Origin: Ophelia neglecta | Taxonomy: Eukaryota | Direction of reading: 5' to 3' | DNA length: 64,000 bases | NCBI GenBank assembly: GCA_965285935.1 | Contig: OZ260665.1 | Span: 30,690,001-30,754,000 of the forward strand | Part shown: positions 1 through 64,000 of the stretch, piece after piece | Numbering within the stretch: the stretch's first letter is position 1 | Layout: each line of letters opens with the position of its first letter | The notes under the pieces: generated by a model | The model's input: only the letters and a program-made list of their open reading frames with translations | What the model was told of the DNA's origin: nothing | Database searches by the model: none | Translations under genes and position numbers: made by a program

Positions 1-1849
1 GAACCGTCCTGCATGCCAAATTGTTGACGGCCGGGAATAAGTCATTCGCATAAAACTTAGACTATTCTGGAGATGGAGTCAGGTTTCTGTCTCAGGGAAG
101 GAAGAGGGCGATCAAGGGGGAGGGGGGAGGGGAATGGGAACGGATGGCTACATTGATTGCATCAGGTGAGGTGGCAGCCACAGGGACTGTTTTAGGGAAC
201 AGGTGCGGGTGGGGGTGGGGTGGTGGTGGAAGAGTGCTCGCTGTGAGGCGTGCAGCGGGTTAGGTGGTTAGATACAGGCTTAGTCTCTACCTAGTTTATT
301 TTTGGCCCATTCTGCTAATTATCAAATTATGATATTCAAGTAATTATGTCTTTTGCGCCTGGATATGGTACAGCATGTATAAATTATTTACAATTCAAGT
401 GCTATATTTACGTGTTATATTTTGTACCCCCCTGTTTGACTTTCACTGACTGCACCCCTGAGCCTCAAAGTTAACTAACCAGTTGAGTTTCGATGGGACG
501 AATTAATCGCTTTTTATAACCAGACGGTGGAATAGGCACATAAAATGAACATATAATCTAATTTCTGTGATCAGTGCGAAATCGACGCAAATATAGCATG
601 AGCGCACGAAAGTCATTTCAGACTGTGATTTTGCTAGGCAACTGGTTTGCACATTTTAACTGAAACGCCCTTCCCACTAGATTTTGCTTTTATGACACTT
701 TAAACACGGTATGTTGTTAATGTGGAGTCAAACTTAAATCAAAATCAAACTTATCCTGTTTTAGTTTGCAACATGTAATTTTCCGTTAAATTTGATCAAA
801 AAATTTCAACATTGTCTTAGACCCGTTAGTAATGGTAGATTTTACATTCTCAAACTATAAAATAACCTTAGTATGGACACTTTAGTATAATGGATTAGCT
901 CGAACGTATTTTCATTTTTTTTTGAGAAAGTTCAATTAGCCCGACATGCCACATTCATGAAAAGTGCCATTTGTATAGCCCTGGCTGCAAGGTTTTGAAT
1001 AAAACAAAAGTTCTCCAATGCAAAACAATGCGCAGCATTTATCACTCGGTAATTAAACGTCACTCAGTTGCGAAGTTTGGTCGAAATGAATGTCGAATGA
1101 AATCTTCTTACTGTTTTTGCTCCAAATGCAATTAGAACGCCTCAGTTCGATCTATACAGACTGTCTGTACGCTTGAAATAACTTCAATCTCCTCCGCCCA
1201 CAGCTTTGACCCGAAAATAACCAACCGATTATTTTACGACATTGATTGGTAATGAGAAGAAATATCATTGTTAGGTTCCTACGGCCTATTAAACAAGGGC
1301 CAAATGTACCTTGAACCGAATGTATAAATACAACAAATTGTCACCAAATTCCACTTCGTCTGCTTAAAGTTAAGTTCTTATTGCCACCAGAAGTGTCGCG
1401 TTGGGGGATGTGTATGGCGTCCTGCTCGTTAAAATATCAAGGACGTGATGCATCCGTTCATGTTAAATGCGACATAGGACATTTTAGGACATTTACACCT
1501 TTTTGTTGCTTAGTACCGGAGCTGGCTTTGTGGTCACTATTTGGGTTGGATCTGTGGCGCAATGGCGCTGAGACCTTAAACATTCTAATGCATTATACCA
1601 GCCCCAGGAAGTCTGGAGAATTTCGAGCATGAAATTCTCAAAATCAGTCAGAAGTCAGTGTACGTAAGATACTGCTGTGCTGCTTACTTGCTTACTTGAA
1701 TTTGTACGAATATAACGAATATATTCATGTGGCCCCGTTTTCTAAGGACCTGCAAATTGATTTTTGCCACCGAAACATCACTTCTTTTCTTCACATTTTA
1801 TTCATTTATATGACAGATTTGAGCGGGATATATTATTTCCCCATCTAAA

Positions 1850-3000
1850 ACATCAGGGCGCCGGAACACGGCATGGCATACTGCGCTGGTCAAAAGCCCG
1901 CAGGACAAGGGTCATTTGGGTTGTGAGCCAATTTGCATTCGCCATATGAGCGCGTCAGGCATGCACTTGATCAGCGAATCAGTGCTTCAAATAGTTTCTT
2001 TATTCAGTGACTGTTTCCAGACTTTATTGGGCTGGTATAACTTGCCTTTAAGTCAACACCAACAAGGTCCTTATTTTAGAGCATTCACGCGTCTTTTGCC
2101 GAAAGGCTTTATAAGAAAGTGTTGAGGCTCGGCATGACAAGATGAAAAATCTCCTTTTTTTTAACTTCAGGCCATAAATTATTATTAAAGACATCTCCAT
2201 CTCAACAAGGTCATATTCTATGCGATCATAATTCAAAAGTACCTCAGCTGGATAACTGGCTGTTTACTATGCGTGGAAGTCTTTTCCATAAACAAGTAGT
2301 CTCTATTTGGGAGAGGTCGGCAGTAGGGTATCGTTCACTTGATATTCTCGCCACCGTTTCTCTACTTTTCTGTAATTTTAAACCTGTATTATTCCTGATC
2401 CTCCGTTTCGTTTGTGTTTTGTTTTTACAACAAGCCGAACTTTGCAACGAGATGCAACGCTTGACCAAACTTATCGCCTTCATTTTTCAGCGACGCTTAA
2501 CCCGGTTTCTTATGTTGGTACAGGCGTTCGATATTTGAAATTCACAACACCGGTCTTCCTGATTAATGTGACTATTTCTATACACATGCATGCTTTAATA
2601 AAACCTGGTGAATTATTAGCTGAAGGCAACGATTTTACCAGAAACTCTCTCAAATTCAGCTGGCAGATATCCATATAAACTCCAGTTACACAAATTGAAT
2701 TTGCTATAATATGCATGCCAGTACTTGAAACCAACTATTCAGACAGCAGTCTACTTCATTTAAAAGGAGACTTATAATAAATGGGGGCAATGGGCTGTTA
2801 CCAACACCAAGCAGCTTTTTCACCCTCCGTTTGAGGATGGAGCAGACGGCCAAACCATAAATGTCGTTTATTAATGGGAAAGACGGCCCCTTCTTATCCA
2901 TTACACATATTGAATCCTGGACTAGTCGACGACGTCTATGTTTTTGGGAGTAAACAAACTCTTTGAGGTATTTTGTTATATCTCGCATATATTGAGTGAA
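1850..3000 (-). mobile_element. Highly decayed Gypsy-like pol (RT C-terminus/RNase H) relic
   Basis: Broken minus-strand frames give, in the expected order, NLREFLV..NNSPGFIK (cf. LRSFLG..NYY.KFI), NYDRIE..L..IIYGLK (cf. NY..IE.E.LAIV.GL.K) and HMANANWL (cf. HANADAL). Many stops/frameshifts; boundaries approximate. Confidence 0.35.
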
Positions 3001-3739
3001 TTCCAAAATGTTGGTTCGGCGATGCCTTCATAGGGGTGGGAGGGGAAGGGAGGGGAGGGGGGGGGGGGGGGCAAATGAGGAATATATCCAGGTGTCGGGA
3101 AGAATTCTACCTGACACACTTTAGATCTGCGGCTGCTCCATCAAATGCGCTATATAGGTTGTTGATGGATAAAACCGGAAATTAATTCAATTTTTATGTA
3201 CAATAATAAGACTTACCGACAACTATTTATTATTTGGCCCTTGTGTGAAAAATTCAATCTTTAGTACGAGATAAAAAGTGCACTTATTAGTACAGATGAT
3301 ATTTAATTTACCGTTTTTAAAGTGTTTTGATGGCGTTTGTAATTTGACTTGACTGCATCAGTGTGATTTATATGCCTCTTCAGTTTGATTAGTTGTCTTT
3401 CATACAAGCTTCATGCCCCGCCCAGTGGTGAATGGTCAGGAATAATATTAACCAATTAGTCAAGGTGTCGAGAATCTTTGAGTCGCGTTGTCGATATAAG
3501 AAGATCGTGATTCTCGACTTCTCCTTCAAGTGATATTGAAAAAAAGACATCTGCCTGTGCTGTTCAAAGTATTTAGCATCAACCACCAAGATACACCAGT
3601 GTTAACTCAAGACGAATTGAAGTTGTCCCTAAGTCAAACTGGACAGGACAATTTACGTATTTAACGTTTGCCTTCAAGTTGTATGAAAGGCAAACTCTCC
3701 TCAAATTGAGGTGGCATATTATTTGGATTTAGGAACAAT

Positions 3740-4800
3740 CGATCGACAGATTTCTATGGGTAGACACAATCTCTGCTGCAATTAATGATAGCGACTTTGA
3801 CCTAAGCCTTTTTCACGACATTTCAAAGGCTTTCGACACTGTCGACCTCAAAATTAGAATACATCAGCTTGAGGTATATGGTATCAGGGGTGTAGCCCTA
3901 AACTGGATATCTAGTTATTTAGTTATATCAATTGGATATTTAGTTATCTAGTTATATATCTAGTTATATAGGCATCAATCGTTGCAGGAAACATTTCTGA
4001 TCCACTTTCGTTATCCTGTGGGGTCCCCCAATGCTCTCTTCTGGGACCATTATTGATTTTACTTAACGTCAATGACATTTCAAATATTTTAGAGAAATCT
4101 GTTTTTCCTATTTTATCAATGAAATGCATTCTATAGTGAATATAGAGATGGAAAATCTTACCATCTGGTTTCTGGCAAACAAACTCACTGTAAACGTGAA
4201 TAAAACTAAATTTCTGATTTGTCTGATCTGGGAAGAAATGTCCTTCTTTTCACATTGACTGTATCGTTCACCTTGTCATAAAAGGTCTAAAAATTCATTA
4301 AATCAAATCAACAATATTCCTAGGGGTTATAATTTTCTGTAATTCGACATGAAAGCATTATAATCAGTACATTAGGGGCAAAGTTTCGCGTGGTCTGTGC
4401 ATACCGAGTAAGGCTAGAAGTATTTAAATACCCCAACAGTATAAACATTGTTTCATCTATCCTTCCCTTGATTATTACCTGGAAATCTGAGGAGGTATAT
4501 TTTCTTCTTATCTTGACCCACTAGTTAAATTGAAAAAATATCAATACGTATTATAATCGGTTGTCTTAGGAATTTCCCTCTCAACAAATGTTTAATAAAC
4601 TAAAATTATTCCACTTAGTTCGTTGTTTACTTAGAATTTACAGGTTTTCATGTATAGAATTTTACATGGCTTGGTCCCGGATTGTATGAAATGTATATGT
4701 TTGGTTAATGACAAAGTTCATGAAGACAACACAAGACAATCCAAGCACATTCATAAGCCAATTGTACATTCGCATATTATAATAAGATGTATTTCACACT
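3740..4800 (+). mobile_element. Decayed CR1/L2-group LINE reverse transcriptase fragment
   Basis: Hand translation gives [31 protein letters not shown] (~3805-3920), SCGVPQCSLLGPLL (~4014-4055), WFLANKLTVNVNKTKFLI (~4166-4220) and FLGVII (~4317); interrupted by stops and indels. Confidence 0.75.
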
Positions 4801-7800
4801 AGGCTAAGTCCTATAATTGTATGCTTGAATCTGTAAACTATAACTTTTCTATTCATTGTTTTCGACGGGAACTTTTCTCTCCAACTCCATCCATTTTCAT
4901 TATCAGTCCAGTTATAGCTGACATTTCAATAGGTATACGTGACTATCTTGGCACCCACACTTGTATTATTCGTTTCTTTTCTGTGGAAACATGTTGTTCA
5001 CCATTTTGTTATTTTAATGAGATACCGGCTTATAGCACGGTTTGTAAATACTTTCTCATATCTTATTTCATTTTCAGTTACACATATTTCGATGATCTTA
5101 CTTTGGTTTATAAGTTTTCCTACCGCATATCCATTTCACTTTACGTAGAAATATTATTACTCGAAGGCAGATAACCATTGGCTTCATCACCCTTTTCGTT
5201 ATTCCTATATTGACATTCAAGTTAAAGTCTCTATTAACATATCTTGCAACTATTCTTGTGTTTATTATTGGATTATTTACTCCTAGAGTCACATATGCAT
5301 TCTTTGTCCTTTCCAGTAGCAATATACTTTCTCACTTACTTACTTATGAAGCTATAGGGCATGTCATGTACATTCTTGGCCTAACCCAGGCGGCCTTTTG
5401 CCAGTGATGTCACCATCTCTTTCCTACGTTGACCACTACAAAAACTGTTAGTTTTGTTCTCGGACTCGCTTCCTGTAAAAGCCTACCCACTTGATAAAGA
5501 TTATTTGAACCCCCTCCCCTTGTTTTATTAAATGATTAAAATCAGGTGCCCCCTAGTTATAATAAAAAACCTACATTTTCTATCCAGCTTCCCGCGATTT
5601 TGAACTCATATGCCACCTACTTTTGGGCCTGGTGAAAAGGCATCCCCCCCCCCAACAACCTTCCCTGTTTCAATATCTGCTTACACCCCATGCGAATGAT
5701 AAAGTTTCAATGCCGCCCCCTCCACCTCCCCCTGCCCGCCAATAAAAAATGGACTACTCCTTATATAAAGATATGATCAATACAACAAATCTTATTTGAC
5801 AGTGTGTCCTGTTTCCAATACTCTATGTGGTTCATATTTATCAATATGATTTGGCAGCAGACACCTTAATATCTTCGTATCCTGCATGCTAGAACAACCT
5901 AAAATGTTCCTGTTGGTTCATTTTTGAAGTAATTTGTCACTCGGGAAACAGATTTACTGTATGATTCCCACTCCAATTGAGTTCGGACATTATCAAATAT
6001 TTCCTCCAATTTCGAACTATTTGCCTCACCGGAAATACATACTTTTTGGCGGGGGTGTTTTGTTTCCATCAACGACGCGTGGTGATAAGAGGCGAACAGT
6101 GTTGATGCTTTGAAAACTGGGCCGATACAAGTATAATTTATTACTTGACATACTTTGCGCACCCCTGTCCTTGTCTGTTTAGCCTTCCGTGGTTTGTTCA
6201 GATACTGTTTGGGTGAATGAAGCATGGAACTGAGTAACTAAACCTCACATATCAGTTGAGTACTGGGTCCGCCAAACAGCTGTATAAATATATTGTGTCG
6301 TTGAAAAAATAATTTCAGCTGCATGTTGTTGAAAAACATTTGTTGGCCATGGATTTATGTTGCTGCTAGAGAATGATGATAACTGTTACTCGAGGCACCA
6401 GTCGGAGAAATAAAATCTTCTAAATGTTCAGCATATTTACCCCAAGTCGTAAAGCTTTTGCTGTGGTGATTAACAAATACGCGAGCATAAAAAAAGTTTC
6501 AAATAAAGATGATTATAACTAGACAAGTATTACGTAAACTGTGATCACAACCCGGCTCGTAAACAATGAATACTGTGCTCCAATCTTCAGAGCATGAATG
6601 TGCAAAAATGAACACACTAGAAATTTATATACCGTTTTATTCGATTTCTGAGCCAATTGCTGGTACCTGAAACCAAAAAGCTCATAATTGCATGTATATT
6701 TCAAAAAGAAATGTTGTTTGATAGTAGATTTAATATGTATAAAAACACAAAACAAAATTACCACATGACTCGCAATCGGCACAACCTCTGTTCAAAGCAA
6801 TGTTATTTGTTTGCATTGTAACGAATTGCATACTAACTCCAAATATCCCCCCGTCTTGCTGCTTGCTAGGGAACATAAGAGAAGATAAATTCAATGAAGC
6901 TCTTACTCTCTCAGGTCTGAAACTATAAGTATGAGTATAGGGAAATGAGGTTGGTTCTTTGGGCATACTGGAAAACATGATACAAGTCGGAAATACCGGA
7001 TACACAGATACAAAAATAAGAAAGAGTTGGGTTATACCAGGTTTAGGGGTAGGGTTAATCTAGCAACCTAAGTGAAACATTCCTTACTTAACCCTTCACC
7101 CTAACCCAAACGTAGTCCACATGGTTACGTTTTAAACACCTCGTATATCGTATCTGTGTTTCATAACTGGTATTTCGTATAAAGTTTACCAGTAGGCCGA
7201 TGTACAAAGAATAGTAGTCGTCTGGAACCAAAATGGTTCCTATAGGGATACTCGTTCTATAACAAACAGTCCTTTTAATACATGTCCGCAGGACAACCAT
7301 ACTTTCGGGATGAAATTTATCCACGGGAAATATTGTCCCCCTATGCCGCTCAGGGTGAGACTCTGAGAGGGGACAATACAATCCAGGAGATAAAATCCGT
7401 TAGGCATCTATACCAAGAGGGCATTTCGTCCTAGTTTCCAATGTCCTCTTGGACTATATCTTGGACTGTATCTACTAGTATTGAGTGTCTCAGTGGACTT
7501 TTCTCCCTAGTATTCACAGTCTGGGGGACTATGAGTACAGGGGTCAATTAATCCGGTTACACCGGCACTTTGGGGTGTTACAGGGTTCCTAGTTATCGGT
7601 TCAGCAATTAAGTAACTATCCCGTCTGGTTTTACATACCAGCTCCTGTTGACTGTGTTAGAACAAAATTGTAATTAACTTGGCTTGCCTGGAAGAAAACT
7701 ATAATCTTGATTCTTTTTATTACGTTCACCTCTTTGCCGAACGCAGGGGTGGTTCTGATCGAGTGCAGATACTTAATTAGCAAAGCTACTCTGAAGGAAC

Positions 7801-8089
7801 CCAGGGATTTGTAAACATATTACGTGCTTAAGCTGTTTTGACATTGCTAACCTTCAGCCCATGCATCGCAGGGAATCGAAAATATATCGCATGGCTGCCT
7901 GGTATGGTATTTGTTGAATTTAAAAAAGAATGATAATTAATACTATGTCGTAGATAAGTAACGTCAAATTATCAGCTATGATTGTTCACTTATCTAACAT
8001 AGTTCATATACTAGTAAATACCACCTTTCTGCTCTAGAAAATCAGCGATAGAGGTAAGACGACAAATGTAACCGCAGTACAGCCACCTT

Positions 8090-8520
8090 CTGGCCATGCC
8101 ACCACCTCTAGCCCATGACACCACCTCCTACCCATGCCACCACAAGCAGCGCATGCCACCTCCTCCTACCCATGCCACCACAAGCAGCGCATGCCACCAC
8201 CTCCTACCCAGGCCTTACTCCAGGCAAGGCAAGAAGCTCCTACCCATGCCACCACCTCCTGCCCCGTACCCCAGGCAAGGCAAGGACCTCCTACCAATGC
8301 CACCAACTCCTGCCCCGTACCCCAAGCAAGGCCAGGACCTCCTACCCATGGCACCACCTCCTGCCCCGTACCCCAGGCAAGACCAGAACCTCCTACCCAT
8401 GCCACCACCTCCTGCCCCGTACCCCAGGCAAGACCAGAACCTCCTACCCATGCCACCACCTCCTGCCCCGTACCCCAGGCAAGGCCAGGACCTCCTACCC
8501 ATGCCACCACCTCCTGCCCC
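8090..8520. repeat. C-rich minisatellite: ~5.6 copies of a 51-bp unit (8237-8520) preceded by related ~36-39-bp units
   Basis: Unit ctcctacccatgccaccacctcctgccccgtaccccaggcaagaccagaac recurs at 8237, 8288, 8339, 8390, 8441 and 8492; it explains the overlapping repetitive ORFs in five frames. Confidence 0.95.
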
Positions 8521-11469
8521 TAACTCCAGCCCAGCCCAGCCCAGCCCCACCTGCCCAATGCAACCCCCTGCAGCTCTTGTTACCATTTCCAGTTCGTGCC
8601 ACTACCTCAGGACTGCCCATCCTACCTCCTCCTAGCCATATCTGCTGCCCGACGTGCAGCAATCGTAATTAAAGGAGTCCGATTTGCTACCTCAAACATA
8701 CCCTTACCTCCGATCAGAATGTCACAAGGGCAAAGCGGTTGCACAACCTTCACTGCATTTTTCTGTATTTGTTTGACTGCTAAATGTTTAAAAAAAACTC
8801 AAATTACTATTTATGTGTTAATATTTGCCCATTTCTACCGTTAACAAAACGATTACTTCAAGCTTGAAACGCAACCAGTTGTTTTTCCTTTTCGTAAACA
8901 ACACGAGCTTAAGCTTTTCCTTTTGCAAGATACAACGGGCCTGATAAAGCTTTTAAAACAATATTTGCAGAACCTTATTAAGATCAATGAATACGTATAC
9001 ATGTATGCTAAGTATAGGTTATATTGCTCTTCATCAGATCAGACCTGCTTGGTGGTCAAGGAAACGTCACTCTGGAGATTGTCTATAAAGGTTAATCAGG
9101 TTGTAACAGGCCTGCCCCGGGCTTTATGTATACACACTTGTCTGCGAGATTAGTCGGTGTTTGCTGTCGTCAGTAAAACAATATCCTTTCCAGACCTCCA
9201 GCAAAAACCGGAAGTGAATGTCGTCTGCGGGACCTTTATCATGACGGCCATGTCTGCCGGCGACATCTACCAACTCCATCAAAGATTGCTTCCACTTGAG
9301 TTATCGGAGGTTTAGCTTGTCCAGGAGAAAGCCAACGGAAACACAATTAAAGAGGCTGACCAGAACAACGTGGGAGGCATTAGAAAACCACACGTGTACC
9401 ATATAAAATGCATATGACAATTGATGTGATGAATTTGATACGGCTGTGAATAAGGGAACGGAGATTGGCAGACGAGACTGATGTAATTCTAGGTCGTTTG
9501 TTATTTACTGACAGTGAAGTTAACCCGATGAAAATTCTTTGAAACTGATCCACCAGTCGACCAACAAACACAACAAGTCTTTCTATAGCAGTACATTAAC
9601 CTTGGCTTGTATAAATTTGCTACACACCATGTTAATGATTATTTGAGGTTTTTCGCTCGTTCATCTTTTTACTTGGCACAAGGAGATCAATAATAGAGGG
9701 CATGTTATCACAAACTCATTCGATCATATGTGGCACTATATATAATGCTCATGTTTAATCAATATTTTTTCTGTATACCTAAAGTTATCGGTGTGCCATT
9801 TCTGCTATCTGCCTCTGTCAGAATCTGAAGATTGACTCGTTGGTTATACATGTATTTAAGTCGTGTATACTCGATGTATTCGGTTCTGGTCTCCTTTCCT
9901 ATTTCAGCCAGTGTCAGATAACGATTGCCAGAGGCGGATTCAATGGCTAGTCTATTTGTTAAGATGGAGAACCACCGACCACACCACCCTCGCTTATCGC
10001 ACTTGTAATCCTGAAACTCAAACATTACTTAGTGGTCCTTCCTGCGGTAATGGGTAGAACTAACATCTCACTGGCGGATCGAGAACGGGACATGGGGTCA
10101 GCACCATTTCCTTTTTAAAAGTGTTCCATGGAGGATGTCGATGGTGTTTACTCAGTGGTCCGTCCCAGAGACGGGACTGAGGCCTAGCTCCGAGTTCCTG
10201 CTCGAATAAGACTCTGATTCCACCCCTTTCACCATTATAGCGGGAAGGGTGGGGTGGGGATGGGGGACGGGGTAGTGTGTTGCGGGTCTCCTCTTGCTAA
10301 GTCTTGTTGTCCTTGTAAACAAACAGGGCAAAGCCAGCAGTTCCTGCTTGTGTTAGAGCAAATGTCGGTAGACACAGCAATAACACTTGACCTCTTTGTT
10401 GGATGTCCATTTTATTGGTGTAGATTACAGCAGCGTTAGCTGGCCTCCAATAGGCCTATTAATATGTATTCTACTCAGTGGAACCAACAAACAAATGACA
10501 ACAAACAATTTGTTCTTCTATTTGTGCAAAGAAGTGCATTATTTCCCCTGCCAAAAGCATGCTATGTCGGTGTCAATTGTTTTATTCTTTTGGCAGCCGG
10601 CTAGCGGAAAATAAACTGTTTCTGGCAAAATGAATAGAATGATCAGCATGTTTGTTGGCTTTGACAGACTTGTTATGATCTAGAGCAGGAGTGCATGAAA
10701 CGGAATGATTGCTGAAAAAGGATTCAATTGACGGAGTTCCATTTGCTCCACTGGCTGCAATATTGCAATACATGCAGGAAGTTGGCGTTGTTCGATTGAG
10801 CTTTCCCTCACATTGGATTCCTTCCTTGTAGGTCCTGTAATGTGTAAGATAGAGCACAAACTTCATACATAAAAGAAATATACTCTACATAGTGCCTTAA
10901 TTCGATTACAGCTTACAGTGGGTTCACGGTAGCAAGACATGATTTTCAGTGTCTCCCTATTCATGTAGTTATTAGATTAGAAAACAGGGTCTTTGACTGG
11001 ACTGTCCAACATAAACTTCATTAACGCCTAACCGCATCAACGGCACCATGCTGGATAATGTTTCGGTGTTGAATTTAATGCAATGAACAGTTTGCCATCA
11101 ACTTTTTATATTTTTTCTCATAATTACAACAGCGGCGTTTTGTGACATTACTTCCTATATATTTATCTATATAGATCTTAATCTGGAGTATAAGTTCCTG
11201 AGGGCATAGACGGTTGTTGTTCAATTTGGTATAATCTACGACCAGTAGTGAGGGCGGTGAATGGATGAATGGGTTCATCCTTCACCGGCTGGGCCATTAT
11301 ACCGACAGAACAATGACTCCCTGTTCATCCAATTGACCGTAGATACACACAAAATAAATGAAGTTTCCCGAATTGCCCGTACTATATTGGCCGAGTACAA
11401 TCAACGAACGGTGTTTACAGAATGATGGCTAGGGATTTCTTTTCCGTCTACATGTATGACATTCACAAG

Positions 11470-11720
11470 ACCACAGTATCTTATTAACATTGTCACCACC
11501 ATTAGTATCTTTTCTACCCCTTTTTACCATAACCACTACCCCCTATTAACATTACAACTACCCCGTATTAACGTTGTCTAAAGCATTATCACCACTTCTT
11601 ACTATAATGATCACTGCACATCAGTAACATTATCACTACCCTTTATTAACATTAAAACTACCTGTTATTGGCATTTTTGCATCCCCATAGTATCATTATC
11701 ACTACCCTTTATTATTGCTT
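11470..11720. repeat. Degenerate short-period tandem repeat (attaacattatcactaccc-like)
   Basis: Repeated variants such as attaacattgtcaccacc, attaacattacaactaccc, agtaacattatcactaccc and agtatcattatcactaccc. Confidence 0.7.
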
Positions 11721-11759
11721 ATTATGAATGAACTAAACAGTTAGGAGTAATGATTCAAA

Positions 11760-13800
11760 ATGTATGTAATGCCTTAATTGTTCTCTTTCATTGGTGATGC
11801 CGACCATGGGTTCTTTTGTAATACATTCATACATAGGATGGCTTTGGTATTATGATTTTGTAAGACAAAGTGTTTGGACTAATCCATTGTCAAAGTCAGT
11901 ATCTTAGGATTGCACTTAACAGAGTAACGCATTCTAATAATTTTCTTAACTATCAGGTCTCTCGCAATTGGCAATAACGTTACCACTATAGACTACTAGA
12001 CCTAACTGACCTTATTGATACCCCCTTTTCTAAGTATCATTGCTTAACATGCAAACATATGAATGTGTAGTTGCCTGTAACTGAAGATAACGTAAGCTGG
12101 ATGGTATGTATATAGTTTTAAACAAATATCCAACCATTCTAGGCGCATTTTTCCAATGTTTGCGAGTCGCGTTACAACTGTGATTGCCAGACTGTCTAAT
12201 TGAAAGTAGTTACCCGCGTAGCCTACATTCTCGGATCAAGGGGTAAAATGCAGTTTCTAAATAGATGCAATGTTCATTTTCTGAGAGTATTTGCCAAGTG
12301 TCTATGGTTACAGCTTGCAGTTGCTTGAGTATCCCGTCCCTTCCAACAGCTCACATGCCTATCTCCCCACGATCTCATTTTGACACCAGAATACACTCCA
12401 AGGGCCAGCTGCCATAATGATATACACTCGTAGGGCCAGCTGCCATAACGATACGAGGGAATCACGGTGTCCGACTCATAAAAATTCGACATGGTTCAAG
12501 GCAAATCATGTTGTGAATTCTCGGTACTCATCTGCAGTGAGCATTTGGTCAAGTAGGGAAGGAATTCTATACCATTAGATCATATGAAGATAGGAATTTG
12601 TCATTAATCGTAAATATATCTTTCTTGCATTCTAGAAGGGTGTGCTTCCATACAACTGACGCTTGAATAACAGATGCAAGAACACAGGAAAATGGCAAAT
12701 GTTGGCAATTGCCATTTCCTAATCCCAGCTTTTTATACACTGACTTACAAATAGCCGGATTTTGCTTGAATCCTCAACTTCATATTTCAGAGCATTATCT
12801 TTCTATCTCGCTTTTCTGTCGCAGTGGTAAATATGCCTCGCTGCGCTTACAAGATAACCTTGTCAAACTGTTTTGCAATGCATCTTAAGAGTAAATTCTT
12901 CTTCAAATCCACTTACCGCCAGGCAAATTCTGTTTTCCACTGCACAAGGAGGTTATATTTTCATTTAAGATAGTTATTTATATACAGGTTACAAATATAT
13001 GTAGATGGAGGACCATCTTATAACCGAGTGTGCATGCCTATCAGCAGTATTTATTAGAATGAACCAAGGAAAACTTTTAGATAATTTCAGTGATTGGTTG
13101 CGAATTTCTATCTTATTATTCTGTCGTCTGAACCGTATTTATGCAGATGATGTTATAACAATAACATGGCTATCCATCAATTTAAGGTTATGTGGTTGGT
13201 TAGAAGACATTTTTATCCCATACTCAGGACAGCTTTAGGTATTTCATTGCTAATTTGTCAGGCCATGTCCAAGTTTATGAAGCAGACGTTGCTCTGACGC
13301 GGCTTTGGGCAGCAACCTACTTGACATTATTCTTATGTTAGCCTATAGTATTATTGCTCCTCATAATCCCCAGATTGGCAAGGGCTAAGTTTATGGGCAA
13401 ACTGATTTCAAGGACACTGGCATATGCTTACTAAAAGATAATCGTGCCCACTCTTTGGGGCTATACTCTCGAGTCTTCTGGCGTGTTCCAGTCGCTCAGA
13501 CTCTTTAACAGTGTCCATGACCTCAATCAAGACATCATTCTAATTTGAGACACAATGGTCTCAGCTTGACGCCTTACCAGTCTCGTCTGCTGATTAGTGC
13601 AATCTTCTGTAATGGGCAGATACAAGGTGTAAAAGTACTAAGTACAATGGCCAATTGTTGTGGGCTGTCCAAGGCAACACGTGAAATCCATGTACAAGTC
13701 AAAAGTCTAGTTCGCAGACAAACACTTGGCGATGATTTTTCCTGGCCCTTGGGGGGAATTGTTGACTATCAAATCGGATAGCCGTGGCTTCTACTAGAGC
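11760..13800 (-). mobile_element. Highly decayed RTE-like LINE relic
   Basis: Weak, correctly ordered minus-strand traces of endonuclease C-terminus (~13750-13440), RT (EYREF.. ~12530) and a C-terminal W...ITNE motif (~11810-11790). No intact ORF. Confidence 0.35.
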
Positions 13801-15099
13801 AACTGTTGAACGGCAAGTCAAAAGCAATATATCGACAGAAGCGACATTTATCGCTCTTTCATACGATGTACAATGTTTAAGAATTTATGTGTGAATATTC
13901 TGATCGTTAGGCAGTGTCCGATTTAAGAACCTCTTTCCTAGGACGACCGGAGTGAGGTACGGTCATTTGTTTCCAGCTGGGTTACCTTACTCTAGGTGAA
14001 AACTGTTTTCGAGGATTATTTCAAAACTGGCTATGAATGAAAACCTTATACATCTGCACCCATCAGATATCCCCTTCAAGTTATTGCTTGTATTCTTAGG
14101 TACCCCACACAAAAGTAATAAAAAAAGGTTTGTCGAACCGTAAATTGTAAAAAAGGTTCTTTCGATGCCTTTGCACAATAGTAAATACATGCAGAGGGGC
14201 ATTTTATATGCGCGTATGCTAGTTGCAATGCATTCCATGCATTTCCTTTCAATTTACAAATAAATGCTAACTAGCTTTGAAACTGCGGTTAGGGCTGTTA
14301 TTGTCCATGTTTAAAAGATATCGCATGATAAAGCTAGTTTCGAATTAAACCTCTCGTTTAAGAAGGGGGGATTCAAAATTGTAATTATTACATGCACAAA
14401 TATTGTTTAAGATGCATTTAATCAAACATTCGTATTTATTATTGAAAGACAAGGTATTTATTGCTTACAAAATTGTTCCACAAACGGACGGTTGCAATGA
14501 TGGCTAGAAAGAGAGAGAGAGACAGAGAGTTTCTTTAATGATTAACCTACCCACGAAGTTCATTTTCTGACATAGAGGCTGACAGCCGTTGGAGTTACAG
14601 GTATTTGCAACAGAGGTAGATGAATTGCATTCCCTATCAAGTCGGAGAAGTGTCTTTGATAAAAAATCGGCTAAGCGTACTCTGTAGATTTGCCCCTATG
14701 ATGAGCAACCGAAGCTCATCGCCATTCAATCAACCCAATCGACTTCTTTATGTACTGTGTGTTAACTGGCGGATCCAAGGAGCCGAGGGGTGCTGGTTGA
14801 GCCGTGACCAGGCATTCATGGATGTAACCGTCTCTTTCCTATTTGTTGCTCCTCGTGTTTCTCGAGAATGTGAACTGATTGGCCCATTGAAGTTTGTGGG
14901 TTTTAGCCTACAGACTTCCATTAGGAGGGGACATCTCACTCTAGCCTCTATAGATTATTAAATCGACCCCTTTGCCGAAAATCAAAGATCTCTCAGTGGG
15001 GTCGCACAATAGGACCCCCTTTGTACAGAATCCCAGATCCCCGAGTGGGGTCTCATAGTATGCCCAGTTTTAGACAATAGACGTTACTTTGGTGGATGG

Positions 15100-17750
15100 T
15101 CGGAGCAGTTTAATAATGAGCGGCCATTTTTCTCTCATTCTGTGCATTCCGAGAAGTCTCAGTTATACGCCGGTCTTAATGTATTAGGATGCTTGGGTCA
15201 AACAACAAAGGAAAAAAAGCTTGTTTGATAGGAATCGATAACGTCACAAATTCCTTAGGGCCCAGAAGTAAGAGGTCAATATAAAGTGTAACAGGCTGAT
15301 ATTTCTTGACTGGGCTCGACAAAAACATACAAGAATTGTCACTTGGTCGAATATTCAACTTCTTAGTCCAATAGCTCACGCTGCCGTTCACCTAAAGAAA
15401 TTATAAAAATGTCCTTTCAGACTGCAATGCCCCCTCTTTGAACGTCGACTTCCTTGGCAGGAGTTAAAAAGTTCCTTTTGCCTCAGGGAAGATTTGCACT
15501 TGACAGGCATGCCCTTCAAGGAAACCTCATTGGAATACGCCAGGCTTCCAGGGTGTGCCAATTCAGTTCAGTCGTCTGCTGCGTGCTGTCGTTCTCTTCT
15601 CTCAGCATTCTCGGGATGGCGTCGCCAAACGCTCTCAGTTAACAATAGAGATACTACCGATAGAGATATCCATTACTTTAGACTTCATTAGCTCAACTCA
15701 CATGCTAGTTTACTTGACAATTGGCGTCTATTGAGAGCTCCTCACACTACACTTTAACAGCTCAGAATCACTTGTGTTAACTGAGCTTGCAATTAGAACA
15801 CCTTTTTTTTTCAAACCGTTACCCCGGTGTGGCTAAATTGCATTTGTGGATAAAAGGCTATAAAATGTTCCATATTTCACCCGCAGTGAAGCAAATGTTT
15901 CTGGCGCATTTAACCATTTTCGAATGGATCGCCCGCGTGACAGGAATAAATTTCAGCCAGCGCCTAGCATGTTTAGAGGCAAGTGCAGTAAAAGACAAGC
16001 ACGGTAAGACCCAAATGCATGGCATAAATCTGTACAGCCTGCCTGTCCAAGCCGAGTCACTAAGTCTCTAGTACTGTAACAAATTCAGTGGTAACATTTC
16101 AATTGATTTTCCTGGCTTTTCGAGGCATACAAGGCCTCCTATTGATATTCCGAAAGCTATCAGCAATTTAGATGGAACTCACTTCTTAATTAGCCGCATA
16201 TTTATTGGCCGTCTTGGATCTATAACCAACATTCTTTTTCGATAAAAGCCGAATAAGGGCCAAATAAAAGAAAAATGATGTAATACGTCTTTCAAGCCCT
16301 GCGTGTCATTTAATGGCTTGTTCTAGGAAACAGCAATCAAATAAGGTCAAGAAATCTGAACTTGCTCGTCCTCGTATAATCATTATAGGGGAAGATAAAA
16401 GATACACGTTCCGAGCTTTTGGCAATTATTAACGATATCGAGGTTCTTGTTTTTTATTGTTTTTTTTACATGTTGTTAAATGAACCTATAAATTGTCTCA
16501 TTCTTGCCGGAAGAATTTTGTAGAATATTAGCTTAATTCTTGGAATAAAAGACATGTTGGCAAAACCGCAAAACAGGTTGCTTTAAATCATTGTCATACT
16601 CAAAAACAGTCACTGAAGGTTGCTATAAATCTAAGCTCATGTCGGTAACCTAATTGTTAATCTCCAGTATAATATTTCCTATAGCTGTTTTGGCTGTTCG
16701 CCATTTACCTCTTTGATTGACTTCGGCCAGTGCCAGCTTATAGGCATGCACAGACGGTCTCAACTTTCTGCACCGGACTTGTTAATAATACATATTCTGA
16801 TATGTAGTTCGCTTTTTCGGGGGACAAGATATTGTCTTCTTGGTGCTTTAAGCTGTTCAATGTTCGTCACACTGGACACTGGACCGTCTACCCACGACGC
16901 CATCTCTACTATTTGTCTTTAGGGCCTAGTCATAATCAATTTTTGATATTTGCAGTTATATTGGTATGACTTAGAAATAAAATCGTTTTTCATTTGATCA
17001 AGTTGCTATTTTTGGGCGTTGCTTAACTATAGGAATCCTAACATGCATGCGTCAGAGCCACTGCCCACGGCATGTGATCAAAATTTCCAAATGAAGCAAA
17101 AGATTCGCCGAATCTTGTATGTGAAAGCACAAGCATTGGTTCTCGCTGTTGACAATTTTTTTCCGACGTGGGTTCAATTATCAGATATGACTTGGTTCTT
17201 TGGAGTGCCTTCTTCGATGCAGTATGTACATCATCTGTTACTGACCACATTTTTCGTTCCTGAATCACTCTCAGTTAACTGCAAGCCATAGTGGTTACAG
17301 TTTGAGTTAAAGAGCTGGTTGTTACCCTCGACCCAAGAAAATCTGTAAATTCTTCAAAGGATTTGTCTGTGCTGAAATGGTTTGATGGAAAGCGGTGGTC
17401 GCACACTTTCCAAACAGCCCAGACAGGTAACATGCCGTCATGACAATGCACTGCCAACTTAGAAAATAATTCTAGTTATCATGTTGTTGTTATATTGCTA
17501 CGAAGGATGGAGAGAACGGCAGGCTTTCTCGAGTTAATCCTTTTTTCGAACATTAAAGAACTCATAGGCGGGTTATGTTAGGGTTAAGACATAAAAGTTG
17601 TTCTTATCTTGAAAGGAGATCCATGTCTTTATCACAGCAAATGCATCAATGTCATATTCAATTCAATTGCCTAGTATCGGTTTTTTGAATAGGTTTTTAC
17701 CGAAAGAACATTAACGACACAATGTGAGTCATGAAGAACAGACTTGGTGG
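15100..17750 (-). mobile_element. Highly decayed L2/CR1-like LINE relic
   Basis: Minus-strand traces: VVNVLSVK and IEYDIDAFAVIKTW (APE N-terminus, ~17720-17620), FEEFTDFL (~17360-17335) and an ADD motif (~15575). Boundaries approximate. Confidence 0.35.
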
Positions 17751-19449
17751 TTTTCCACTATTTTAGGCGCCGTGCAATGATTGAAGTCCATAGCGTGTTT
17801 TGATCTGTGAGCATCATTTGAAGCTCTATACAGCTCTATACAACATGCTGTTACTGTGGTTTATATCCATCAAACCCATACTAGCCAGGGAGAGGATGAT
17901 TATTACTATAATGCTCGACAACAACATTTAAAAGGCACAACTGAAAACATTCTCCCTTCTGCTATTATGTTCAAACTCTCTCAGAAAAACAGCAAAAGAT
18001 CATAACATAAAAGCTGATACCATAGGCCAGTAGGTTTGGATCATTTTTAACTCTGCTTGTTATAATAGTGTAGCGGTTCAGCTTGTCAATCGTGCCAAAC
18101 CGGATACAAGCATGAACATGGGGATACACATAGAGAAAAGCATGATATTCTAAGTAAATTTGGTTATCGGGTTAAGCGATGCTCTGCCGGCAAACGATGG
18201 TGACAATTGAATGTAAATACGAAAGTACCTGCTTCAAAATTATCCAAAACAAAGAAATCTTAATGAATTAATTTCTTCATCCAAAAGAAATGAATTCATT
18301 TATGATTTGAAAAATCTGAGTCATTACCCATATTTAGCATCTGTTAATTATGATCGAAACATTGATTACATTAGGAATCAACCCATAAAATCGTATCTTC
18401 CTTTCATTTGATTCATACTTCTTTGCATGGTATTACTATAAGGGGACTTTTCAGACGTGTTGTAATTGAACAAAAATTAGCGAGAGTCACGTGATTAACG
18501 AGGATTATTTTGCGACTGTCTAAACCTATTTCTTGGTCAAGGAAACACGATTTGATTTGTAGTAATTTGACTCATATAGTGGGTTTTTTTTGCTGCTGAA
18601 GTTCGTAATGCCATTGCTTTTGTAATAAGTCTTTTTAGGAACAAAGCTTTGGAGAAAAAATGCAAGCTTGTGAAATAAATCTTTTTAGGAACAAAGCTTT
18701 GGAGAATATATGCAGTCATTTTTGTTGCATATAGTGTCACGCTCCAGTATGCGTGGTTGCCATGGTAACTTAAATCCAAGTCGAAAATAACTTTGCACCT
18801 TTCGCCCTTACCTACCAGTATGTACGTTATATGTAGCTGTTTTGTAACGTTATCGTTATCAACCAAAACATACCACCAGTAATCGGTGAAGGTCATAATG
18901 TGATAGAACCAACCGTGACTATGGAAATGTTGAAATATTGAGATGAACGTGTTCGACTTTGGCCCTTTATTCATATTATAAAAAAGTCGAGCTCTATTCG
19001 AAAATGCGGCACGAAAGTCAGAAGCATTCCGGTTACTATGGAAACCGATTTGGACATATGCATCTAATATGCAATAAGTGGTGAGTTCGGCATTTAGCAC
19101 GCATAATGTTTCTAATTAGTTAATCGTATGGGCATGATAATCTTAATTGGGCATGAAGAATGTGATCGCAAATTGGTTGCCATGGTAACATTTAGAATAT
19201 TTCCTATCAAGCACCAAACTATTGACACTTTTACGAACTGAACTGTAAATAAAGTTACAAAAAATAAGTTAGAACTTCCAAAAATGTTAACATATACATG
19301 TAATTCATTAAATTACGACTTAAAATTTGTTTCTGTTGCCACCGACACGTGTTTCAAAAATAGCATCATAATACTGTCTTTATGACAGTAATCAAAGTTA
19401 TATACTAGAAAGTCGTAATATTAAACAATGAAAAACGACACAGTTGCTG

Positions 19450-20686
19450 ATACCGACCATCCATAACCCCTAGCTACTTTGATCCGGCTGTGGAAAATTT
19501 GATCGGAACTACACGTAGGCGGTGAATTTTCAACAAAAAAATATTTTGTGATAACCAGGTATCGACCAGTGACCGTAATTAACTCGGGTCGCACGCACGT
19601 TTCCAACTCTTGCAGTAGGCCTACCTCAAAGAGTTTTGCACGTCACTGCCTATATCGACGTTGAGGTTCGTGCAGTACACTGGATTAGCTCTAAGAATCG
19701 CATTTCTGATGCTTGGAGTTACTGGGAAACTCAGCCCGGCCATTGCGACCTCTAACCAAAACCCTAACATGGATCGCCTTCTACCATGCACCTTTGACAT
19801 GTAACTCGACTTGTGGCCTTAATAGTTAATACACATTTGCTGTATTAATAATTACCTCATTTGAAGTAATAGTGCACTTATAAGTATGCCACATCTCAGA
19901 GTTTGACTATTTTATGCTACCACCGAGTTAAATGACAACCCCTGTTATAACCAGTATATACAGTCGGCTTTCTGCCGCTGAAGTACTTATCCTTTTGCGG
20001 CAATCTGGCCAGGAACTTCTTCAATGCTCAGTGCTCATATGAACTAAGTAGAAGCTCTAGAGACTATGCTAATGGCTGTTTGCACGCCCAGCCTCATTAG
20101 AGACTCATTGGATTATTGGGTTTACAGTAACTGAACTGCCGACCTTGGGACCTTGCCGCACTTCAACAGAGTACTGTGTCAGGCTAAACGCGTACACAAA
20201 CACTTGCTAATCTCCTTACAGACTGTTACCATTTCTCTAGCAATTACTGTCTTGCTCTTACGCGAATCAGTGTTCATTGCGACATTAATACATTCCTATT
20301 ACAGAAAGTGATTTCATAAGGTGCCCGTTAATTCATTATTGTTTCCAGTTTTATTTATTACTATAGATCAACCCCAAGAACATTTGCGCAAGACACCCTC
20401 TTTATTAAACCACAATGTTCTTCTTGGTAAAATGTGCACATGCAATTGCCTGTTTATTTGCTTGTGTCTTTTTTCTGAATGAGAAAGTATCCATACTTGT
20501 TGTATTCATCTAAATTGACGCCATCATTCGTTGGTGCTGCTTTAACCATTTCTTGTTTGTAGTTTGTCTCCATTCTCCTCTTCCACGTGCAGAATTCTCT
20601 TCTGTTAGCTTGGCGATTCCTTTCCTGTGCAGTTCATGTTTTATTTATTACTAAAAACATCCCTCTTGCCAAGCCACAATACCCTA
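19450..20686 (-). mobile_element. Decayed CR1-like LINE relic that appears to be the target of the BEL insertion
   Basis: Frameshifted traces of an NYRPISLT..CK-like motif (~19830-19790) and downstream RT motifs; similar pyrimidine-rich plus-strand sequence resumes after 29345. Confidence 0.3.
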
Positions 20687-21982
20687 TGTAGTGGACCCAG
20701 CTACTTTGCCTATGGTGTCTTCTTTGCCATAAATTCAAAACGCGTGTGTTTGTATGGTTTTATTTGAATGGTGAAGGTTTACACGGTTTGAACTGAAATA
20801 AAATAAAAAATAAACACAACTTAACAATTAAGACAAAATTCTACAATCACACATAAATATTGAGATCAGAAGGTTAATGACAAATTTTGCAAACAATTTA
20901 GAGAAACAATTAGACCTGAAATTGGGGTAATGAAAACACAAATTTGGAATAGTAACAAAGGAACCGTAGAACAAAGGGGTATGTGAACAAATACATATAT
21001 GGAATAGAGCTAACACTAGAAAAGTCACTAAACTTGACCAGAAGGAACATATCTACACTCACAAAACAACTAAAATAGGATTACAATATACTCAGAGGCA
21101 AGATACATATAATTTATGTAAGCAAACCTAGAATAACCTAGAATAATACACTATGATTATATGAACAACACATATAGTTATATATATAATAACTATAATT
21201 ACTGCAGTCACTAAGAAATTAATGCACAAAACTTAGTTAACCACTACACCGTATATAAGATATAGGCAGAAACAGGGAGATAGGACAAACTGTGCTAAAC
21301 ACACTAATAGGACTGGCCTACAGAATAGCCAAACAAGTTAATTAAGGTCACTGGCTTAAGAAGCCAGCTACATACACGGTACAGTGTTAAGGGGGCTAGG
21401 CCCACCCAGGCACATGGCTAACAGATGCTATAATATACAAAGGATAGAACTGACTACTGCCTTAAACACACATATTAAGCCTTTTAAAACATAAACTGAA
21501 ATAGTTATAACTAAAGGCGTAGGAAAAAAATACCATCCATGTATAGTACATGTGATGATCAGAAGTAATTGACAGTTATTACAGACTAAGGCAATAACAC
21601 ATGTGTGCAGATGGGCATTAAATACAAGGCAAAAACACTAAAACCTTAAATTGGCCAGAAAATACAGCCATTAAAATTCTAGCCTTATAAAACGTCAACA
21701 ATAATAACATTAAGATGTACTCACTACGCTGGCAGGAAAAAATAGTGATGAATGGTCCAAGATGTAGTAAATCTAAAATTATTCAGGGAGCAAAGAAAAA
21801 ACGGTGTCCAGGACTAGAGCTCCTAAAGACAAGCCTGCCGGAAGCCCTATCAAATTACAAGCTAATTAATTGAAGTGGGGAGCGGCTAGAAATATGTGGC
21901 TATCATGTACATAAACACACATGTACATGCAAACTAAACATGAATAAAACAAAAACAAAAATAAGGAATTTGGTCAGTTACA
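20687..21982 (-). repeat. 3' LTR of the BEL/Pao element
   Basis: tgtagtggacc...ggtcagttaca; same length as 28045-29340 (offset 7358); identical 66-aa ORFs at 20828 and 28186 in the track. Confidence 0.97.
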
Positions 21983-21992
21983 CCCCGGCCCC
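21983..21992 (-). promoter_or_regulatory. Polypurine tract (GGGGCCGGGG) of the BEL/Pao element
   Basis: G-rich tract immediately upstream of the 3' LTR on the element's sense strand. Confidence 0.8.
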
Positions 21993-22102
21993 GATGCATA
22001 AGTATAAACTTGCATTCTCAAAACCGAAATTGAACAAATTCTTACAAACAGTTATCTAAAATATCTGCAATCAGGAGTTACATAATACAAAGTCACGAAT
22101 GC

Positions 22103-25100
22103 TTATTTTACATCTGAGCCTTTAGACATCTCCAGGAGACACAGCTTGCTCATGGGGCGGTCGTATAGAGCATTGTTCATGCGTAGTTGCACAGACCTCA
22201 CGAGTCCATCGGATCCTGGGTAGACGGAGGTAACCAGCCCCAAAGGCCAGCGATGGCGAGGCGTATTTTCATGCTTGACCAGAACAAGATCTCCTTCTTG
22301 GAGGTTACGTTGCGGGTTTGTCCAACGTTGTCGTTCCTGGAGAAGGGGAAGATATTCCTTAACCCATCGGGTCCGGAATATGTCGGCCAGATATTGCACC
22401 TGGCGCCACCTTCTACGGTACAAATCATGCTTCGCGAAGACGCCAGGTGGAAGCGTGGGCCCGGCTCTGAGAAGTAGTAAGTGGTTTGGAGTCAATGGTG
22501 TTGGATCCTTTGGATCATCTGAGATTTTGGTAATAGGACGTCCATTTACGATACCCTCAACACAGCAGAAAAGGGTATGGAGTCCATCATCATCAAGTTG
22601 CTGCTCTTTCAACAGGGAATTGAGGATGGCCCGTACCGTACGGATCATGCGTTCCCATACGCCTCCCATGTGGGATGCACCAGGGGGGTTAAAAATCCAT
22701 TGAATGTCTTGTCGCTGTAGTTTGTTATCGATCTTGGCTTTGTCCCAGTCATGCAGAGCCTTGCACAACTCTGCCAGACCACCAACAAAATTGGTACCGT
22801 TATCAGAACGTATTTCATGAGGTTGTCCTCTCCGAGCAATAAAGCGTTGCAGGCAGTTTATGAAGGTGTCAGTTTCGAGGCTGACACTAACTTCCAGGTG
22901 GATTGCCCTAGTAGTCAAGCATGTGAAGAGGCACCCATATCTCTTTGCCTCACTGCGCCCACGCTTGACGAGGATGGGCCCAAAAAAATCCAAACCTACG
23001 AAGGTGAAAGGAGGACTTCCAGGAGTCACGCGATCTTTGGGGAGATCTGCCATGATTTGTGCTTGCACAGCAGCCTTTGCTTTCCGACATGGTATACATT
23101 TGGCAAGGACAGCCCGAACGACAGCCCCACCTTTCAGTATCCAGTAGCGCTGGCGTATCTCGGATAGCACGCGTCCCTTGCCGCCGTGACCTGTCTTACC
23201 ATGGACATCCTGGACTATCAGCTTGGTTACATGATGATGTGCTGGTAGAATGATCGGGTGTTGAGCATCAATCGGCAATGGTGCATTCTTGAGTCTGCCG
23301 CCAACGCGCCATACTTCCTCGCCTAGGAATTGAATAGGAGCGAGCTTTGAGCACTGACCCTTAGGGCTGCAGTCCAGGTTCCCTTTTTGAATATATGCCA
23401 AAATAGCCAATTCAGCTGTCTTGACTTCTGATACTCTTAATGGTGTAGTAATTGTGATATTCCTCTGAAGGATTTGTTTCCAGCGCAACAACCACGCGAC
23501 TGCTCTACGTAATCGATGCCATGATGAGAAATAACATAACAAGCGATTAGTTGGTGTCGGTTGCACAATGGTGTTATAGATCTGAGCACCACGCTTAATC
23601 TCTGCGGTGTTATCATATTTGGTCATTCCCAAATCTGCTTTATTTGGCCAACTGGAAGACTCCTCATTTGTCCAAAGGTACGCAGGACCATTTAACCAAC
23701 GGCTGGATTGGACGAGTTCCTCAACGGAGAGACCTCTCGAGGCATCATCAGCTGGATTGTTAACACTGTTCACATGCCTCCACTGATGTGGTTCAGTGAT
23801 TTCACATATGAAAGCGACGCGGTTAGCAACAAAGGTCTGGTAGCGTTTGTCTTGGTTTTGTATGTACCACAGTACAATCATGGAATCAGTCCAGAAGGTT
23901 GACTTTGTGACTGGGGTTTCTAGCTCATTCCGTAGCATTTGGTCTAGTTTGACCGCTTCAACGGCTGCAGCCAGTTCCAGCCTTGGTATCGTTGTTTTCT
24001 TCATGGGTGCTAGCTTTGCCTTTGAAACGAGAAAGGCAACATGAACAGAGTCCTCGGGACTAATGAGTCGCATGTATGACACGGCTCCGTAAGCCCTCTC
24101 GGAGGCATCCGCAAAATGGTGAATTTGGACTTCTTTAACTATGAAGCCAAGTGGTTTAAGACACCGGGGAATAGCGAGTTGTGCAACTTCGGGTAATTTT
24201 CCAACCCAACACTGCCACAGGATACAAATATCCTCTGGCATGGGTTCATCCCAACCGCAGTTTCTACGGCAAAGCTCTTGAAACAGCATCTTTGCCCTCA
24301 ATATCAATGGACTGGCAAAACCCAATGGGTCATAGATTGAGCTCATAAGGCTTAATAGGCCTCGTTTGGTGTAGGGCTTGTGTGTCACCTTCACGTCGAA
24401 CCCAAATACATCAGATTCCACCCTCCAAAGAACGCCAAGTGCTCTGTCAGAAGGAAGACTATTTTGCTCCAGGTCGACGGAGGCCATGACTTTGGAATGG
24501 TCGGCTTCTGGTATCTGTCTCAAGACAGCACGTGAGTTGCTGAGCCATTTTGTCAGTCTGAAACCACCACGCTTAAGCAGGTCGCAGAGCTGGTGGACCA
24601 GTCTGATGGCTGCGTCCTCTGACGGCACCGACTTTAGGCAGTCGTCGACGTAGAAGTTTTTACCAACGGTATCAACAGCTGCTTTGTCAAATTGGTGCTG
24701 ATTGTCGCTGGCGCAGCGCCTTAGGGCAAAGCCAGCGCAGCTGGGTGACCATACTCCACCAAACAGGTGGGCAGTCATCCGGTAAGCTATGGTATCCCTG
24801 GTGGTATCATTTTCCTCCCACCAGAGGAAACGGAGCACGTCTCTGTCCTTTGTATCCACGCGAATTTGATGAAACATCCCCTCAATGTCCGCCATGAGGG
24901 CTACTGCTTCCTGTCTAAAACGTATCAGAACACCCACAAGCTTATTGTTGAGGTCTGGACCTTGAAGTATGGTATCATTGAGCGAGACGCCTCGGTACTT
25001 TGCTGCACAGTCGAACACTATGCGAATTTTATCCGGCTTTCTCGGGTGTATTACTGGGTGATGGGGCAGGTACCATATGTTCCCATCACTATGATCAATG

Positions 25101-28009
25101 GCTTCAATGGGAATTTTCTCGGCATACCCTTTCAAAAGGAGGTCCTCGATACCCTGCGTGTACATGTCCCTCAGATTTGAGTCCTTCGCAAGCCTTTTCC
25201 CCAAGAGCTTGAGTCTGTGCTCTGCCATTATACGATTATCGGGAAGGTTTGGGGGTCTTTGCTTGAATGGGATTGTAGTCGTGTAGTGACCATCAACAAG
25301 TTTAGTGTCGTTTTCCCACTGCGACATGACTCGCCTGTCATTGATTGATATAGGCATGTTTTCCCGATTTCCTCCCAGGTCATCGATCTTGAAGAACCTT
25401 TCCACCTGCTGATGAAGGATCCGGTCTACCTGGACGAAGAGAGAGGTGTTATGTTTAGGACCTCTTGAGTCTACAGGTCCATTTAAGGTCCATCCCAGCA
25501 GAGTCTTAGTCGCATATGGTGCACCTGGTTCACCCGTTCTCACTTCACGAGGCATGATCAACTCGTTGTAGTCCTGGCCTATGATAATGTTAACCTCATT
25601 GGCGTCTATTTCTGGGAGCTGCAGATCATTAAGATGTGGCCACTTAGCAAGATCATCACGTCTGACAAGACTGGAGAGACCCACGTTGATCCTTGGCCTA
25701 GTCAGCACATGGTGTAGGGGAAATATATTGGAATCATGAATGTCAGAGATTTCAAGCCTGACAGCAAAGGCATCAACTCGATCATCCTCACACTCCAGAG
25801 TGGTGAGGGATATGGTCTCTCTTCTCTTTGGTGCTGCCAGTCCATCGGCGAGCGCCTCAGAACAGAATGTTTGGTTTGTTCCTGTATCTAACAGGGCATA
25901 GGTGTCGATGTGGGCACGTGAACCTTTAGCTCGCACCCGTACTGGTACAATAGGCAATGCCACCCTCCCAGAGTCACTTCCGGCGAAGTTACAGCTGGCC
26001 TGATGGGTTGCCTGTGGTGTAGATTGTGAATTGGTATTCAACGCCATGCCATGGGAGCCACTAGAACCATGCTGTGACATTTGATTCTGTGGTGTCACTG
26101 CCTGTGATGCCATCTGTGGCGTCATTGCTGCGCGTTGAGGTGTTGTCTGAGGTGTCGTATTTTGCTGAGGTGTTGTCTGTGGTGTCGTATTTTGCTGAGG
26201 TGTTGTCTGTGGTATCGTAGCGAAGTTTTGTACAGGTGGCTTCAGGTGCAGGAAAGAGCTGTGTTTCTTTCCGCAGCCATCAATTTTACACCTCAAATCA
26301 CGTGGACAGTCTCGTCCTATGTGATTTGGGCCAAAACAATTCACACAAAGCCCTTTCTGTTGGACTAGTGCAATTCTGTCCTTGATACTGAGCTGTTTGA
26401 ACTGGGTACAACGAATGACGTAGTGTGAACCCCCACACTTTATGCATGTAGGCGTCCTGTTATTGTTCATCGACGCTCCTCCGTCAGCCGCCTGAGGGGG
26501 AGCGGAAGTTTGTACCGCAAAAGCTCCCTTTCCTCGGGTTCGTTTTCCACTCTGTTTAGGAATAGTTGACCTCTGGTGTCCGACCGCAAGCTTTCCATAG
26601 ACAGAGTCGGACACTTCGTCGGCGATGCTCTCAACAAATCCCACCAAGTCACTCATACGAGGGTGCCGGCCAGATGACTTGATTTCTCGATTTTTTGTTA
26701 GCCACCGCCTCTTACATCTATCAGGGAGTTTTGTTATCATTGTACATAGGTTCTGTTGAGTCTCCAGTTCGTGAAGGTAATTAAGCTGCTGCAGGGTTTT
26801 CATTGCTCCACTAAGTGCATCAGCATACTTGCGGAAATCACCTTCTTTTACTTCAGGATAGTTTTGGATCTTATTTATGAACGCTTGGGCTACCGTGTAT
26901 TTGTCTCCGAAGCGTTTTCTAAGGATTTCCCTGGCATCCCGGTAGGCTACAGAGGGGTCGTGTATTACTTCACATCCTTCGAGGGCTGATCTAGCTTCCC
27001 CATTGCAATATTGAAGCAGGAGTCTCAGCTTACGCCCATCTGGAATCTCTTCATAGTTCACCATAAGGTCAAAGGAGTTAATAAACTTGCAGTAATTCAA
27101 TGGATTGCCATCGAATTCATCGAGCTCAACTGCTGGGGTCTGAGTAGACTGTACCAGAGCCCGAGTTTGAACCTGATTTTCATTTACAGCTTGGCAGAGG
27201 ACTTGAGTGAGTTCGAGCACACTTTGGTTAATCTGTGACTGATCAACCTGGTCCCAGGACCTGCGAGAAGAGGGATAAGGCTTGCTTCCAAGCTGTTTTG
27301 GTGTAGAGGGTCCTCCTTGTCGGAACTCTGGGCTAGACTCTGGGGTAGAAGATATAGGTCCAACAGGTATACTAGGGCTAGTCCCAAAGGGTTTATCTCC
27401 ACGTTCAGGTGTTTTGTCTTTCCAGGACTCCCTTTCTTGCATAGCCTCCATACGGATTCGCTGAGATTCAGCCTCAAGTCGCTTTAGGTCCAGCTGGGCG
27501 TCAATCCCCTGACGTTGTGCCTCTAACTGTTGCAGGTAGCGTTGTTTTTCCAACTCCATTTGTTCTTCGAACCTTTCTCGCTCAAGAGCCCTGGTCGCTC
27601 TGAGCATTTCAATTTCGGCCTTCATTTCTGACAAGAGATCATTACGAGGCAGGTTTGAGTCCTTGGCTGCTTCCTTATCTGCCAGCCAGTCGCTGACCAC
27701 GGCCTGCATTTCTTCAACGTCTTGTATGACAGCTGAGTAATACAGGTCTGATTCTGGCTTGCCATCATCTAACGTGTCATGGTATTCCTTATGAGCGTGC
27801 CGAAATTTAACGAACGCTCCTTCAAGGGCAGAAGATAATTGGTTTACTTGATCAGCATTTGCAAACGTGGGGTCATTCACAAGCTGATTAAGTTTACTGA
27901 TTGTTCGAGTGATGGAACCTTTTGCATAGGCACGTTTGGATTTTAAGTCCTTTTCCTGGTCAGCTTCTGCAGCGTTCTGATTAGCAGCACTGTTCAGGTT
28001 ATCTTCCAT
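22103..28009 (-). CDS. BEL/Pao Gag-Pol polyprotein, 1968 aa from the first ATG
   Basis: Three Gag zinc knuckles (CIKCGGSHYVIRC, CVNCFGPNHIGRDC, CKIDGCGKKHSSFLH), aspartic protease LLDTGT, RT YLPHHPV...FYVDD, RNase H HHFADASERAYG, integrase HH-CC plus GLDFFG/SDNG/VWERM, and a BEL-typical C-terminal RRRWRQVQ..WVKEYL domain. The track's 28096 start is a non-ATG codon inside the LTR. Confidence 0.97.
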   Translation of the reverse strand: MEDNLNSAANQNAAEADQEKDLKSKRAYAKGSITRTISKLNQLVNDPTFANADQVNQLSSALEGAFVKFRHAHKEYHDTLDDGKPESDLYYSAVIQDVEEMQAVVSDWLADKEAAKDSNLPRNDLLSEMKAEIEMLRATRALERERFEEQMELEKQRYLQQLEAQRQGIDAQLDLKRLEAESQRIRMEAMQERESWKDKTPERGDKPFGTSPSIPVGPISSTPESSPEFRQGGPSTPKQLGSKPYPSSRRSWDQVDQSQINQSVLELTQVLCQAVNENQVQTRALVQSTQTPAVELDEFDGNPLNYCKFINSFDLMVNYEEIPDGRKLRLLLQYCNGEARSALEGCEVIHDPSVAYRDAREILRKRFGDKYTVAQAFINKIQNYPEVKEGDFRKYADALSGAMKTLQQLNYLHELETQQNLCTMITKLPDRCKRRWLTKNREIKSSGRHPRMSDLVGFVESIADEVSDSVYGKLAVGHQRSTIPKQSGKRTRGKGAFAVQTSAPPQAADGGASMNNNRTPTCIKCGGSHYVIRCTQFKQLSIKDRIALVQQKGLCVNCFGPNHIGRDCPRDLRCKIDGCGKKHSSFLHLKPPVQNFATIPQTTPQQNTTPQTTPQQNTTPQTTPQRAAMTPQMASQAVTPQNQMSQHGSSGSHGMALNTNSQSTPQATHQASCNFAGSDSGRVALPIVPVRVRAKGSRAHIDTYALLDTGTNQTFCSEALADGLAAPKRRETISLTTLECEDDRVDAFAVRLEISDIHDSNIFPLHHVLTRPRINVGLSSLVRRDDLAKWPHLNDLQLPEIDANEVNIIIGQDYNELIMPREVRTGEPGAPYATKTLLGWTLNGPVDSRGPKHNTSLFVQVDRILHQQVERFFKIDDLGGNRENMPISINDRRVMSQWENDTKLVDGHYTTTIPFKQRPPNLPDNRIMAEHRLKLLGKRLAKDSNLRDMYTQGIEDLLLKGYAEKIPIEAIDHSDGNIWYLPHHPVIHPRKPDKIRIVFDCAAKYRGVSLNDTILQGPDLNNKLVGVLIRFRQEAVALMADIEGMFHQIRVDTKDRDVLRFLWWEENDTTRDTIAYRMTAHLFGGVWSPSCAGFALRRCASDNQHQFDKAAVDTVGKNFYVDDCLKSVPSEDAAIRLVHQLCDLLKRGGFRLTKWLSNSRAVLRQIPEADHSKVMASVDLEQNSLPSDRALGVLWRVESDVFGFDVKVTHKPYTKRGLLSLMSSIYDPLGFASPLILRAKMLFQELCRRNCGWDEPMPEDICILWQCWVGKLPEVAQLAIPRCLKPLGFIVKEVQIHHFADASERAYGAVSYMRLISPEDSVHVAFLVSKAKLAPMKKTTIPRLELAAAVEAVKLDQMLRNELETPVTKSTFWTDSMIVLWYIQNQDKRYQTFVANRVAFICEITEPHQWRHVNSVNNPADDASRGLSVEELVQSSRWLNGPAYLWTNEESSSWPNKADLGMTKYDNTAEIKRGAQIYNTIVQPTPTNRLLCYFSSWHRLRRAVAWLLRWKQILQRNITITTPLRVSEVKTAELAILAYIQKGNLDCSPKGQCSKLAPIQFLGEEVWRVGGRLKNAPLPIDAQHPIILPAHHHVTKLIVQDVHGKTGHGGKGRVLSEIRQRYWILKGGAVVRAVLAKCIPCRKAKAAVQAQIMADLPKDRVTPGSPPFTFVGLDFFGPILVKRGRSEAKRYGCLFTCLTTRAIHLEVSVSLETDTFINCLQRFIARRGQPHEIRSDNGTNFVGGLAELCKALHDWDKAKIDNKLQRQDIQWIFNPPGASHMGGVWERMIRTVRAILNSLLKEQQLDDDGLHTLFCCVEGIVNGRPITKISDDPKDPTPLTPNHLLLLRAGPTLPPGVFAKHDLYRRRWRQVQYLADIFRTRWVKEYLPLLQERQRWTNPQRNLQEGDLVLVKHENTPRHRWPLGLVTSVYPGSDGLVRSVQLRMNNALYDRPMSKLCLLEMSKGSDVK

Positions 28010-28044
28010 TGTGGAGTTCTGTATTGATGCCGTATTCAAACTAA

Positions 28045-29340
28045 TGTAGTGGACCCAGCTACTTTGCCTATGGTGTCTTCTTTGCCATAAATTCAAAACG
28101 CGTGTGTTTGTATGGTTTTATTTGAATGGTGAAGGTTTACACGGTTTGAACTGAAATAAAATAAAAAATAAACACAACTTAACAATTAAGACAAAATTCT
28201 ACAATCACACATAAATATTGAGATCAGAAGGTTAATGACAAATTTTGCAAACAATTTAGAGAAACAATTAGACCTGAAATTGGGGTAATGAAAACACAAA
28301 TTTGGAATAGTAACAAAGGAACCGTAGAACAAAGGGGTATGTGAACAAATACATATATGGAATAGAGCTAACACTAGAAAAGTCACTAAACTTGACCAGA
28401 AGGAACATATCTACACTCACAAAACAACTAAAATAGGATTACAATATACTCAGAGGCAAGATACATATAATTTATGTAAGCAAACCTAGAATAACCTAGA
28501 ATAATACACTATGATTATATGAACAACACATATAGTTATATATATAATAACTATAATTACTGCAGTCACTAAGAAATTAATGCACAAAACTTAGTTAACC
28601 ACTACACCGTATATAAGATATAGGCAGAAACAGGGAGATAGGACAAACTGTGCTAAACACACTAATAGGACTGGCCTACAGAATAGCCAAACAAGTTAAT
28701 TAAGGTCACTGGCTTAAGAAGCCAGCTACATACACGGTACAGTGTTAAGGGGGCTAGGCCCACCCAGGCACATGGCTAACAGATGCTATAATATACAAAG
28801 GATAGAACTGACTACTGCCTTAAACACACATATTAAGCCTTTTAAAACATAAACTGAAATAGTTATAACTAAAGGCGTAGGAAAAAAATACCATCCATGT
28901 ATAGTACATGTGATGATCAGAAGTAATTGACAGTTATTACAGACTAAGGCAATAACACATGTGTGCAGATGGGCATTAAATACAAGGCAAAAACACTAAA
29001 ACCTTAAATTGGCCAGAAAATACAGCCATTAAAATTCTAGCCTTATAAAACGTCAACAATAATAACATTAAGATGTACTCACTACGCTGGCAGGAAAAAA
29101 TAGTGATGAATGGTCCAAGATGTAGTAAATCTAAAATTATTCAGGGAGCAAAGAAAAAACGGTGTCCAGGACTAGAGCTCCTAAAGACAAGCCTGCCGGA
29201 AGCCCTATCAAATTACAAGCTAATTAATTGAAGTGGGGAGCGGCTAGAAATATGTGGCTATCATGTACATAAACACACATGTACATGCAAACTAAACATG
29301 AATAAAACAAAAACAAAAATAAGGAATTTGGTCAGTTACA
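28045..29340 (-). repeat. 5' LTR of the BEL/Pao element
   Basis: Direct repeat of 20687-21982; sense-strand AATAAA at 28117-28122. Confidence 0.97.
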
Positions 29341-32300
29341 CCCTATTTATAGCAAATTAACACCTCTCCTATCCTGACACCCTTTTCCTTTTTCATCACG
29401 CCACTTCCAACACTTTCACTCCTCTTTTCCTGCCGTATGTCGGACCCTTGTACCAGTTACCAGGTGTTTCCTGTCCACTCTCTTACCCACAAAAGCCAGC
29501 TTTATATATTCGGAGAATGTCTGTTTTTTCTTTCGTGTCTTGTGCATGGGCTGATGATGTGTTTTCTCGATGTTGCTTGCAATAAATTTCCAAATAAATC
29601 ATTGTACCGTAAAATTTCTCTTTTAAACTCAAGGTGCGCCCTACGAAAAAGGTGAAACTTTCAATATTTATAGCTGGTTATTTGTAACTTAGTCACTTGT
29701 ATGTTTAATATAACTCATACCCCTTCAGCGGAAACATAACTATGTTTTTGGCAGCTGTAATTTGCCTTGAAGGCAAAAGTTAAAAATTTCTGAAATGTTC
29801 AAAGCCTGCGATATAATATTCGATATATATTTGAACGATAGTCACCAGAAAAAGGCTTTGTGTTAACAGCGAAAGCAAACGAAGCACAATAATCTATACT
29901 ATCTGTCATTTTATAACCCAACCTTTACCCAAACATCTCGGATTTGTTCTTGATACGAGGGGGTAAGGGTAGGGTATTTTTGTGATCATCTAGCTCATTT
30001 TAAGAGGCCCAGCTGCTTTCGCCGCAACTTTCACTATCGCTTATTAACACAGAGCCCCATGCAGGAAAAGAATCAGCTGCTGTGGACAAGCCAGTGCTGG
30101 GACGTCTGCTTTGCGAGGAGATGGGCTGGGGTGCATGAGGAGCGGAAACAACATGTGAAAAAATTGAGGAGGGAAGAGACAATATAACGAGGAAAATCCG
30201 AATGCGGGAAAGGGAGGGGGGGGGGGACCAGCCACTTTAATATATGTACATAGCCATATCGCATTTTCGAAACTGCTAAACCAGTCTGCATCTCCCGTGT
30301 TCCGATCGCCATGCTTCTGCTATTGCTGGGTGTGTGTTCATTATGTAAACATGAATGGAGCATGTCATGGGACAAGCTTTTTGAGTTTGTTGCTAGCCAA
30401 CCCCTCTTGCCGCCCTCTATAATGGTAATATACGCTATCCTTTCTGGGACTGGGTCCGAGCATACGGAGGTAAGGGCGCCAGTTAACCCACTTGAGTCGC
30501 ATCACCAAATAGGTTACAGCCGGCGTCTCATATGTGTGCTAAGACGCCGAAAACGGAAGAGAGGGGATATCATATGATTGAGGCACATACACAGTAATAT
30601 ATAATAAAATGATGTTCCCGTGTCTATACAGTCTAGACTGGCGGAGTATAGCCTACCAGCTAATCGTATATTCACAAGCTATACCACTAAGCAATGATTC
30701 TTCTTGTGTTAAAAACAGTTCCATGCCTTCTCTTTTAATCAGATTGACAATATCTGTACTCTGCCGAAGGTTTTTGCAACCCTCTGGTGACATAAGTGAT
30801 GCCGGAAGCCGAGTTCCAGATGAGTGCCGACTGACCTTGATGGCGATATCATCGCAACCTCAGAGAAACAAAAAATATTTATGGTGCCGAACGGGTTGTC
30901 AAGAGTGTAATAAGGAGAGTTATAAAACTGTCATCAGAGGCGTCCCTGGCGTGAATGCAAATCATGTGAATACCAGCGCCTGACCCTCTGAGTATATTTT
31001 TCCCAATAATGTGCATTGCTGAGATAAGACAGGCGAAGGATAAAATGCTCCCCTCCTCACGTAGGCCTATATAGGCTATTCAAGTACGAATTCGGGGCTA
31101 GTGCTGCTGGCGGCTTCTATCGCACCATCTTGGCATCTTATCGAAGAAAGCCTCGAGGGTAAGTCAATTGGCGCAAATTCCCAAACACTTCAACACCTCC
31201 TGGGTAAATATCAATGACGTCTCGGCGGAAATGTGGTTTAGTCCAGTGAAGCATTACCAATGCACCTGTGCCCATGGCACAATGTGCTTTCGTGTCCGCC
31301 AGGCTTGTCATTAAAAGCAGCGGGCAGTTAAAGACGGATGGCACCTTATTGATGGCCACTTGTCAGATAGTCCTTGTACTGTTCAGTTGTCTACAATATT
31401 CATCGGCCCCGTGGCAGATTGGCCCGTGGCGCCCTTGTCACTCGATTACAGCTCGTTCCTGCTGTCATGAGTGGCGTCACGAATGGCCCTCGTGAAGACA
31501 CACATAGGCGACAGGGCGACACTGCCGTTAAATAAGTCATACATAACAAGCAGGTCGGACATTTTCTTCTACACAAATTGATTCTTTAATTAATAACGAA
31601 CATATTTCAGTGAATTAAAATGAACCAATTATTAAAGCCAACAACTTGAAATTCTCCTTAAGCCACAAGACTGCCTGTGTCATTGATTCAGTAAAGTGAA
31701 CAGTCAAAGCTACTCCGTGGCTAATTGCATCGCTGACTTAAGAGTTGAATTATTTATTTAATTGAATCAATATTTCCTCTTTTTCAGCCGAAATTCGCAT
31801 TTGCTGGTGTTGTTCCGACAATCCCAGATTTTTCACTAAAACAACACCGTCTCCATGTGGAAATTGTTAAGTTTTTCCACACAGCGACATTAACTCCCCT
31901 CTATTATTTATAGCGCAGAGAAGAGTGTTTTATTAGGATGCAACAGTAGTTATCGGAGAGACCCAGGGCGCCTTTAAAGCTGTAGTTTCTCTCATCCATC
32001 ACTGTCCTCTTACCTGTCACCTGCCGACTGAACACACTGTGCAATTATTCTCACCAGTCTTACTGGACGCACCGCCAAACCGACCCATTTCATTCTTCAT
32101 CCGTCGGTTGTCTTTTAGGGAAATTAGCCCTCGCCGGTACATCATAAAACTATACGCCGTGACAATAGAAGTGGTAAAAGCCCATCATTTTTCAACGCGT
32201 CAATTCACTTCATTGACTGTACAATTAAAGAATAGCTCAGATTCCATTTAAAAAAAAATACAAGATCAGAACGTTTTTATGACCTTCTCTTCAGTTGCTT

Positions 32301-35300
32301 TATCCGAAAATTGTTTTCAGATTTGGCTCATTGTGTTTTTTCTGCAAGGTCGAACATTTAAGTGTCAGTTTTTTCACATGCCTCCACATGAGGGCATTCA
32401 ACTGGTAGAATCTCGTTTCAGCCGATCTTGTTGGCATTTTGCTCGTTGCCTTAATCTTGAGGTTAAACGCCACGCCTTTGTAATGTTTGCTAGGATAGAA
32501 GAGCTCATCTGTTTATAAGGCTCCGGTTTCTAGTCACGGACGGAGCCTTGAATTAAGGTAAAAAAGGCCCAGCTGACGGTCTTAGTATGGGAAGGGACAC
32601 GGTGGTCTCCCATACCTTCCCTATGAGCGTTACCCTCTTTCTTAAACTAAGGGAGGTATGGCTTTTCTCCCCAGGGAGGCAGGTTGATCTTTGTCTCCCT
32701 TGACCACGCTGCCTGTCATACTTCAGGGATTCTGATGCTACAATGAATTTAAGGTCTACATCAAGTTGCGTGCTCTTTTCTAGGAATTGGGTGCATGGGA
32801 CACTATATAGTGCCATTGCACAAGGTGTGGAAAAAAGATTTATGTTAAATTGTATGTGGCAGATTTTGGTTGTTGAACTTACAGAGCCCTTGGGAGATGG
32901 TGTTAGTAGGGATTTCTGTATATAAACCACGCCCAATTCACTAAATTTACATTACATTTAACAGACAACTGCAGTTTTAGAGAAGAAGCTTGTACTTGGT
33001 TCTTTGATCGATGCTTCCAAGCTTACTACACTCAGACAGATTTATATACAAAGCCACCCTGAACGCACTCTCTACTTGTACACTTGCTTTGCATCAGTAG
33101 CAAAATAACTGTTACAGTTGATAATGCCAAGATGTGTTGATTTTTTATTGTTTCTTCCCTAAGTTCTTCAGATTAAATATTATTAGTACAACCTAGAATG
33201 CATTCGATCACATATATGTATATGACATTGCACTTGTTCTTGGGATCACTGGAATATTCACCAGACTTTCAACTTTGATGTGGTTAATCAGAGATCACCT
33301 ACCCCTTTTGGCAGACGACACCGCGTTTGTCAACCCCCTATCCCTTCATCAGTATTCCAAGGACTGCTAGGTACTACTTTAAGTAGTTCTGTTGTTTTTA
33401 ATGCTTGCTTGGATCCATCCAAGGAGATTGATAACGTTTAAGTAACATCTTCAATGCTCGTTAGCATCTCATTTGAAACTTACAGCTCTTAAACCTGAAG
33501 TCCAGGGGGATACTTTATCATTGTCATATTGGTTTGTCGGTTTCGGTCATCCGGCTGGGCACCAGTGGCAGCAGCATGATCGCTCCGCCAGCGATGGTTC
33601 TGGGGCCAATTTGCCGCTTAAGCGCTCTTCTAAATTAAGGAAGCTCTTTGTCAGAGTCAAGTACGGTCATTGTCGCATTGCAACTATTTACTAACGGTAG
33701 TGGCCAGTCGAAGGTCAATAGTTCCGTTTAGCTAGAGTTTCGGGGTCATAGTGGACATTTTCCGCAATATGAAGGTGTAATTATATCTAATTGACCTTGG
33801 CCTATTGCTCCGGTTGTCTTGTTTCAATCTATAACACGCAAGTGGTGTTTCCTGGAGCTTCACACGGGCCTAACTTTCTGGGCTTTCTGGAAACTCATGC
33901 GTCGAATGTCGCCAAGAAAAATGACAAAACCAGATTACACGGAGGTGTATGGACAGTCATTTACGTCTTTAGTACACGACAAGGAAATAAATGAAAAAAG
34001 AAGTATACTGCTCGTAAGAACCTATCCGCAAATACATTGATAATGAGGAAAACATAGAAATCTACAAAGAGAACATGTCGTCGCTCCTGTGATAGAAAAT
34101 ACGCTGTGGTTTCTCGCCTAAGATTAAAAACAATACATAAATATGACCAAGATGAATGCAAGGCCATGCTTCATAAAAGGACTGGACGGGACTGACAAGG
34201 AATAGCATGAAGTTGTCTATATGTACCACTCCCAGTTCTGATTGTTAATAGCTGATTGCATGCTAATGTAAATATGCCAACTGATGTCCTTTTTGGTTGG
34301 CGAGATTCTTTCACACAAAGTTCTGTTGTTTAGAGAAAGCTCTGTCGAGCAGTCTAATTTGCGATAATGACTTGAAGTATCCCAAACGCCGTGGCGGGTA
34401 TATCTTTCTCCGAAATACCCGTGGGGTCGATTCTACTATCATTCACTGCTATATTTCGGTCTTTTTTCATGTAAAGAATCCCATTGATAGTTCCTCTTCT
34501 GGAGTCCTGCTGAATGAGATATGAAATATGACCGATCTATAGGGTCCCCCGAGCTCACTCCAAAAGGAAAGAACATTTCAATGACAGCATTATATTATCA
34601 GGGTGTACACAATGTAACCTTCTAGCCTATCGACAAACTCTTTGAATCAATACAAGTTCACAAGACCATCTAGGCCCAGACTCTCTGATTAGTGATGTAG
34701 CAATGAGATTTAATATATAATTATGCTATGTTTCGTCCATTTTTGTGGATTTTATTCATACATGAAACAGTAATTCTTGCTAATCTCAGAGTGACCACAC
34801 AGTGATACTGTCTCTGACATTCATACGCCCCACCCCCACCCCCACCCCCCTCATTCATGGTTAGCGTAGGTATAGGGTATCTATACTACGGTTCTCTTTC
34901 ATAACATTAGATTGGCCTATTGAAAAGGGCTATTAATGTGTTCCAGAAAACAAATTGAACTCAATCTTCTCTTCTGTACCTCTTTTGTATCATTGAACTT
35001 ATTAACTTAACACCTATGAAAAACAGTGTAAGTTGATAGGGCTCTCCAGTTTGAAGAATTTTGATAAATATATAACTAAAAACTTAATCTAGAAAACTTT
35101 TGTAGGTGTCTCGAGTCATTTTTACATGAAAAAGAGCCATGACAATAGGCCCGATATTATAGGCATATTTCGGTATTATGAATGATAATAGCCCGTCTTT
35201 ACCATCAGTATCGGCCGTAGACAGCCGCCAACGAATCTCGTTTATTTCCTTATAGGAACTACAGCATTTACGAGCTTCAATTATTTGTGTACATTTGCTG

Positions 35301-35913
35301 ACCAAATTTACAGTGATACACAAGCCTTGCAAGCGCTGATATTAGTTCGTCTCGGGAATATGGGCGAAATGGTACCTCGCCACCGCTCGTATATATTTAT
35401 TCCCGAGATTACTGACGAGAACGAGTCTTATAAGCTCTTGTTTTTTTTGTCTAGAGATTACCAGTGAATACGGCCCATGGAGGAGCTGGTTTATTTATTC
35501 TCGGGATTACGGATGAATGCGAACACTTTCAGTGCTCGTATATGCCATGTTTAGTTTACGCTAGAATAGGAGAGCGTAATACGGCCGCATGTTTCAGATA
35601 CACTATGCTTGTTAATCTAAAACGTAGAAATACGGACGGCATACGTGATCGCATGTTCTGTTATAGGCCTGGAAATAAACGAGAAAACTAATCCTTGTAA
35701 ATGCTCAACCTATGGATACTGGGCGCATACGATATCGTGTTCTCTGTATAGTTCGCATTCGACTTTTTTTATTCACGTTTACGTTGTTTGCTTACGGAAA
35801 ATTCGGTGTCCGGTGAATGCCCCTCGTTTTCCCCCTTGACCAAGCACCACAACCCTTAAATATATGTATTTTGGAAGGGGAGGCGGGGGGGGGGGTGCTA
35901 CGAACTTTCTTTT

Positions 35914-36034
35914 TACTCTACTCTACTCTACTCTACTATACTATACTCTACTCTACTCTTCTCTACTCTACTCCACGCCACGCCACTTCACTTCACTCCA
36001 CTCCACTCCACTCTACTCTACTCTACTCTACTCT
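35914..36034. repeat. Pentanucleotide microsatellite (CTCTA/CTATA/CTCCA)n
   Basis: Directly visible run of 5-mers; accounts for the YSTLL/HSTPL ORFs. Confidence 0.95.
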
Positions 36035-39000
36035 TTTTATTCTATTTTATTAAATGCTTTGCTATACAATTCTATGTTATTCTATGACATTCTACTATAT
36101 CTCTGTTTAATGGTATATTAATTTCTACAAGTGTTTTCATAACTTACATTCTGTTACTAAATTACGCCAGTGGATTTGAGTTTTCTAATGTGCCTTTTCT
36201 TTGCACGCCATAATAGTCTTATCATCTGCCTCTTTATTGGATTAAGATTGAACTGGGCTGTGCCATCACCTTCCGGGTGATTAGTGAGACATCTTTGTCT
36301 CAAGCTTTAATCAAGGAGACATAATCAAAATGTCAATATCGGCTGTCCCATCTTTCGTCTTCCTGTCAAAGATGCTAATCGCCTGAAGACCAGATCGATA
36401 AAAGCCAGTAACCGCCATGGACTAGGGCGATATTCGTGAGTCTACATACCAAACCCAAACCAAACTTTAACATTTCCTTGACTAAAACATTACAGGTGAA
36501 ACGCTATTTAACAGTTCAGTGATTTATTTTTCTCCAGCGTGCGACGTGTGTTCTATATAGGCAAATAAAGAAAACAAAACTTTCTAGAGGAGAAATTTGA
36601 CGAACAATTAGGCTAAAAATGCATGTTTCGTCAGTCGTCTGAGTGTTTATTGAATTTCTCCTCGATGCAATGGCAAGGGAGCACGTGTCTCTGACGTCGG
36701 AAGGTGTAAACCGAAACATCCACGCCTAATCGACCCTGTTGTGCGCGAACAACCATTCAGAATTCAACACTCACAAGAGTGACTCCTTCTTTAAAAGCCA
36801 AGTTCCATTCAAGCACCACATTGTCTCGTAAACTATGAATTTCTGCCTAGGAGCTGACAGAAAAAACAACGACAACAAAACAATGAGCGTTCAATAGTAG
36901 GTTTGTCTCCGCGGTGGCAGATTGATCAGACGTTTGGGAACTCAGGGATAGCGTTTTGGAGTAAATAAGTTTTCTCGAATGGGTTTCTGAGATACTTGTG
37001 GGCTGAATTTGCCTTAATTTAGGGTTAAGAACCACATGCATTTTCCCATTTGAATTAGGTTGTACGAATGATGGACTAACTGTGTGATAAGCGATAAAAT
37101 ACGTAAAATTTCATGCTGGCTCCACACGGAAAGCAAATGTCTTAGAAACAAGAAACACATGTTCTCAGCATATCGATTGATATCTGGTAAAGAAACTGTG
37201 ACTTGAAATAAATCCTCATTTCACAAGTTCTTAACATGAAATATTGATTTTTGGTTATAAGAATCTGTGTTATTAAAACATTTCCACCCCTAAGCGAAAA
37301 GATTAGTTTTTTTTAGCAGTGATATCGTTTTTTTGACAGACAAACATAAGAATGCAAACAGTTCGTTTAGTTCTAAAATGCAGTGAATCAATTTTATTTT
37401 GCGCAACACATCTTGCATCCATTGCTATGAGTGAGAATATAGGCTTGTATGAAAAATGTACGAACAGCGGGTTACTTGTACCTGATCACACATCACCAAT
37501 GAGTTATGCCTGTCGTTAGAGAATTGTCTATGCTCCTGACAATTCTTGACAGTTATCTTTATGTTCCTGTTATGTCCTTGTTAGTCAATCTGGCCGAGAG
37601 TCCTCGATCAATGGCCATTCTTCCTCTGGGGTTGATATTTAAAAACTTCATCATCGATAAGTTCAATGGCTGTGATATGCCTCCTACATTTGCGTGGTTC
37701 GGTCGGCCTTGAACAAGAACCTCCTAGCAGCAAATTGAACAGTCTTCTGAAACTGATATATGGCAAATAAATGCACGGTTCAGTCTACAAAAAGTTGGAG
37801 AAAAGACAGGCGTTGATACCCAGGCAGCATCATATCAATTTATGTCTACTGACAACCTGACAGTAGTAGTGATTGTTTTATGAAACTACACGTAATACTA
37901 CGAGCGGAGAAACATATTGTTTGTTAAAGCCAATTGTATAATATGCACATTCTAAAAGGCGTTGTCACCAGTGTGATGTGTTAAATTTGATATCATTAAC
38001 CAACAGATAAAGTGCGCATTACAAGCATTTTACGCTTGGCATTTCCACCGACAGGGTGTAGAGATATGCAAGGCATAATTATGAAGGAACAAATCCACAA
38101 TGTGTTTGGGAAATGGATTTTTGCAAAGGCAACAGTGTGTTTTTCCCCACAGCATGATTAGGCAATCATGAGGAAAAAACAAACAGGCACAATTTATGTA
38201 AAAATCATGGCCAGTAAATCGCACCAAATGTCTGGCAAGTTAAACATATCTGCTCAAAGCGGTGTGCTGATTTATTTATTCAATTTTTTCTTCCTGAAAT
38301 AGGCGGCGCGAGGAAACAAACTATTATGATGTGTAACGCAAATCGAGCAGCAATTCAGCAGCCACCGTGTTTGAGATTTGCCAGGTCTAGTGCCATGCTA
38401 GAAAAAAATCCTTACTCTCACGGGCTGCTTAAATATTTAGTCTTCTCATTGCTCAATACGTATTGTTTGGTAATATTTGACATCTTATATCCAAGTTTTG
38501 TTCAACATTCTGAGTTTTATTGTCCATTAAAACTAGATCTTCCATGCAGTGGGCCCTGCGTTTCCAATAACATAAGCTCCGAAGAAACTACATCAGCCGA
38601 TAGGCGCGAAAGTTCTTTACATTTTTCCTGAAAAGTTATTAATGATCTCTAATGTTTCACTTTGGGCGCCGCGTTTTACTTGAGATTTCCTCATACAATG
38701 AGGGCAATTGTAGATATTTTGATTAGACCACAGTGTTCTCTTTTTGATCATCAGTGGACATTTTTCATTATAGTTCTGGTCGATCGCTCATTTCAGTTTG
38801 GGCAAGAACGTTTTCAATCACCAGATCACATTGACAGAAACTCATGTAGGTTTAAGACTTAATGCAGCCCTGCCATTGTGATTTATTATTGATACAATCT
38901 ATTATTTCAATAAGATTAGTATTGGTTATTTCTTGCATGTCTTCGCCAGTTTTAGTCAGAAAAAAAACTTGCGTGGCATTCAGTTTCAAAATGCAGTTGT

Positions 39001-41140
39001 GTTCGTAAAATCGCTGAGAGACGTGTATAAACCAGATGGCAGGACAAAATTTTACTAGTTTACTCCAAAATAAAACTCCTCCGAACAAATAAGCAATTAG
39101 TGTCGTTTTGGGGAAAAGTTATTCGTTGATGTTTAAGACCAAAATACTGCCGTTTGTTTATAATCTGTCAAAACTAATACCGAATGTGTTGAGTATTTTG
39201 TTGTGAATGGTAATATTCGCTTGTAGCTCGACCTCAGATGGGTGGGTACACGCTATTTGCGTCTTGCCGTTAGTTAAGAGTTCTGATATATGTGTGGATG
39301 GGCTGACAATAAAACTGCTCAGGAAAGGTGTCAGAAATAAGTCAGCATCTCCCACATTGGGATACACACGTTGTCTGCCAGTTGTACTATATCCACGGGC
39401 CCTAAATCACACCACTTAGTCTAAAAAAAACTGCGTGCTTGTCGTTGAGAGAAATAATACACGTCCCTCACCACAAGCTGATTTGTAGACATATTCAATT
39501 TACTCTCTCGATAAACTTAATCAAATGTATTTTTTACCATGCAGTTGCTGGTTCTTTAATAACTCTTAATTTTCATTGAAGGATATAAAAATTCCGAATG
39601 CAGGGGATTTCTTAAAAAGTAGACGTAATAAGTCAGCAAGATGGAAAAATGTGTGCGGAGAAAGACTCGATAAAGTGTGGTACTAAGATCATCCCCATTT
39701 GTGTTTAGGGCGCGGCGCAGTAGCGTCTGCCGGTAGTGGAAGAAAAGTTGATTAAAGTGGTTCAAGGGGCTCGGTGGGCTGTTTGGTTGATTTTTGGCAC
39801 TTCATTACACATCTGGTCGGGCTGAACTGGGCGAAAACGAGGCGAGGGGGTGGCTCATCCAACAGCTACAGGATGTGATTTAAAACACTGATCTTTTGCT
39901 TCATGGCAATCGATAAGCTACTAAATGGTTCCATATACATACATCATAATATAAGTTATATACGTCTGGGACGAACAAGGCTGCATTAGCAGACAAAAGA
40001 GAAAATAAGCAAAAGCGTACCACTTTTTAAATCCGGACTATCGTCGTATATACTGTATTGTGGCAAGACTGCAGGGTTTCTTAGCGTAGGATTTTGGGAA
40101 AGCGTTTGACCGAATCGACCTAGCTTGATATGATTGATTGACAGATAAGGTTTCGAGCGGTGTAATAAAGGGTAGTAGATGAGTCACCAGTGTGTGTGGC
40201 ATTATTTGTAGGGCACGGACAAGTGGTGTGAGATAAGCTGCTGTGTGGCACGTCAGTCGCGAGCAGATGCTATGTAAACTGTGTGCCATAGCTGTGTGTT
40301 TATCATCCATCAATACTGCAATGACGGATTAGGGCGTTTAAGTCATCAACACACGTCCGGCTCCAGCAACAATGCTGTAACTGGGGTCAATAGCTAAAGA
40401 CTAACGCTGCCTGATTTATCGTCTAGATCATTTTCAATAATCTACAGCTATTTGATATAGACATTGACTTAATCGAACTGTTCAAACCTGCTGCCCCTCA
40501 GCACTGTATTTGAGCATCTGTCTGAAATGCTCAGACTTGGCCCTTGAAGCAAATCCCGCAAGGCTGCAAAGAACCGCACCACCTGGTGGCAGTAATTCTC
40601 ACTAAAAATCCATGTGCTGACCTACTAACTCCTTTGCCCTTGCGAATATTTTTCCGTCAGAAAACAAAGGCAGTAAAGAAAGAAGAAACAAGGAAAAGAA
40701 ATTGTAGCATTTGTCTTGGCACCTTCAAAATACCTGTATATATTATATTTTCCAAAGTTTTTTTCTATTTTTTCTTTAAATAATTGATCTTTTAGTTAAC
40801 TTTTCGGGTCTTACGTTTGACTACCTGTTGATGTTGTTTATTCTCGTAATGCCATATTTTACTTATTCTCGATTTGCCATCTTTTATCAGCAAGGTTTTT
40901 TCTTGCTCTGAATAGCCCCCTTCAGTCCCATTAAGGTGACTATCGTGGATTCAAAACACTTTTCTGTCCTCCTGGGGGAGTTTGATTGATAGTGATCGTT
41001 GTTGGGGCTGGGAGCGCCCAGCAGTGCCCGTCACCGGCCAAACCATGCCTTGTCGAGTAGGTGATTGTTTGGTAAGGGCTACACGAGTGCTCAGAGAGCG
41101 GCCAAGTGCTGAACTTCCGTTGATCACGAGAACCAATTGA

Positions 41141-41234
41141 ATGACTTCCGAATCTTTCAAACCGGCGATTAATCTCCTCATCCATACAAACGAGTCAAAT
41201 GTGCGCACCATCCTATTTATCTTAACTGTTCAAG
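41141..41234 (+). CDS. Candidate first coding exon of the nAChR gene (uncertain)
   Basis: ATG at 41141 opens MTSESFKPAINLLIHTNESNVRTILFILTVQ, with phase-1 GT sites after 41234 (gttatc) or 41267 (gtgtta) matching the phase of exon 2. Both donors are weak and the signal peptide is unconvincing. Confidence 0.3.
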
Positions 41235-41506
41235 GTTATCTATTTGGGAGAACAAAACGAATCTCAGGTGTTAGTAGGTAAAGCTACCGGACGTTTCTTT
41301 TACATGGCATTGGTCGCAAACAAATTTGACTGAAATGACATATTCCTTCCACTGTTGATGAATATGAGCCCATTTGTAATACAAGGAAGTTTGAACAACA
41401 TACTATAAAATATGGCATAACAACAAATAAGATACCAATCCCAGGGCTGGAACAGCTTCATATATAGTTTTACTAGTGATAAACATCGATTTTTGTTGTT
41501 TTTCAG

Positions 41507-41652
41507 AAACACTGCAAGGCCCACACGAGAAGCGACTATTGAAGGAACTGCTGCAAAACCGAGGATATAACAAACTTGAGAGGCCCATTGCCAACGAAAG
41601 CGAGGCGCTCACAGTCACGTTTGGACTTGTACTACAACAAATCATCGATGTG
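41507..41652 (+). CDS. CHRNA7: nAChR alpha7-like exon 2
   Basis: tttcag|...|gtaata; (E)[48 protein letters not shown]. Confidence 0.93.
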
Positions 41653-44600
41653 GTAATACACTACTTCACTATACTATGATCTTTTATTACTCTACAGTTT
41701 AAGAAAAAGATCACTTCTTGCAAGACAGTACTTAACAAGAATACATTTACATCTGAACAGCAGAAAATCAAACGTTTTTCAGTGTGAAAAATAAGAAAAG
41801 AAATAGTTGGAGGTTGTTGAAGTTGTAAATGGAGCTCAAAGGAAGATAAGAACGAATGCCATTTTTTCAGGTTTATCAGAGAATAGTTAACAACTGTTTC
41901 TTAGAATAGGCTAATATAAATACAACTATTAATCATAACCATAAACATTAAAAAGCCATGTAGCTAAAATCTCTTCTCCCTTCTTCCCATAATATTAAAG
42001 TTTTCTTGCAGCAAAATAATATCACGAAATGACATGTGCCATATGCGAAAAATAATGAGAAAGAACAAAATCTTTCTGAAGAAAGGACATATCGTATTTT
42101 TATATTTCGTAACAACAACGAAGAGACTATCTATTTGTGAGAAGAGTGAAGCATTGGTGCGAAAGTTTTGTTTTGAGGGCAATGCTTTAATTTTCGAAAT
42201 ATACGAGCCTCTTCAAATAAAAAAGCGCAATTAATATATTGATTTGTAGATCCCTTAAAAGAAAATATATTTTTCAAGCAATTCAAATTTCAGCATCAAT
42301 TAAGAGACGACCGTTAAGGAAGCGAGTGATTTATGGAGCCTTTGTCTAGCTGCCAATGAGTTATGATGTTAACAGTGGCGCCAAATGGGCAATACCAATG
42401 TTTTATGATAATATTTTATCGTCATTGCGCCAAAAACGCAGCAAAGGAGTTTAAACTACCCGGACAGTGGATAGTACACATTGGCCGAGCAGTGCTCCAT
42501 TGGTTACTGGTTTATTGTCCCTTAATCAGGTGACATTCGAGACAATTAGCTACCAGTTAATGGTTCCTTATTTTTTTGGTACACTTTTTTCGCGAAAGCT
42601 TTTTACAAGTTCATAGTTCCTTATTAGTTTGACATTCGAGACATGCCAATCACCAGGTCTCTCAACCAATCAAATTGCCGGATACACCATTGACCTATAA
42701 TACTTACATATTTGGTTTCCATTCTAGATAACTAGTTACCAGTTCTTAGTACACTATTCCTTTGACATCCGTGACAAACTCACTAACAGTTCCGGTTTTA
42801 TTTGTTTATTTACTTTTATTCGTTCTTCTATTCACATTTTGCAAAGCCTATTTACTAGTTCCTGGTTACCTATTCGGTTAACATTCGACATAATCTAGTT
42901 ACCAATTCCTATAAGCTAGTTACCAACTCATGTTTACCTATTCGTTACCTATTCAATATTTGATAATACATTTTCCACATAAAGTTTTTTTGGCTATGTT
43001 TTTGGTTGATATTCTACACACGCTGCCTACCGCTTCTTAGTACCGTATTCAGTAAACATCTTAGACACGCCAGTGACCAGGTCCTAATGCCTTCCTTATT
43101 CGCTATCTATCCAGTTTTCATTTGCGTCAAGTTGGTTACTTGGTACTGGTTCCTCATTCAGCTGACATTTGCGTCAAATTAGTCACTAGCTTTTTATTCA
43201 GTAGAAATTCAAGACCACCTAATTACCAGTTCCGATGTGTATTTTTTTTACCAGTTCCTCGTATATTTGTTACATTCTATTTCACAATTTACAAATCCAT
43301 TAAGAAGATAATCCTGGTTACTTATTCGGTTTATATTCGAGAAAAGCTAGTTACTTAACCAACCTGTTCTAATATATACTTGCTTGAAATTTGGGTCAAG
43401 TTGGTTACGAATTCCTGGTCCCTTATTCGGTTGATGTCGAGGAAAGCTAGTTTCAAAAGCCTTTATCAGCTGTCGGTCGAAACAAGCTACTTACTAGAAC
43501 TCATTTTCTTACTCAGTTGAACTTCAAGACAAATTAGTTAGTAGATTCGAGTAGGGTCTTGGCACAGTTGAGATTCGAGACAACTTAGTTAACATTTCCT
43601 AGACTTTTTTTCGGTGGTCGTTCGAGACAAGTTTGTTTCCATTTCCTTGTTAGCAACCACGAATAGTGACCCGGGTTACAAGGCTTAACTATTTGTCTCG
43701 AAGGAGGTGTCCGATGTACTATTTTACGAGACCGAAGGCCGAGGAAAATACTAATTGAATTAGCATTCTAGACAAGCTAACTACCAGTTCCTAGTTTCTT
43801 GGTCAGTAGTTTCTACTTATATATTTACTAGTTCCTTGTTACCTAAGCTGTGGATATTCTCAAACACTAGTTTCTGGCTCTTATTAACGTTATCGTTTCA
43901 CATCCTAAACACCAAAAATAGTCTTTTATCATAAGGGGCAAATAAATTTCACAGATACTGCAAAATTTTACTGTCTCCTTATTTAGCTATGCAAAGCTTC
44001 AACTACTTTTCATGCCGGAACTAATATTGTATATCATCTGAGGGCTGTTAACAAAATAGGAAAAATTCGGAGCAATAAGCCAGGATTGCTGGTTGGTTTA
44101 AGTTATTTAGGTTTTATGCCAAACCGTTGTTGTATACGTGTAAGGCCTGTTCTCTGTAGGTAGCTTGCCTCGAATGTCAACCGAATTATGAAATAGGAAC
44201 TAGTAGCCAGTTTAACTCGAATGTCCGCCAAATAAGGAACATGCACTAGAATCTAATTTAGACGAATTTCAACGGAATAAATGAAGAATAAGGGGCTGCG
44301 GGCTGGCTACTTGCTTGTGCCAAATGTCAAGAGAATGGCCAGATAAAGTGGTGAATATTTATCCAGGAATTTGAAAAATGACTATTCAGCCTGCAGATTT
44401 CGTATCCATGGGTCAGTAATTTCGACACCAGTGCTGTGTTTCTACCGCTAACTTCAGGCAGAAATGGACCAGCTCTTACAAAGGCCACAAGTCTCGAAAA
44501 ATAAATCCAAATTTGAACATCGGCTGTCACTGGTATATCTCTAAGTTCTTACACGGGTGGATAATTTTCACCAACCTATTGCCTGAAGTATTTGTTACTC

Positions 44601-47600
44601 AAAGAAAGTAAATTATCTATTTATCTAAATGAAGAAGAAAATGTTCTGGCTTTGTGCAGCCTCCCTCCCCTCAGCAAAACTTTTAGTAACATCATGTTCA
44701 TGAGTGAAAGGATACGAATCTCTTATCAAAGGATTCAACGTGTGATGAGAAAGCATTTCTCTTTCTTACATATATGAAACAATATCCTGACGCAACTTTA
44801 AATCGGCATGCATACGTCAGCAAACATGTTAGAGAATTCCCCGATGGAAATAGACCGGTAGTTTGACCGATGTCTTCTAGATGTTGTCCTTACTGGTCTT
44901 TATTTAGAATCCACACTGGTTTGACATCTGACTTACGAAGGACTACAACGCGATACCTTTTCCAACATCCAGTGAAAGCTTACAAAGCTTTAGTAAGCAG
45001 TGCCGATAGATCTTAGATAGTGCATGTTTTACAACCTGCTATGAACTGGTATTAATATGGGCACTTGTGCATTTCCGGTTGCCTGATCATGAAGATCCAC
45101 CCCAGAGGCTATTTAATTGTTGGTTGCAAGGAAAGTAAGATGATTAGAAATAATGTCTTGAATTGGTTTTTGAATCAAGTATTGAGTTGACTAATTTATC
45201 ACACTCTTTTCTTTTCTAGGACGAAAAGAATCAAATTTTAACTTCCAATATATGGTTAAACATGGTAAGTGCACTAGTGTGTCCTCATCATTGAGCGACA
45301 CCTGATATAGGTGTTCAACTAAGTAGGGCGCGCGCTTAATTGAGTCTCGTTTTGTCTCCACAGGACGAAAAGAACCAAATTCTCAGTACAAATCTGTGGT
45401 TAAATTTGGTAAGTCCCCAAAATGATAAAGGAGGATAAAATAAGTTGAAACTTATAAAGGTGCTGTATATACGGTAGCCCATCGTGCGAAATTTGTAAGG
45501 GTAAAGCTCCAACAATTACGCGCGCCTCGTGGACGGCATCATTTTCGTTACACCCCAAGGTGAGTGAATCTATTTTATCTACCAATGTATTGCTTTGTGT
45601 AATACATCAAACGAAAGTTAGGAAATTCGTTGTCAATCCTGTGTACTGGCTTGATTTATCGAAATAGCTATTTGTGAACAATTCTCGAGCAACATCAAGC
45701 GTGGGCGATAGTAGGAGAAATAACACCTTAATTTCCCGTTGATGTCGGCTTGGTGCACTTTTCGAAGCTGAAACTTAGTAGACAGTACCTACTGATAACT
45801 GTTAACATATCCATGGTATCTGCTCAATTTAGAATGATGCGGTTTTTTTATCCTAGCCGTTCAAATAAGTTTCCGATGCGCGTGTATGTAAGGGCACGGC
45901 GCGCCTGTAAGAAAGGGCACTAGCCGAGTAAAGGGAACGTAAAAGTAAGGCAACGCAATTTCTGTGATTGTTGCTGTTCAGTTCCTGGCTCCTGGAAAGT
46001 GGTTCTTTTGCGATCTTTTACGTACAAATGTTCGACCTTTGCCAAAAAGTCACTGATTTAAGGCCATGTTTTCCATAGAATCACAATAAAACTCATTTTC
46101 ATTGATAAATTTATGACTGCTTGTATTTCAGTTTAAAAACTACGTTTTATATATATCTATATACATGTATTTACCTGTAGCTATTGCTAATTCTCTGACT
46201 ATAAACTTATATTTTTATAGGTATGGACCCTTTGCCCGACATGAACAGGGCTTACCATTGTGGCTATAGTCCACATGGGCCAACAACATTCAAAGATCTA
46301 GCTTCACATCTCATTGAGAGTCATGGCACAAAACCCATGAAAATCCGCGAGTTTGGGATTCACCCTAAAACGGGGCAGAGTGTCATGATTTCATAAATCA
46401 TAACTGTAAACGGTTCGAATATTGTGCCTCTGGCACCTGGCTCGAATTATCGATTCCTGAACAAACTTTAATGTTAATACTCTCGAGTATATATAAGTCT
46501 TGTTAATCAATTGTACCAGTAAAATGCTTTCTCGAAATGACCTGTCTTCTTCATATATGCGCATTCAACATCTATAATGTGAACACAATATGCGTTTTTA
46601 CGAAGGGAAGTACACTGCACCTGTCAGTGATGGTGGTCTGTGATTTGATAATACATTTTAAAAGCTTGTACCTAATGATTCTAAATATATTTTTAAGCAC
46701 CATTTAATAAGGCATATTAGCCTTCATCATATCACATCAATCAGTAAATAACTCAATTAAGGTAAAAAAAACGGAGTCAATGATCAAAAATATGTCTCGA
46801 AGAACGTGGTATGCTGTATACCAGACATCCTTGGTTTGATTAATCACCAATAAGACAAAAGTATAAGGCTTAAACTTCTACTAGAGTAGCTATCGAACAA
46901 TAAAATACAGATGAAGTTGTGAATTAAAAAGTTTAAAGTCAACATAAACGAGAAACGCAACTTGCAATATAGACAATTCTGCCGTTGTAAACTTAAAACT
47001 TGATCATAGGGCCTCTGGTTTCCGATTCCTTGCAGGCACGCTTTTTAGTGCACAGCAGCCATAACAATTAGGGTAACATTTTATGTATATATGCGTCTAT
47101 GAATATATCTATAAATATATATGACTCTCGTTCCTAGTAATGACACTTAAATACATTCCATTGTTATGTGTGCTTTTTTTTTATGTTTTTTGAGACCTTG
47201 TGGCCAGTTGAACACTTCGTGACAATCCTCAAATGGGCAGCGAAACTGTTTGAGGCTGTGTTTACCAATGTCATGCTTCCGTGGATATTCCTTGGAACTG
47301 AACTTTTTCCCACATTTGGAACAAGGATGAATTTCTTTGTTTGGATTTTTGTGGCAAATCTTCCGATGATTACACACAGATGACCTCGTTGCAAACTTTT
47401 TATTGCAAAATTGGCATGAGTGCATGAGTATTTCATGGTGAGCATTGGTATGGTCCGTTAGTTGGCACTGGAACGCAAACGTTTTATCACATAGTTTACA
47501 CCTCAAACCCGCAGATGAATGTACAGTGTCCATATGGGCTTGTAAACCCTGTTTGCTAGCATACCCTTTCCCACAGGAACTGCAGAGGTAACTTCTTGAA

Positions 47601-50600
47601 TGTACCGCACTGTGGTAAATGGCATCTGATTTGGGAGCGAACTTTTTGTCACACTTTGTACAACCATGTACTTTCTCGCCGTGCATGCGGCAGCAGTGTC
47701 TCTTCAGATTGAACAACTTGGGCGTTTAAAAATCACATTCGTCGCAGGAATACGATACATCATCACCATGCACCTCGTGGACACTTGTTTCAAGGAATTC
47801 CATGATTCTGAAATGCCAAAAAACATGCACAAATCGTTTATTAAAATTAACGCTGAGAGATACAGTGCAATATATTTCACAAAACATTGTGAAATAGACA
47901 AAATGGGCCGATCATATATAGATACCGCTCTTTGCAAAGGGCGTTATAGGCTAAGTCTTGTAAAAGAACCATGAAACAGGCTACACATACAATACAGTAT
48001 TGCGCTATTTAAACCGTGATTATAAAAATAGTACGATCTGCACGAATTTGAATCTATTGAAAACATGGCCTTAAATCAGTGACTTCGTGCCAGAGGTCGA
48101 ACATTTGTAAGTAAAAAATAGCAAAAGAACCATTTTCTAAGCCTGGAACTGAACAGCAACAGTCGCGGAAAGTGCGTCGCCTTACTTTTACGTTCCCTTT
48201 ACTAGGCTAGTGCCCTTTCTTACACGCGCGCCGTGCCCTTACATACACGCGCATCGGAAACTTATTTGAACGGCTGGGATAAAAAAACCGCATCATTCTA
48301 AACTGAGCAGATACCATGGACATGTTAACAGTTATCAGTAGCTACTGTCTACTAAGTTTCAGCTTCGAAAAGTGCACCAAGCCGACAGCAACGGGAAATT
48401 AAGGTGTTATTTCTCCTACTATCGCCCACGCTTGATGTTGCTCGAGAATTGTTCACAAATAGCGATCTCGATAAATCAAGCCAGTACACAGGATTGACAA
48501 CGAATTTCCTAACTTTCGTTTGATGTATTACACAAAGACTGTCAAGCAATACATTGGTAGATAAAATAGATTCACTCACCTTGGGGTGTAACGAAAATGA
48601 TGCCGTCCACGAGGCGCGCGTAATTGTTGGAGCTTTACCCTTACAAATTTCGCACGATGGGCTACCGTAGTATAAACAGTTAAACACAATCCTTGCCTAA
48701 ACCCGATTAGATTATTTTGAATGGTGATGTGATATTTCTGTTTATTTCTTAGGCTAAACAAATCGTTTTAACCAATATCAATCCTAACTATATTCCATAA
48801 ATCAGTTCCCAAACGATAAAACATAACATAATAGCTGTTGAATTCATCAGCTTCTTTTATCCTCGCTTACGTAGCAGCTGTCTTGGAAAAAATGTCACGA
48901 ATTGTTAATTGTTATATCAATTAGCACCGTCTTTGTGTGGTTCACTTAAGAAGTATAGGAGCAAGACTTATAGAGAAAGCTGAAGCAATCAGCCAATAAA
49001 ACAGGATTAATGCTCCCATTAAAAAATTTAAAACAATAATCTTATATTTCCAATTTGATGTAATAGGTAGTCAGTTTAAAATCAATTCATAAATGGTCAT
49101 AAGCATAAAATGCATGCTTACTAATGATTAATTCTGATCACTAAATTAATTCTTTTGGCAATTTACTGATATTAATTAAGCTGAAGGTATGGTTAAATCT
49201 GAATATGTCGCTTGCTCTCTGCTTCGAAAGACAATCACGAAGCACCGAAATATAAAATAATGTCTAAACAAATCAATATGTATAAAAGGCCCTCTAATAT
49301 CTATTCATCAGCGCTTTATGAAAGCTGACGTTTTGTTTATGAAGGCATGGCATCACAATTATAATTGATATGCTGATATTATTATTTTGATACTCTGCTT
49401 CAATAGCGTAAGGCATGGATGTATCAATGGGACAAATTACATTTTTGCTATCTGACTGAACTGACTTATTTAAATAAATGATGTGCATGCTATGTTTTTG
49501 TCTTACAGTATTCGATAAATCAAGTTATTTGTTTGATTCAACTAATTTCGCTCCTACTCCGTTGGCGAAGTGTGTGAATAGTGCATTGTACGGTGTACGC
49601 TGAACGTCGCTTCGTCAATTATTAAGATCAACGATGAATAACTAGAATTAAGCCTAACGTTTTAAATTATTTAGTGGATTTTTTCCCCAAATGTCAATAA
49701 TATTGGACAAGTTATTTATACTAGATATAAGATTCCGCATGTGTAGGTATATGGAAAAACTGAAAACGTTAATCAATTAACATAAACATCGCAAGGATAT
49801 ACAATAACTACCATACACAATCACTTTTTGGAGAAAACAAATTATTTCATTATCTTATATAACGCAGAGGTCTGATATAATAGCCGGTTTACTTTGGTAA
49901 GATCAAGTTAGCTAATGAATATCTCCAAAGATACCTTAAGGAAAAGTAAAACAAAACACGATTAGGGAAATACAGGACATTTACCCTCAGGGAATAGAAT
50001 ATTGTTAAAGAGTCACACGTCAATAGAAAATTACAACAAATTATAATCATGAACAACAAATTACATTCAGGTCTATAGTTTTTCATTGGGTTAGAATCCC
50101 GACCAATCTTTTTATTATCGCGGACTTTGTGTGATTTCTTGATGAACATCTCAACATTGGAAGTAACTCTTCTTGTTGATGTCATATAGAAGTCAGATAA
50201 ATTCAACTCCTGGGTCATTAGCATTGGAAAAAACCTAGATGTCTGGCAAACTGGCACGAATTGCCTCAACCTTATTTGTAAGAAGGAAAGGGCGGTTAAA
50301 AGGTCTTGATACTTGTAGAGCTGTGGAAATATATTCCTGCTTTGAATTGCTCCCTTAATTCAATTCGATTGAGCAAGTTTCAGAAAATACAAAAGAATTC
50401 TTTTTGCCCTGAAAACTTAAGGAATCTTTGTCCGGTTTGGGTCGTAACAGAATGGCAGAGAGCGGCAATTTTCACGTGGACATAGTACACGTTTGCAAAA
50501 ATAGTTTGAAGGTATATTTTCTTTAAACCACCATTGATTATATAAAGTGAAAGACTTTGAACAACAAATGTTTAAAAGACAGATCACTTATTATGAATTG

Positions 50601-53600
50601 CTGACAATGTCATTTTACTTCAGTAATTGGAATACACTCACAACTAAATGTGTTTCAACACAGTCTGCAATCTGACCAAAACCAACTCTTCACAGTCAAA
50701 GTGACCATAACACCATTTTCAAATCCTCTGGCTCCGCGGGATGGAAAGACAAAAGTGAGACCACAAACGTCAATTTAAATCAACCTCGGAGGCACTTTAA
50801 TGGTCCTAAATAACTTCCAACCTGTTATCAGACAGGCATTTATACTGTTTTTGAGACACTGGTTATGACGGTTGTCAACCACTTTTGAGTTATAGAGGAA
50901 TTTATGAGATGGGTTGATCTTTTTGGTTATGCTTTTTTCCCAAAACTTATTCACAAAGAGCTAAACCGTTTCATGTAATGATGATAGAGAATTGAAAGAA
51001 ACTATCCCATAATAATTACGAATCTTACCTCAAATTATTGACATTTTCGTTAGCATAATAAATTTTTCCCTTCGTAGCAGAGGTAGGGTACCCTACGCAG
51101 ATCTCGCCCCATCCAATCTCGGCCGTTAGACGTTTCTGAAATAAGTCTAACAATTATAATTAAATTAAATTTGGAAGTGTTCCATTGTAATTGGTTGTAA
51201 TGCGCCCAGTCTGTATGATAATTTGTAATACGTCCTGTCTGTAGAAGTCCCGTGACTCTATCTTGTCTTGTTATGTGTTCTCCTAAAAAAAGGAGCCTCC
51301 TCGTGCCCTTATGGATAAGGCGTCTGATTTTGTATCCAAAGGTCAAGTGTTTAAGTCTTGCCATAACCATTTGTTTTCTCTTCGTTTAAAACTATAATAC
51401 CAAATGGCATCAATTGTACTATTCTAAATGCCTACACAAGGGAAAGGTAGCTGCACGGAGTTCATAAGGCAGGTACTAGTTTAATTTAGATGCATCCCTT
51501 ATGATCTAAATCTTAAATGCCGGTCACTCATTACACGGTATGCATATGTAGTAAAACGTACGAACATATTTGCGACAAAATGTTCGTTTCGATCGCACAC
51601 GGTTGACTATCCAAGTGAGGGCTTTCCCAAAATTCCTAAATTTAAGGGCCAATCACATCGCATGCAATAAATACGTCACACAGCCGTCATTAAGCCTCAT
51701 TTCTGTTTACCTGGAAAGCTGCCGGCCGGAAACGCTTAACGGCAGAGGCTGATGGCAGCAAATAATTTGTAGAGGACATTACCTCCGCTACAAAGGGAAA
51801 ATAACGGGCGTCTATGATGTAATTTAAATATGTTGCTAGGATAAATATGAAAAAGGGAGGACCTATTTGATTTAAAACGGAAAGGATCCCCCTCCCTGAA
51901 ACATGTTTCCTTCAAGTAACGTCCAAGTCACTTTATCGCTTTATCTGATACAAAATGAACCCAAGTATTAATCACGTAAATCCACTTATCAATTACAACA
52001 ACCATGCTCAAACTTAGGATTCTACTATTTTAAAGATCATCCACAGGCATATATATTTTTCGAACCAAGTTTTTCAAACAATCCCAGACATATTCTGTTT
52101 GAGAATGTCAAGTTTTTCTCTTCTAGCCATTGACGAAAACAGGACGAGACTCAATTTAGTATACACAGCTATAGCCTACTATCTCTCTACTGGAAGTTTA
52201 CAATTTACATTCTCTACATTTTATAAGTAACGCCTATTTTGATGAACACACGATTTAACATAATTTCTCTTCCAATCTTTCATACCAGTTCACCCATCCT
52301 TATTTACATTTGGTTATTTTAATTTATATTATTCGTCATTAAGTGGTTTATTAATACTTTGAATCTTTGAACCTTTATATTATTCAATCTCTGGAAATAG
52401 AAAATCTATCGTGGAATTAAAATATAATACTTTTTTTTAATGCTTTCATAAATACGTGTTTATTTGAAACATAAATAACAATGAAATATTTCATTTTAAC
52501 GTTTCCTAGGTTTGGAATGATTACAACTTGGTTTGGAATGAATCAGAGTACGGTGGTATTAAAAGCATACGAATACCACCGTTAATTATTTGGAAACCAG
52601 ATATTCTGATGTATAACAGGTAAGAACTGCGTTCAATATTCACTACATGTTGAATACGACACAATACTCATACCAAAAAAATTCTACTTTATATAATTAT
52701 GCTAAAGTAATATGTTCACAATTATCATAGGTGCGCATCCTTTTTCTGTGTTATTCATAAAATAAAATTCCCTCTCTTTGTTCACAATAAGTAAATATTA
52801 AAACCTATAAGCTGGTACTATGTTAAAGCACATATTGCGAATGTCGAATTTCTTACCATTCATGACTGCTATTTCAACGTCTCTACCAGTGCTGATGAGG
52901 ACATTGATAGTACATATCCTGCAAACATCGTTGTGAGTTCCGACGGCAGCTGCCTCTGGGTACCTCCGGGCCTCTTTCTGAGTACATGTAAAATCGACAT
53001 CACGTGGTTTCCGTTTGACGACCAGCAGTGTAAGATGAAGTTTGGGTCATGGACGTACGATGGTTTGTCGATCAATCTCACGTTGCAAGACGAGGCTGGT
53101 GGTGATATTTCAGACTTCATGCCTAACGGAGAATGGGAACTCGTGGGTAAGATTGGTCGTAGGAGAAAGACAGAAATTCCATCTTAATTAAAGAATATCA
53201 CGAACAGTAATATTTAGTTGAATCAAGGTTGTATAGGTCATGCTATATTAACCAGTACTTGGCAGGTAGTTTAATGTGACATTTCATAGAAATAGATACG
53301 ATAATAATTCACGTCCGAGTGTGCCCAAACCTCTGAATCTAGTGAAGTGATTCGAAGAAATGAAAACTTAAGCAAGTGCCTAAGTCCTTACATTGTTCAA
53401 ATAAAGATTAATATAAGCGATTCTGCTGGCCGACAGTAAATTGTTGCATTTGATCTGGAAATAAAATCGTTGTGAAAGTAAAATTAATTTGAAACCTTTC
53501 GAAAAATGTGACACTTTGCATATATGGTTGGGAACAGGAAGTTGTCAAGAGAATTCTTTCAAACGGTGTTTGCTACTGCTTTGCAAGTTATTCAAACTGA

Positions 53601-56600
53601 ATGTTTATCCATCACTATGTCTATTTAAAAAACGCATATTTCCCAAAATGCACAGTTTCAAGAGTCCTTCCTCTGTGCACGGGTATACTTGCACTGGTAC
53701 ATTAGTCATTTTAGTCATTGTCTTTAGTATTTTACTTACATGTATATTGCCTATCCTTATACTCGCAGTTGACTATTCAATCAACCTCTTTATATGATAT
53801 TCGAAAGCTGATACTATATGTTTCTCAATCCATTGACCACACCGACGATAAGGTATAAAGAGGAACTTGACGAAGGTCCTTGATGGAACTCCATGTGTCG
53901 TTACTATCTGATGAAGCTTCCTTACGTCCTCTATCTATCAGTCCTTTGTGCCTTTTTCATTTTCTGTGATTCTGAAGACTTTATGGGAAAAGTACAATAA
54001 CAATAAAGACGTCCTTGTGGATGATTTTGTATTTTGTGTAGGGTTTCTAAAAGCGTTTTTCCTTACCTAATTATAGGCTGAGGGCATTTTTAACACTTGC
54101 CGTACCCAGTTAAAGAGTCGATGCTTTGACATTACCTGCAGTACGGCCAAGGGTCGGATCATTTGGCAGGCCTTCAGTAAACAAGAATTTTAAGCAAATA
54201 ATCTGGCGTTAAATTTTTTTGGATTCCAGATTTACTAAGTCGTGTTTTTCCCTTGAAGTCTTAGCAATTATAGAATGTGATTCAAACTATAACAATAAAT
54301 ATTTGTTTTATTAGTCTCTCTTTTTCAATGTTAGATTACTTCTGATCGTCACTGTCGTATGTATGAGCATATTTCGAAGGCCTTTACTAAGGCAATGAAC
54401 CAATTCGGGTAGTTCGAATGTTTGTATTGCATGGTACACTGTTATTTTGATTTTTGGTTCACACAATGATTAAGCTGCTTTTATATGTTCAATGCTTCCT
54501 CTAAGTTTAAAATAAACCTTTATAGAGTCTTTTTGTTCAATGACAGCATATGACAATACAAAGATGCAGACGTAATTGACGCTTATTTTGCCCTGCTTGC
54601 GTATCTTTGCAGGTGCACCGGTCAAGAGGAATGTTGTCCAATATGAGTGTTGTCCCGAGCAATATATCGATGTAACATTTACAATTAAAATACGCCGACG
54701 AGTTTTGTACTACTTGTCAAATTTGGTTGTCCCCTGTGTCATGATGTCGATCCTCTCGATGGGGGTGTTCTATATGCCTCCCGATGCAGGCGAAAAGGTC
54801 ACCTGCGGTAGGTTTCCATACCTTCATTATCTCTATTTCACCACAGCCCTGCTTAATTTTCGTTTATTTTCTGTTTTCATGGTATAGGTGTGCCCGCAAA
54901 GCGAAGTGTCGTACAGTACGACTGCTGCCCTGAGCATTACATAGACATTACTTTTACAATCCACATACGCAGGAGAACCCTATATTACGGGTTTAACTTG
55001 ATTATCCCCTGTGTTTTGATATCTTCCATGGCACTACTGACCTTCACATTACCCCCGGACGCGGGCGAGAAGATCTCGTTAGGTAGGTGTGAACTATCGC
55101 GACACGAGCACGTGGTCCTCCTTCCCCCCTTTTGCACATTTTTATTCGCTTTTTTGTCGTATGCACCGGACCAACATTCTAGATGTTCCTCTATGTCGCT
55201 CTGAGGCTATCTCTTCTTTGGAAACTGACCTCTGAACTTTGATTTTGACTTAGTTTTTTAAGTAACGTTGATGTTCAGCGTTTTAATAAATAAAACATTT
55301 GGTTCAGGTATACAATGTCAATTTTTTTCAGCTGTCGGATTTTATTTTTCCATGACAAAATAATTTTCGTTTCGATCGATTTCCGAGACATCGGTGAAGG
55401 GTGACGCGAAGAAGATTAGTTACAGCTCTATAAGAATATTTATTAATACACATTATAACATATACATATAATTGTTTATACGGCTATTTAACGACATTCC
55501 ATCAGTTACTGAAAATTTTCATTCCATTTGCCATAACTTTTTAATCCATAAAGATAACAATTTCAAATAAAATACATAAGCTTTCTCGTCTATCAAACTT
55601 TCTTACGGGGTTAATCGGTTTAAAATTTATCAGGAGACACCAGAGATACGTTCCCTTAAAGAGGTGAGGGGTCTCAAAATTTGAGGATTTTCCGTAAAAA
55701 TGATTGTAAAGAATGTAAAAGCACGGTTACAACAGTTACAAATGTTTAAAATTGAGTGCAAAAATCTTGACCGGGAGCGCAAACCGGAGAAAGTCGCGTG
55801 TGTTTGGCGCATGCGCAGTAAACAGGAACCAGAACTGCTCCCAAGGATCCCGCGCTCGAAAATCGTGAGTGAATATCTTTATTTTTAACAATATTAAGGA
55901 GTTTTATCCAAAACCGCGTTACAATGCAATGTAACAAGTGTTCGCGATTCACGTAGATACTTAATTTATATTTATATTTTTGCATTTCTGGTAAATCGCA
56001 AAGCATGAGTAAATTAGAAAAGAAAAAAGTATAAACAAAACACTAAAGACAGCGCAGATCTCCAGTTTAGCATTGATCTATTATTGTAAGAGATATGTCA
56101 CTGAAATGTTATCTCCATCATTTTATTGTTTTCCTGCATTAGTTTCCAATGATAATGAACCTCAACCGGAAGAGATTGTCGTTGGCATTGACTTCATGGA
56201 CCAACCGAGAGGTCATGGTAAGTCTGTAGTGAATGCTACGTGATTTCCGGTGATTTTATGTTTCGGTTACAAATATATTAACTAGGCTACAAATGGATAA
56301 ATGTTAAGATTCCGATCAAACTTTAATTCACTTTACAGTGTCAGAAGGTGAAAAGACAAGTCACAGTAGGTGAAAAGACAAGTCAAACAGATCAATTTTC
56401 AAGTGATCCTGGCTGAAGCCTCTTGTGTTAATTTGTTGGGCGTTCCAGTGCGTTCCGCTGCATTCTGATGCGTTCCTGTATTCAGTGAGAGCAGATTCCT
56501 ACCACCATACCGAAGACGATGTGGAGGCTGCACAGGATATTGAGGAGATAGAGTTGAAGGTCCAACCACCCACAGCTTTTGCCTTTCTTTCTCCTAGACT

Positions 56601-59600
56601 TACTGTTTTTCTTTGACTACAGACGGATATTCTATTCCTCATTGCTTCCCTTTTAGCCTTAGTTTTCATAGAAAAATGAAACGTTTGCTTTAATGTTAAT
56701 AGTACTCTTTTAATGCTAGTAATACAAGTCACAATAAAGATTATTACAATATTTACAGCTTTCATTTATTTTTTAATGTTCGACATCATGATGTTTCTAA
56801 AATTTAGTTCCAAACTCCAGCCTTATTCTTCTTAAAGCACGACCCCTCATCTGTGCCCACTTGAATCCCCACCATCCGAACGCGAAGCGTTGGGATCAAC
56901 ATTAAAATTAAATTCACTTCGTCAATAAAGTTCACCCTGCTTTATTAAAGTTTCAAAAACACACACATGCACAGTAATATTCAGGGAATTTAAAAACCGT
57001 CTAGTAATTGATAGCATAGATGTATATACATCTCGGTTCAACATGATAGTTATCCAGTTTTGTAAACGAGAAACTTTCAAACACCATTAAAACAAGTCCT
57101 TAACGAACACACAATACGGGACCTATAAAGTTTGTTGTAATTACTTTATAATTGATCCGGGTTAACACACTGTTAAATAATAGATAGCGAGTTTCTGCCT
57201 CCATTGAAGAAACCCTGAGACAGTAATGCGCATGCCCGTTGACTTTTGTTTCCGTAGAGTACTCGGTTCCTTCCGATGAGTGTACTGATTTGTGAACTTT
57301 GTGCCTATGGTGACCTACGGTTGTTTGGTGATTTGTAACGGATTTGTTAACAATATGTAACATTTTGCACATAAGTAACCTTTCTGATTAGTAATCTACC
57401 ACTTACCAATTATAACAGCACGGTATTGAGAGTGATAAAGCGTTTGGATTACATGTTCTTCCATGGAACACAGTTATTACAAGCATATAATGTTTACTTG
57501 CTCAGTCATTGACATATCTCGTTACAAATAAATTTGTACCCTTTGCAAAATTTTGATGTCAAATTTTTGCCTTTTAATTTCACTCGTACAAGTCGAAATA
57601 CATGTATATAAAACATAATGTGCCACTTATGGGTTATTCAGATCGCAGTTGTAACACAGGAACACAGAGATAGCACAATAAATTTACCCACAACTCAATT
57701 TTACAATGTATTTATAACTTACTTGTAACGATACAAATAGCAACAATTCTTTTTGTAATTCTCAATTCTTAAACTCCGAAAAATGTAAAAATCCCGACGA
57801 GAGCTTATTCCATTCACCGGTTTACTCAGCTCGAATGGTGCTTTCAGAAAATATAGTGCGTATAGTGCCCCGTGAGAGGCCTATGAAAATGACGTACGGA
57901 ATACCGTGAAATAGCCGTATATGTTTTTGATAAGGACACATATGTATATTGATGTTAAAGACCAATACTCCAGGCGTCGAATGCGTCTCTGCTAATAAAT
58001 TCCGTTCCTTGTTCGATGAATGTCTTACCCGCATGGATTAATTAATCCCATATGTATGTAAACAATGTTATATCTAGGTTCATTAGTCTTAAAACCATTG
58101 CATGCACCTTGTACATTAACATGTAGTGTAGTAAGTGGGCTGTATATTATTGCCATTCTACCTGTTGTGCAGAATTTGTTAGCCGAAATATACTATTTAA
58201 ATAAATACTTGATATAATATATAAATTATATAATGGTCACAGTAAATCAAATAAATGAATGAACTTGTAAATTTGAATAATTAGCTGTTTATAGAGGGAC
58301 CGATAAACGTCATCGTTCACGTGACCGGTCAAATAAAAATAATTTTGATTTTAAACTGAACAGTATTATGACATGCTAATATTCTTGTCATAATGATGAC
58401 AATTGACCAGTTTCGTTTCTTAAAGTTTGCAATGACATTATCTAACGGTAATTGTTAACTAGTTCGAAAAGTTGTCGAAAAGGTTTCCTTTTGGCAAGCT
58501 TCAGCAATTGCTATACGATTAAGATATTTTCCATTGAGCAAGATATTAAATCATATGGAATCATTTTTCTTGCCATGCATACGATTTATTACCAATGGTT
58601 GAAGCTATAAATATATCATTGGTCATATTTTCGACTATTTCATTTTATTAATATTCTAACGAACACTAGCTTTGTTATTGTTGTATGGAATTCTGCTACT
58701 CATGTACCGACATGCGCTTTGCTCTTTTCAGGTGTCACTATACTGCTATCGCTTACTGTGTTTCTACTGTTGGTGGCAGAAACAATGCCCCCAACCTCGG
58801 ACGCGGTGCCCTTGATAGGTGAGACAAGGTCGAATTCTCCCGAGGCACTGCCCCACCAAAACCTAGAAAGTAGTCTGTAGCATGCGCCCATGAGAACAAA
58901 ATTATAGTTTACTGAGTGCGAGTGATTTTCTTGTAACTTAAAGGGAAATGGCTTATAGTTCAATATATGCAATTCAGAAAATACATTTCATTGAATATAG
59001 TCTTGTATTTTTTATAATGAGACATGTCTATGCAGTTCAGTTATGGTCCCAAGTGGCATTACACACTATCTAGTCATTGGTGAAACAATATCCGATATAT
59101 AACCCATGTGTCAAACTATACATGAAGTAAAACGGAAGAAAATTAATGGCATTTTCGATATTATATACTGTATAAAATACAAACATTGAATGAATCTGAA
59201 TACAACCCAATTTATTTGCACATTGACTATTCTAAGATAATTTATTAGTATTCATGGTCAGCATTATCGCGCTTATTTTAACTTTTGTATACAAATAATG
59301 CATGACGTAGCGAACGGGTAATTTCCACCTTGTTTGGACAATTGCTCACGTTTTTTATGAAGGTATGTGATACCTCTTTGTATACAAAATGACCTGGCTA
59401 TTGTCAATTTTCATTTAAAAAGGGTTTAAATTGAGTAAAGATCTATTTAATGTTTTTTTCTGAACCAGATTAATTTCTATTAAAACAATTTGAATGATGC
59501 AAATTTTGCATTTTTCGAGTATTGATATACCAGTTAAATGGATGGTGACCCATCGTCATAACTTGAGACATGAGTTTCACATTTGGTTATTTCTGAGCTG

Positions 59601-62239
59601 GTCCATTTCCCTTTAATACGTGTGCATGCATGTGCTGCATGAACGTTTTCTATCTTTCTAATAGAATGGAGTGGTCAGAAGCACTGTTTACATGGACAAT
59701 AGAAATAAATTGAAGTATTTTCGGAGACAATGGTCTTTAAACAGAGGTATACTGATTTATTTGACAAGCACGAACCGCTTAAATCTCTCGAAAGCTGGAC
59801 TCATAATTCCACCACGAACCTGCATACGATTGTCGTTTATTATAAGAATTGGATTCAGGAAAGGCCGCATAAGATCTTTCGCAATTTCAGCTCCTGTAAT
59901 CAATGCTATTCGAGCACAGGTTCGTGTTGGAAGTATATTTATGCTATTGATAGATGTATGTCATTCGTAATTGCCAAAAAGTGACCTCTTGAAATTTTAC
60001 CGACCTGAAGCGAACATTAATCACATCATTGAGACACTTTTACCAAAATTAAACCTGAAAGTATCAACGAGATTGTACCTTCTTCGACGAAATTCTTTAT
60101 GAAGCGCTTATATATTTTTATCCTATGCGGGTTTGATTGCTTCTTTGAACACAAATTGAACGTTTCTTGAAAGTCTCTCAATTTATTAGAATATTTATAA
60201 CCTACTAACATTTGATGTTCTTAATATGGTTACAAATGTTTATCGTCATAACGAGAATGGTCGAACTAGCATGATGTGTTTGTTTGTACAGAATCCTTCA
60301 TATTCTTCTTTGTCTTGTGCAATAGTATCACTGTTTTTCTCTCTAACTAATGTTAGTGTGGCACAATTAGGATGGTTGACAAAATATATTTGCACGCTTA
60401 CCATCAGATATGAAAAACAGATCACTTGCCATTGTGCCCAGGCTTCATGGATGATTATGGCGAATAATAGTGTTCCTTCAGCTCTGGAGTGTCGCGATAT
60501 GATGTGTACAGAATAGCTGATTCTCGGAGTGATTCATGCAATTTGCGCAGCTAGCAAAGCTAACCTTACCCCTGCCAAAATATGTCACCTTCCCCTGCCA
60601 GTGTGGCTTATTACAACTTTTTGTGGGACACTGTTTGCTTGTTAAGCCACTTGCTTTACAAAAGCAGCTAAATAGCTTCATAATTCAAATGGTGATTGAT
60701 ACATAATGTATATTTGAAGCTTCAGAGGCATCGCATGATGCCGCCAGCAAACTCACTGATTGCTCTCCAGATCACGCTACGCCCTAGTGATTAACATGAC
60801 CTTAAATTACGCTAAATGCGCAAAATGTAGTTCTTATGGTCGTTCCTTTACCAACTGTAATTCCATCATCGGTATTGATGCGGCAGGGGCATTGTTTGCC
60901 TTCAACAGTGCAGACACTCCTTTGCCAGCAAACATTTGCAAGGAAACATTCAAAAGGGAGTTGTTGGCCAAAAGCCCGCCCGACAGCTTCATGGTAAGCG
61001 TGCAAAGGCAAATTAATGTCCCACTCTCTTCATGTAATAAACAAAGATATATGGTGAGTTCGTTTTAGATATTAGTTTCTAGATTAAACCTATAGATATA
61101 CAATCCTCAATATTATTTGACATGTTTTCTTATAATAAATGTCTTGTTCCTCTGCTGCATAGAACGATGCATCGTGATTCACTGCCCGACTGTAGTCTCG
61201 CATTTTGAACTACTTTATTTGTAAATTGAGTATTGTTTTTATTCAGTAGTATTTATTCTTATGGCAGATCATTATAAAAGAACACTCCAGCAAAACGCAA
61301 CACAACTGCCAGGCGATTGGATATGGATTTATCGTATTGTGATCATAAATGGTCAAGGCACTAACTCAGCCGAGTTACATACAATATTGTTACCATTTCA
61401 GGCATGTATTTTGCCTGTATCATGCTGATGTGTTCACTATCTGTGGTATTCACCGTATTGGTGTTAAATTATCACCATCGCACTCCGGATACCCACCAGA
61501 TGCCAAGATGGGTAAGTTGACTAAAATTGGTAGGCCGCTATACATATATATAAATCTTTCAAATATGTAGTCATATATTCCTGCTCACTGGTATTGCCGC
61601 ACTATTTGATGTATGATAAGGCGTCGTCGAACAATGTTACTAATATCCATATAGTTTTTTTTCTTTATCCAATATATGTTTTCGGTACTTTTCTTTATGA
61701 TTTTTTTTTCAATCCATTTGCCGACAAAATGTGTTTTCTAAATACAGGTAAAGAATGGAGTGTGTGAGTGGCTGGCGTGGATGTTACGGATGAGACGTCC
61801 GGGAAAGGAGTTCCCACAGAAGAAAGGTACGAAAATGAAAGATGTCGAACTGCGCGAAAGGTCTTCTAGGTCGTTGCTGGCAAATGTCCTTGACCTTGAC
61901 GACGACTTCCGGGGATCGGTGGGTAATCACACCAATCACAACTATTCCGGAGTTAAAATCCACAACGAGACTCGGTTAGGCAATATTGGGGGGATACCCG
62001 CAATGAACAGCATGACGTCAAGCTACGGAGGAACTGATAATCCTTTACTGCGCGACATATTAAAAGAACTGCGCTTTATGACTGAGAAAATGAAGAAGGA
62101 CGAAGAATTCCATGAACTGTGTAATGATTGGAAATTCGCTGCTATGGTTATAGATCGTCTGTGTCTTTGGGTGTTCACCATATTCACAGTAGTCTCAACC
62201 TTCGCCATTTTGTTTTCCGCTCCGCATGTCACGTCGTGA
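41507..62239 (+). CDS. CHRNA7: Nicotinic acetylcholine receptor alpha subunit, alpha7 group (multi-exon gene span; ~480 aa plus signal peptide)
   Basis: Exons join in frame at GT-AG sites: [18 protein letters not shown], Cys-loop [15 protein letters not shown], loop B WTY, vicinal CC in loop C, GEK-M2 [17 protein letters not shown]3, M4 [14 protein letters not shown]. Exon sizes 45/110/195/87/110 match those I recall for vertebrate CHRNA7. The symbol denotes alpha7-group homology, not proven one-to-one orthology. Confidence 0.93.
42530..43900 (+). repeat. Degenerate ~47-bp minisatellite in nAChR intron 2
   Basis: Many diverged copies of approximately ttcgagacaagctagttaccagttcctggttacctattcggttgaca. 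Confidence 0.75.
44158..44330 (-). repeat. Inverted block of the same ~47-bp minisatellite
   Basis: gtagcttgcctcgaatgtcaaccgaat and aggaactagtagccagtttaactcgaatgtc are reverse complements of the unit. Confidence 0.7.
44327..44760 (-). mobile_element. Decayed Penelope-like RT C-terminal (thumb) fragment
   Basis: [24 protein letters not shown]....[19 protein letters not shown] resembles the NFP.L.SNIP...Y.SQL.R.ARA..RN..L..KLL.QGY motif of Penelope-like elements as I recall it. Confidence 0.45.
45220..45264 (+). CDS. CHRNA7: nAChR alpha7-like exon 3a (alternative, loop D)
   Basis: ttttctag|45 nt|gtaagt; [15 protein letters not shown]. Confidence 0.93.
45364..45408 (+). CDS. CHRNA7: nAChR alpha7-like exon 3b (alternative, loop D)
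   Basis: ctccacag|45 nt|gtaagt; [15 protein letters not shown]. Confidence 0.93.
45470..46079 (+). repeat. Left terminal inverted repeat
   Basis: Reverse complement of 48053-48669; outer ~120 bp look identical, one 9-bp indel (ttgacagtc absent on the left), divergence increases inward. Confidence 0.95.
46223..46396 (+). pseudogene. Truncated ORF with one degenerate C2H2 finger (possible 5' remnant of the element's main gene)
   Basis: [57 protein letters not shown]; pattern YxCxx[S]x6FxxLxxHx4H with AGT where TGT would restore Cys; ATG lies 2 nt after a ttttatag acceptor. Confidence 0.45.
47147..47803 (-). pseudogene. Seven-finger C2H2 zinc-finger gene (218 codons) with one in-frame stop
   Basis: From the ATG at 47803: [40 protein letters not shown], then six further CxxC-x12-Hx3-4H fingers (the last has Cx4C spacing). 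TAA at 47726-47728 lies inside finger 1; the track ORF 47147-47716 is the downstream part. Confidence 0.85.
48053..48669 (-). repeat. Right terminal inverted repeat
   Basis: Reverse complement of 45470-46079. Confidence 0.95.
52510..52619 (+). CDS. CHRNA7: nAChR alpha7-like exon 4
   Basis: ttcctag|110 nt|gtaaga; [36 protein letters not shown](S), loop A. Confidence 0.95.
52890..53146 (+). CDS. CHRNA7: nAChR alpha7-like exon equivalent to vertebrate exons 5+6
   Basis: ctaccag|257 nt|gtaaga; [58 protein letters not shown]...NGEWELV(G). Confidence 0.95.
54613..54807 (+). CDS. CHRNA7: nAChR alpha7-like exon 7a (alternative; loop C + M1, divergent form)
   Basis: ctttgcag|195 nt|gtaggt; (G)[64 protein letters not shown]. 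Confidence 0.92.
54888..55082 (+). CDS. CHRNA7: nAChR alpha7-like exon 7b (alternative; loop C + M1, canonical alpha7-like form)
   Basis: ggtatag|195 nt|gtaggt; (G)[64 protein letters not shown]. Confidence 0.95.
58732..58818 (+). CDS. CHRNA7: nAChR alpha7-like exon 8 (M2)
   Basis: cttttcag|87 nt|gtgaga; (G)[28 protein letters not shown]. Confidence 0.96.
59700..61070 (-). mobile_element. Possible decayed LINE RT relic in intron 8
   Basis: Weak ordered minus-strand traces: CDASEAS (cf. LD.SKAF, ~60735) and [10 protein letters not shown] (cf. GVPQG.VLSP, ~60630). Confidence 0.25.
61402..61511 (+). CDS. CHRNA7: nAChR alpha7-like exon 9 (M3)
   Basis: catttcag|110 nt|gtaagt; (G)[36 protein letters not shown]. 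Confidence 0.95.
61748..62239 (+). CDS. CHRNA7: nAChR alpha7-like last coding exon (intracellular loop, MA helix, M4)
   Basis: aatacag|[19 protein letters not shown]...[22 protein letters not shown]...ILKELRFMT...[37 protein letters not shown]. Confidence 0.95.
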   Translation, partial: VKNGVCEWLAWMLRMRRPGKEFPQKKGTKMKDVELRERSSRSLLANVLDLDDDFRGSVGNHTNHNYSGVKIHNETRLGNIGGIPAMNSMTSSYGGTDNPLLRDILKELRFMTEKMKKDEEFHELCNDWKFAAMVIDRLCLWVFTIFTVVSTFAILFSAPHVTS

Positions 62240-63739
62240 GGTGTGCAATATAACCGGCATAGGTTGTTCATAATAATCACTCACATAAAAATTTGCATGT
62301 ATAAACAAATATCAGATACTAGTAACGGATTCCATATCAAGAAAGATGCTCCCTGATATTCGACGGACTTTTTCGTGTATTCTGTTGTCGCAAAAAAGAC
62401 AAACGCACTAGTCGGAGCAGTTATAGATTAATCTCATCCAAGTTAATATGATTAAGTACTACATTGGACAAATATTTGTTTGCAGTAGACATTGAATTTG
62501 GCATAGTTTTCAACATGGTTTTGTACTAGTTTAATTTCTTTCCCAGGAACAATAAGCAATGTAGTCAATGTCAGGAATACTCCGACGACCGACTTACTAT
62601 AACATATGGTGGCTGGTTCTAGTCACTATGTTGGTTCTTGGGAAGTCACCAGTCAACATCTAGTTGCTTGGCAAGAACCTATCCAACAGAACACTTCAAA
62701 ATGTCTGCTGGCGCAGTAGCTGTAGCTTACTCTGAGTTTAAAAGGCGGCGACTGTCTGTGTTAAACTATTATCTAGACAGTAAGCGTTCTGAAAATCACA
62801 GGGAAACAGGTGATATATTGAGCCTTTATGAATACGAAACATCATGATCAATGTTTTGCTCTCGAAGAGGCCATATTATAGATAGGTGATTAGTTAGAAA
62901 TAATAGAAATGCTTTAAAGAGAAGTTCGATTATAATTTGGAATTGGTTTACATCCTCATTGGCAGTACCTCTGGGCAGATTTGCCAACGACTGAATAGTA
63001 TAACTACAATATATTTATTTATTCTTTTACCAGCTTAACCATGCATGGAAAAACTTATGCTTCATTTACAAAATCAAAGAGAATCAATAGCGCAACATAC
63101 GGCTTAAAATCTATTTTCTTTCATTCATTAGCAATACATGATATATTAACAAAGACCAACATATTTTATAGCACTACTTTCTTTCGGACTGAGGAGTTTT
63201 TCTTCTATACATTTACTTAAAGCACAGTTTTGCTGATCACTACAGAGTAGACTTTTAATAGTCTTTGTAAAAGTTAAATTATCTGCCTTTTTTGTGTTAA
63301 TCGCTTTTTCACCCCTTTCTTTACATTTGTGTGTCTTAATGTACCTGATAATCATTTTGTGAATATGACATTTCAGTAGTAGTAGTCGTCCATAATCAAT
63401 CAATAACCGTCAGCAAACAAATATGGTATATGTGTATAAATATGATGCGGCATCAATTCATCCGATTAAATTCACTATTCATTATTGGCTTTTTTTCGTA
63501 TTAAAATACGATCATACTGTCAACAAAAGAGCCACATAGCCTATAGTTTCGTTATTCTAGAGATGAAACTTCTAATTTTATTTATAACGCATCCTATAAA
63601 TATATCGCTGAGACTTGTGTTATAAGTTATTTGATATAATTCTTAATACTAAGTAATATTCAGCAACTAGTAAAAAGAAAACTTCCATTGTATCTCGATT
63701 CTTTTCTCTTTTTCCGTAGTACTGTTGTGATGCTTTTAT

Positions 63740-63764
63740 AATAAAATACTCTACGTAAAATAAA
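63740..63764 (+). terminator. Candidate polyadenylation signals of the nAChR gene
   Basis: AATAAA at 63740-63745 and 63759-63764 followed by a T-rich tract; first canonical hexamers I noticed after the stop. Confidence 0.35.
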
Positions 63765-64000
63765 TGTCTTTTTTATTTTAAACTGGCGGATAAAGATTGG
63801 GCTGGGGTTTTGATCGACCCCTGTTTTCTTTTCACAATCTGTTCAGGGGAGAGATAGGTTTCCCCTCCCAGAAGACGACCAGGGCACACCCAAACCCCCT
63901 TCGGGAGGGGAAGTCTTCTTTCGTCCTGAAAAGGAAGAATTGATACCCTGCAGACAAATCAAATATCGTTTGTCATGAATGTATCAAATCGGTCCAAATT

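Follow-up and report, generated by a model that had tools for sequence, protein, structure and literature searches.

The 64,000-nucleotide stretch of Ophelia neglecta DNA analysed here (the window; contig OZ260665.1, positions 30,690,001 to 30,754,000) contains exons of a nicotinic acetylcholine receptor gene of alpha7-like type, probably that of an annelid or a relative. An element bearing terminal inverted repeats (TIRs) as well as two inward-pointing open reading frames (ORFs), 3,200 bp long (45470-48669), is inserted in the receptor-gene intron that follows exon 3b. It starts 61 nt past that exon, and the next receptor exon after it lies at 52510-52619. The features of the locus, in window coordinates, are as follows.

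45220-45264, + strand: exon 3a of the alpha7-like nicotinic acetylcholine receptor gene, 45 nt
45364-45408, + strand: exon 3b of the same gene, 45 nt, in tandem with exon 3a
45465-45469, no strand: left copy of the target-site duplication (TSD) GTATA, a 5-bp duplication
45470-46083, + strand: left TIR, 614 bp
45470-45481, + strand: left IS3EU-type terminus (TAYGG), 11 of 12 positions identical to the starts of IS3EU-2, -5 and -7_PGr
45557-45565, + strand: splice donor AAG/GTGAGT, perfect consensus, pointing inward from inside the left TIR
46195-46220, + strand: acceptor-like site read from the sequence, with a branch-point-like CTGAC, a T-rich tract and TAG
46223-46396, + strand: left ORF of 57 aa, whose one C2H2-like finger is degenerate
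46472-47146, no strand: AT-rich spacer between the two stop codons, GC 0.33
47147-47803, - strand: intronless 7-finger C2H2 gene, 218 codons, with an in-frame TAA inside
47808-47830, - strand: acceptor-like site, likewise read by eye from the letters, with a T-rich tract and TTTCAG, its AG at 47809-47808
48049-48669, - strand: right TIR, 621 bp; contains the mirrored donor and an IS3EU-type terminus
48582-48574, - strand: mirrored splice donor in the right TIR
48669-48658, - strand: right IS3EU-type terminus, mirror of the left end
48670-48674, no strand: right copy of the TSD GTATA, a 5-bp duplication

The two TIRs are 94.1% identical over 623 columns, with 26 substitutions, one 9-nt indel and one 2-nt indel between them. 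The outer 300 nt account for only 3 of these substitutions (binomial p = 1e-4). The GC content of the left TIR is 0.42, and its CpG observed/expected ratio is 1.18, compared with 0.77 for the window. A scan for TSDs at terminus offsets from -3 to +3 and lengths from 2 to 10 yielded two perfect duplications and no others: the 5-mer, at offset 0, and TA, at offset +2. At these offsets no 6-mer was duplicated in register, and for longer TSDs the flanks at the TIR boundary agree in 2 of 8, 3 of 9 and 2 of 10 bases. The preliminary description had reported an element of about 3200 bp with TIRs of about 610 bp and a GTATA duplication; its coordinates prove exact, and its view of the element as a TIR DNA transposon that is non-autonomous, is flanked by a 5-bp duplication and carries C2H2 cargo is upheld. 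Neither a second copy nor a solo TIR was found within the 64-kb window, and there were no Rfam matches.

The TA that flanks both ends at offset +2 would also suit an element of Tc1/mariner/pogo type, spanning 45472-48667, whose ends read CGGTAG and whose duplication is TA. This reading is very improbable, as it turns the exact GTATA repeat (about 0.002 by chance for a 5-mer at a fixed boundary) into a coincidence and makes the TA part of a motif that would match the ends of IS3EU elements by accident. The preliminary description had ranked it second, and it is indeed the weaker one, leaving GTATA to chance.

MuDR elements combine long TIRs and convergent genes with a TSD of about 9 bp. The element resembles them and Pack-MULEs in its long TIRs as putative inward promoters, in its two convergent genes and in its gene cargo, but the ends differ, a TSD of about 9 bp is not seen and no Mutator transposase is present. 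RAG-like (RAGL) elements have 5-bp TSDs and convergent genes and occur in molluscs and nemerteans, and the likeness in TSD and gene pair extends to ProtoRAG and Transib. However, RAGL and Transib ends begin with an invariant CAC, whereas those of the element begin with TAC, and it has no A-rich block, RAG1L or RAG2L. No match to a RAG1L or Transib transposase was obtained in any of the six frames of the element. The protostome RAGL consensus, allowing up to 3 mismatches, gave 11 matches against 21 expected, none of them terminal; one pair of matches within the TIRs lies subterminally and faces outward. The loose likeness of TACGGTA to the RAG heptamer that had been noted earlier is weak (4 of 7 by eye against CACAGTG, as quoted there) and is rejected, the invariant CAC being absent. 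For Academ, TSDs of 3-4 bp (AcademX) or 9-10 bp (AcademH) are described (PMC10045372). A derivative of any of these three groups (Transib/RAG-like, Mutator or Academ) is hardly credible, and the earlier judgement that none of them fits fully holds.

The ends of the element, TACGG..CCGTA, fit the published IS3EU/GingerRoot signature TAYGG..CCRTA. IS3EU termini are described as 'always' TA..TA, and GingerRoot is grouped with IS3EU (PMC10045372); TA..TA ends are found in 72 of 77 GingerRoot elements (Cerbin et al. 2019, PMC6839031). Fungal IS3EU families end in TAYGG..CCRTA, and 26 of the 27 IS3EU rows in Table S1 of the same work begin with TAYGG (PMC12730594). The table also covers hAT7, Harbinger, EnSpm and Kyakuja families, with rows numbered up to at least 160; 26 of its entries start with TAYGG, every one an IS3EU row. 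Compared by eye with 27 consensuses, a set made up of fungal IS3EU families only, the first 12 nt of the element agree at 11 of 12 positions with 3 and at 10 of 12 with 7 more. A match of the 12-mer by chance has a probability of 1.1e-6 at one fixed position, or about 3e-5 allowing for the best of 27. With at most one mismatch, the terminal 12-mer has two matches in the window, exactly the two element ends (0.12 expected). Searching bacterial and archaeal genomes with the terminal 19 nt gave a single match, confined to this probe, where about 4 are expected by chance. According to the Dfam authors, such terminal similarity classifies non-autonomous elements (PMC7805219).

The best explanation, to which we assign a probability of about 0.78, is that the element is a non-autonomous DNA transposon that either descends from the IS3EU/GingerRoot group or was mobilised by it; the transposases of this group are integrase-like DDE enzymes. 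The earlier label of an unclassified, possibly undescribed family is not sustained: the termini match the signature of a group that had not been considered, and the element is probably not an undescribed family.

Several points count against an IS3EU/GingerRoot origin, among them that no transposase sequence connects the element with IS3EU. A further one is the 5-bp TSD of this single insertion, since the IS3EU TSD is 'usually 6 bp' (PMC10045372), with 6 bp in the fungal families (PMC12730594) and likewise in Styx. Another is the TIR length of about 615 bp, which lies far above the 100-150 bp of GingerRoot (4-6 times longer); for the fungal IS3EU families, TIRs are given only as '>30 bp'. GingerRoot elements, 3.9-12.9 kb in size, have TSDs of 6 bp, rarely 7-8 (PMC6839031), so that their exceptions are longer, whereas the TSD here is shorter. 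A 6-bp TSD at this locus would need an assumed 1-nt deletion at one junction.

hAT elements typically lack long TIRs and two convergent genes, and both are present here. The 5-bp TSD would nonetheless fit hAT5 exactly, an animal hAT lineage defined by TSDs of this length (PMC12730594). It is improbable all the same that the element is of hAT5 type and non-autonomous, or belongs to some other known family with TA ends and a 5-bp duplication: such an origin would leave the 11/12 match to IS3EU ends unexplained, and no hAT domain was found in the six-frame scan, although a non-autonomous copy need not have one. Similarly low credence is given to an undescribed superfamily whose ends merely converge on the IS3EU motif. 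A 5-bp TSD, TIRs of about 615 bp and C2H2 genes were not found together in literature searches, and neither ORF has a close relative. However, an 11/12 terminal match to a superfamily present in animals is the simpler account, and TSD length varies in integrase-like groups (4 or 5 bp in Ginger2/TDD, 3-5 bp in IS3).

Both zinc-finger ORFs are damaged in this copy. The gene pointing inward from the right TIR has seven C2H2 fingers, as previously described; a detail absent from that account is the in-frame TAA at 47728-47726, which is codon 26 and falls inside finger 1. The portion after this stop matches Pfam zf-C2H2 at E = 1e-15, and no domains other than C2H2 were found in the gene. When the 192 aa that follow the internal stop served as the sole query, 3 of 13 candidate relatives matched, at 27-32% identity and with no close relative among them, and the ESM Atlas placed the protein in generic C2H2 clusters.

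On the left, the inward ORF that had been described as single-fingered is there, but its finger (46259-46324, C-x2-S-x12-H-x4-H) is degenerate: Ser replaces the second Cys, and the ORF has no Pfam match at E <= 1. The reading frame continues for 24 codons beyond the stop, to 46471. A phmmer search against 1.84 billion proteins gave 2 matches at 30-35% identity, both long proteins with repeated finger-like units and without a transposase domain. The word-index search for relatives among longer proteins passed 0 of 2 candidates, and the ESM Atlas returned unnamed clusters with a weak recognition score. No transposase-linked relative of the left ORF was found by Pfam, phmmer, word-index or ESM Atlas. 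The idea that the two ORFs are paralogues was rejected for want of real similarity (E = 0.04, 20% over 35 aa). No frame of the spacer has a Pfam match, and a six-frame Pfam scan of the whole element, read through stops, revealed no transposase relic. The spacer also holds AATAAA and ATTAAA; these poly(A) signals are expected in AT-rich DNA and for this reason are not used as evidence.

Perfect MAG/GTRAGT donors occur only twice in the window, as the TIR pair; at a chance expectation of 1.81 this count is at chance level, and the position alone is notable (an estimated 1% or so for one TIR). The ATG of the left ORF lies 2 nt after its acceptor-like site and that of the zinc-finger gene 4 nt after its own. 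Since each TIR holds a donor and each ATG stands 2-4 nt behind an acceptor-like site, the layout suggests TIR-driven expression of the putative genes.

The described IS3EU elements encode two proteins. In fungi, these are a transposase and an alpha-kinase, whose genes lie in opposite orientations, converging or diverging being unstated (PMC12730594). In animals, IS3EU is present in oyster, hydra, acorn worm, beetle and zebrafish. The element resembles this group, which is present in invertebrates, in its ends and in having TIRs, and its two ORFs of opposite orientation may echo the two-gene plan. These convergent ORFs, however, encode neither transposase nor alpha-kinase: the DDE transposase is missing and C2H2 genes lie inside. 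A limited literature search found no report of C2H2 cargo in IS3EU.

Within an IS3EU-type origin, and as a sub-case of it rather than an alternative, the 7-finger gene might be a native second gene, the left ORF either what is left of the transposase gene or a small third gene, and this copy an internal-deletion derivative. The two-gene, opposite-orientation plan of IS3EU is in keeping with this, as are the symmetrical way in which the TIR donor connects with either gene and the good context of the ATGs right after the acceptors. It is possible but doubtful: the fungal alpha-kinase is the only second gene named in the literature found, the left ORF has no transposase-linked relative, and the zinc-finger protein has no close one.

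Capture of host sequence is documented for GingerRoot, which takes up intron-plus-exon fragments of its host and often loses the transposase; gene fragments occur in 22 of 77 elements, and the DDE motif is kept in only 6 of those 22 (PMC6839031). The cargo there is fragmentary, whereas here a seemingly complete finger array stands behind a TIR splice donor. The preferred reading of an IS3EU/GingerRoot-derived or -mobilised element slightly favours a 7-finger exon that would be host DNA, captured together with its own splice acceptor. For recognition, a transposase made elsewhere in the genome would have used roughly the terminal 12-30 bp, and the same externally supplied enzyme would have carried out the insertion with a 5-nt stagger. 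Each long TIR may combine a promoter with a short first exon that is non-coding, from which the donor at 45559/45560 and its mirror would splice to the acceptor just before each ATG; one duplicated TIR cassette would in this way drive both genes inward. The cargo is not intact while the outer TIR ends have been kept, or made, near-identical, which argues that the element moved, or could move, without its cargo.

IS3EU is widespread, yet it has been described almost only in Repbase and is called poorly characterised or largely unexplored. A variant with a 5-bp TSD, long TIRs and zinc-finger genes would widen its definition and furnish, in its TIR, a probe for finding the autonomous parent. A more speculative and rather unlikely extension is that a spiralian IS3EU lineage has shifted to 5-bp duplications and uses its TIRs of about 615 bp as paired promoter/first-exon cassettes that express any exon with its own acceptor. 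If so, the element would be a mobile gene trap, carrying multi-finger C2H2 genes and multiplying them, and would offer a concrete way in which zinc-finger families could expand in invertebrates. Should the TIR drive expression of the finger gene in intact copies, DNA transposons would become testable as spreaders, and not only targets, of tandem C2H2 genes in these animals. As it stands, the locus holds one decayed, non-autonomous intronic insertion, ordinary for such a genome. A side effect of the cassette arrangement, if real, is that a strong new donor 151 nt behind that of exon 3b could upset how the receptor's exons 3a and 3b are spliced.

The transposon lies where the preliminary description had placed it, between two copies of GTATA, and its long terminal inverted repeats (TIRs) end in TACGG..CCGTA. 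The features of the element are as follows:

45470-48669: transposon, 3,200 bp, GTATA at each flank
46223-46396, plus strand: left ORF, 57 aa
47803 (start) to 47147 (end), minus strand: C2H2 finger gene, 218 codons

When terminus offsets from -3 to +3 and duplication lengths of 2-10 were scanned, only two perfect duplications were found. One, a 5-mer lying at the TIR boundary (chance ~0.002), upholds the proposed 5-bp target-site duplication (TSD); the other, TA, two bases further in, is the alternative that had also been raised and is formally present. No 6-bp duplication in register was found at any of these offsets, nor does a second copy of the element occur elsewhere in the window. The TIRs measure 614 and 621 bp (45470-46083 and 48049-48669) and are 94.1% identical. 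Mismatch between them climbs steadily inward, with 0, 2, 1, 4, 7, and 10 substitutions per consecutive 100 nt and 2 in the final 14 nt of the alignment. The outer 300 nt thus hold only 3 of the 26 substitutions (p=1e-4), which suggests that conversion or repair has evened out the outer arms, or that selection for transposase binding has held them. The inner TIR (45885-45955 and its mirror) contains several loose repeats of a GTAAG(G/A)-GGC-like motif, among which only pairs of exact 7-mers are exact repeats; they are possible protein-binding or promoter elements.

The ends point to IS3EU, a group with an integrase-like DDE transposase. IS3EU termini are described as always TA..TA with a TSD of usually 6 bp, and the group is placed with GingerRoot (PMC10045372); fungal families end in TAYGG..CCRTA (PMC12730594). 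In Table S1 of the latter work, whose row numbers reach at least 160, 26 of the 27 IS3EU rows start with TAYGG. A word-start search of this table returned TACGG 13 times and TATGG 13 times, all within those 26 rows, which leaves no other family there with this start. By eye, the first 12 bases of the element agree with three of the 27 fungal starts at 11 of 12 positions and with seven others at 10 of 12, and the label "unclassified" given earlier is therefore not supported. Terminal similarity of this kind is usable for classing non-autonomous elements (PMC7805219), and IS3EU has been recorded in oyster, hydra, acorn worm, beetle, and zebrafish (PMC11934779; PMC10045372 supplement; PMC6839031). 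With one mismatch allowed, the fungal 12-mer occurs at two sites in the window, precisely the two ends of the element, against 0.12 expected; two or more matches arose in 2 of 100 shuffles. The chance at one fixed position is 1.1e-6, or ~3e-5 allowing for the best-of-27 choice. All these terminal comparisons were made with fungal IS3EU families.

Three families had already been judged poor fits, and these judgements hold. MuDR, with a TSD of ~9 bp, was rejected as the flanks do not match at 8-10 bp. RAGL/Transib resembles the element in its 5-bp TSD and convergent genes but requires CAC ends (PMC7204232), which are absent here, and the protostome RAGL consensus has no match at the termini. Academ TSDs are 3-4 or 9-10 bp (PMC10045372) versus 5 bp here. 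The main named rival is hAT5, which was missing from the earlier list and whose TSD, as given in PMC12730594, fits the 5-bp duplication.

The IS3EU assignment itself meets several discrepancies. The TSD is 5 bp rather than the usual 6 bp (PMC10045372); that of Styx is 6 bp (PMC10853768), and GingerRoot deviates in 6 of 77 elements, only upward (PMC6839031). A 6-bp target site would require the loss of one base at either junction. Since Ginger2/TDD makes TSDs of 4 or 5 bp (PMC2836005), a shift in length within the lineage is plausible by analogy. Moreover, GingerRoot TIRs measure 100-150 bp (PMC6839031) and those here 4-6 times as much, and the second gene named for fungal IS3EU is an alpha-kinase (PMC12730594), whereas a C2H2 gene is carried here. 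Limited searches of open-access text turned up no IS3EU described as having long TIRs, C2H2 genes, or TSDs of 5 bp; the group is described mostly in Repbase Reports. Because the 6-bp TSD is absent and this copy has no transposase, we file the element as IS3EU-like, short of proven membership. The element is real, and its variant features (5-bp TSD, long TIRs, C2H2) are apparently new to a known group.

When all six frames were read through stops, the Pfam matches comprised zinc-finger types and a single weak DUF, each over the finger gene; none was to a transposase, which makes the element non-autonomous. Its cargo is damaged. The finger gene does encode the seven C2H2 fingers first noticed, with no further domain, but finger 1 is broken at codon 26, an in-frame TAA. 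Past this stop its relatives are distant (3 of 13 candidates, 27-32% identity) and its Atlas matches are generic C2H2 clusters. The left ORF, read previously as a single finger, has a motif of that shape with Ser in place of the second Cys. Pfam gave nothing for it, and among all 1.84 billion proteins scanned just two matched, both generic finger-repeat proteins without a transposase domain. The two ORFs are not recognisable as paralogues.

Judging from the ends, an IS3EU-type integrase-like enzyme would move the element in trans. The outer arms are near-identical around a decayed interior, which suggests that the cargo is unnecessary for mobility. The TIRs have a CpG o/e of 1.2 versus 0.77 for the window, and each contains an inward-facing AAG/GTGAGT donor. 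These are the only two perfect donors in the window, where 1.81 are expected by chance and two were reached in 56 of 100 shuffles. With the count at chance level, only their position counts, and we estimate the chance of such a position at about 1% for one TIR. The ORFs start 2 or 4 nt past an acceptor-like site. In the simplest reading, the TIRs would carry a duplicated promoter plus non-coding first exon, joined to each gene by splicing that removes the larger part of the arm, and this cassette would drive both genes. Such symmetric wiring, like the two-gene plan of IS3EU (PMC8232023), would favor a finger gene native to the element. Captured cargo has a precedent in GingerRoot, where 22 of 77 elements hold captured intron-plus-exon DNA and the DDE motif survives in just 6 of the 22 (PMC6839031); this would favor capture.

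The element sits in a host gene, listed here with a further insertion:

41507-62239, plus strand: alpha7-like nicotinic receptor gene, two tandem exon pairs
54613-54807 and 54888-55082: receptor exons 7a/7b, 195 nt each, 121/195 identical
20687-29340 (ORF 22103-28117, minus strand): LTR retrotransposon, LTRs identical to each other, about 1,296 bp each

Exons are numbered as in vertebrate alpha7. The first tandem pair, 3a/3b, consists of 45-nt exons with 35/45 positions identical; the transposon follows 3b at a distance of 61 nt, and it is possible that its TIR donor affects host splicing. Duplication of exon 3 is known in insect alpha6 (PMC1919356). The 7a/7b pair spans the vicinal Cys-Cys ligand loop and, in a probable annelid, may represent a distinct mutually exclusive cassette. 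Among the best 120 of 398 matches to the last exon, annelid and nemertean proteins rank closest (52-54% identity), Capitella first. Exons 5 and 6 are apparently fused (52890-53146), no first exon was found, and the intron before exon 3a holds an array of degenerate ~40-bp repeats at 70-400-bp spacing (42490-44205), including one inverted copy.

Elsewhere, a C-rich minisatellite with units of 19 and 51 bp (8064-8569) has proline-rich open frames that are probably not genes. The LTR retrotransposon, which we take from its motifs to be of BEL/Pao type, has a frame of 2,004 codons without a stop and is flanked by CCCTA, a 5-bp duplication; together with the identical LTRs, these features mark a very recent insertion.

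What the first reader, a model, noticed from the sequence alone, without database searches (positions are those of the whole stretch)
45220..45408. Duplicated 45-nt exon 3a/3b (loop D), as in insect alpha6, in an apparently non-insect genome
Seen: [15 protein letters not shown] and [15 protein letters not shown] (11/15 identical), 99 nt apart, each with a good acceptor and a gtaagt donor; the loop D Trp is kept in both. Known: Drosophila alpha6 has alternative 45-nt exons 3a/3b. Inference: either the 3a/3b pair is much older than insects or the same exon was duplicated convergently. With 7a/7b it gives up to four subunits varying the complementary face (loop D) and principal face (loop C) of the ACh site independently. 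Because 45 and 195 are multiples of 3, double inclusion stays in frame, so NMD cannot enforce exclusivity and an active mechanism is needed.
Basis: partly seen in the sequence, partly recalled or inferred. Interest (0 to 1): 0.75.

Follow-up and report, generated by a model that had tools for sequence, protein, structure and literature searches.

The report
Twin loop-D exons in nicotinic receptor
An annelid-like invertebrate's alpha7-type nicotinic receptor gene carries two intact side-by-side versions of one 45-base exon, the either-or arrangement long known from insects, and gene models show similar pairs in several other invertebrate phyla.

Summary
Two 45-nt exons lie at 45220-45264 ([15 protein letters not shown]) and 45364-45408 ([15 protein letters not shown]), 99 nt apart. 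Each has an AG acceptor and a GTAAGT donor. They sit between exon 2 and exon 4 of a single-copy alpha7-group nAChR gene.

The host is not an arthropod. The nearest named orthologues are annelid (Capitella, Ridgeia).

The two copies are old and constrained: dS about 1.2, dN/dS 0.135, unrelated flanks. DNA contigs of the sample span both.

No RNA run exists for this organism, so use of both exons is inferred, not shown.

The arrangement is not unique. Capitella, a chiton and Priapulus have both copies in line in their gene models. RefSeq isoforms of two nemerteans and Aplysia swap one exon 3 for another. Insects, crustaceans, ticks, a spider and horseshoe crab also have pairs. Seven annelid-like metagenome contigs show one exon 3; four of them cover the whole exon 2 to exon 4 interval.

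The arthropod a and b types are clearly orthologous. No non-arthropod copy matches the arthropod b type, so ancient versus repeated origin stays open.

In this species the loop-D Trp and the Q57-equivalent Asn are identical in both copies. The four changes are conservative.

The scan had already noted exon 7a/7b in this gene and a 4a/4b pair in another nAChR gene of this genome.

The parts
41507..41652 (+). Exon 2 of the alpha7-group nAChR gene (ends ...QQIIDV, phase 0). It is followed by donor gtaata.
   Evidence: tblastn of database orthologues; sequence; Pfam Neur_chan_LBD profile positions 1-40
45220..45264 (+). Exon 3a, 45 nt, [15 protein letters not shown]. Acceptor ttttcttttctAG, donor GTAAGT.
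45265..45363 (+). 99-nt spacer intron between 3a and 3b. It is a U2-type GT...AG intron. Candidate branch sites are TTAAT (A at 45339, 74 nt from the 3a donor) and CTAAG (about 45321). Two letters differ in the sample's contigs (45302, 45307).
   Evidence: sequence; fold of the intron alone z -1.64, not significant; read laying
45364..45408 (+). Exon 3b, 45 nt, [15 protein letters not shown]. Acceptor ttttgtctccacAG, donor GTAAGT.
45465..48674 (.). Long-TIR transposon in the 3b-to-exon-4 intron, 56 nt after the 3b donor. It is present in the assembled haplotype and absent from another DNA form in the same sample, so it is recent and not part of any conserved splicing control.
52510..52619 (+). 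Exon 4, 110 nt ([16 protein letters not shown]...MYN).
52890..53146 (+). Exon 5 with the Cys-loop ([15 protein letters not shown]). It was used as the search query and as the orthology marker.
54613..55082 (+). Exon 7a and 7b pair (loop C and M1) of the same gene. This is context and the subject of another finding.

Best explanation
What it is. These are two functional, alternatively used copies of exon 3 in the only alpha7/alpha6-group nicotinic receptor gene of an annelid-like spiralian. Each mRNA most likely takes one of the two (exon 2-3a-4 or exon 2-3b-4). This gives two subunits that differ at 4 of 15 residues of the beta2 strand that carries loop D. The differing positions align with human alpha7 precursor T73, T74, I76 and M80. 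The loop-D Trp and the Asn aligned with alpha7 Q79 are the same in both.

Likely effect. Alpha7-type subunits usually form homopentamers (established knowledge, recalled). The exchanged strand would therefore be present at every binding interface. The changes are conservative, so I expect a modest tuning of affinity, gating or assembly rather than a switch of pharmacology.

How the choice is made (inferred). I take it to be a competition between the two acceptors, set by cell-specific factors. It is not enforced by NMD (in frame), nor by U2/U12 incompatibility (both donors are GTAAGT), nor clearly by steric hindrance (the intron is 99 nt and the candidate branch points lie 57-74 nt from the 3a donor). 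Some double inclusion is therefore expected, as in Bombyx and Ixodes.

Origin. The copies are old. It is unresolved whether the pair descends from the same duplication as the arthropod 3a/3b pair.

Shown versus inferred. Shown: anatomy, gene identity, single-copy status, age and constraint of the copies, and similar pairs in other phyla. Inferred: splicing of both exons, exclusivity, and functional effect.
For: Anatomy.

Gene identity:
- Pfam LBD and membrane domains are found exon by exon.
- The 13 best solved relatives of exon 5 are all human alpha7, at about 106 bits against 86.9 for beta2.
- tblastn gives a full gene model.

Single copy: of 58 own-genome matches to exon 5, the next best after the gene itself is 52% identical.

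Only this gene has the pair: 13 places in the genome have a 45-nt AG..GT DEKNQ exon, and only this one has a second copy within 1.5 kb.

Age and constraint:
- 4.5 synonymous changes on 7.5 sites and 5.5 non-synonymous on 37.5 sites give dS 1.2, dN 0.16, ratio 0.135, Fisher p 0.034.
- No letter differs in either exon between the assembly and the sample's contigs, while 2 differ in the 99-nt spacer.

Room for one copy only: Pfam profile positions 41-56.

Use as alternatives in relatives: RefSeq isoforms of equal length differ only in exon 3 in Lineus longissimus (X1/X2, 480 aa), Tubulanus polymorphus (X1/X2, 482 aa) and Aplysia californica (X1/X2, 486 aa).

Same pair in the nearest named orthologue: Capitella teleta CAPTEDRAFT_221893 has both exon 3 copies and both exon 7 copies in line.

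Leaky exclusivity in known cases: passages of PMC1919356 (Bombyx type III) and PMC13578988 (Ixodes variant A, with both exons, gave no current in oocytes).
Against: - There is no RNA evidence for this organism. The three runs that hold the stretch are DNA-like and none is on record as RNA. The runs laid were contigs with no joints.
- The selection test rests on 45 nt.
- Seven annelid-like orthologue contigs from metagenomes show a single exon 3. Four of them (L047, L094, L082, L104) cover the whole exon 2 to exon 4 interval. So the pair is dispensable in some relatives.
- The four residue differences are so conservative that a functional difference is not obvious.
- I could not see the evidence behind the RefSeq isoforms. 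The Capitella and chiton models show both copies in line, which could mean double inclusion or simply an ab initio read-through.
Confidence: 0.7

Rival explanations
1. Only one of the two copies is ever spliced. The other is a silent relic of a duplication (a pseudo-exon).
For: There is no RNA evidence here. Relatives with a single exon 3 do without a second copy. The transposon 56 nt after the 3b donor in the assembled haplotype could disturb 3b use in that allele.
Against: - At about 22% base divergence, both copies keep an open frame, the AG acceptor, the GTAAGT donor and 11 of 15 residues, including D1, E2, K3, N4, Q5, N10, W12 and L13.
- dN/dS is 0.135, whereas a decaying copy would push it towards 1.
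- The flanks have lost all likeness while the exons have not.
- Other spiralians are annotated as using both versions.
Confidence: 0.12
2. Both copies are normally included together, so the mature subunit has a 15-residue repeat in the beta2 strand.
For: Inclusion of both is in frame. The 99-nt spacer has normal splice signals. Database models of Capitella, the chiton Liolophura, Priapulus, Limulus, ticks, crustaceans and many insects read both in line. Ixodes variant A and Bombyx type III carry both.
Against: - The Pfam ligand-binding profile has room for one copy.
- The Ixodes double form gave no functional receptor in oocytes (abstract of PMC13578988).
- In insects the vast majority of transcripts carry one copy (passages of PMC1919356).
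- RefSeq isoforms of Lineus, Tubulanus and Aplysia swap one for the other at equal length.
- In-line models are what a gene predictor produces for in-frame tandem exons.
Confidence: 0.08
3. On origin: the pair arose by a duplication within spiralians or annelids, independent of the arthropod 3a/3b duplication. On this reading the same exon of the same gene was duplicated convergently.
For: - In a leave-one-out control, 18 of 18 arthropod copies sort to their own a or b type. Of 14 non-arthropod copies, 0 are nearer to the arthropod b type (12 nearer to a, 2 ties).
- Partners within a species share lineage-specific residues: Lineus 13/15, Capitella 13/15, Tubulanus 12/15 with D at position 14 in both.
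- The partner of the conserved QIIHTNIWL type differs wildly between Lineus and Aplysia.
- A single exon 3 is seen in seven annelid-like contigs and in the listed models of Helobdella, Owenia, Lingula, Lymnaea, Pomacea and Pinctada.
- This gene also grew other tandem exon clusters in different lineages: exon 7 in spiralians and an isopod, exon 4 in Lineus, and the M2 exon in arthropods and Priapulus.
Against: Independent origin needs the same 45-nt exon of the same orthologue to duplicate in at least four phyla, while none of the 12 other places with such an exon in this genome has a pair. Fifteen residues carry too little signal to reject orthology, and treekit refuses under 20 columns. Parallel change or gene conversion could erase a/b signatures. 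A protein model with a single exon 3 does not prove that the gene has one.
Confidence: 0.5

Closest known systems
Insect nAChR alpha6 exons 3a/3b (Drosophila, Tribolium, Bombyx and others). Source: passages of PMC1919356, which cites Grauso et al. 2002. I did not see the Grauso paper itself.
   Same: The same 45-nt exon of the orthologous alpha7-group gene is duplicated in tandem. Both copies encode DEKNQ....N.WL.. with the loop-D Trp, and double inclusion is in frame. The window's first copy is of the arthropod a type (mean identity 11.8 to a, 9.4 to b).
   Different: The host is annelid-like, not an arthropod. The window's second copy is not of the arthropod b type (12.3 to a, 10.7 to b). 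Position 14 is N in both copies here, against N versus S/K/T in all 9 arthropod pairs compared. The spacer is 99 nt here, against about 650-2000 nt in five arthropod-like contigs. The second variable cluster is exon 7 (loop C and M1) rather than the arthropod M2 exon.
Ixodes ricinus alpha6 variants A (3a+3b) and B (3b only), PMC13578988 (abstract and passages seen)
   Same: It is a tandem exon 3 pair outside insects. It shows that in-frame double inclusion really occurs.
   Different: It is a chelicerate with arthropod a and b types. Function was tested there in oocytes, but nothing has been tested here.
Capitella teleta CAPTEDRAFT_221893 (gene model P0188)
   Same: It is the nearest named orthologue: exon 5 72/86, exon 9 37/38, exon 4 28/36. 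It has two exon 3 copies and two exon 7 copies in the same order.
   Different: Its second copy has R at position 14 (DEKNQILQTNIWLRL). Both window copies are 13/15 identical to Capitella's first copy, so one-to-one orthology of the copies cannot be read off. Only a protein model was seen, not its DNA.
RefSeq isoforms of Lineus longissimus, Tubulanus polymorphus (nemerteans) and Aplysia californica alpha7-like genes
   Same: Isoforms of equal length differ only in exon 3, so they are annotated as substitution of one copy for the other. Lineus also has the exon 7 pair.
   Different: They belong to other phyla. The genomic order of the copies was not seen, and I could not see the evidence behind the isoforms.

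Membership tests
alpha7-group nicotinic acetylcholine receptor subunit (Cys-loop ligand-gated channel) | Neur_chan_LBD and Neur_chan_memb domains | tested here: met
   Pfam, exon by exon: PF02931 in exons 2, 4 and 5; PF02932 in 7a, 7b and the last exon. All are above the curated cut-offs.
alpha7-group nicotinic acetylcholine receptor subunit (Cys-loop ligand-gated channel) | Cys-loop (two Cys 13 residues apart) and the vicinal Cys pair of loop C (alpha-type) | tested here: met
   [15 protein letters not shown] in exon 5; YECC in 7a and YDCC in 7b.
alpha7-group nicotinic acetylcholine receptor subunit (Cys-loop ligand-gated channel) | Closest to alpha7 rather than to other subunit classes | tested here: met
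   The 13 best PDB rows for exon 5 are human alpha7 (103.7-106.6 bits). The next is beta2 at 86.9. Database orthologues are named alpha-7-like or alpha6.
Tandem mutually exclusive exon pair | Neighbouring exons of equal length and phase, homologous, each with its own splice sites | tested here: met
   45 nt each, phase 0 to 0, 11/15 residues and 35/45 bases alike, AG and GTAAGT at both.
Tandem mutually exclusive exon pair | The protein domain has room for only one copy | tested here: met
   Exon 2 ends at Pfam profile position 40 and exon 4 starts at 57.
Tandem mutually exclusive exon pair | Both copies kept by purifying selection | tested here: met
   dN/dS 0.135, Fisher p 0.034, on 45 nt only. 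No exon difference between the assembly and the sample's contigs. The sample is small.
Tandem mutually exclusive exon pair | Transcripts carry exactly one of the two | not testable with these tools
   No RNA run holds the stretch. Read laying laid DNA contigs only, with no joints.
Orthologue of the arthropod alpha6 3a/3b pair | Same exon of the orthologous gene | tested here: met
   Gene model and per-exon identities. The gene is single-copy in this genome.
Orthologue of the arthropod alpha6 3a/3b pair | First copy of a type and second copy of b type (as in 18 of 18 arthropod copies) | tested here: not met
   The first copy is a-like (11.8 vs 9.4), but the second copy is also a-like (12.3 vs 10.7). 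A tree could not be built on 15 columns.

The most novel reading that the evidence does not exclude
The exon 3 (loop D) either-or pair is an ancestral protostome feature of the alpha7-group receptor gene, more than half a billion years old. On this reading it was kept in arthropods, priapulids, annelids, nemerteans and molluscs, and lost repeatedly (honeybee, clitellate-like annelids, some molluscs). The a/b signatures outside arthropods would have been blurred by parallel change or gene conversion. That would make it one of the oldest conserved mutually exclusive splicing events in a neurotransmitter receptor.
Probability: 0.33. Interest if true: 0.65.

Novelty: new member of a known kind. 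Interest (0 to 1): 0.45.

Why it matters
Alpha6 exon 3a/3b is a textbook example of receptor diversification in insects, and alpha6 is the target of spinosad. This finding places the same device in an annelid-like animal. The follow-up also found it in gene models or isoforms of an annelid, two nemerteans, two molluscs and a priapulid. I found no paper in the held library that says so.

Either reading is of interest to people who study receptor evolution and alternative splicing. One reading is an ancient pair. The other is repeated duplication of one 45-nt exon, as has been argued for ion channels by Copley 2004 (recalled, not seen).

There are two practical points:
- Gene predictors read both copies in line (Capitella, chiton, Priapulus, many arthropods), which gives proteins with a spurious 15-residue repeat.
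- Together with 7a/7b, the gene could give four subunits from one locus.

Tried and rejected
- RNA evidence. The look-up of sequencing runs gave three DNA-like holders from one sample and no RNA run, so splicing could not be read. Read laying was used only to check the assembly.

I therefore could not fetch the Capitella, Lineus, Aplysia, chiton or Priapulus loci. Genomic order, intron lengths and conserved intron elements of their pairs were not seen. Instead I used protein models and one metagenome pattern scan.

- Tree of the copies. treekit refuses 15 columns because 20 are needed. I did not run another tree program round that limit. I used identity tables with an arthropod leave-one-out control instead.

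- A spiralian S9/M15 versus T9/L15 dichotomy (window, Tubulanus, chiton). I considered it as a sign of orthology and rejected it. The M-type copy is first here and second in the chiton model, and Lineus and Capitella lack the dichotomy.

- RNA structure as enforcer of exclusivity. The 315-nt region folds better than shuffles (z -3.3, 0 of 100). The 99-nt spacer alone does not (z -1.64, 20 of 300 shuffles at least as stable). In that fold the 3a donor pairs with the stretch holding the candidate branch site. This is a lead, not a finding, and no comparative data were available.

- Pairing between the spacer and the left arm of the downstream transposon. I noticed it by eye and dropped it. The transposon is absent from another DNA form in the same sample.

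- Other enforcement mechanisms. U2/U12 incompatibility is excluded because both donors are GTAAGT. NMD is excluded as enforcer because 45 is a multiple of 3.

- Steric hindrance. It is not clearly enforced, since candidate branch points lie 57-74 nt from the donor. The minimum distance I compare this with is recalled, not tested.

- A third copy. None was found in 38000-56000.

- Deuterostome or cnidarian pairs.

Supplementary Fig. S1 of PMC13578988 and the supplements of PMC1919356 may hold exon alignments that bear on the a/b typing.
Full report
**Observation.**
- Window 45220-45264 reads [15 protein letters not shown] and 45364-45408 reads [15 protein letters not shown]. My first translations were one base off.
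- The copies share 11 of 15 residues and 35 of 45 bases.
- They are separated by 99 nt. Each follows a pyrimidine tract and AG, and each is followed by GTAAGT.
- Likeness between the copies ends at the splice consensus: the repeat family is 53 nt long, and the flanks are 30-48% alike.
- No other AG-45 nt-GT open exon with Trp at codon 12 exists in 38000-56000.
- Contigs of three DNA runs of one sample cover both exons in one piece. They differ from the window at two letters of the spacer and at none in the exons.

**The gene.**
- tblastn with database orthologues gives a + strand gene:
  - exon 2: 41507-41652
  - exons 3a and 3b
  - exon 4: 52510-52619
  - exon 5: 52890-53146
  - exons 7a and 7b: 54613-55082
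  - later exons, up to 62239
- Pfam finds the ligand-binding domain in exons 2, 4 and 5, and the membrane domain in 7a, 7b and the last exon. Exon 2 covers profile positions 1-40 and exon 4 covers 57-91, so the domain has room for one 15-residue exon.
- The 13 best solved relatives of exon 5 are all human alpha7.
- In an alignment of the Lineus orthologue with human alpha7, exon 3 corresponds to D66-M80 of the precursor chain, counted. The Trp is W77. That this is W55 of the mature protein, and that the residue two further on is Q57 of loop D, is recalled.
- The spliced model was never joined. All searches were exon by exon or used database proteins.

**The host.**
- The genome has 762 Mb in 223 contigs.
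- Per exon, the nearest named proteins are annelid. Capitella gives exon 4 28/36, exon 5 72/86 and exon 9 37/38. Ridgeia gives exon 9 36/39 and exon 10 87/165.
- Arthropods are lower in exon 5 (55-59/87) and in exon 9 (23-27 of 35-39). Exon 7b is nearest to nemerteans (Lineus 59/64), and exon 2 is uninformative.
- The animal is therefore a spiralian, probably an annelid, and not an arthropod. This agrees with earlier scan notes s1-748358 and s1-751466, which I did not take as evidence.

**Single copy, and the only gene with the pair.**
- Exon 5 finds 58 places in the animal's own genome. After the gene itself, the best is 52% identical.
- A pattern for DEKNQ......W found 21 matches, against 5 for the reversed control.
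- 13 places have a 45-nt AG..GT exon of this kind, and only this one has a second copy within 1.5 kb.

**Age and constraint.**
- Between 3a and 3b there are 4.5 synonymous changes on 7.5 sites and 5.5 non-synonymous on 37.5. This gives dS 1.2, dN 0.16, ratio 0.135, Fisher p 0.034.
- The sample is tiny. It fits an old duplication with both copies under purifying selection, and it does not fit a decaying relic.

**Expression.** No run on record as RNA holds the stretch. Use of both exons in this animal is an inference.

**Relatives: gene models with both copies in line.**
- I used a database model that has both exons in line (a mosquito, P0040) as the query for its exon 2-4 region. This pulled out other in-line models: at least 25 of the 120 listed. 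That count is 22 by motif count, plus the query, plus Ixodes P0186 and Limulus P0187 read by eye.
- The same search with Capitella added crustaceans, Priapulus and a chiton.
- Non-arthropod in-line models:
  - Capitella teleta: [15 protein letters not shown] + DEKNQILQTNIWLRL, with 7a and 7b also in line
  - Priapulus caudatus: DEKNQIMLANIWLQM + [15 protein letters not shown]
  - Liolophura sinensis: DEKRQVILTNVWLEL + DEKNQILYASIWLDM

**Relatives: isoforms and single-exon cases.**
- A third search, on the variable C-terminal half of the Capitella protein, gave 81 hits, including spiralian orthologues.
- Cluster members show RefSeq isoforms of equal length that differ only in exon 3 in Lineus longissimus, Tubulanus polymorphus and Aplysia californica.
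- Lineus also alternates exon 4 and exon 7, and Owenia alternates exon 7.
- The listed models of Lingula, Owenia, Helobdella, Lymnaea, Pomacea and Pinctada have one exon 3. That does not prove the genes have one.
Five of them have pairs, all arthropod-like.
- Seven contigs carry annelid-like orthologues, with exon 5 70-76% identical to the window. Each shows one exon 3. Exon 2 to exon 4 is fully covered in four of them. Two of them (L094, L104) cover exon 5 to exon 7, and L094 also reaches exon 8; each shows a single exon 7.
- Their exon 3 resembles that of the leech Helobdella, so they may be clitellates. Their organisms are not named.

**One origin or several?**
- In nine arthropod pairs, every first copy is nearer to the other first copies and every second copy is nearer to the other second copies (18 of 18, leave-one-out). 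The arthropod pair is therefore one old orthologous pair.
- Of 14 non-arthropod copies, none is nearer to the arthropod b type: 12 are nearer to a, and 2 tie. Both window copies are a-like.
- Partners within a species often share lineage-specific residues (Lineus 13/15, Capitella 13/15, Tubulanus 12/15).
- These points favour separate duplications, or blurring by parallel change or conversion. On the other side, the same exon of the same orthologue is paired in at least five phyla, while no other nAChR gene of this genome has such a pair.
- Fifteen columns cannot carry a tree. I put about 0.5 on independent origin and about 0.33 on a protostome-wide origin, with the rest undecidable.

**What it changes.**
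- Position 14, aligned with alpha7 Q79 of the precursor, differs between the copies in 13 of 16 pairs compared. It is N in both window copies, and also equal in Lineus and Tubulanus.
- Here the differences are T/S, S/T, I/L and M/L at positions 8, 9, 11 and 15. I therefore expect fine tuning rather than a pharmacological switch.

**How exclusivity might work.**
- NMD cannot enforce it, because double inclusion is in frame.
- U2/U12 incompatibility is excluded by the two GTAAGT donors.
- The spacer is 99 nt, with candidate branch sites 57-74 nt from the 3a donor, so steric block is not evident. The minimum distance I compare this with is recalled.
- The spacer alone is not significantly structured (z -1.64), although the 315-nt region is (z -3.3).
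- In Bombyx and Ixodes, transcripts with both exons exist, and the Ixodes double form gave no current (passages and abstract). So strict exclusivity need not be assumed.

**Literature.**
- Six searches found the pair described for insects and for Ixodes ricinus, and no paper describing it outside arthropods.
- The paper on lophotrochozoan nAChR expansion has 0 occurrences of 'alternative splicing' or 'isoform'.
- The library lacks most subscription journals, and supplements were closed.

**Verdict.** This is a real, old, constrained tandem exon 3 pair in a non-arthropod. It is a new member of a known kind. Similar pairs are already implicit in public gene models of several phyla. The question of ancient or convergent origin is sharpened but not settled.

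Noticed in passing
window 45465-48674: The long-TIR transposon, which carries a C2H2 zinc-finger ORF at 47147-47716 on the minus strand, sits 56 nt after the 3b donor. It is polymorphic. A contig of the same sample runs from 45464 straight into sequence matching 48669-48698 (2 mismatches). Other contigs bridge into the element. The insertion is therefore recent and probably heterozygous.
   Followed up: partly
window 22103-28096 (- strand): An uninterrupted 1997-residue ORF of a Pao/BEL-type LTR retrotransposon. Pfam hits: Peptidase_A17, DUF1759, DUF5641 and Integrase_H2C2 above cut-off; rve and RVT_1 below cut-off. Observed only.
   Followed up: partly
window 8096-8672: Overlapping ORFs in several frames on both strands, made of proline-rich repeats (PMPPPPAPYPRQ...), in a G+C-richer stretch with strong negative GC skew.
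   Followed up: no
proteins P0429, P0355, P0430, P0427, P0428 (Lineus longissimus isoforms): The nemertean orthologue is annotated with three separate either-or exon clusters in one gene: exon 3, exon 4 and exon 7.
   Followed up: partly
proteins P0290 (Priapulus), P0020 (Armadillidium), P0024 (Ephemera); locus L105: Other tandem exon clusters of the same gene are read in line by gene predictors. There are two M2 exons in Priapulus, two loop C/M1 exons in an isopod, and four M2 exons in a mayfly and in arthropod-like contig L105.
   Followed up: no
window 45209-45230 and 45346-45374: In the predicted fold, each exon's pyrimidine tract pairs with the purine-rich start of its own exon (GACGAAAAGAA). 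In the fold of the spacer alone, the 3a donor pairs with the stretch holding the candidate branch site. This may be a by-product of composition.
   Followed up: partly
loci L047, L094, L104 (metagenome contigs Ga0209367_1028413, Ga0209781_1007960, Ga0209363_1002249): Annelid-like orthologues in metagenome contigs have a compact gene (exon 2 to exon 5 spans about 2 kb in L047 and L094, about 4.5 kb in L104). They have a single exon 3, and L094 and L104 have a single exon 7 of the 7b type. So both pairs are missing in that lineage.
   Followed up: partly

Follow-up and report, generated by a model that had tools for sequence, protein, structure and literature searches.

A tandem-duplicated exon 7 in the alpha7-like nicotinic receptor of Ophelia neglecta, a probable pair of mutually exclusive alternative exons

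Organization of the gene

The window, by which we mean the whole stretch of DNA that was analysed (64,000 nucleotides), carries on its + strand a gene mapped between positions 41626 and 62239 that is predicted to encode an alpha7-like subunit of the nicotinic acetylcholine receptor (nAChR). Exon 2 ends at 41652 and is followed by two 45-nt copies of exon 3, named 3a (45220–45264) and 3b (45364–45408), both encoding loop D and both flanked by AG and GT, which form a second cluster of alternative exons in the same gene. Exon 4 (52510–52619) precedes a constitutive exon (52890–53146) equivalent to exons 5 and 6 of CHRNA7 fused into one; it carries the Cys-loop, ends with ...NGEWELV+G and has its donor at 53147. 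Downstream of the two copies of exon 7 lie a single-copy exon 8 of 87 nt (58732–58818), which encodes M2 from 4' on and is the common acceptor for either exon 7, then exon 9 (61402–61511) and exon 10 (61748–62236), with the stop codon at 62237–62239. The exon sizes of 45, 110, 195, 87 and 110 nt match those of vertebrate CHRNA7.

Pfam assigned the fused exon 5/6 to Neur_chan_LBD (PF02931) at 86 bits, while exons 7a, 7b, 8 and 10 matched Neur_chan_memb (PF02932) above its cut-off, which each exon 7 copy passed on its own (30 bits for 7a). The Cys-loop in exon 5/6 has 13 residues between its cysteines, the loop C motif Y-x-C-C-P-E-x-Y is found in both 7a and 7b and is invariant in 30 of the 30 sequences compared, and the cation-channel signature at the base of M2 (GEK, with Glu at -1' and Lys at 0') is present in both copies. 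By its predicted protein, the gene classifies as a Cys-loop ligand-gated channel and, more precisely, as a nicotinic alpha-type subunit that is alpha7-like.

The divergent copy, exon 7a (54613–54807), and the canonical alpha7-type copy, exon 7b (54888–55082), are separated by an intron of 80 nt (54808–54887), and all three lie on the + strand. Each exon measures 195 nt in phase 1-1, has an open frame, follows a pyrimidine tract and an AG acceptor (the two acceptors end in ...gcag and ...atag) and leads into gtaggt, so that the arrangement described in a first-pass annotation of this DNA (two open 195-nt exons of phase 1-1 with intact AG/GT sites, 80 nt apart) was confirmed in its coordinates and its features. 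Exon 7a encodes loop C (YECCPEQY), the pre-M1 arginines (RRR), M1, the M1-M2 linker and M2 up to 3' (GEKVTC), and exon 7b encodes loop C (YDCCPEHY), M1 and GEKISL. The two copies are identical at 121 of 195 nt (62%) and at 39 of their 64 full codons, or 40 of 65 when the shared split Gly codon is counted, which is the figure given earlier. In the extracellular part, 20/27 residues agree; from the pre-M1 arginines onwards, 19/37 do, and the likeness as a whole is far above chance (tblastn E ~4e-28). Within the 64-kb window, exon 7 has exactly two copies and exon 8 one. The first-pass annotation had asked whether the two copies could stem from the assembly. This was ruled out by independent Logan contigs from three DNA runs of one sample, which span positions 52900–57601 with 0–2 differences and establish that the pair is genuine.

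The genome (762 Mb) contains more than 130 nAChR-type exon-7 matches. Among those listed, 7a is closest to the adjacent 7b (63%), and there is no further tandem exon 7 pair; contig 12 of the same genome bears a paralogue with a single exon 7. A nicotinic receptor family of this size is in keeping with the expansion described in molluscs and other lophotrochozoans by a survey that makes no mention of alternative splicing (PMC6896357).

Differences between the two exon types

Fifteen 7a-type and fifteen 7b-type sequences were compared. Twelve positions separate the types, ten of them in M1 (34, 38, 39, 42, 43, 44, 46, 48, 51 and 54) and two in M2 (63 and 64), and none falls within residues 1–29, which include loop C. 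The proposal that the exon switch changes loop C and with it the agonist site therefore finds no support: the E or D of the YxCC motif and the residue before the second Tyr (Q, H or E) vary inside both types, and the loop C Tyr/Cys-Cys/Tyr set is kept in both, as are the pre-M1 RRR, the Pro-Cys of M1, the -1' Glu and the 0' Lys. In M1, the type-specific positions follow an i, i+3/4 rhythm, indicating that particular faces of the helix are involved. Position 63 corresponds to M2 2' and is Ser in 7b and Thr in 7a, and position 64 corresponds to 3' and is Leu in 7b and Cys in 7a.

Residues were numbered against human alpha7, residue n of the query being residue n+177 of the chain. On this scale, position 48 is Ala225 of alpha7, replaced by Ser in 14 of the 15 7a sequences, and position 45 is Ser222. 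These two alpha7 residues belong to the transmembrane site at which the modulator PNU-120596 acts, as reportedly found by Young and co-workers in 2008.

Human alpha7 is the best solved relative of both copies. For 7b, which was rightly recognized as the canonical alpha7 type in the first reading of the locus, the scores are 87 bits against human alpha7 and 62.9 against alpha3. For 7a, which had been considered closer to the heteromeric alpha3-type subunits, they are 68 and 59.5 bits; alpha7 outscores alpha3 here too and we rejected the alpha3-like assignment. Judged from its sequence, 7a is best described as a relaxed alpha7-type exon.

Conservation of the pair and selection

The same order, with 7a upstream and 7b downstream, was found in the annelid Capitella teleta (KB312450.1) and in three further assemblies (L013, L016 and L017), in answer to the earlier suggestion that both exons be searched for in relatives. 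In all four, each copy is exactly 195 nt long and in phase 1-1, with AG and GT intact, and the intron between 7a and 7b measures 150 nt in Capitella teleta, 64 nt in L013, 75 nt in L016 and 54 nt in L017. Both copies are thus present at five loci, the window included, and the open reading frame P0012 likewise holds a 7a-7b pair. A search with 7a against 1.84 billion representative proteins returned many open reading frames and gene models with two matched stretches, and the DNA of several of these was fetched to check how their exons are arranged. In a gene of the gastropod Bulinus truncatus (L018), only one exon, of 7b type, lies between exons 6 and 8; either the pair is not universal or this gene is a paralogue.

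A maximum-likelihood tree built from 61 exon-7 peptides unites the 15 7a-type sequences in one clade (support 100/98) and places the 7b-type sequences within an unresolved alpha7-like core. The 7b of the window shares 86–97% protein identity with the 7b of the four other species. Between species, pN is 0.03–0.12 for 7b and 0.18–0.24 for 7a, rising to 0.32–0.36 in pairs with L017, while pS is saturated at 0.56–1.07 (at least 0.76 when L017 is left out). Saturation of synonymous sites with pN remaining low points to purifying selection on both exons, stronger on 7b; by these rates, 7a evolves faster but under constraint. The view that selection rather than decay keeps 7a is borne out, as it is intact among the exons of at least 15 assemblies and its pN lies far below the saturated pS. 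The 7a of L017 is strongly diverged, with the M1 Cys lost and the 0' Lys replaced by Asn.

Within one species, pS between 7a and 7b is 0.66–0.92; synonymous sites are saturated here as well, and recent gene conversion can be ruled out. Concerted evolution of the loop C half was also considered and rejected, because identity between 7a and 7b within a species in this half (0.59–0.78) hardly exceeds that between the types across species (0.65) and the synonymous sites are saturated.

Transcript evidence

A search for sequencing runs returned no RNA run of this species. The RNA evidence consists of one short contig of a single run (X1) from a related organism, and the label 'RNA' for this run is a guess. 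This organism is ~93% identical to the window, in exon and intron alike. The contig, 208 nt long with a depth of 15.9, covers positions 54618–54808, that is, exon 7a, and has a 17-nt overhang at its 5' end that reads GGGAACTTGTGG followed by GTGTG. The first 12 nt of the overhang agree at 11 of 12 positions with the final 12 nt of the window's exon 6 (GGGAACTCGTGG), the one difference being a silent Leu change; a match of this kind has a chance probability of ~2 in a million. The other five bases of the overhang are those with which 7a begins. As the end of exon 6 and the start of 7a follow each other in one contig, this is a spliced 6-to-7a junction, and splicing of 7a to exon 6 is shown once, in a close relative. 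Seven changed codons are listed in the 7a part of this contig, five of which are silent.

The contig stops at the 7a donor and does not run into 7b. A second contig of the same run (161 nt, depth 4.6) passes through the 7a-7b intron into 7b and is unspliced RNA or DNA. No join of 7a to 8, 6 to 7b or 7a to 7b is found among the X1 contigs, which by their nature cannot show absence. Use of 7b in transcripts is suggested by its near-invariance between species. In model P0156 of Macrostomum lignano, a 7a-like exon alone is joined to exon 8. Searches for full-length proteins with a spliced 7a, restricted to this region and run with the 7a parts of Macrostomum and Capitella, gave only models of these two species, in clusters at 90% identity that may hide isoforms.

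Occurrence in other gene models

Several public models hold two copies of exon 7. The Capitella model CAPTEDRAFT_221893 contains both copies of exon 3 and both copies of exon 7 in series, most simply an annotation error. Models of Macrostomum lignano have a 7a-like copy (RRRKLYYVFNL.., GEKVSF) and a 7b copy in series, and those of the barnacle Amphibalanus amphitrite and the isopod Armadillidium vulgare likewise contain both. At the isopod locus, the two copies of exon 7 lie ~820 nt apart and exon 8 is also duplicated. In an arthropod-type contig (L019), the copies are 21 nt apart, and this spacer, with its GT..AG ends, cannot be spliced. Two tandem copies are found in crustacean alpha6/7-like genes (barnacle, isopod and two arthropod-type contigs); one copy matches the M1 of the insect alpha7/alpha5 type (..LIASMAVLGF..GEKLSL), and the second bears a partial resemblance to the insect alpha6 type (..GEKLTL).

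Approximately unbiased (AU) tests on 64 columns rejected neither the joining of the 7a clade with the first copies of Macrostomum (p = 0.18) nor its joining with the second copies of the arthropods (p = 0.17). In the free tree from the same number of columns, the Macrostomum copies cluster with each other.

Discussion

We propose, with a probability of about 0.8, that 7a and 7b represent an ancient alternative-exon pair in an alpha7-like gene of spiralians, and that their use is very probably mutually exclusive. The pair would have arisen by tandem duplication of an exon, and exon 6, from the donor after 53146, would be joined either to 7a or to 7b, and the chosen exon then to exon 8 at 58732. 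One gene would thus very probably make two channel subunits with a common extracellular domain, a common loop C pharmacophore and the same M2 from 4' on and M3-M4, differing on defined faces of M1 and at M2 2' and 3'. Such a difference may be expected to act on gating and desensitisation, on conductance at the cytoplasmic constriction, and on the transmembrane modulator pocket and/or the packing of helices between subunits, while agonist recognition would stay unchanged. The two isoforms may also co-assemble.

Other explanations of the pair have to be weighed against this proposal. Exon 7a could be a relic, a pseudo-exon skipped in nearly all transcripts and devoid of a function of its own; the search among mollusc- and annelid-type sequences yielded no annotated full-length protein carrying 7a on its own, the non-synonymous rate of 7a is 2–7 times that of 7b, the 7a of L017 looks degenerate and the gastropod gene has no 7a. 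Yet in at least 15 assemblies, Capitella among them, the exon has stayed open at exactly 195 nt with its AG/GT sites and every receptor-defining residue although its synonymous sites are saturated, which an unused copy could not do, and the spliced 6-to-7a contig has 3.4 times the depth of the adjoining unspliced contig. We regard this explanation as improbable.

It is very improbable, in our view, that both copies are normally included in tandem, giving a subunit in which the loop C-M1 module occurs twice. With 195 nt each, double inclusion would stay in frame, the public gene models of Capitella, Macrostomum, Amphibalanus and Armadillidium are built in this way, with both copies in P0154, P0010, P0005 and P0006, and double inclusion of exons 3a and 3b has been reported for alpha6 of tick and silkworm (PMC13578988, PMC2045683). 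Against it stand the inversion of the M2-M4 topology that a second M1 would bring about, the finding that the 3a+3b isoform of the tick is non-functional (PMC13578988), and the automatic origin of the models in question. Moreover, introns of 54–80 nt whose candidate branch points lie 17–49 nt from the donor leave too little room, or barely enough, for splicing, as does the 21-nt spacer of L019, and the 208-nt contig of X1 stops at the 7a donor without entering 7b. As for an artefact of assembly or haplotype collapse, single contigs of three DNA runs cross the region, the copies differ at more than a third of their nucleotides and four other species have the same arrangement, which leaves this reading practically no weight.

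Returning to mutually exclusive use of 7a and 7b, which we infer, the question is how it would be enforced. Joining both copies keeps the frame but duplicates M1 and breaks the topology, hence exclusivity must be imposed by splicing, nonsense-mediated decay being unable to police an in-frame 7a+7b product. The intron between the copies is only 54–80 nt long in four of the five species. In the window, TTAAT is the strongest branch-point candidate, ~49 nt downstream of the 7a donor and 31 nt upstream of the 7b acceptor, and candidates defined by motif are spaced 17–25 nt from the corresponding donor in L013 and L017, 45–49 nt in L016 and the window, and 94 nt or more in Capitella. From the very short intron, steric hindrance would be the likeliest mechanism in most species. 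The 150-nt intron of Capitella is long enough for splicing and steric hindrance is thus not a general mechanism. A search for RNA pairing that could enforce exclusivity gave only short inverted repeats at chance level.

Exons 2 and 3 of alpha-tropomyosin are mutually exclusive through steric hindrance, and the present pair resembles them in its very short intron and in the candidate branch point near the upstream donor; the Capitella intron does not fit this type. Vertebrate CHRNA7 has one copy of exon 7, which is constitutive and shares with the present exons its 195 nt, its phase and the segment encoded; 7b aligns end to end with residues 178–241 of human alpha7 (87 bits), whereas 7a has no vertebrate counterpart. 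The closest parallel in organization is the alpha6 subunit of insects, with its mutually exclusive exons 3a/3b and 8a/8b/8c (Grauso et al. 2002; PMC1919356, PMC6393475, PMC13578988), together with that of ticks, where exon 3 (loop D) is mutually exclusive (PMC13578988). As in insect alpha6, the gene belongs to the alpha7-like lineage, exons were duplicated in tandem and the alternatives are equal in length and phase, and as in insects and ticks a 45-nt exon 3 has a twin. The second insect cluster, however, is exon 8 (87 nt, part of M2), which is single here, whereas in the present gene it is exon 7 (195 nt, covering loop C, M1, the linker and M2 to 3'). A duplicated exon 7 is not described in these insect alpha6 papers (PMC1919356, PMC6393475, PMC13578988). 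The 'alternative exon 7' of Bombyx mori alpha8 is also a tandem-duplicated alternative nAChR exon bearing this number, but it belongs to another gene and another segment (TM2-TM3), and its copies are 86% identical, of recent origin and restricted to Lepidoptera (PMC2045683). No earlier report of a duplicated loop C/M1 exon was found in the freely accessible full-text literature, and within that coverage the surmise that a duplicated exon 7 has no known precedent stands.

In view of the crustacean copies, it is possible, though unlikely, that the twin loop C/M1 exon is an ancestral module of protostomes and not a spiralian novelty. Were this true, insects may have divided what was once an alternative exon between separate genes, and spiralians would still draw on it for two kinds of channel from a single gene, which might co-assemble.

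Tandem-duplicated alternative exons are the main route by which insect alpha6, the target of spinosad, has been diversified, and alternative exons of this kind in nAChRs have so far been known for loop D and M2. The principle is thus not new; what appears to be new is a probable alternative exon 7, covering the segment of loop C and M1. The gain is moderate in that the functional consequences are deduced. For the annotation of these receptors, the Capitella, Macrostomum, barnacle and isopod models with both copies probably describe proteins that do not exist, and since public models merge the copies, receptor inventories of spiralians and crustaceans undercount isoforms. For the family itself, a switch of M1 and of M2 2' and 3' with the agonist site left unchanged would be a natural experiment, one that bears on the role of M1 in alpha7-type gating, in desensitisation, in the binding of transmembrane modulators and in the packing of subunits.

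Duplicated exons and flanking sequence in the window

The gene carrying the tandem loop C/M1 exons 7a and 7b also possesses twin loop D exons, 3a (window 45220-45264) and 3b (45364-45408), each of 45 nt with AG/GT sites and separated by 99 nt. Upstream of exon 7, GCCCTGCTT and TAATT..CG.TTATTTT occur 5' of both acceptors in swapped order (54573-54601 for 7a, 54846-54870 for 7b), and GCCCTGCT was found again 23 nt upstream of 7a in Capitella. These shared motifs may represent branch sites or regulatory elements, or may have arisen by chance.

Repeated elements occur in the intron that separates 7b from exon 8 (55500-57900), and many diverged contigs map to this interval, across which the depth of the DNA runs rises from about 31 to 100-265. 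Genome-wide, the 762-Mb assembly of Ophelia neglecta gave more than 130 exon-7-like nAChR matches, some of them densely arrayed on contigs 7, 2 and 5.

Exon 7 copies in other loci

In L017, a locus with the same 7a-then-7b order, 7a (10077-10271) is 195 nt long and open, and is strongly diverged: the M1 Cys is missing, the motif reads GAGENVNC and the branch length in the tree is 2.0. Exon 7a may be decaying in this lineage. The gene of the gastropod Bulinus truncatus (L018, JAGDYQ010000002.1) has a single, 7b-type exon 7, and the public model of this gene, KAH9524882.1, has an exon-3/4-like segment at its end, out of order.

Two tandem loop C/M1 exons are also found on an arthropod-type contig (L019, 1846-2256; Logan SRR27257898), where only 21 nt (gtatgattcatataatttcag) lie between the copies, a spacer too short for an intron, so that they cannot splice to each other. 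The alpha6/7-like gene of the isopod Armadillidium vulgare (L020, 90380-98738; JAWIIT010000013.1) carries exon 7 twice, with about 820 nt between the copies, and shows two matches to exon 8, at 96004-96087 and 98655-98738. Both exon 7 copies are included in its public model, KAL7640434.1, as they are in the barnacle model KAF0300447.1.

Public gene models

The Capitella teleta model CAPTEDRAFT_221893 (P0154), in which copies of both 3a and 3b are present, strings the alternative copies of exons 3 and 7 in series. Two Macrostomum lignano models, P0010 and P0153, likewise contain both exon 7 copies in series, and P0153 does the same for exon 8. The proteins that these three models describe are probably not produced.
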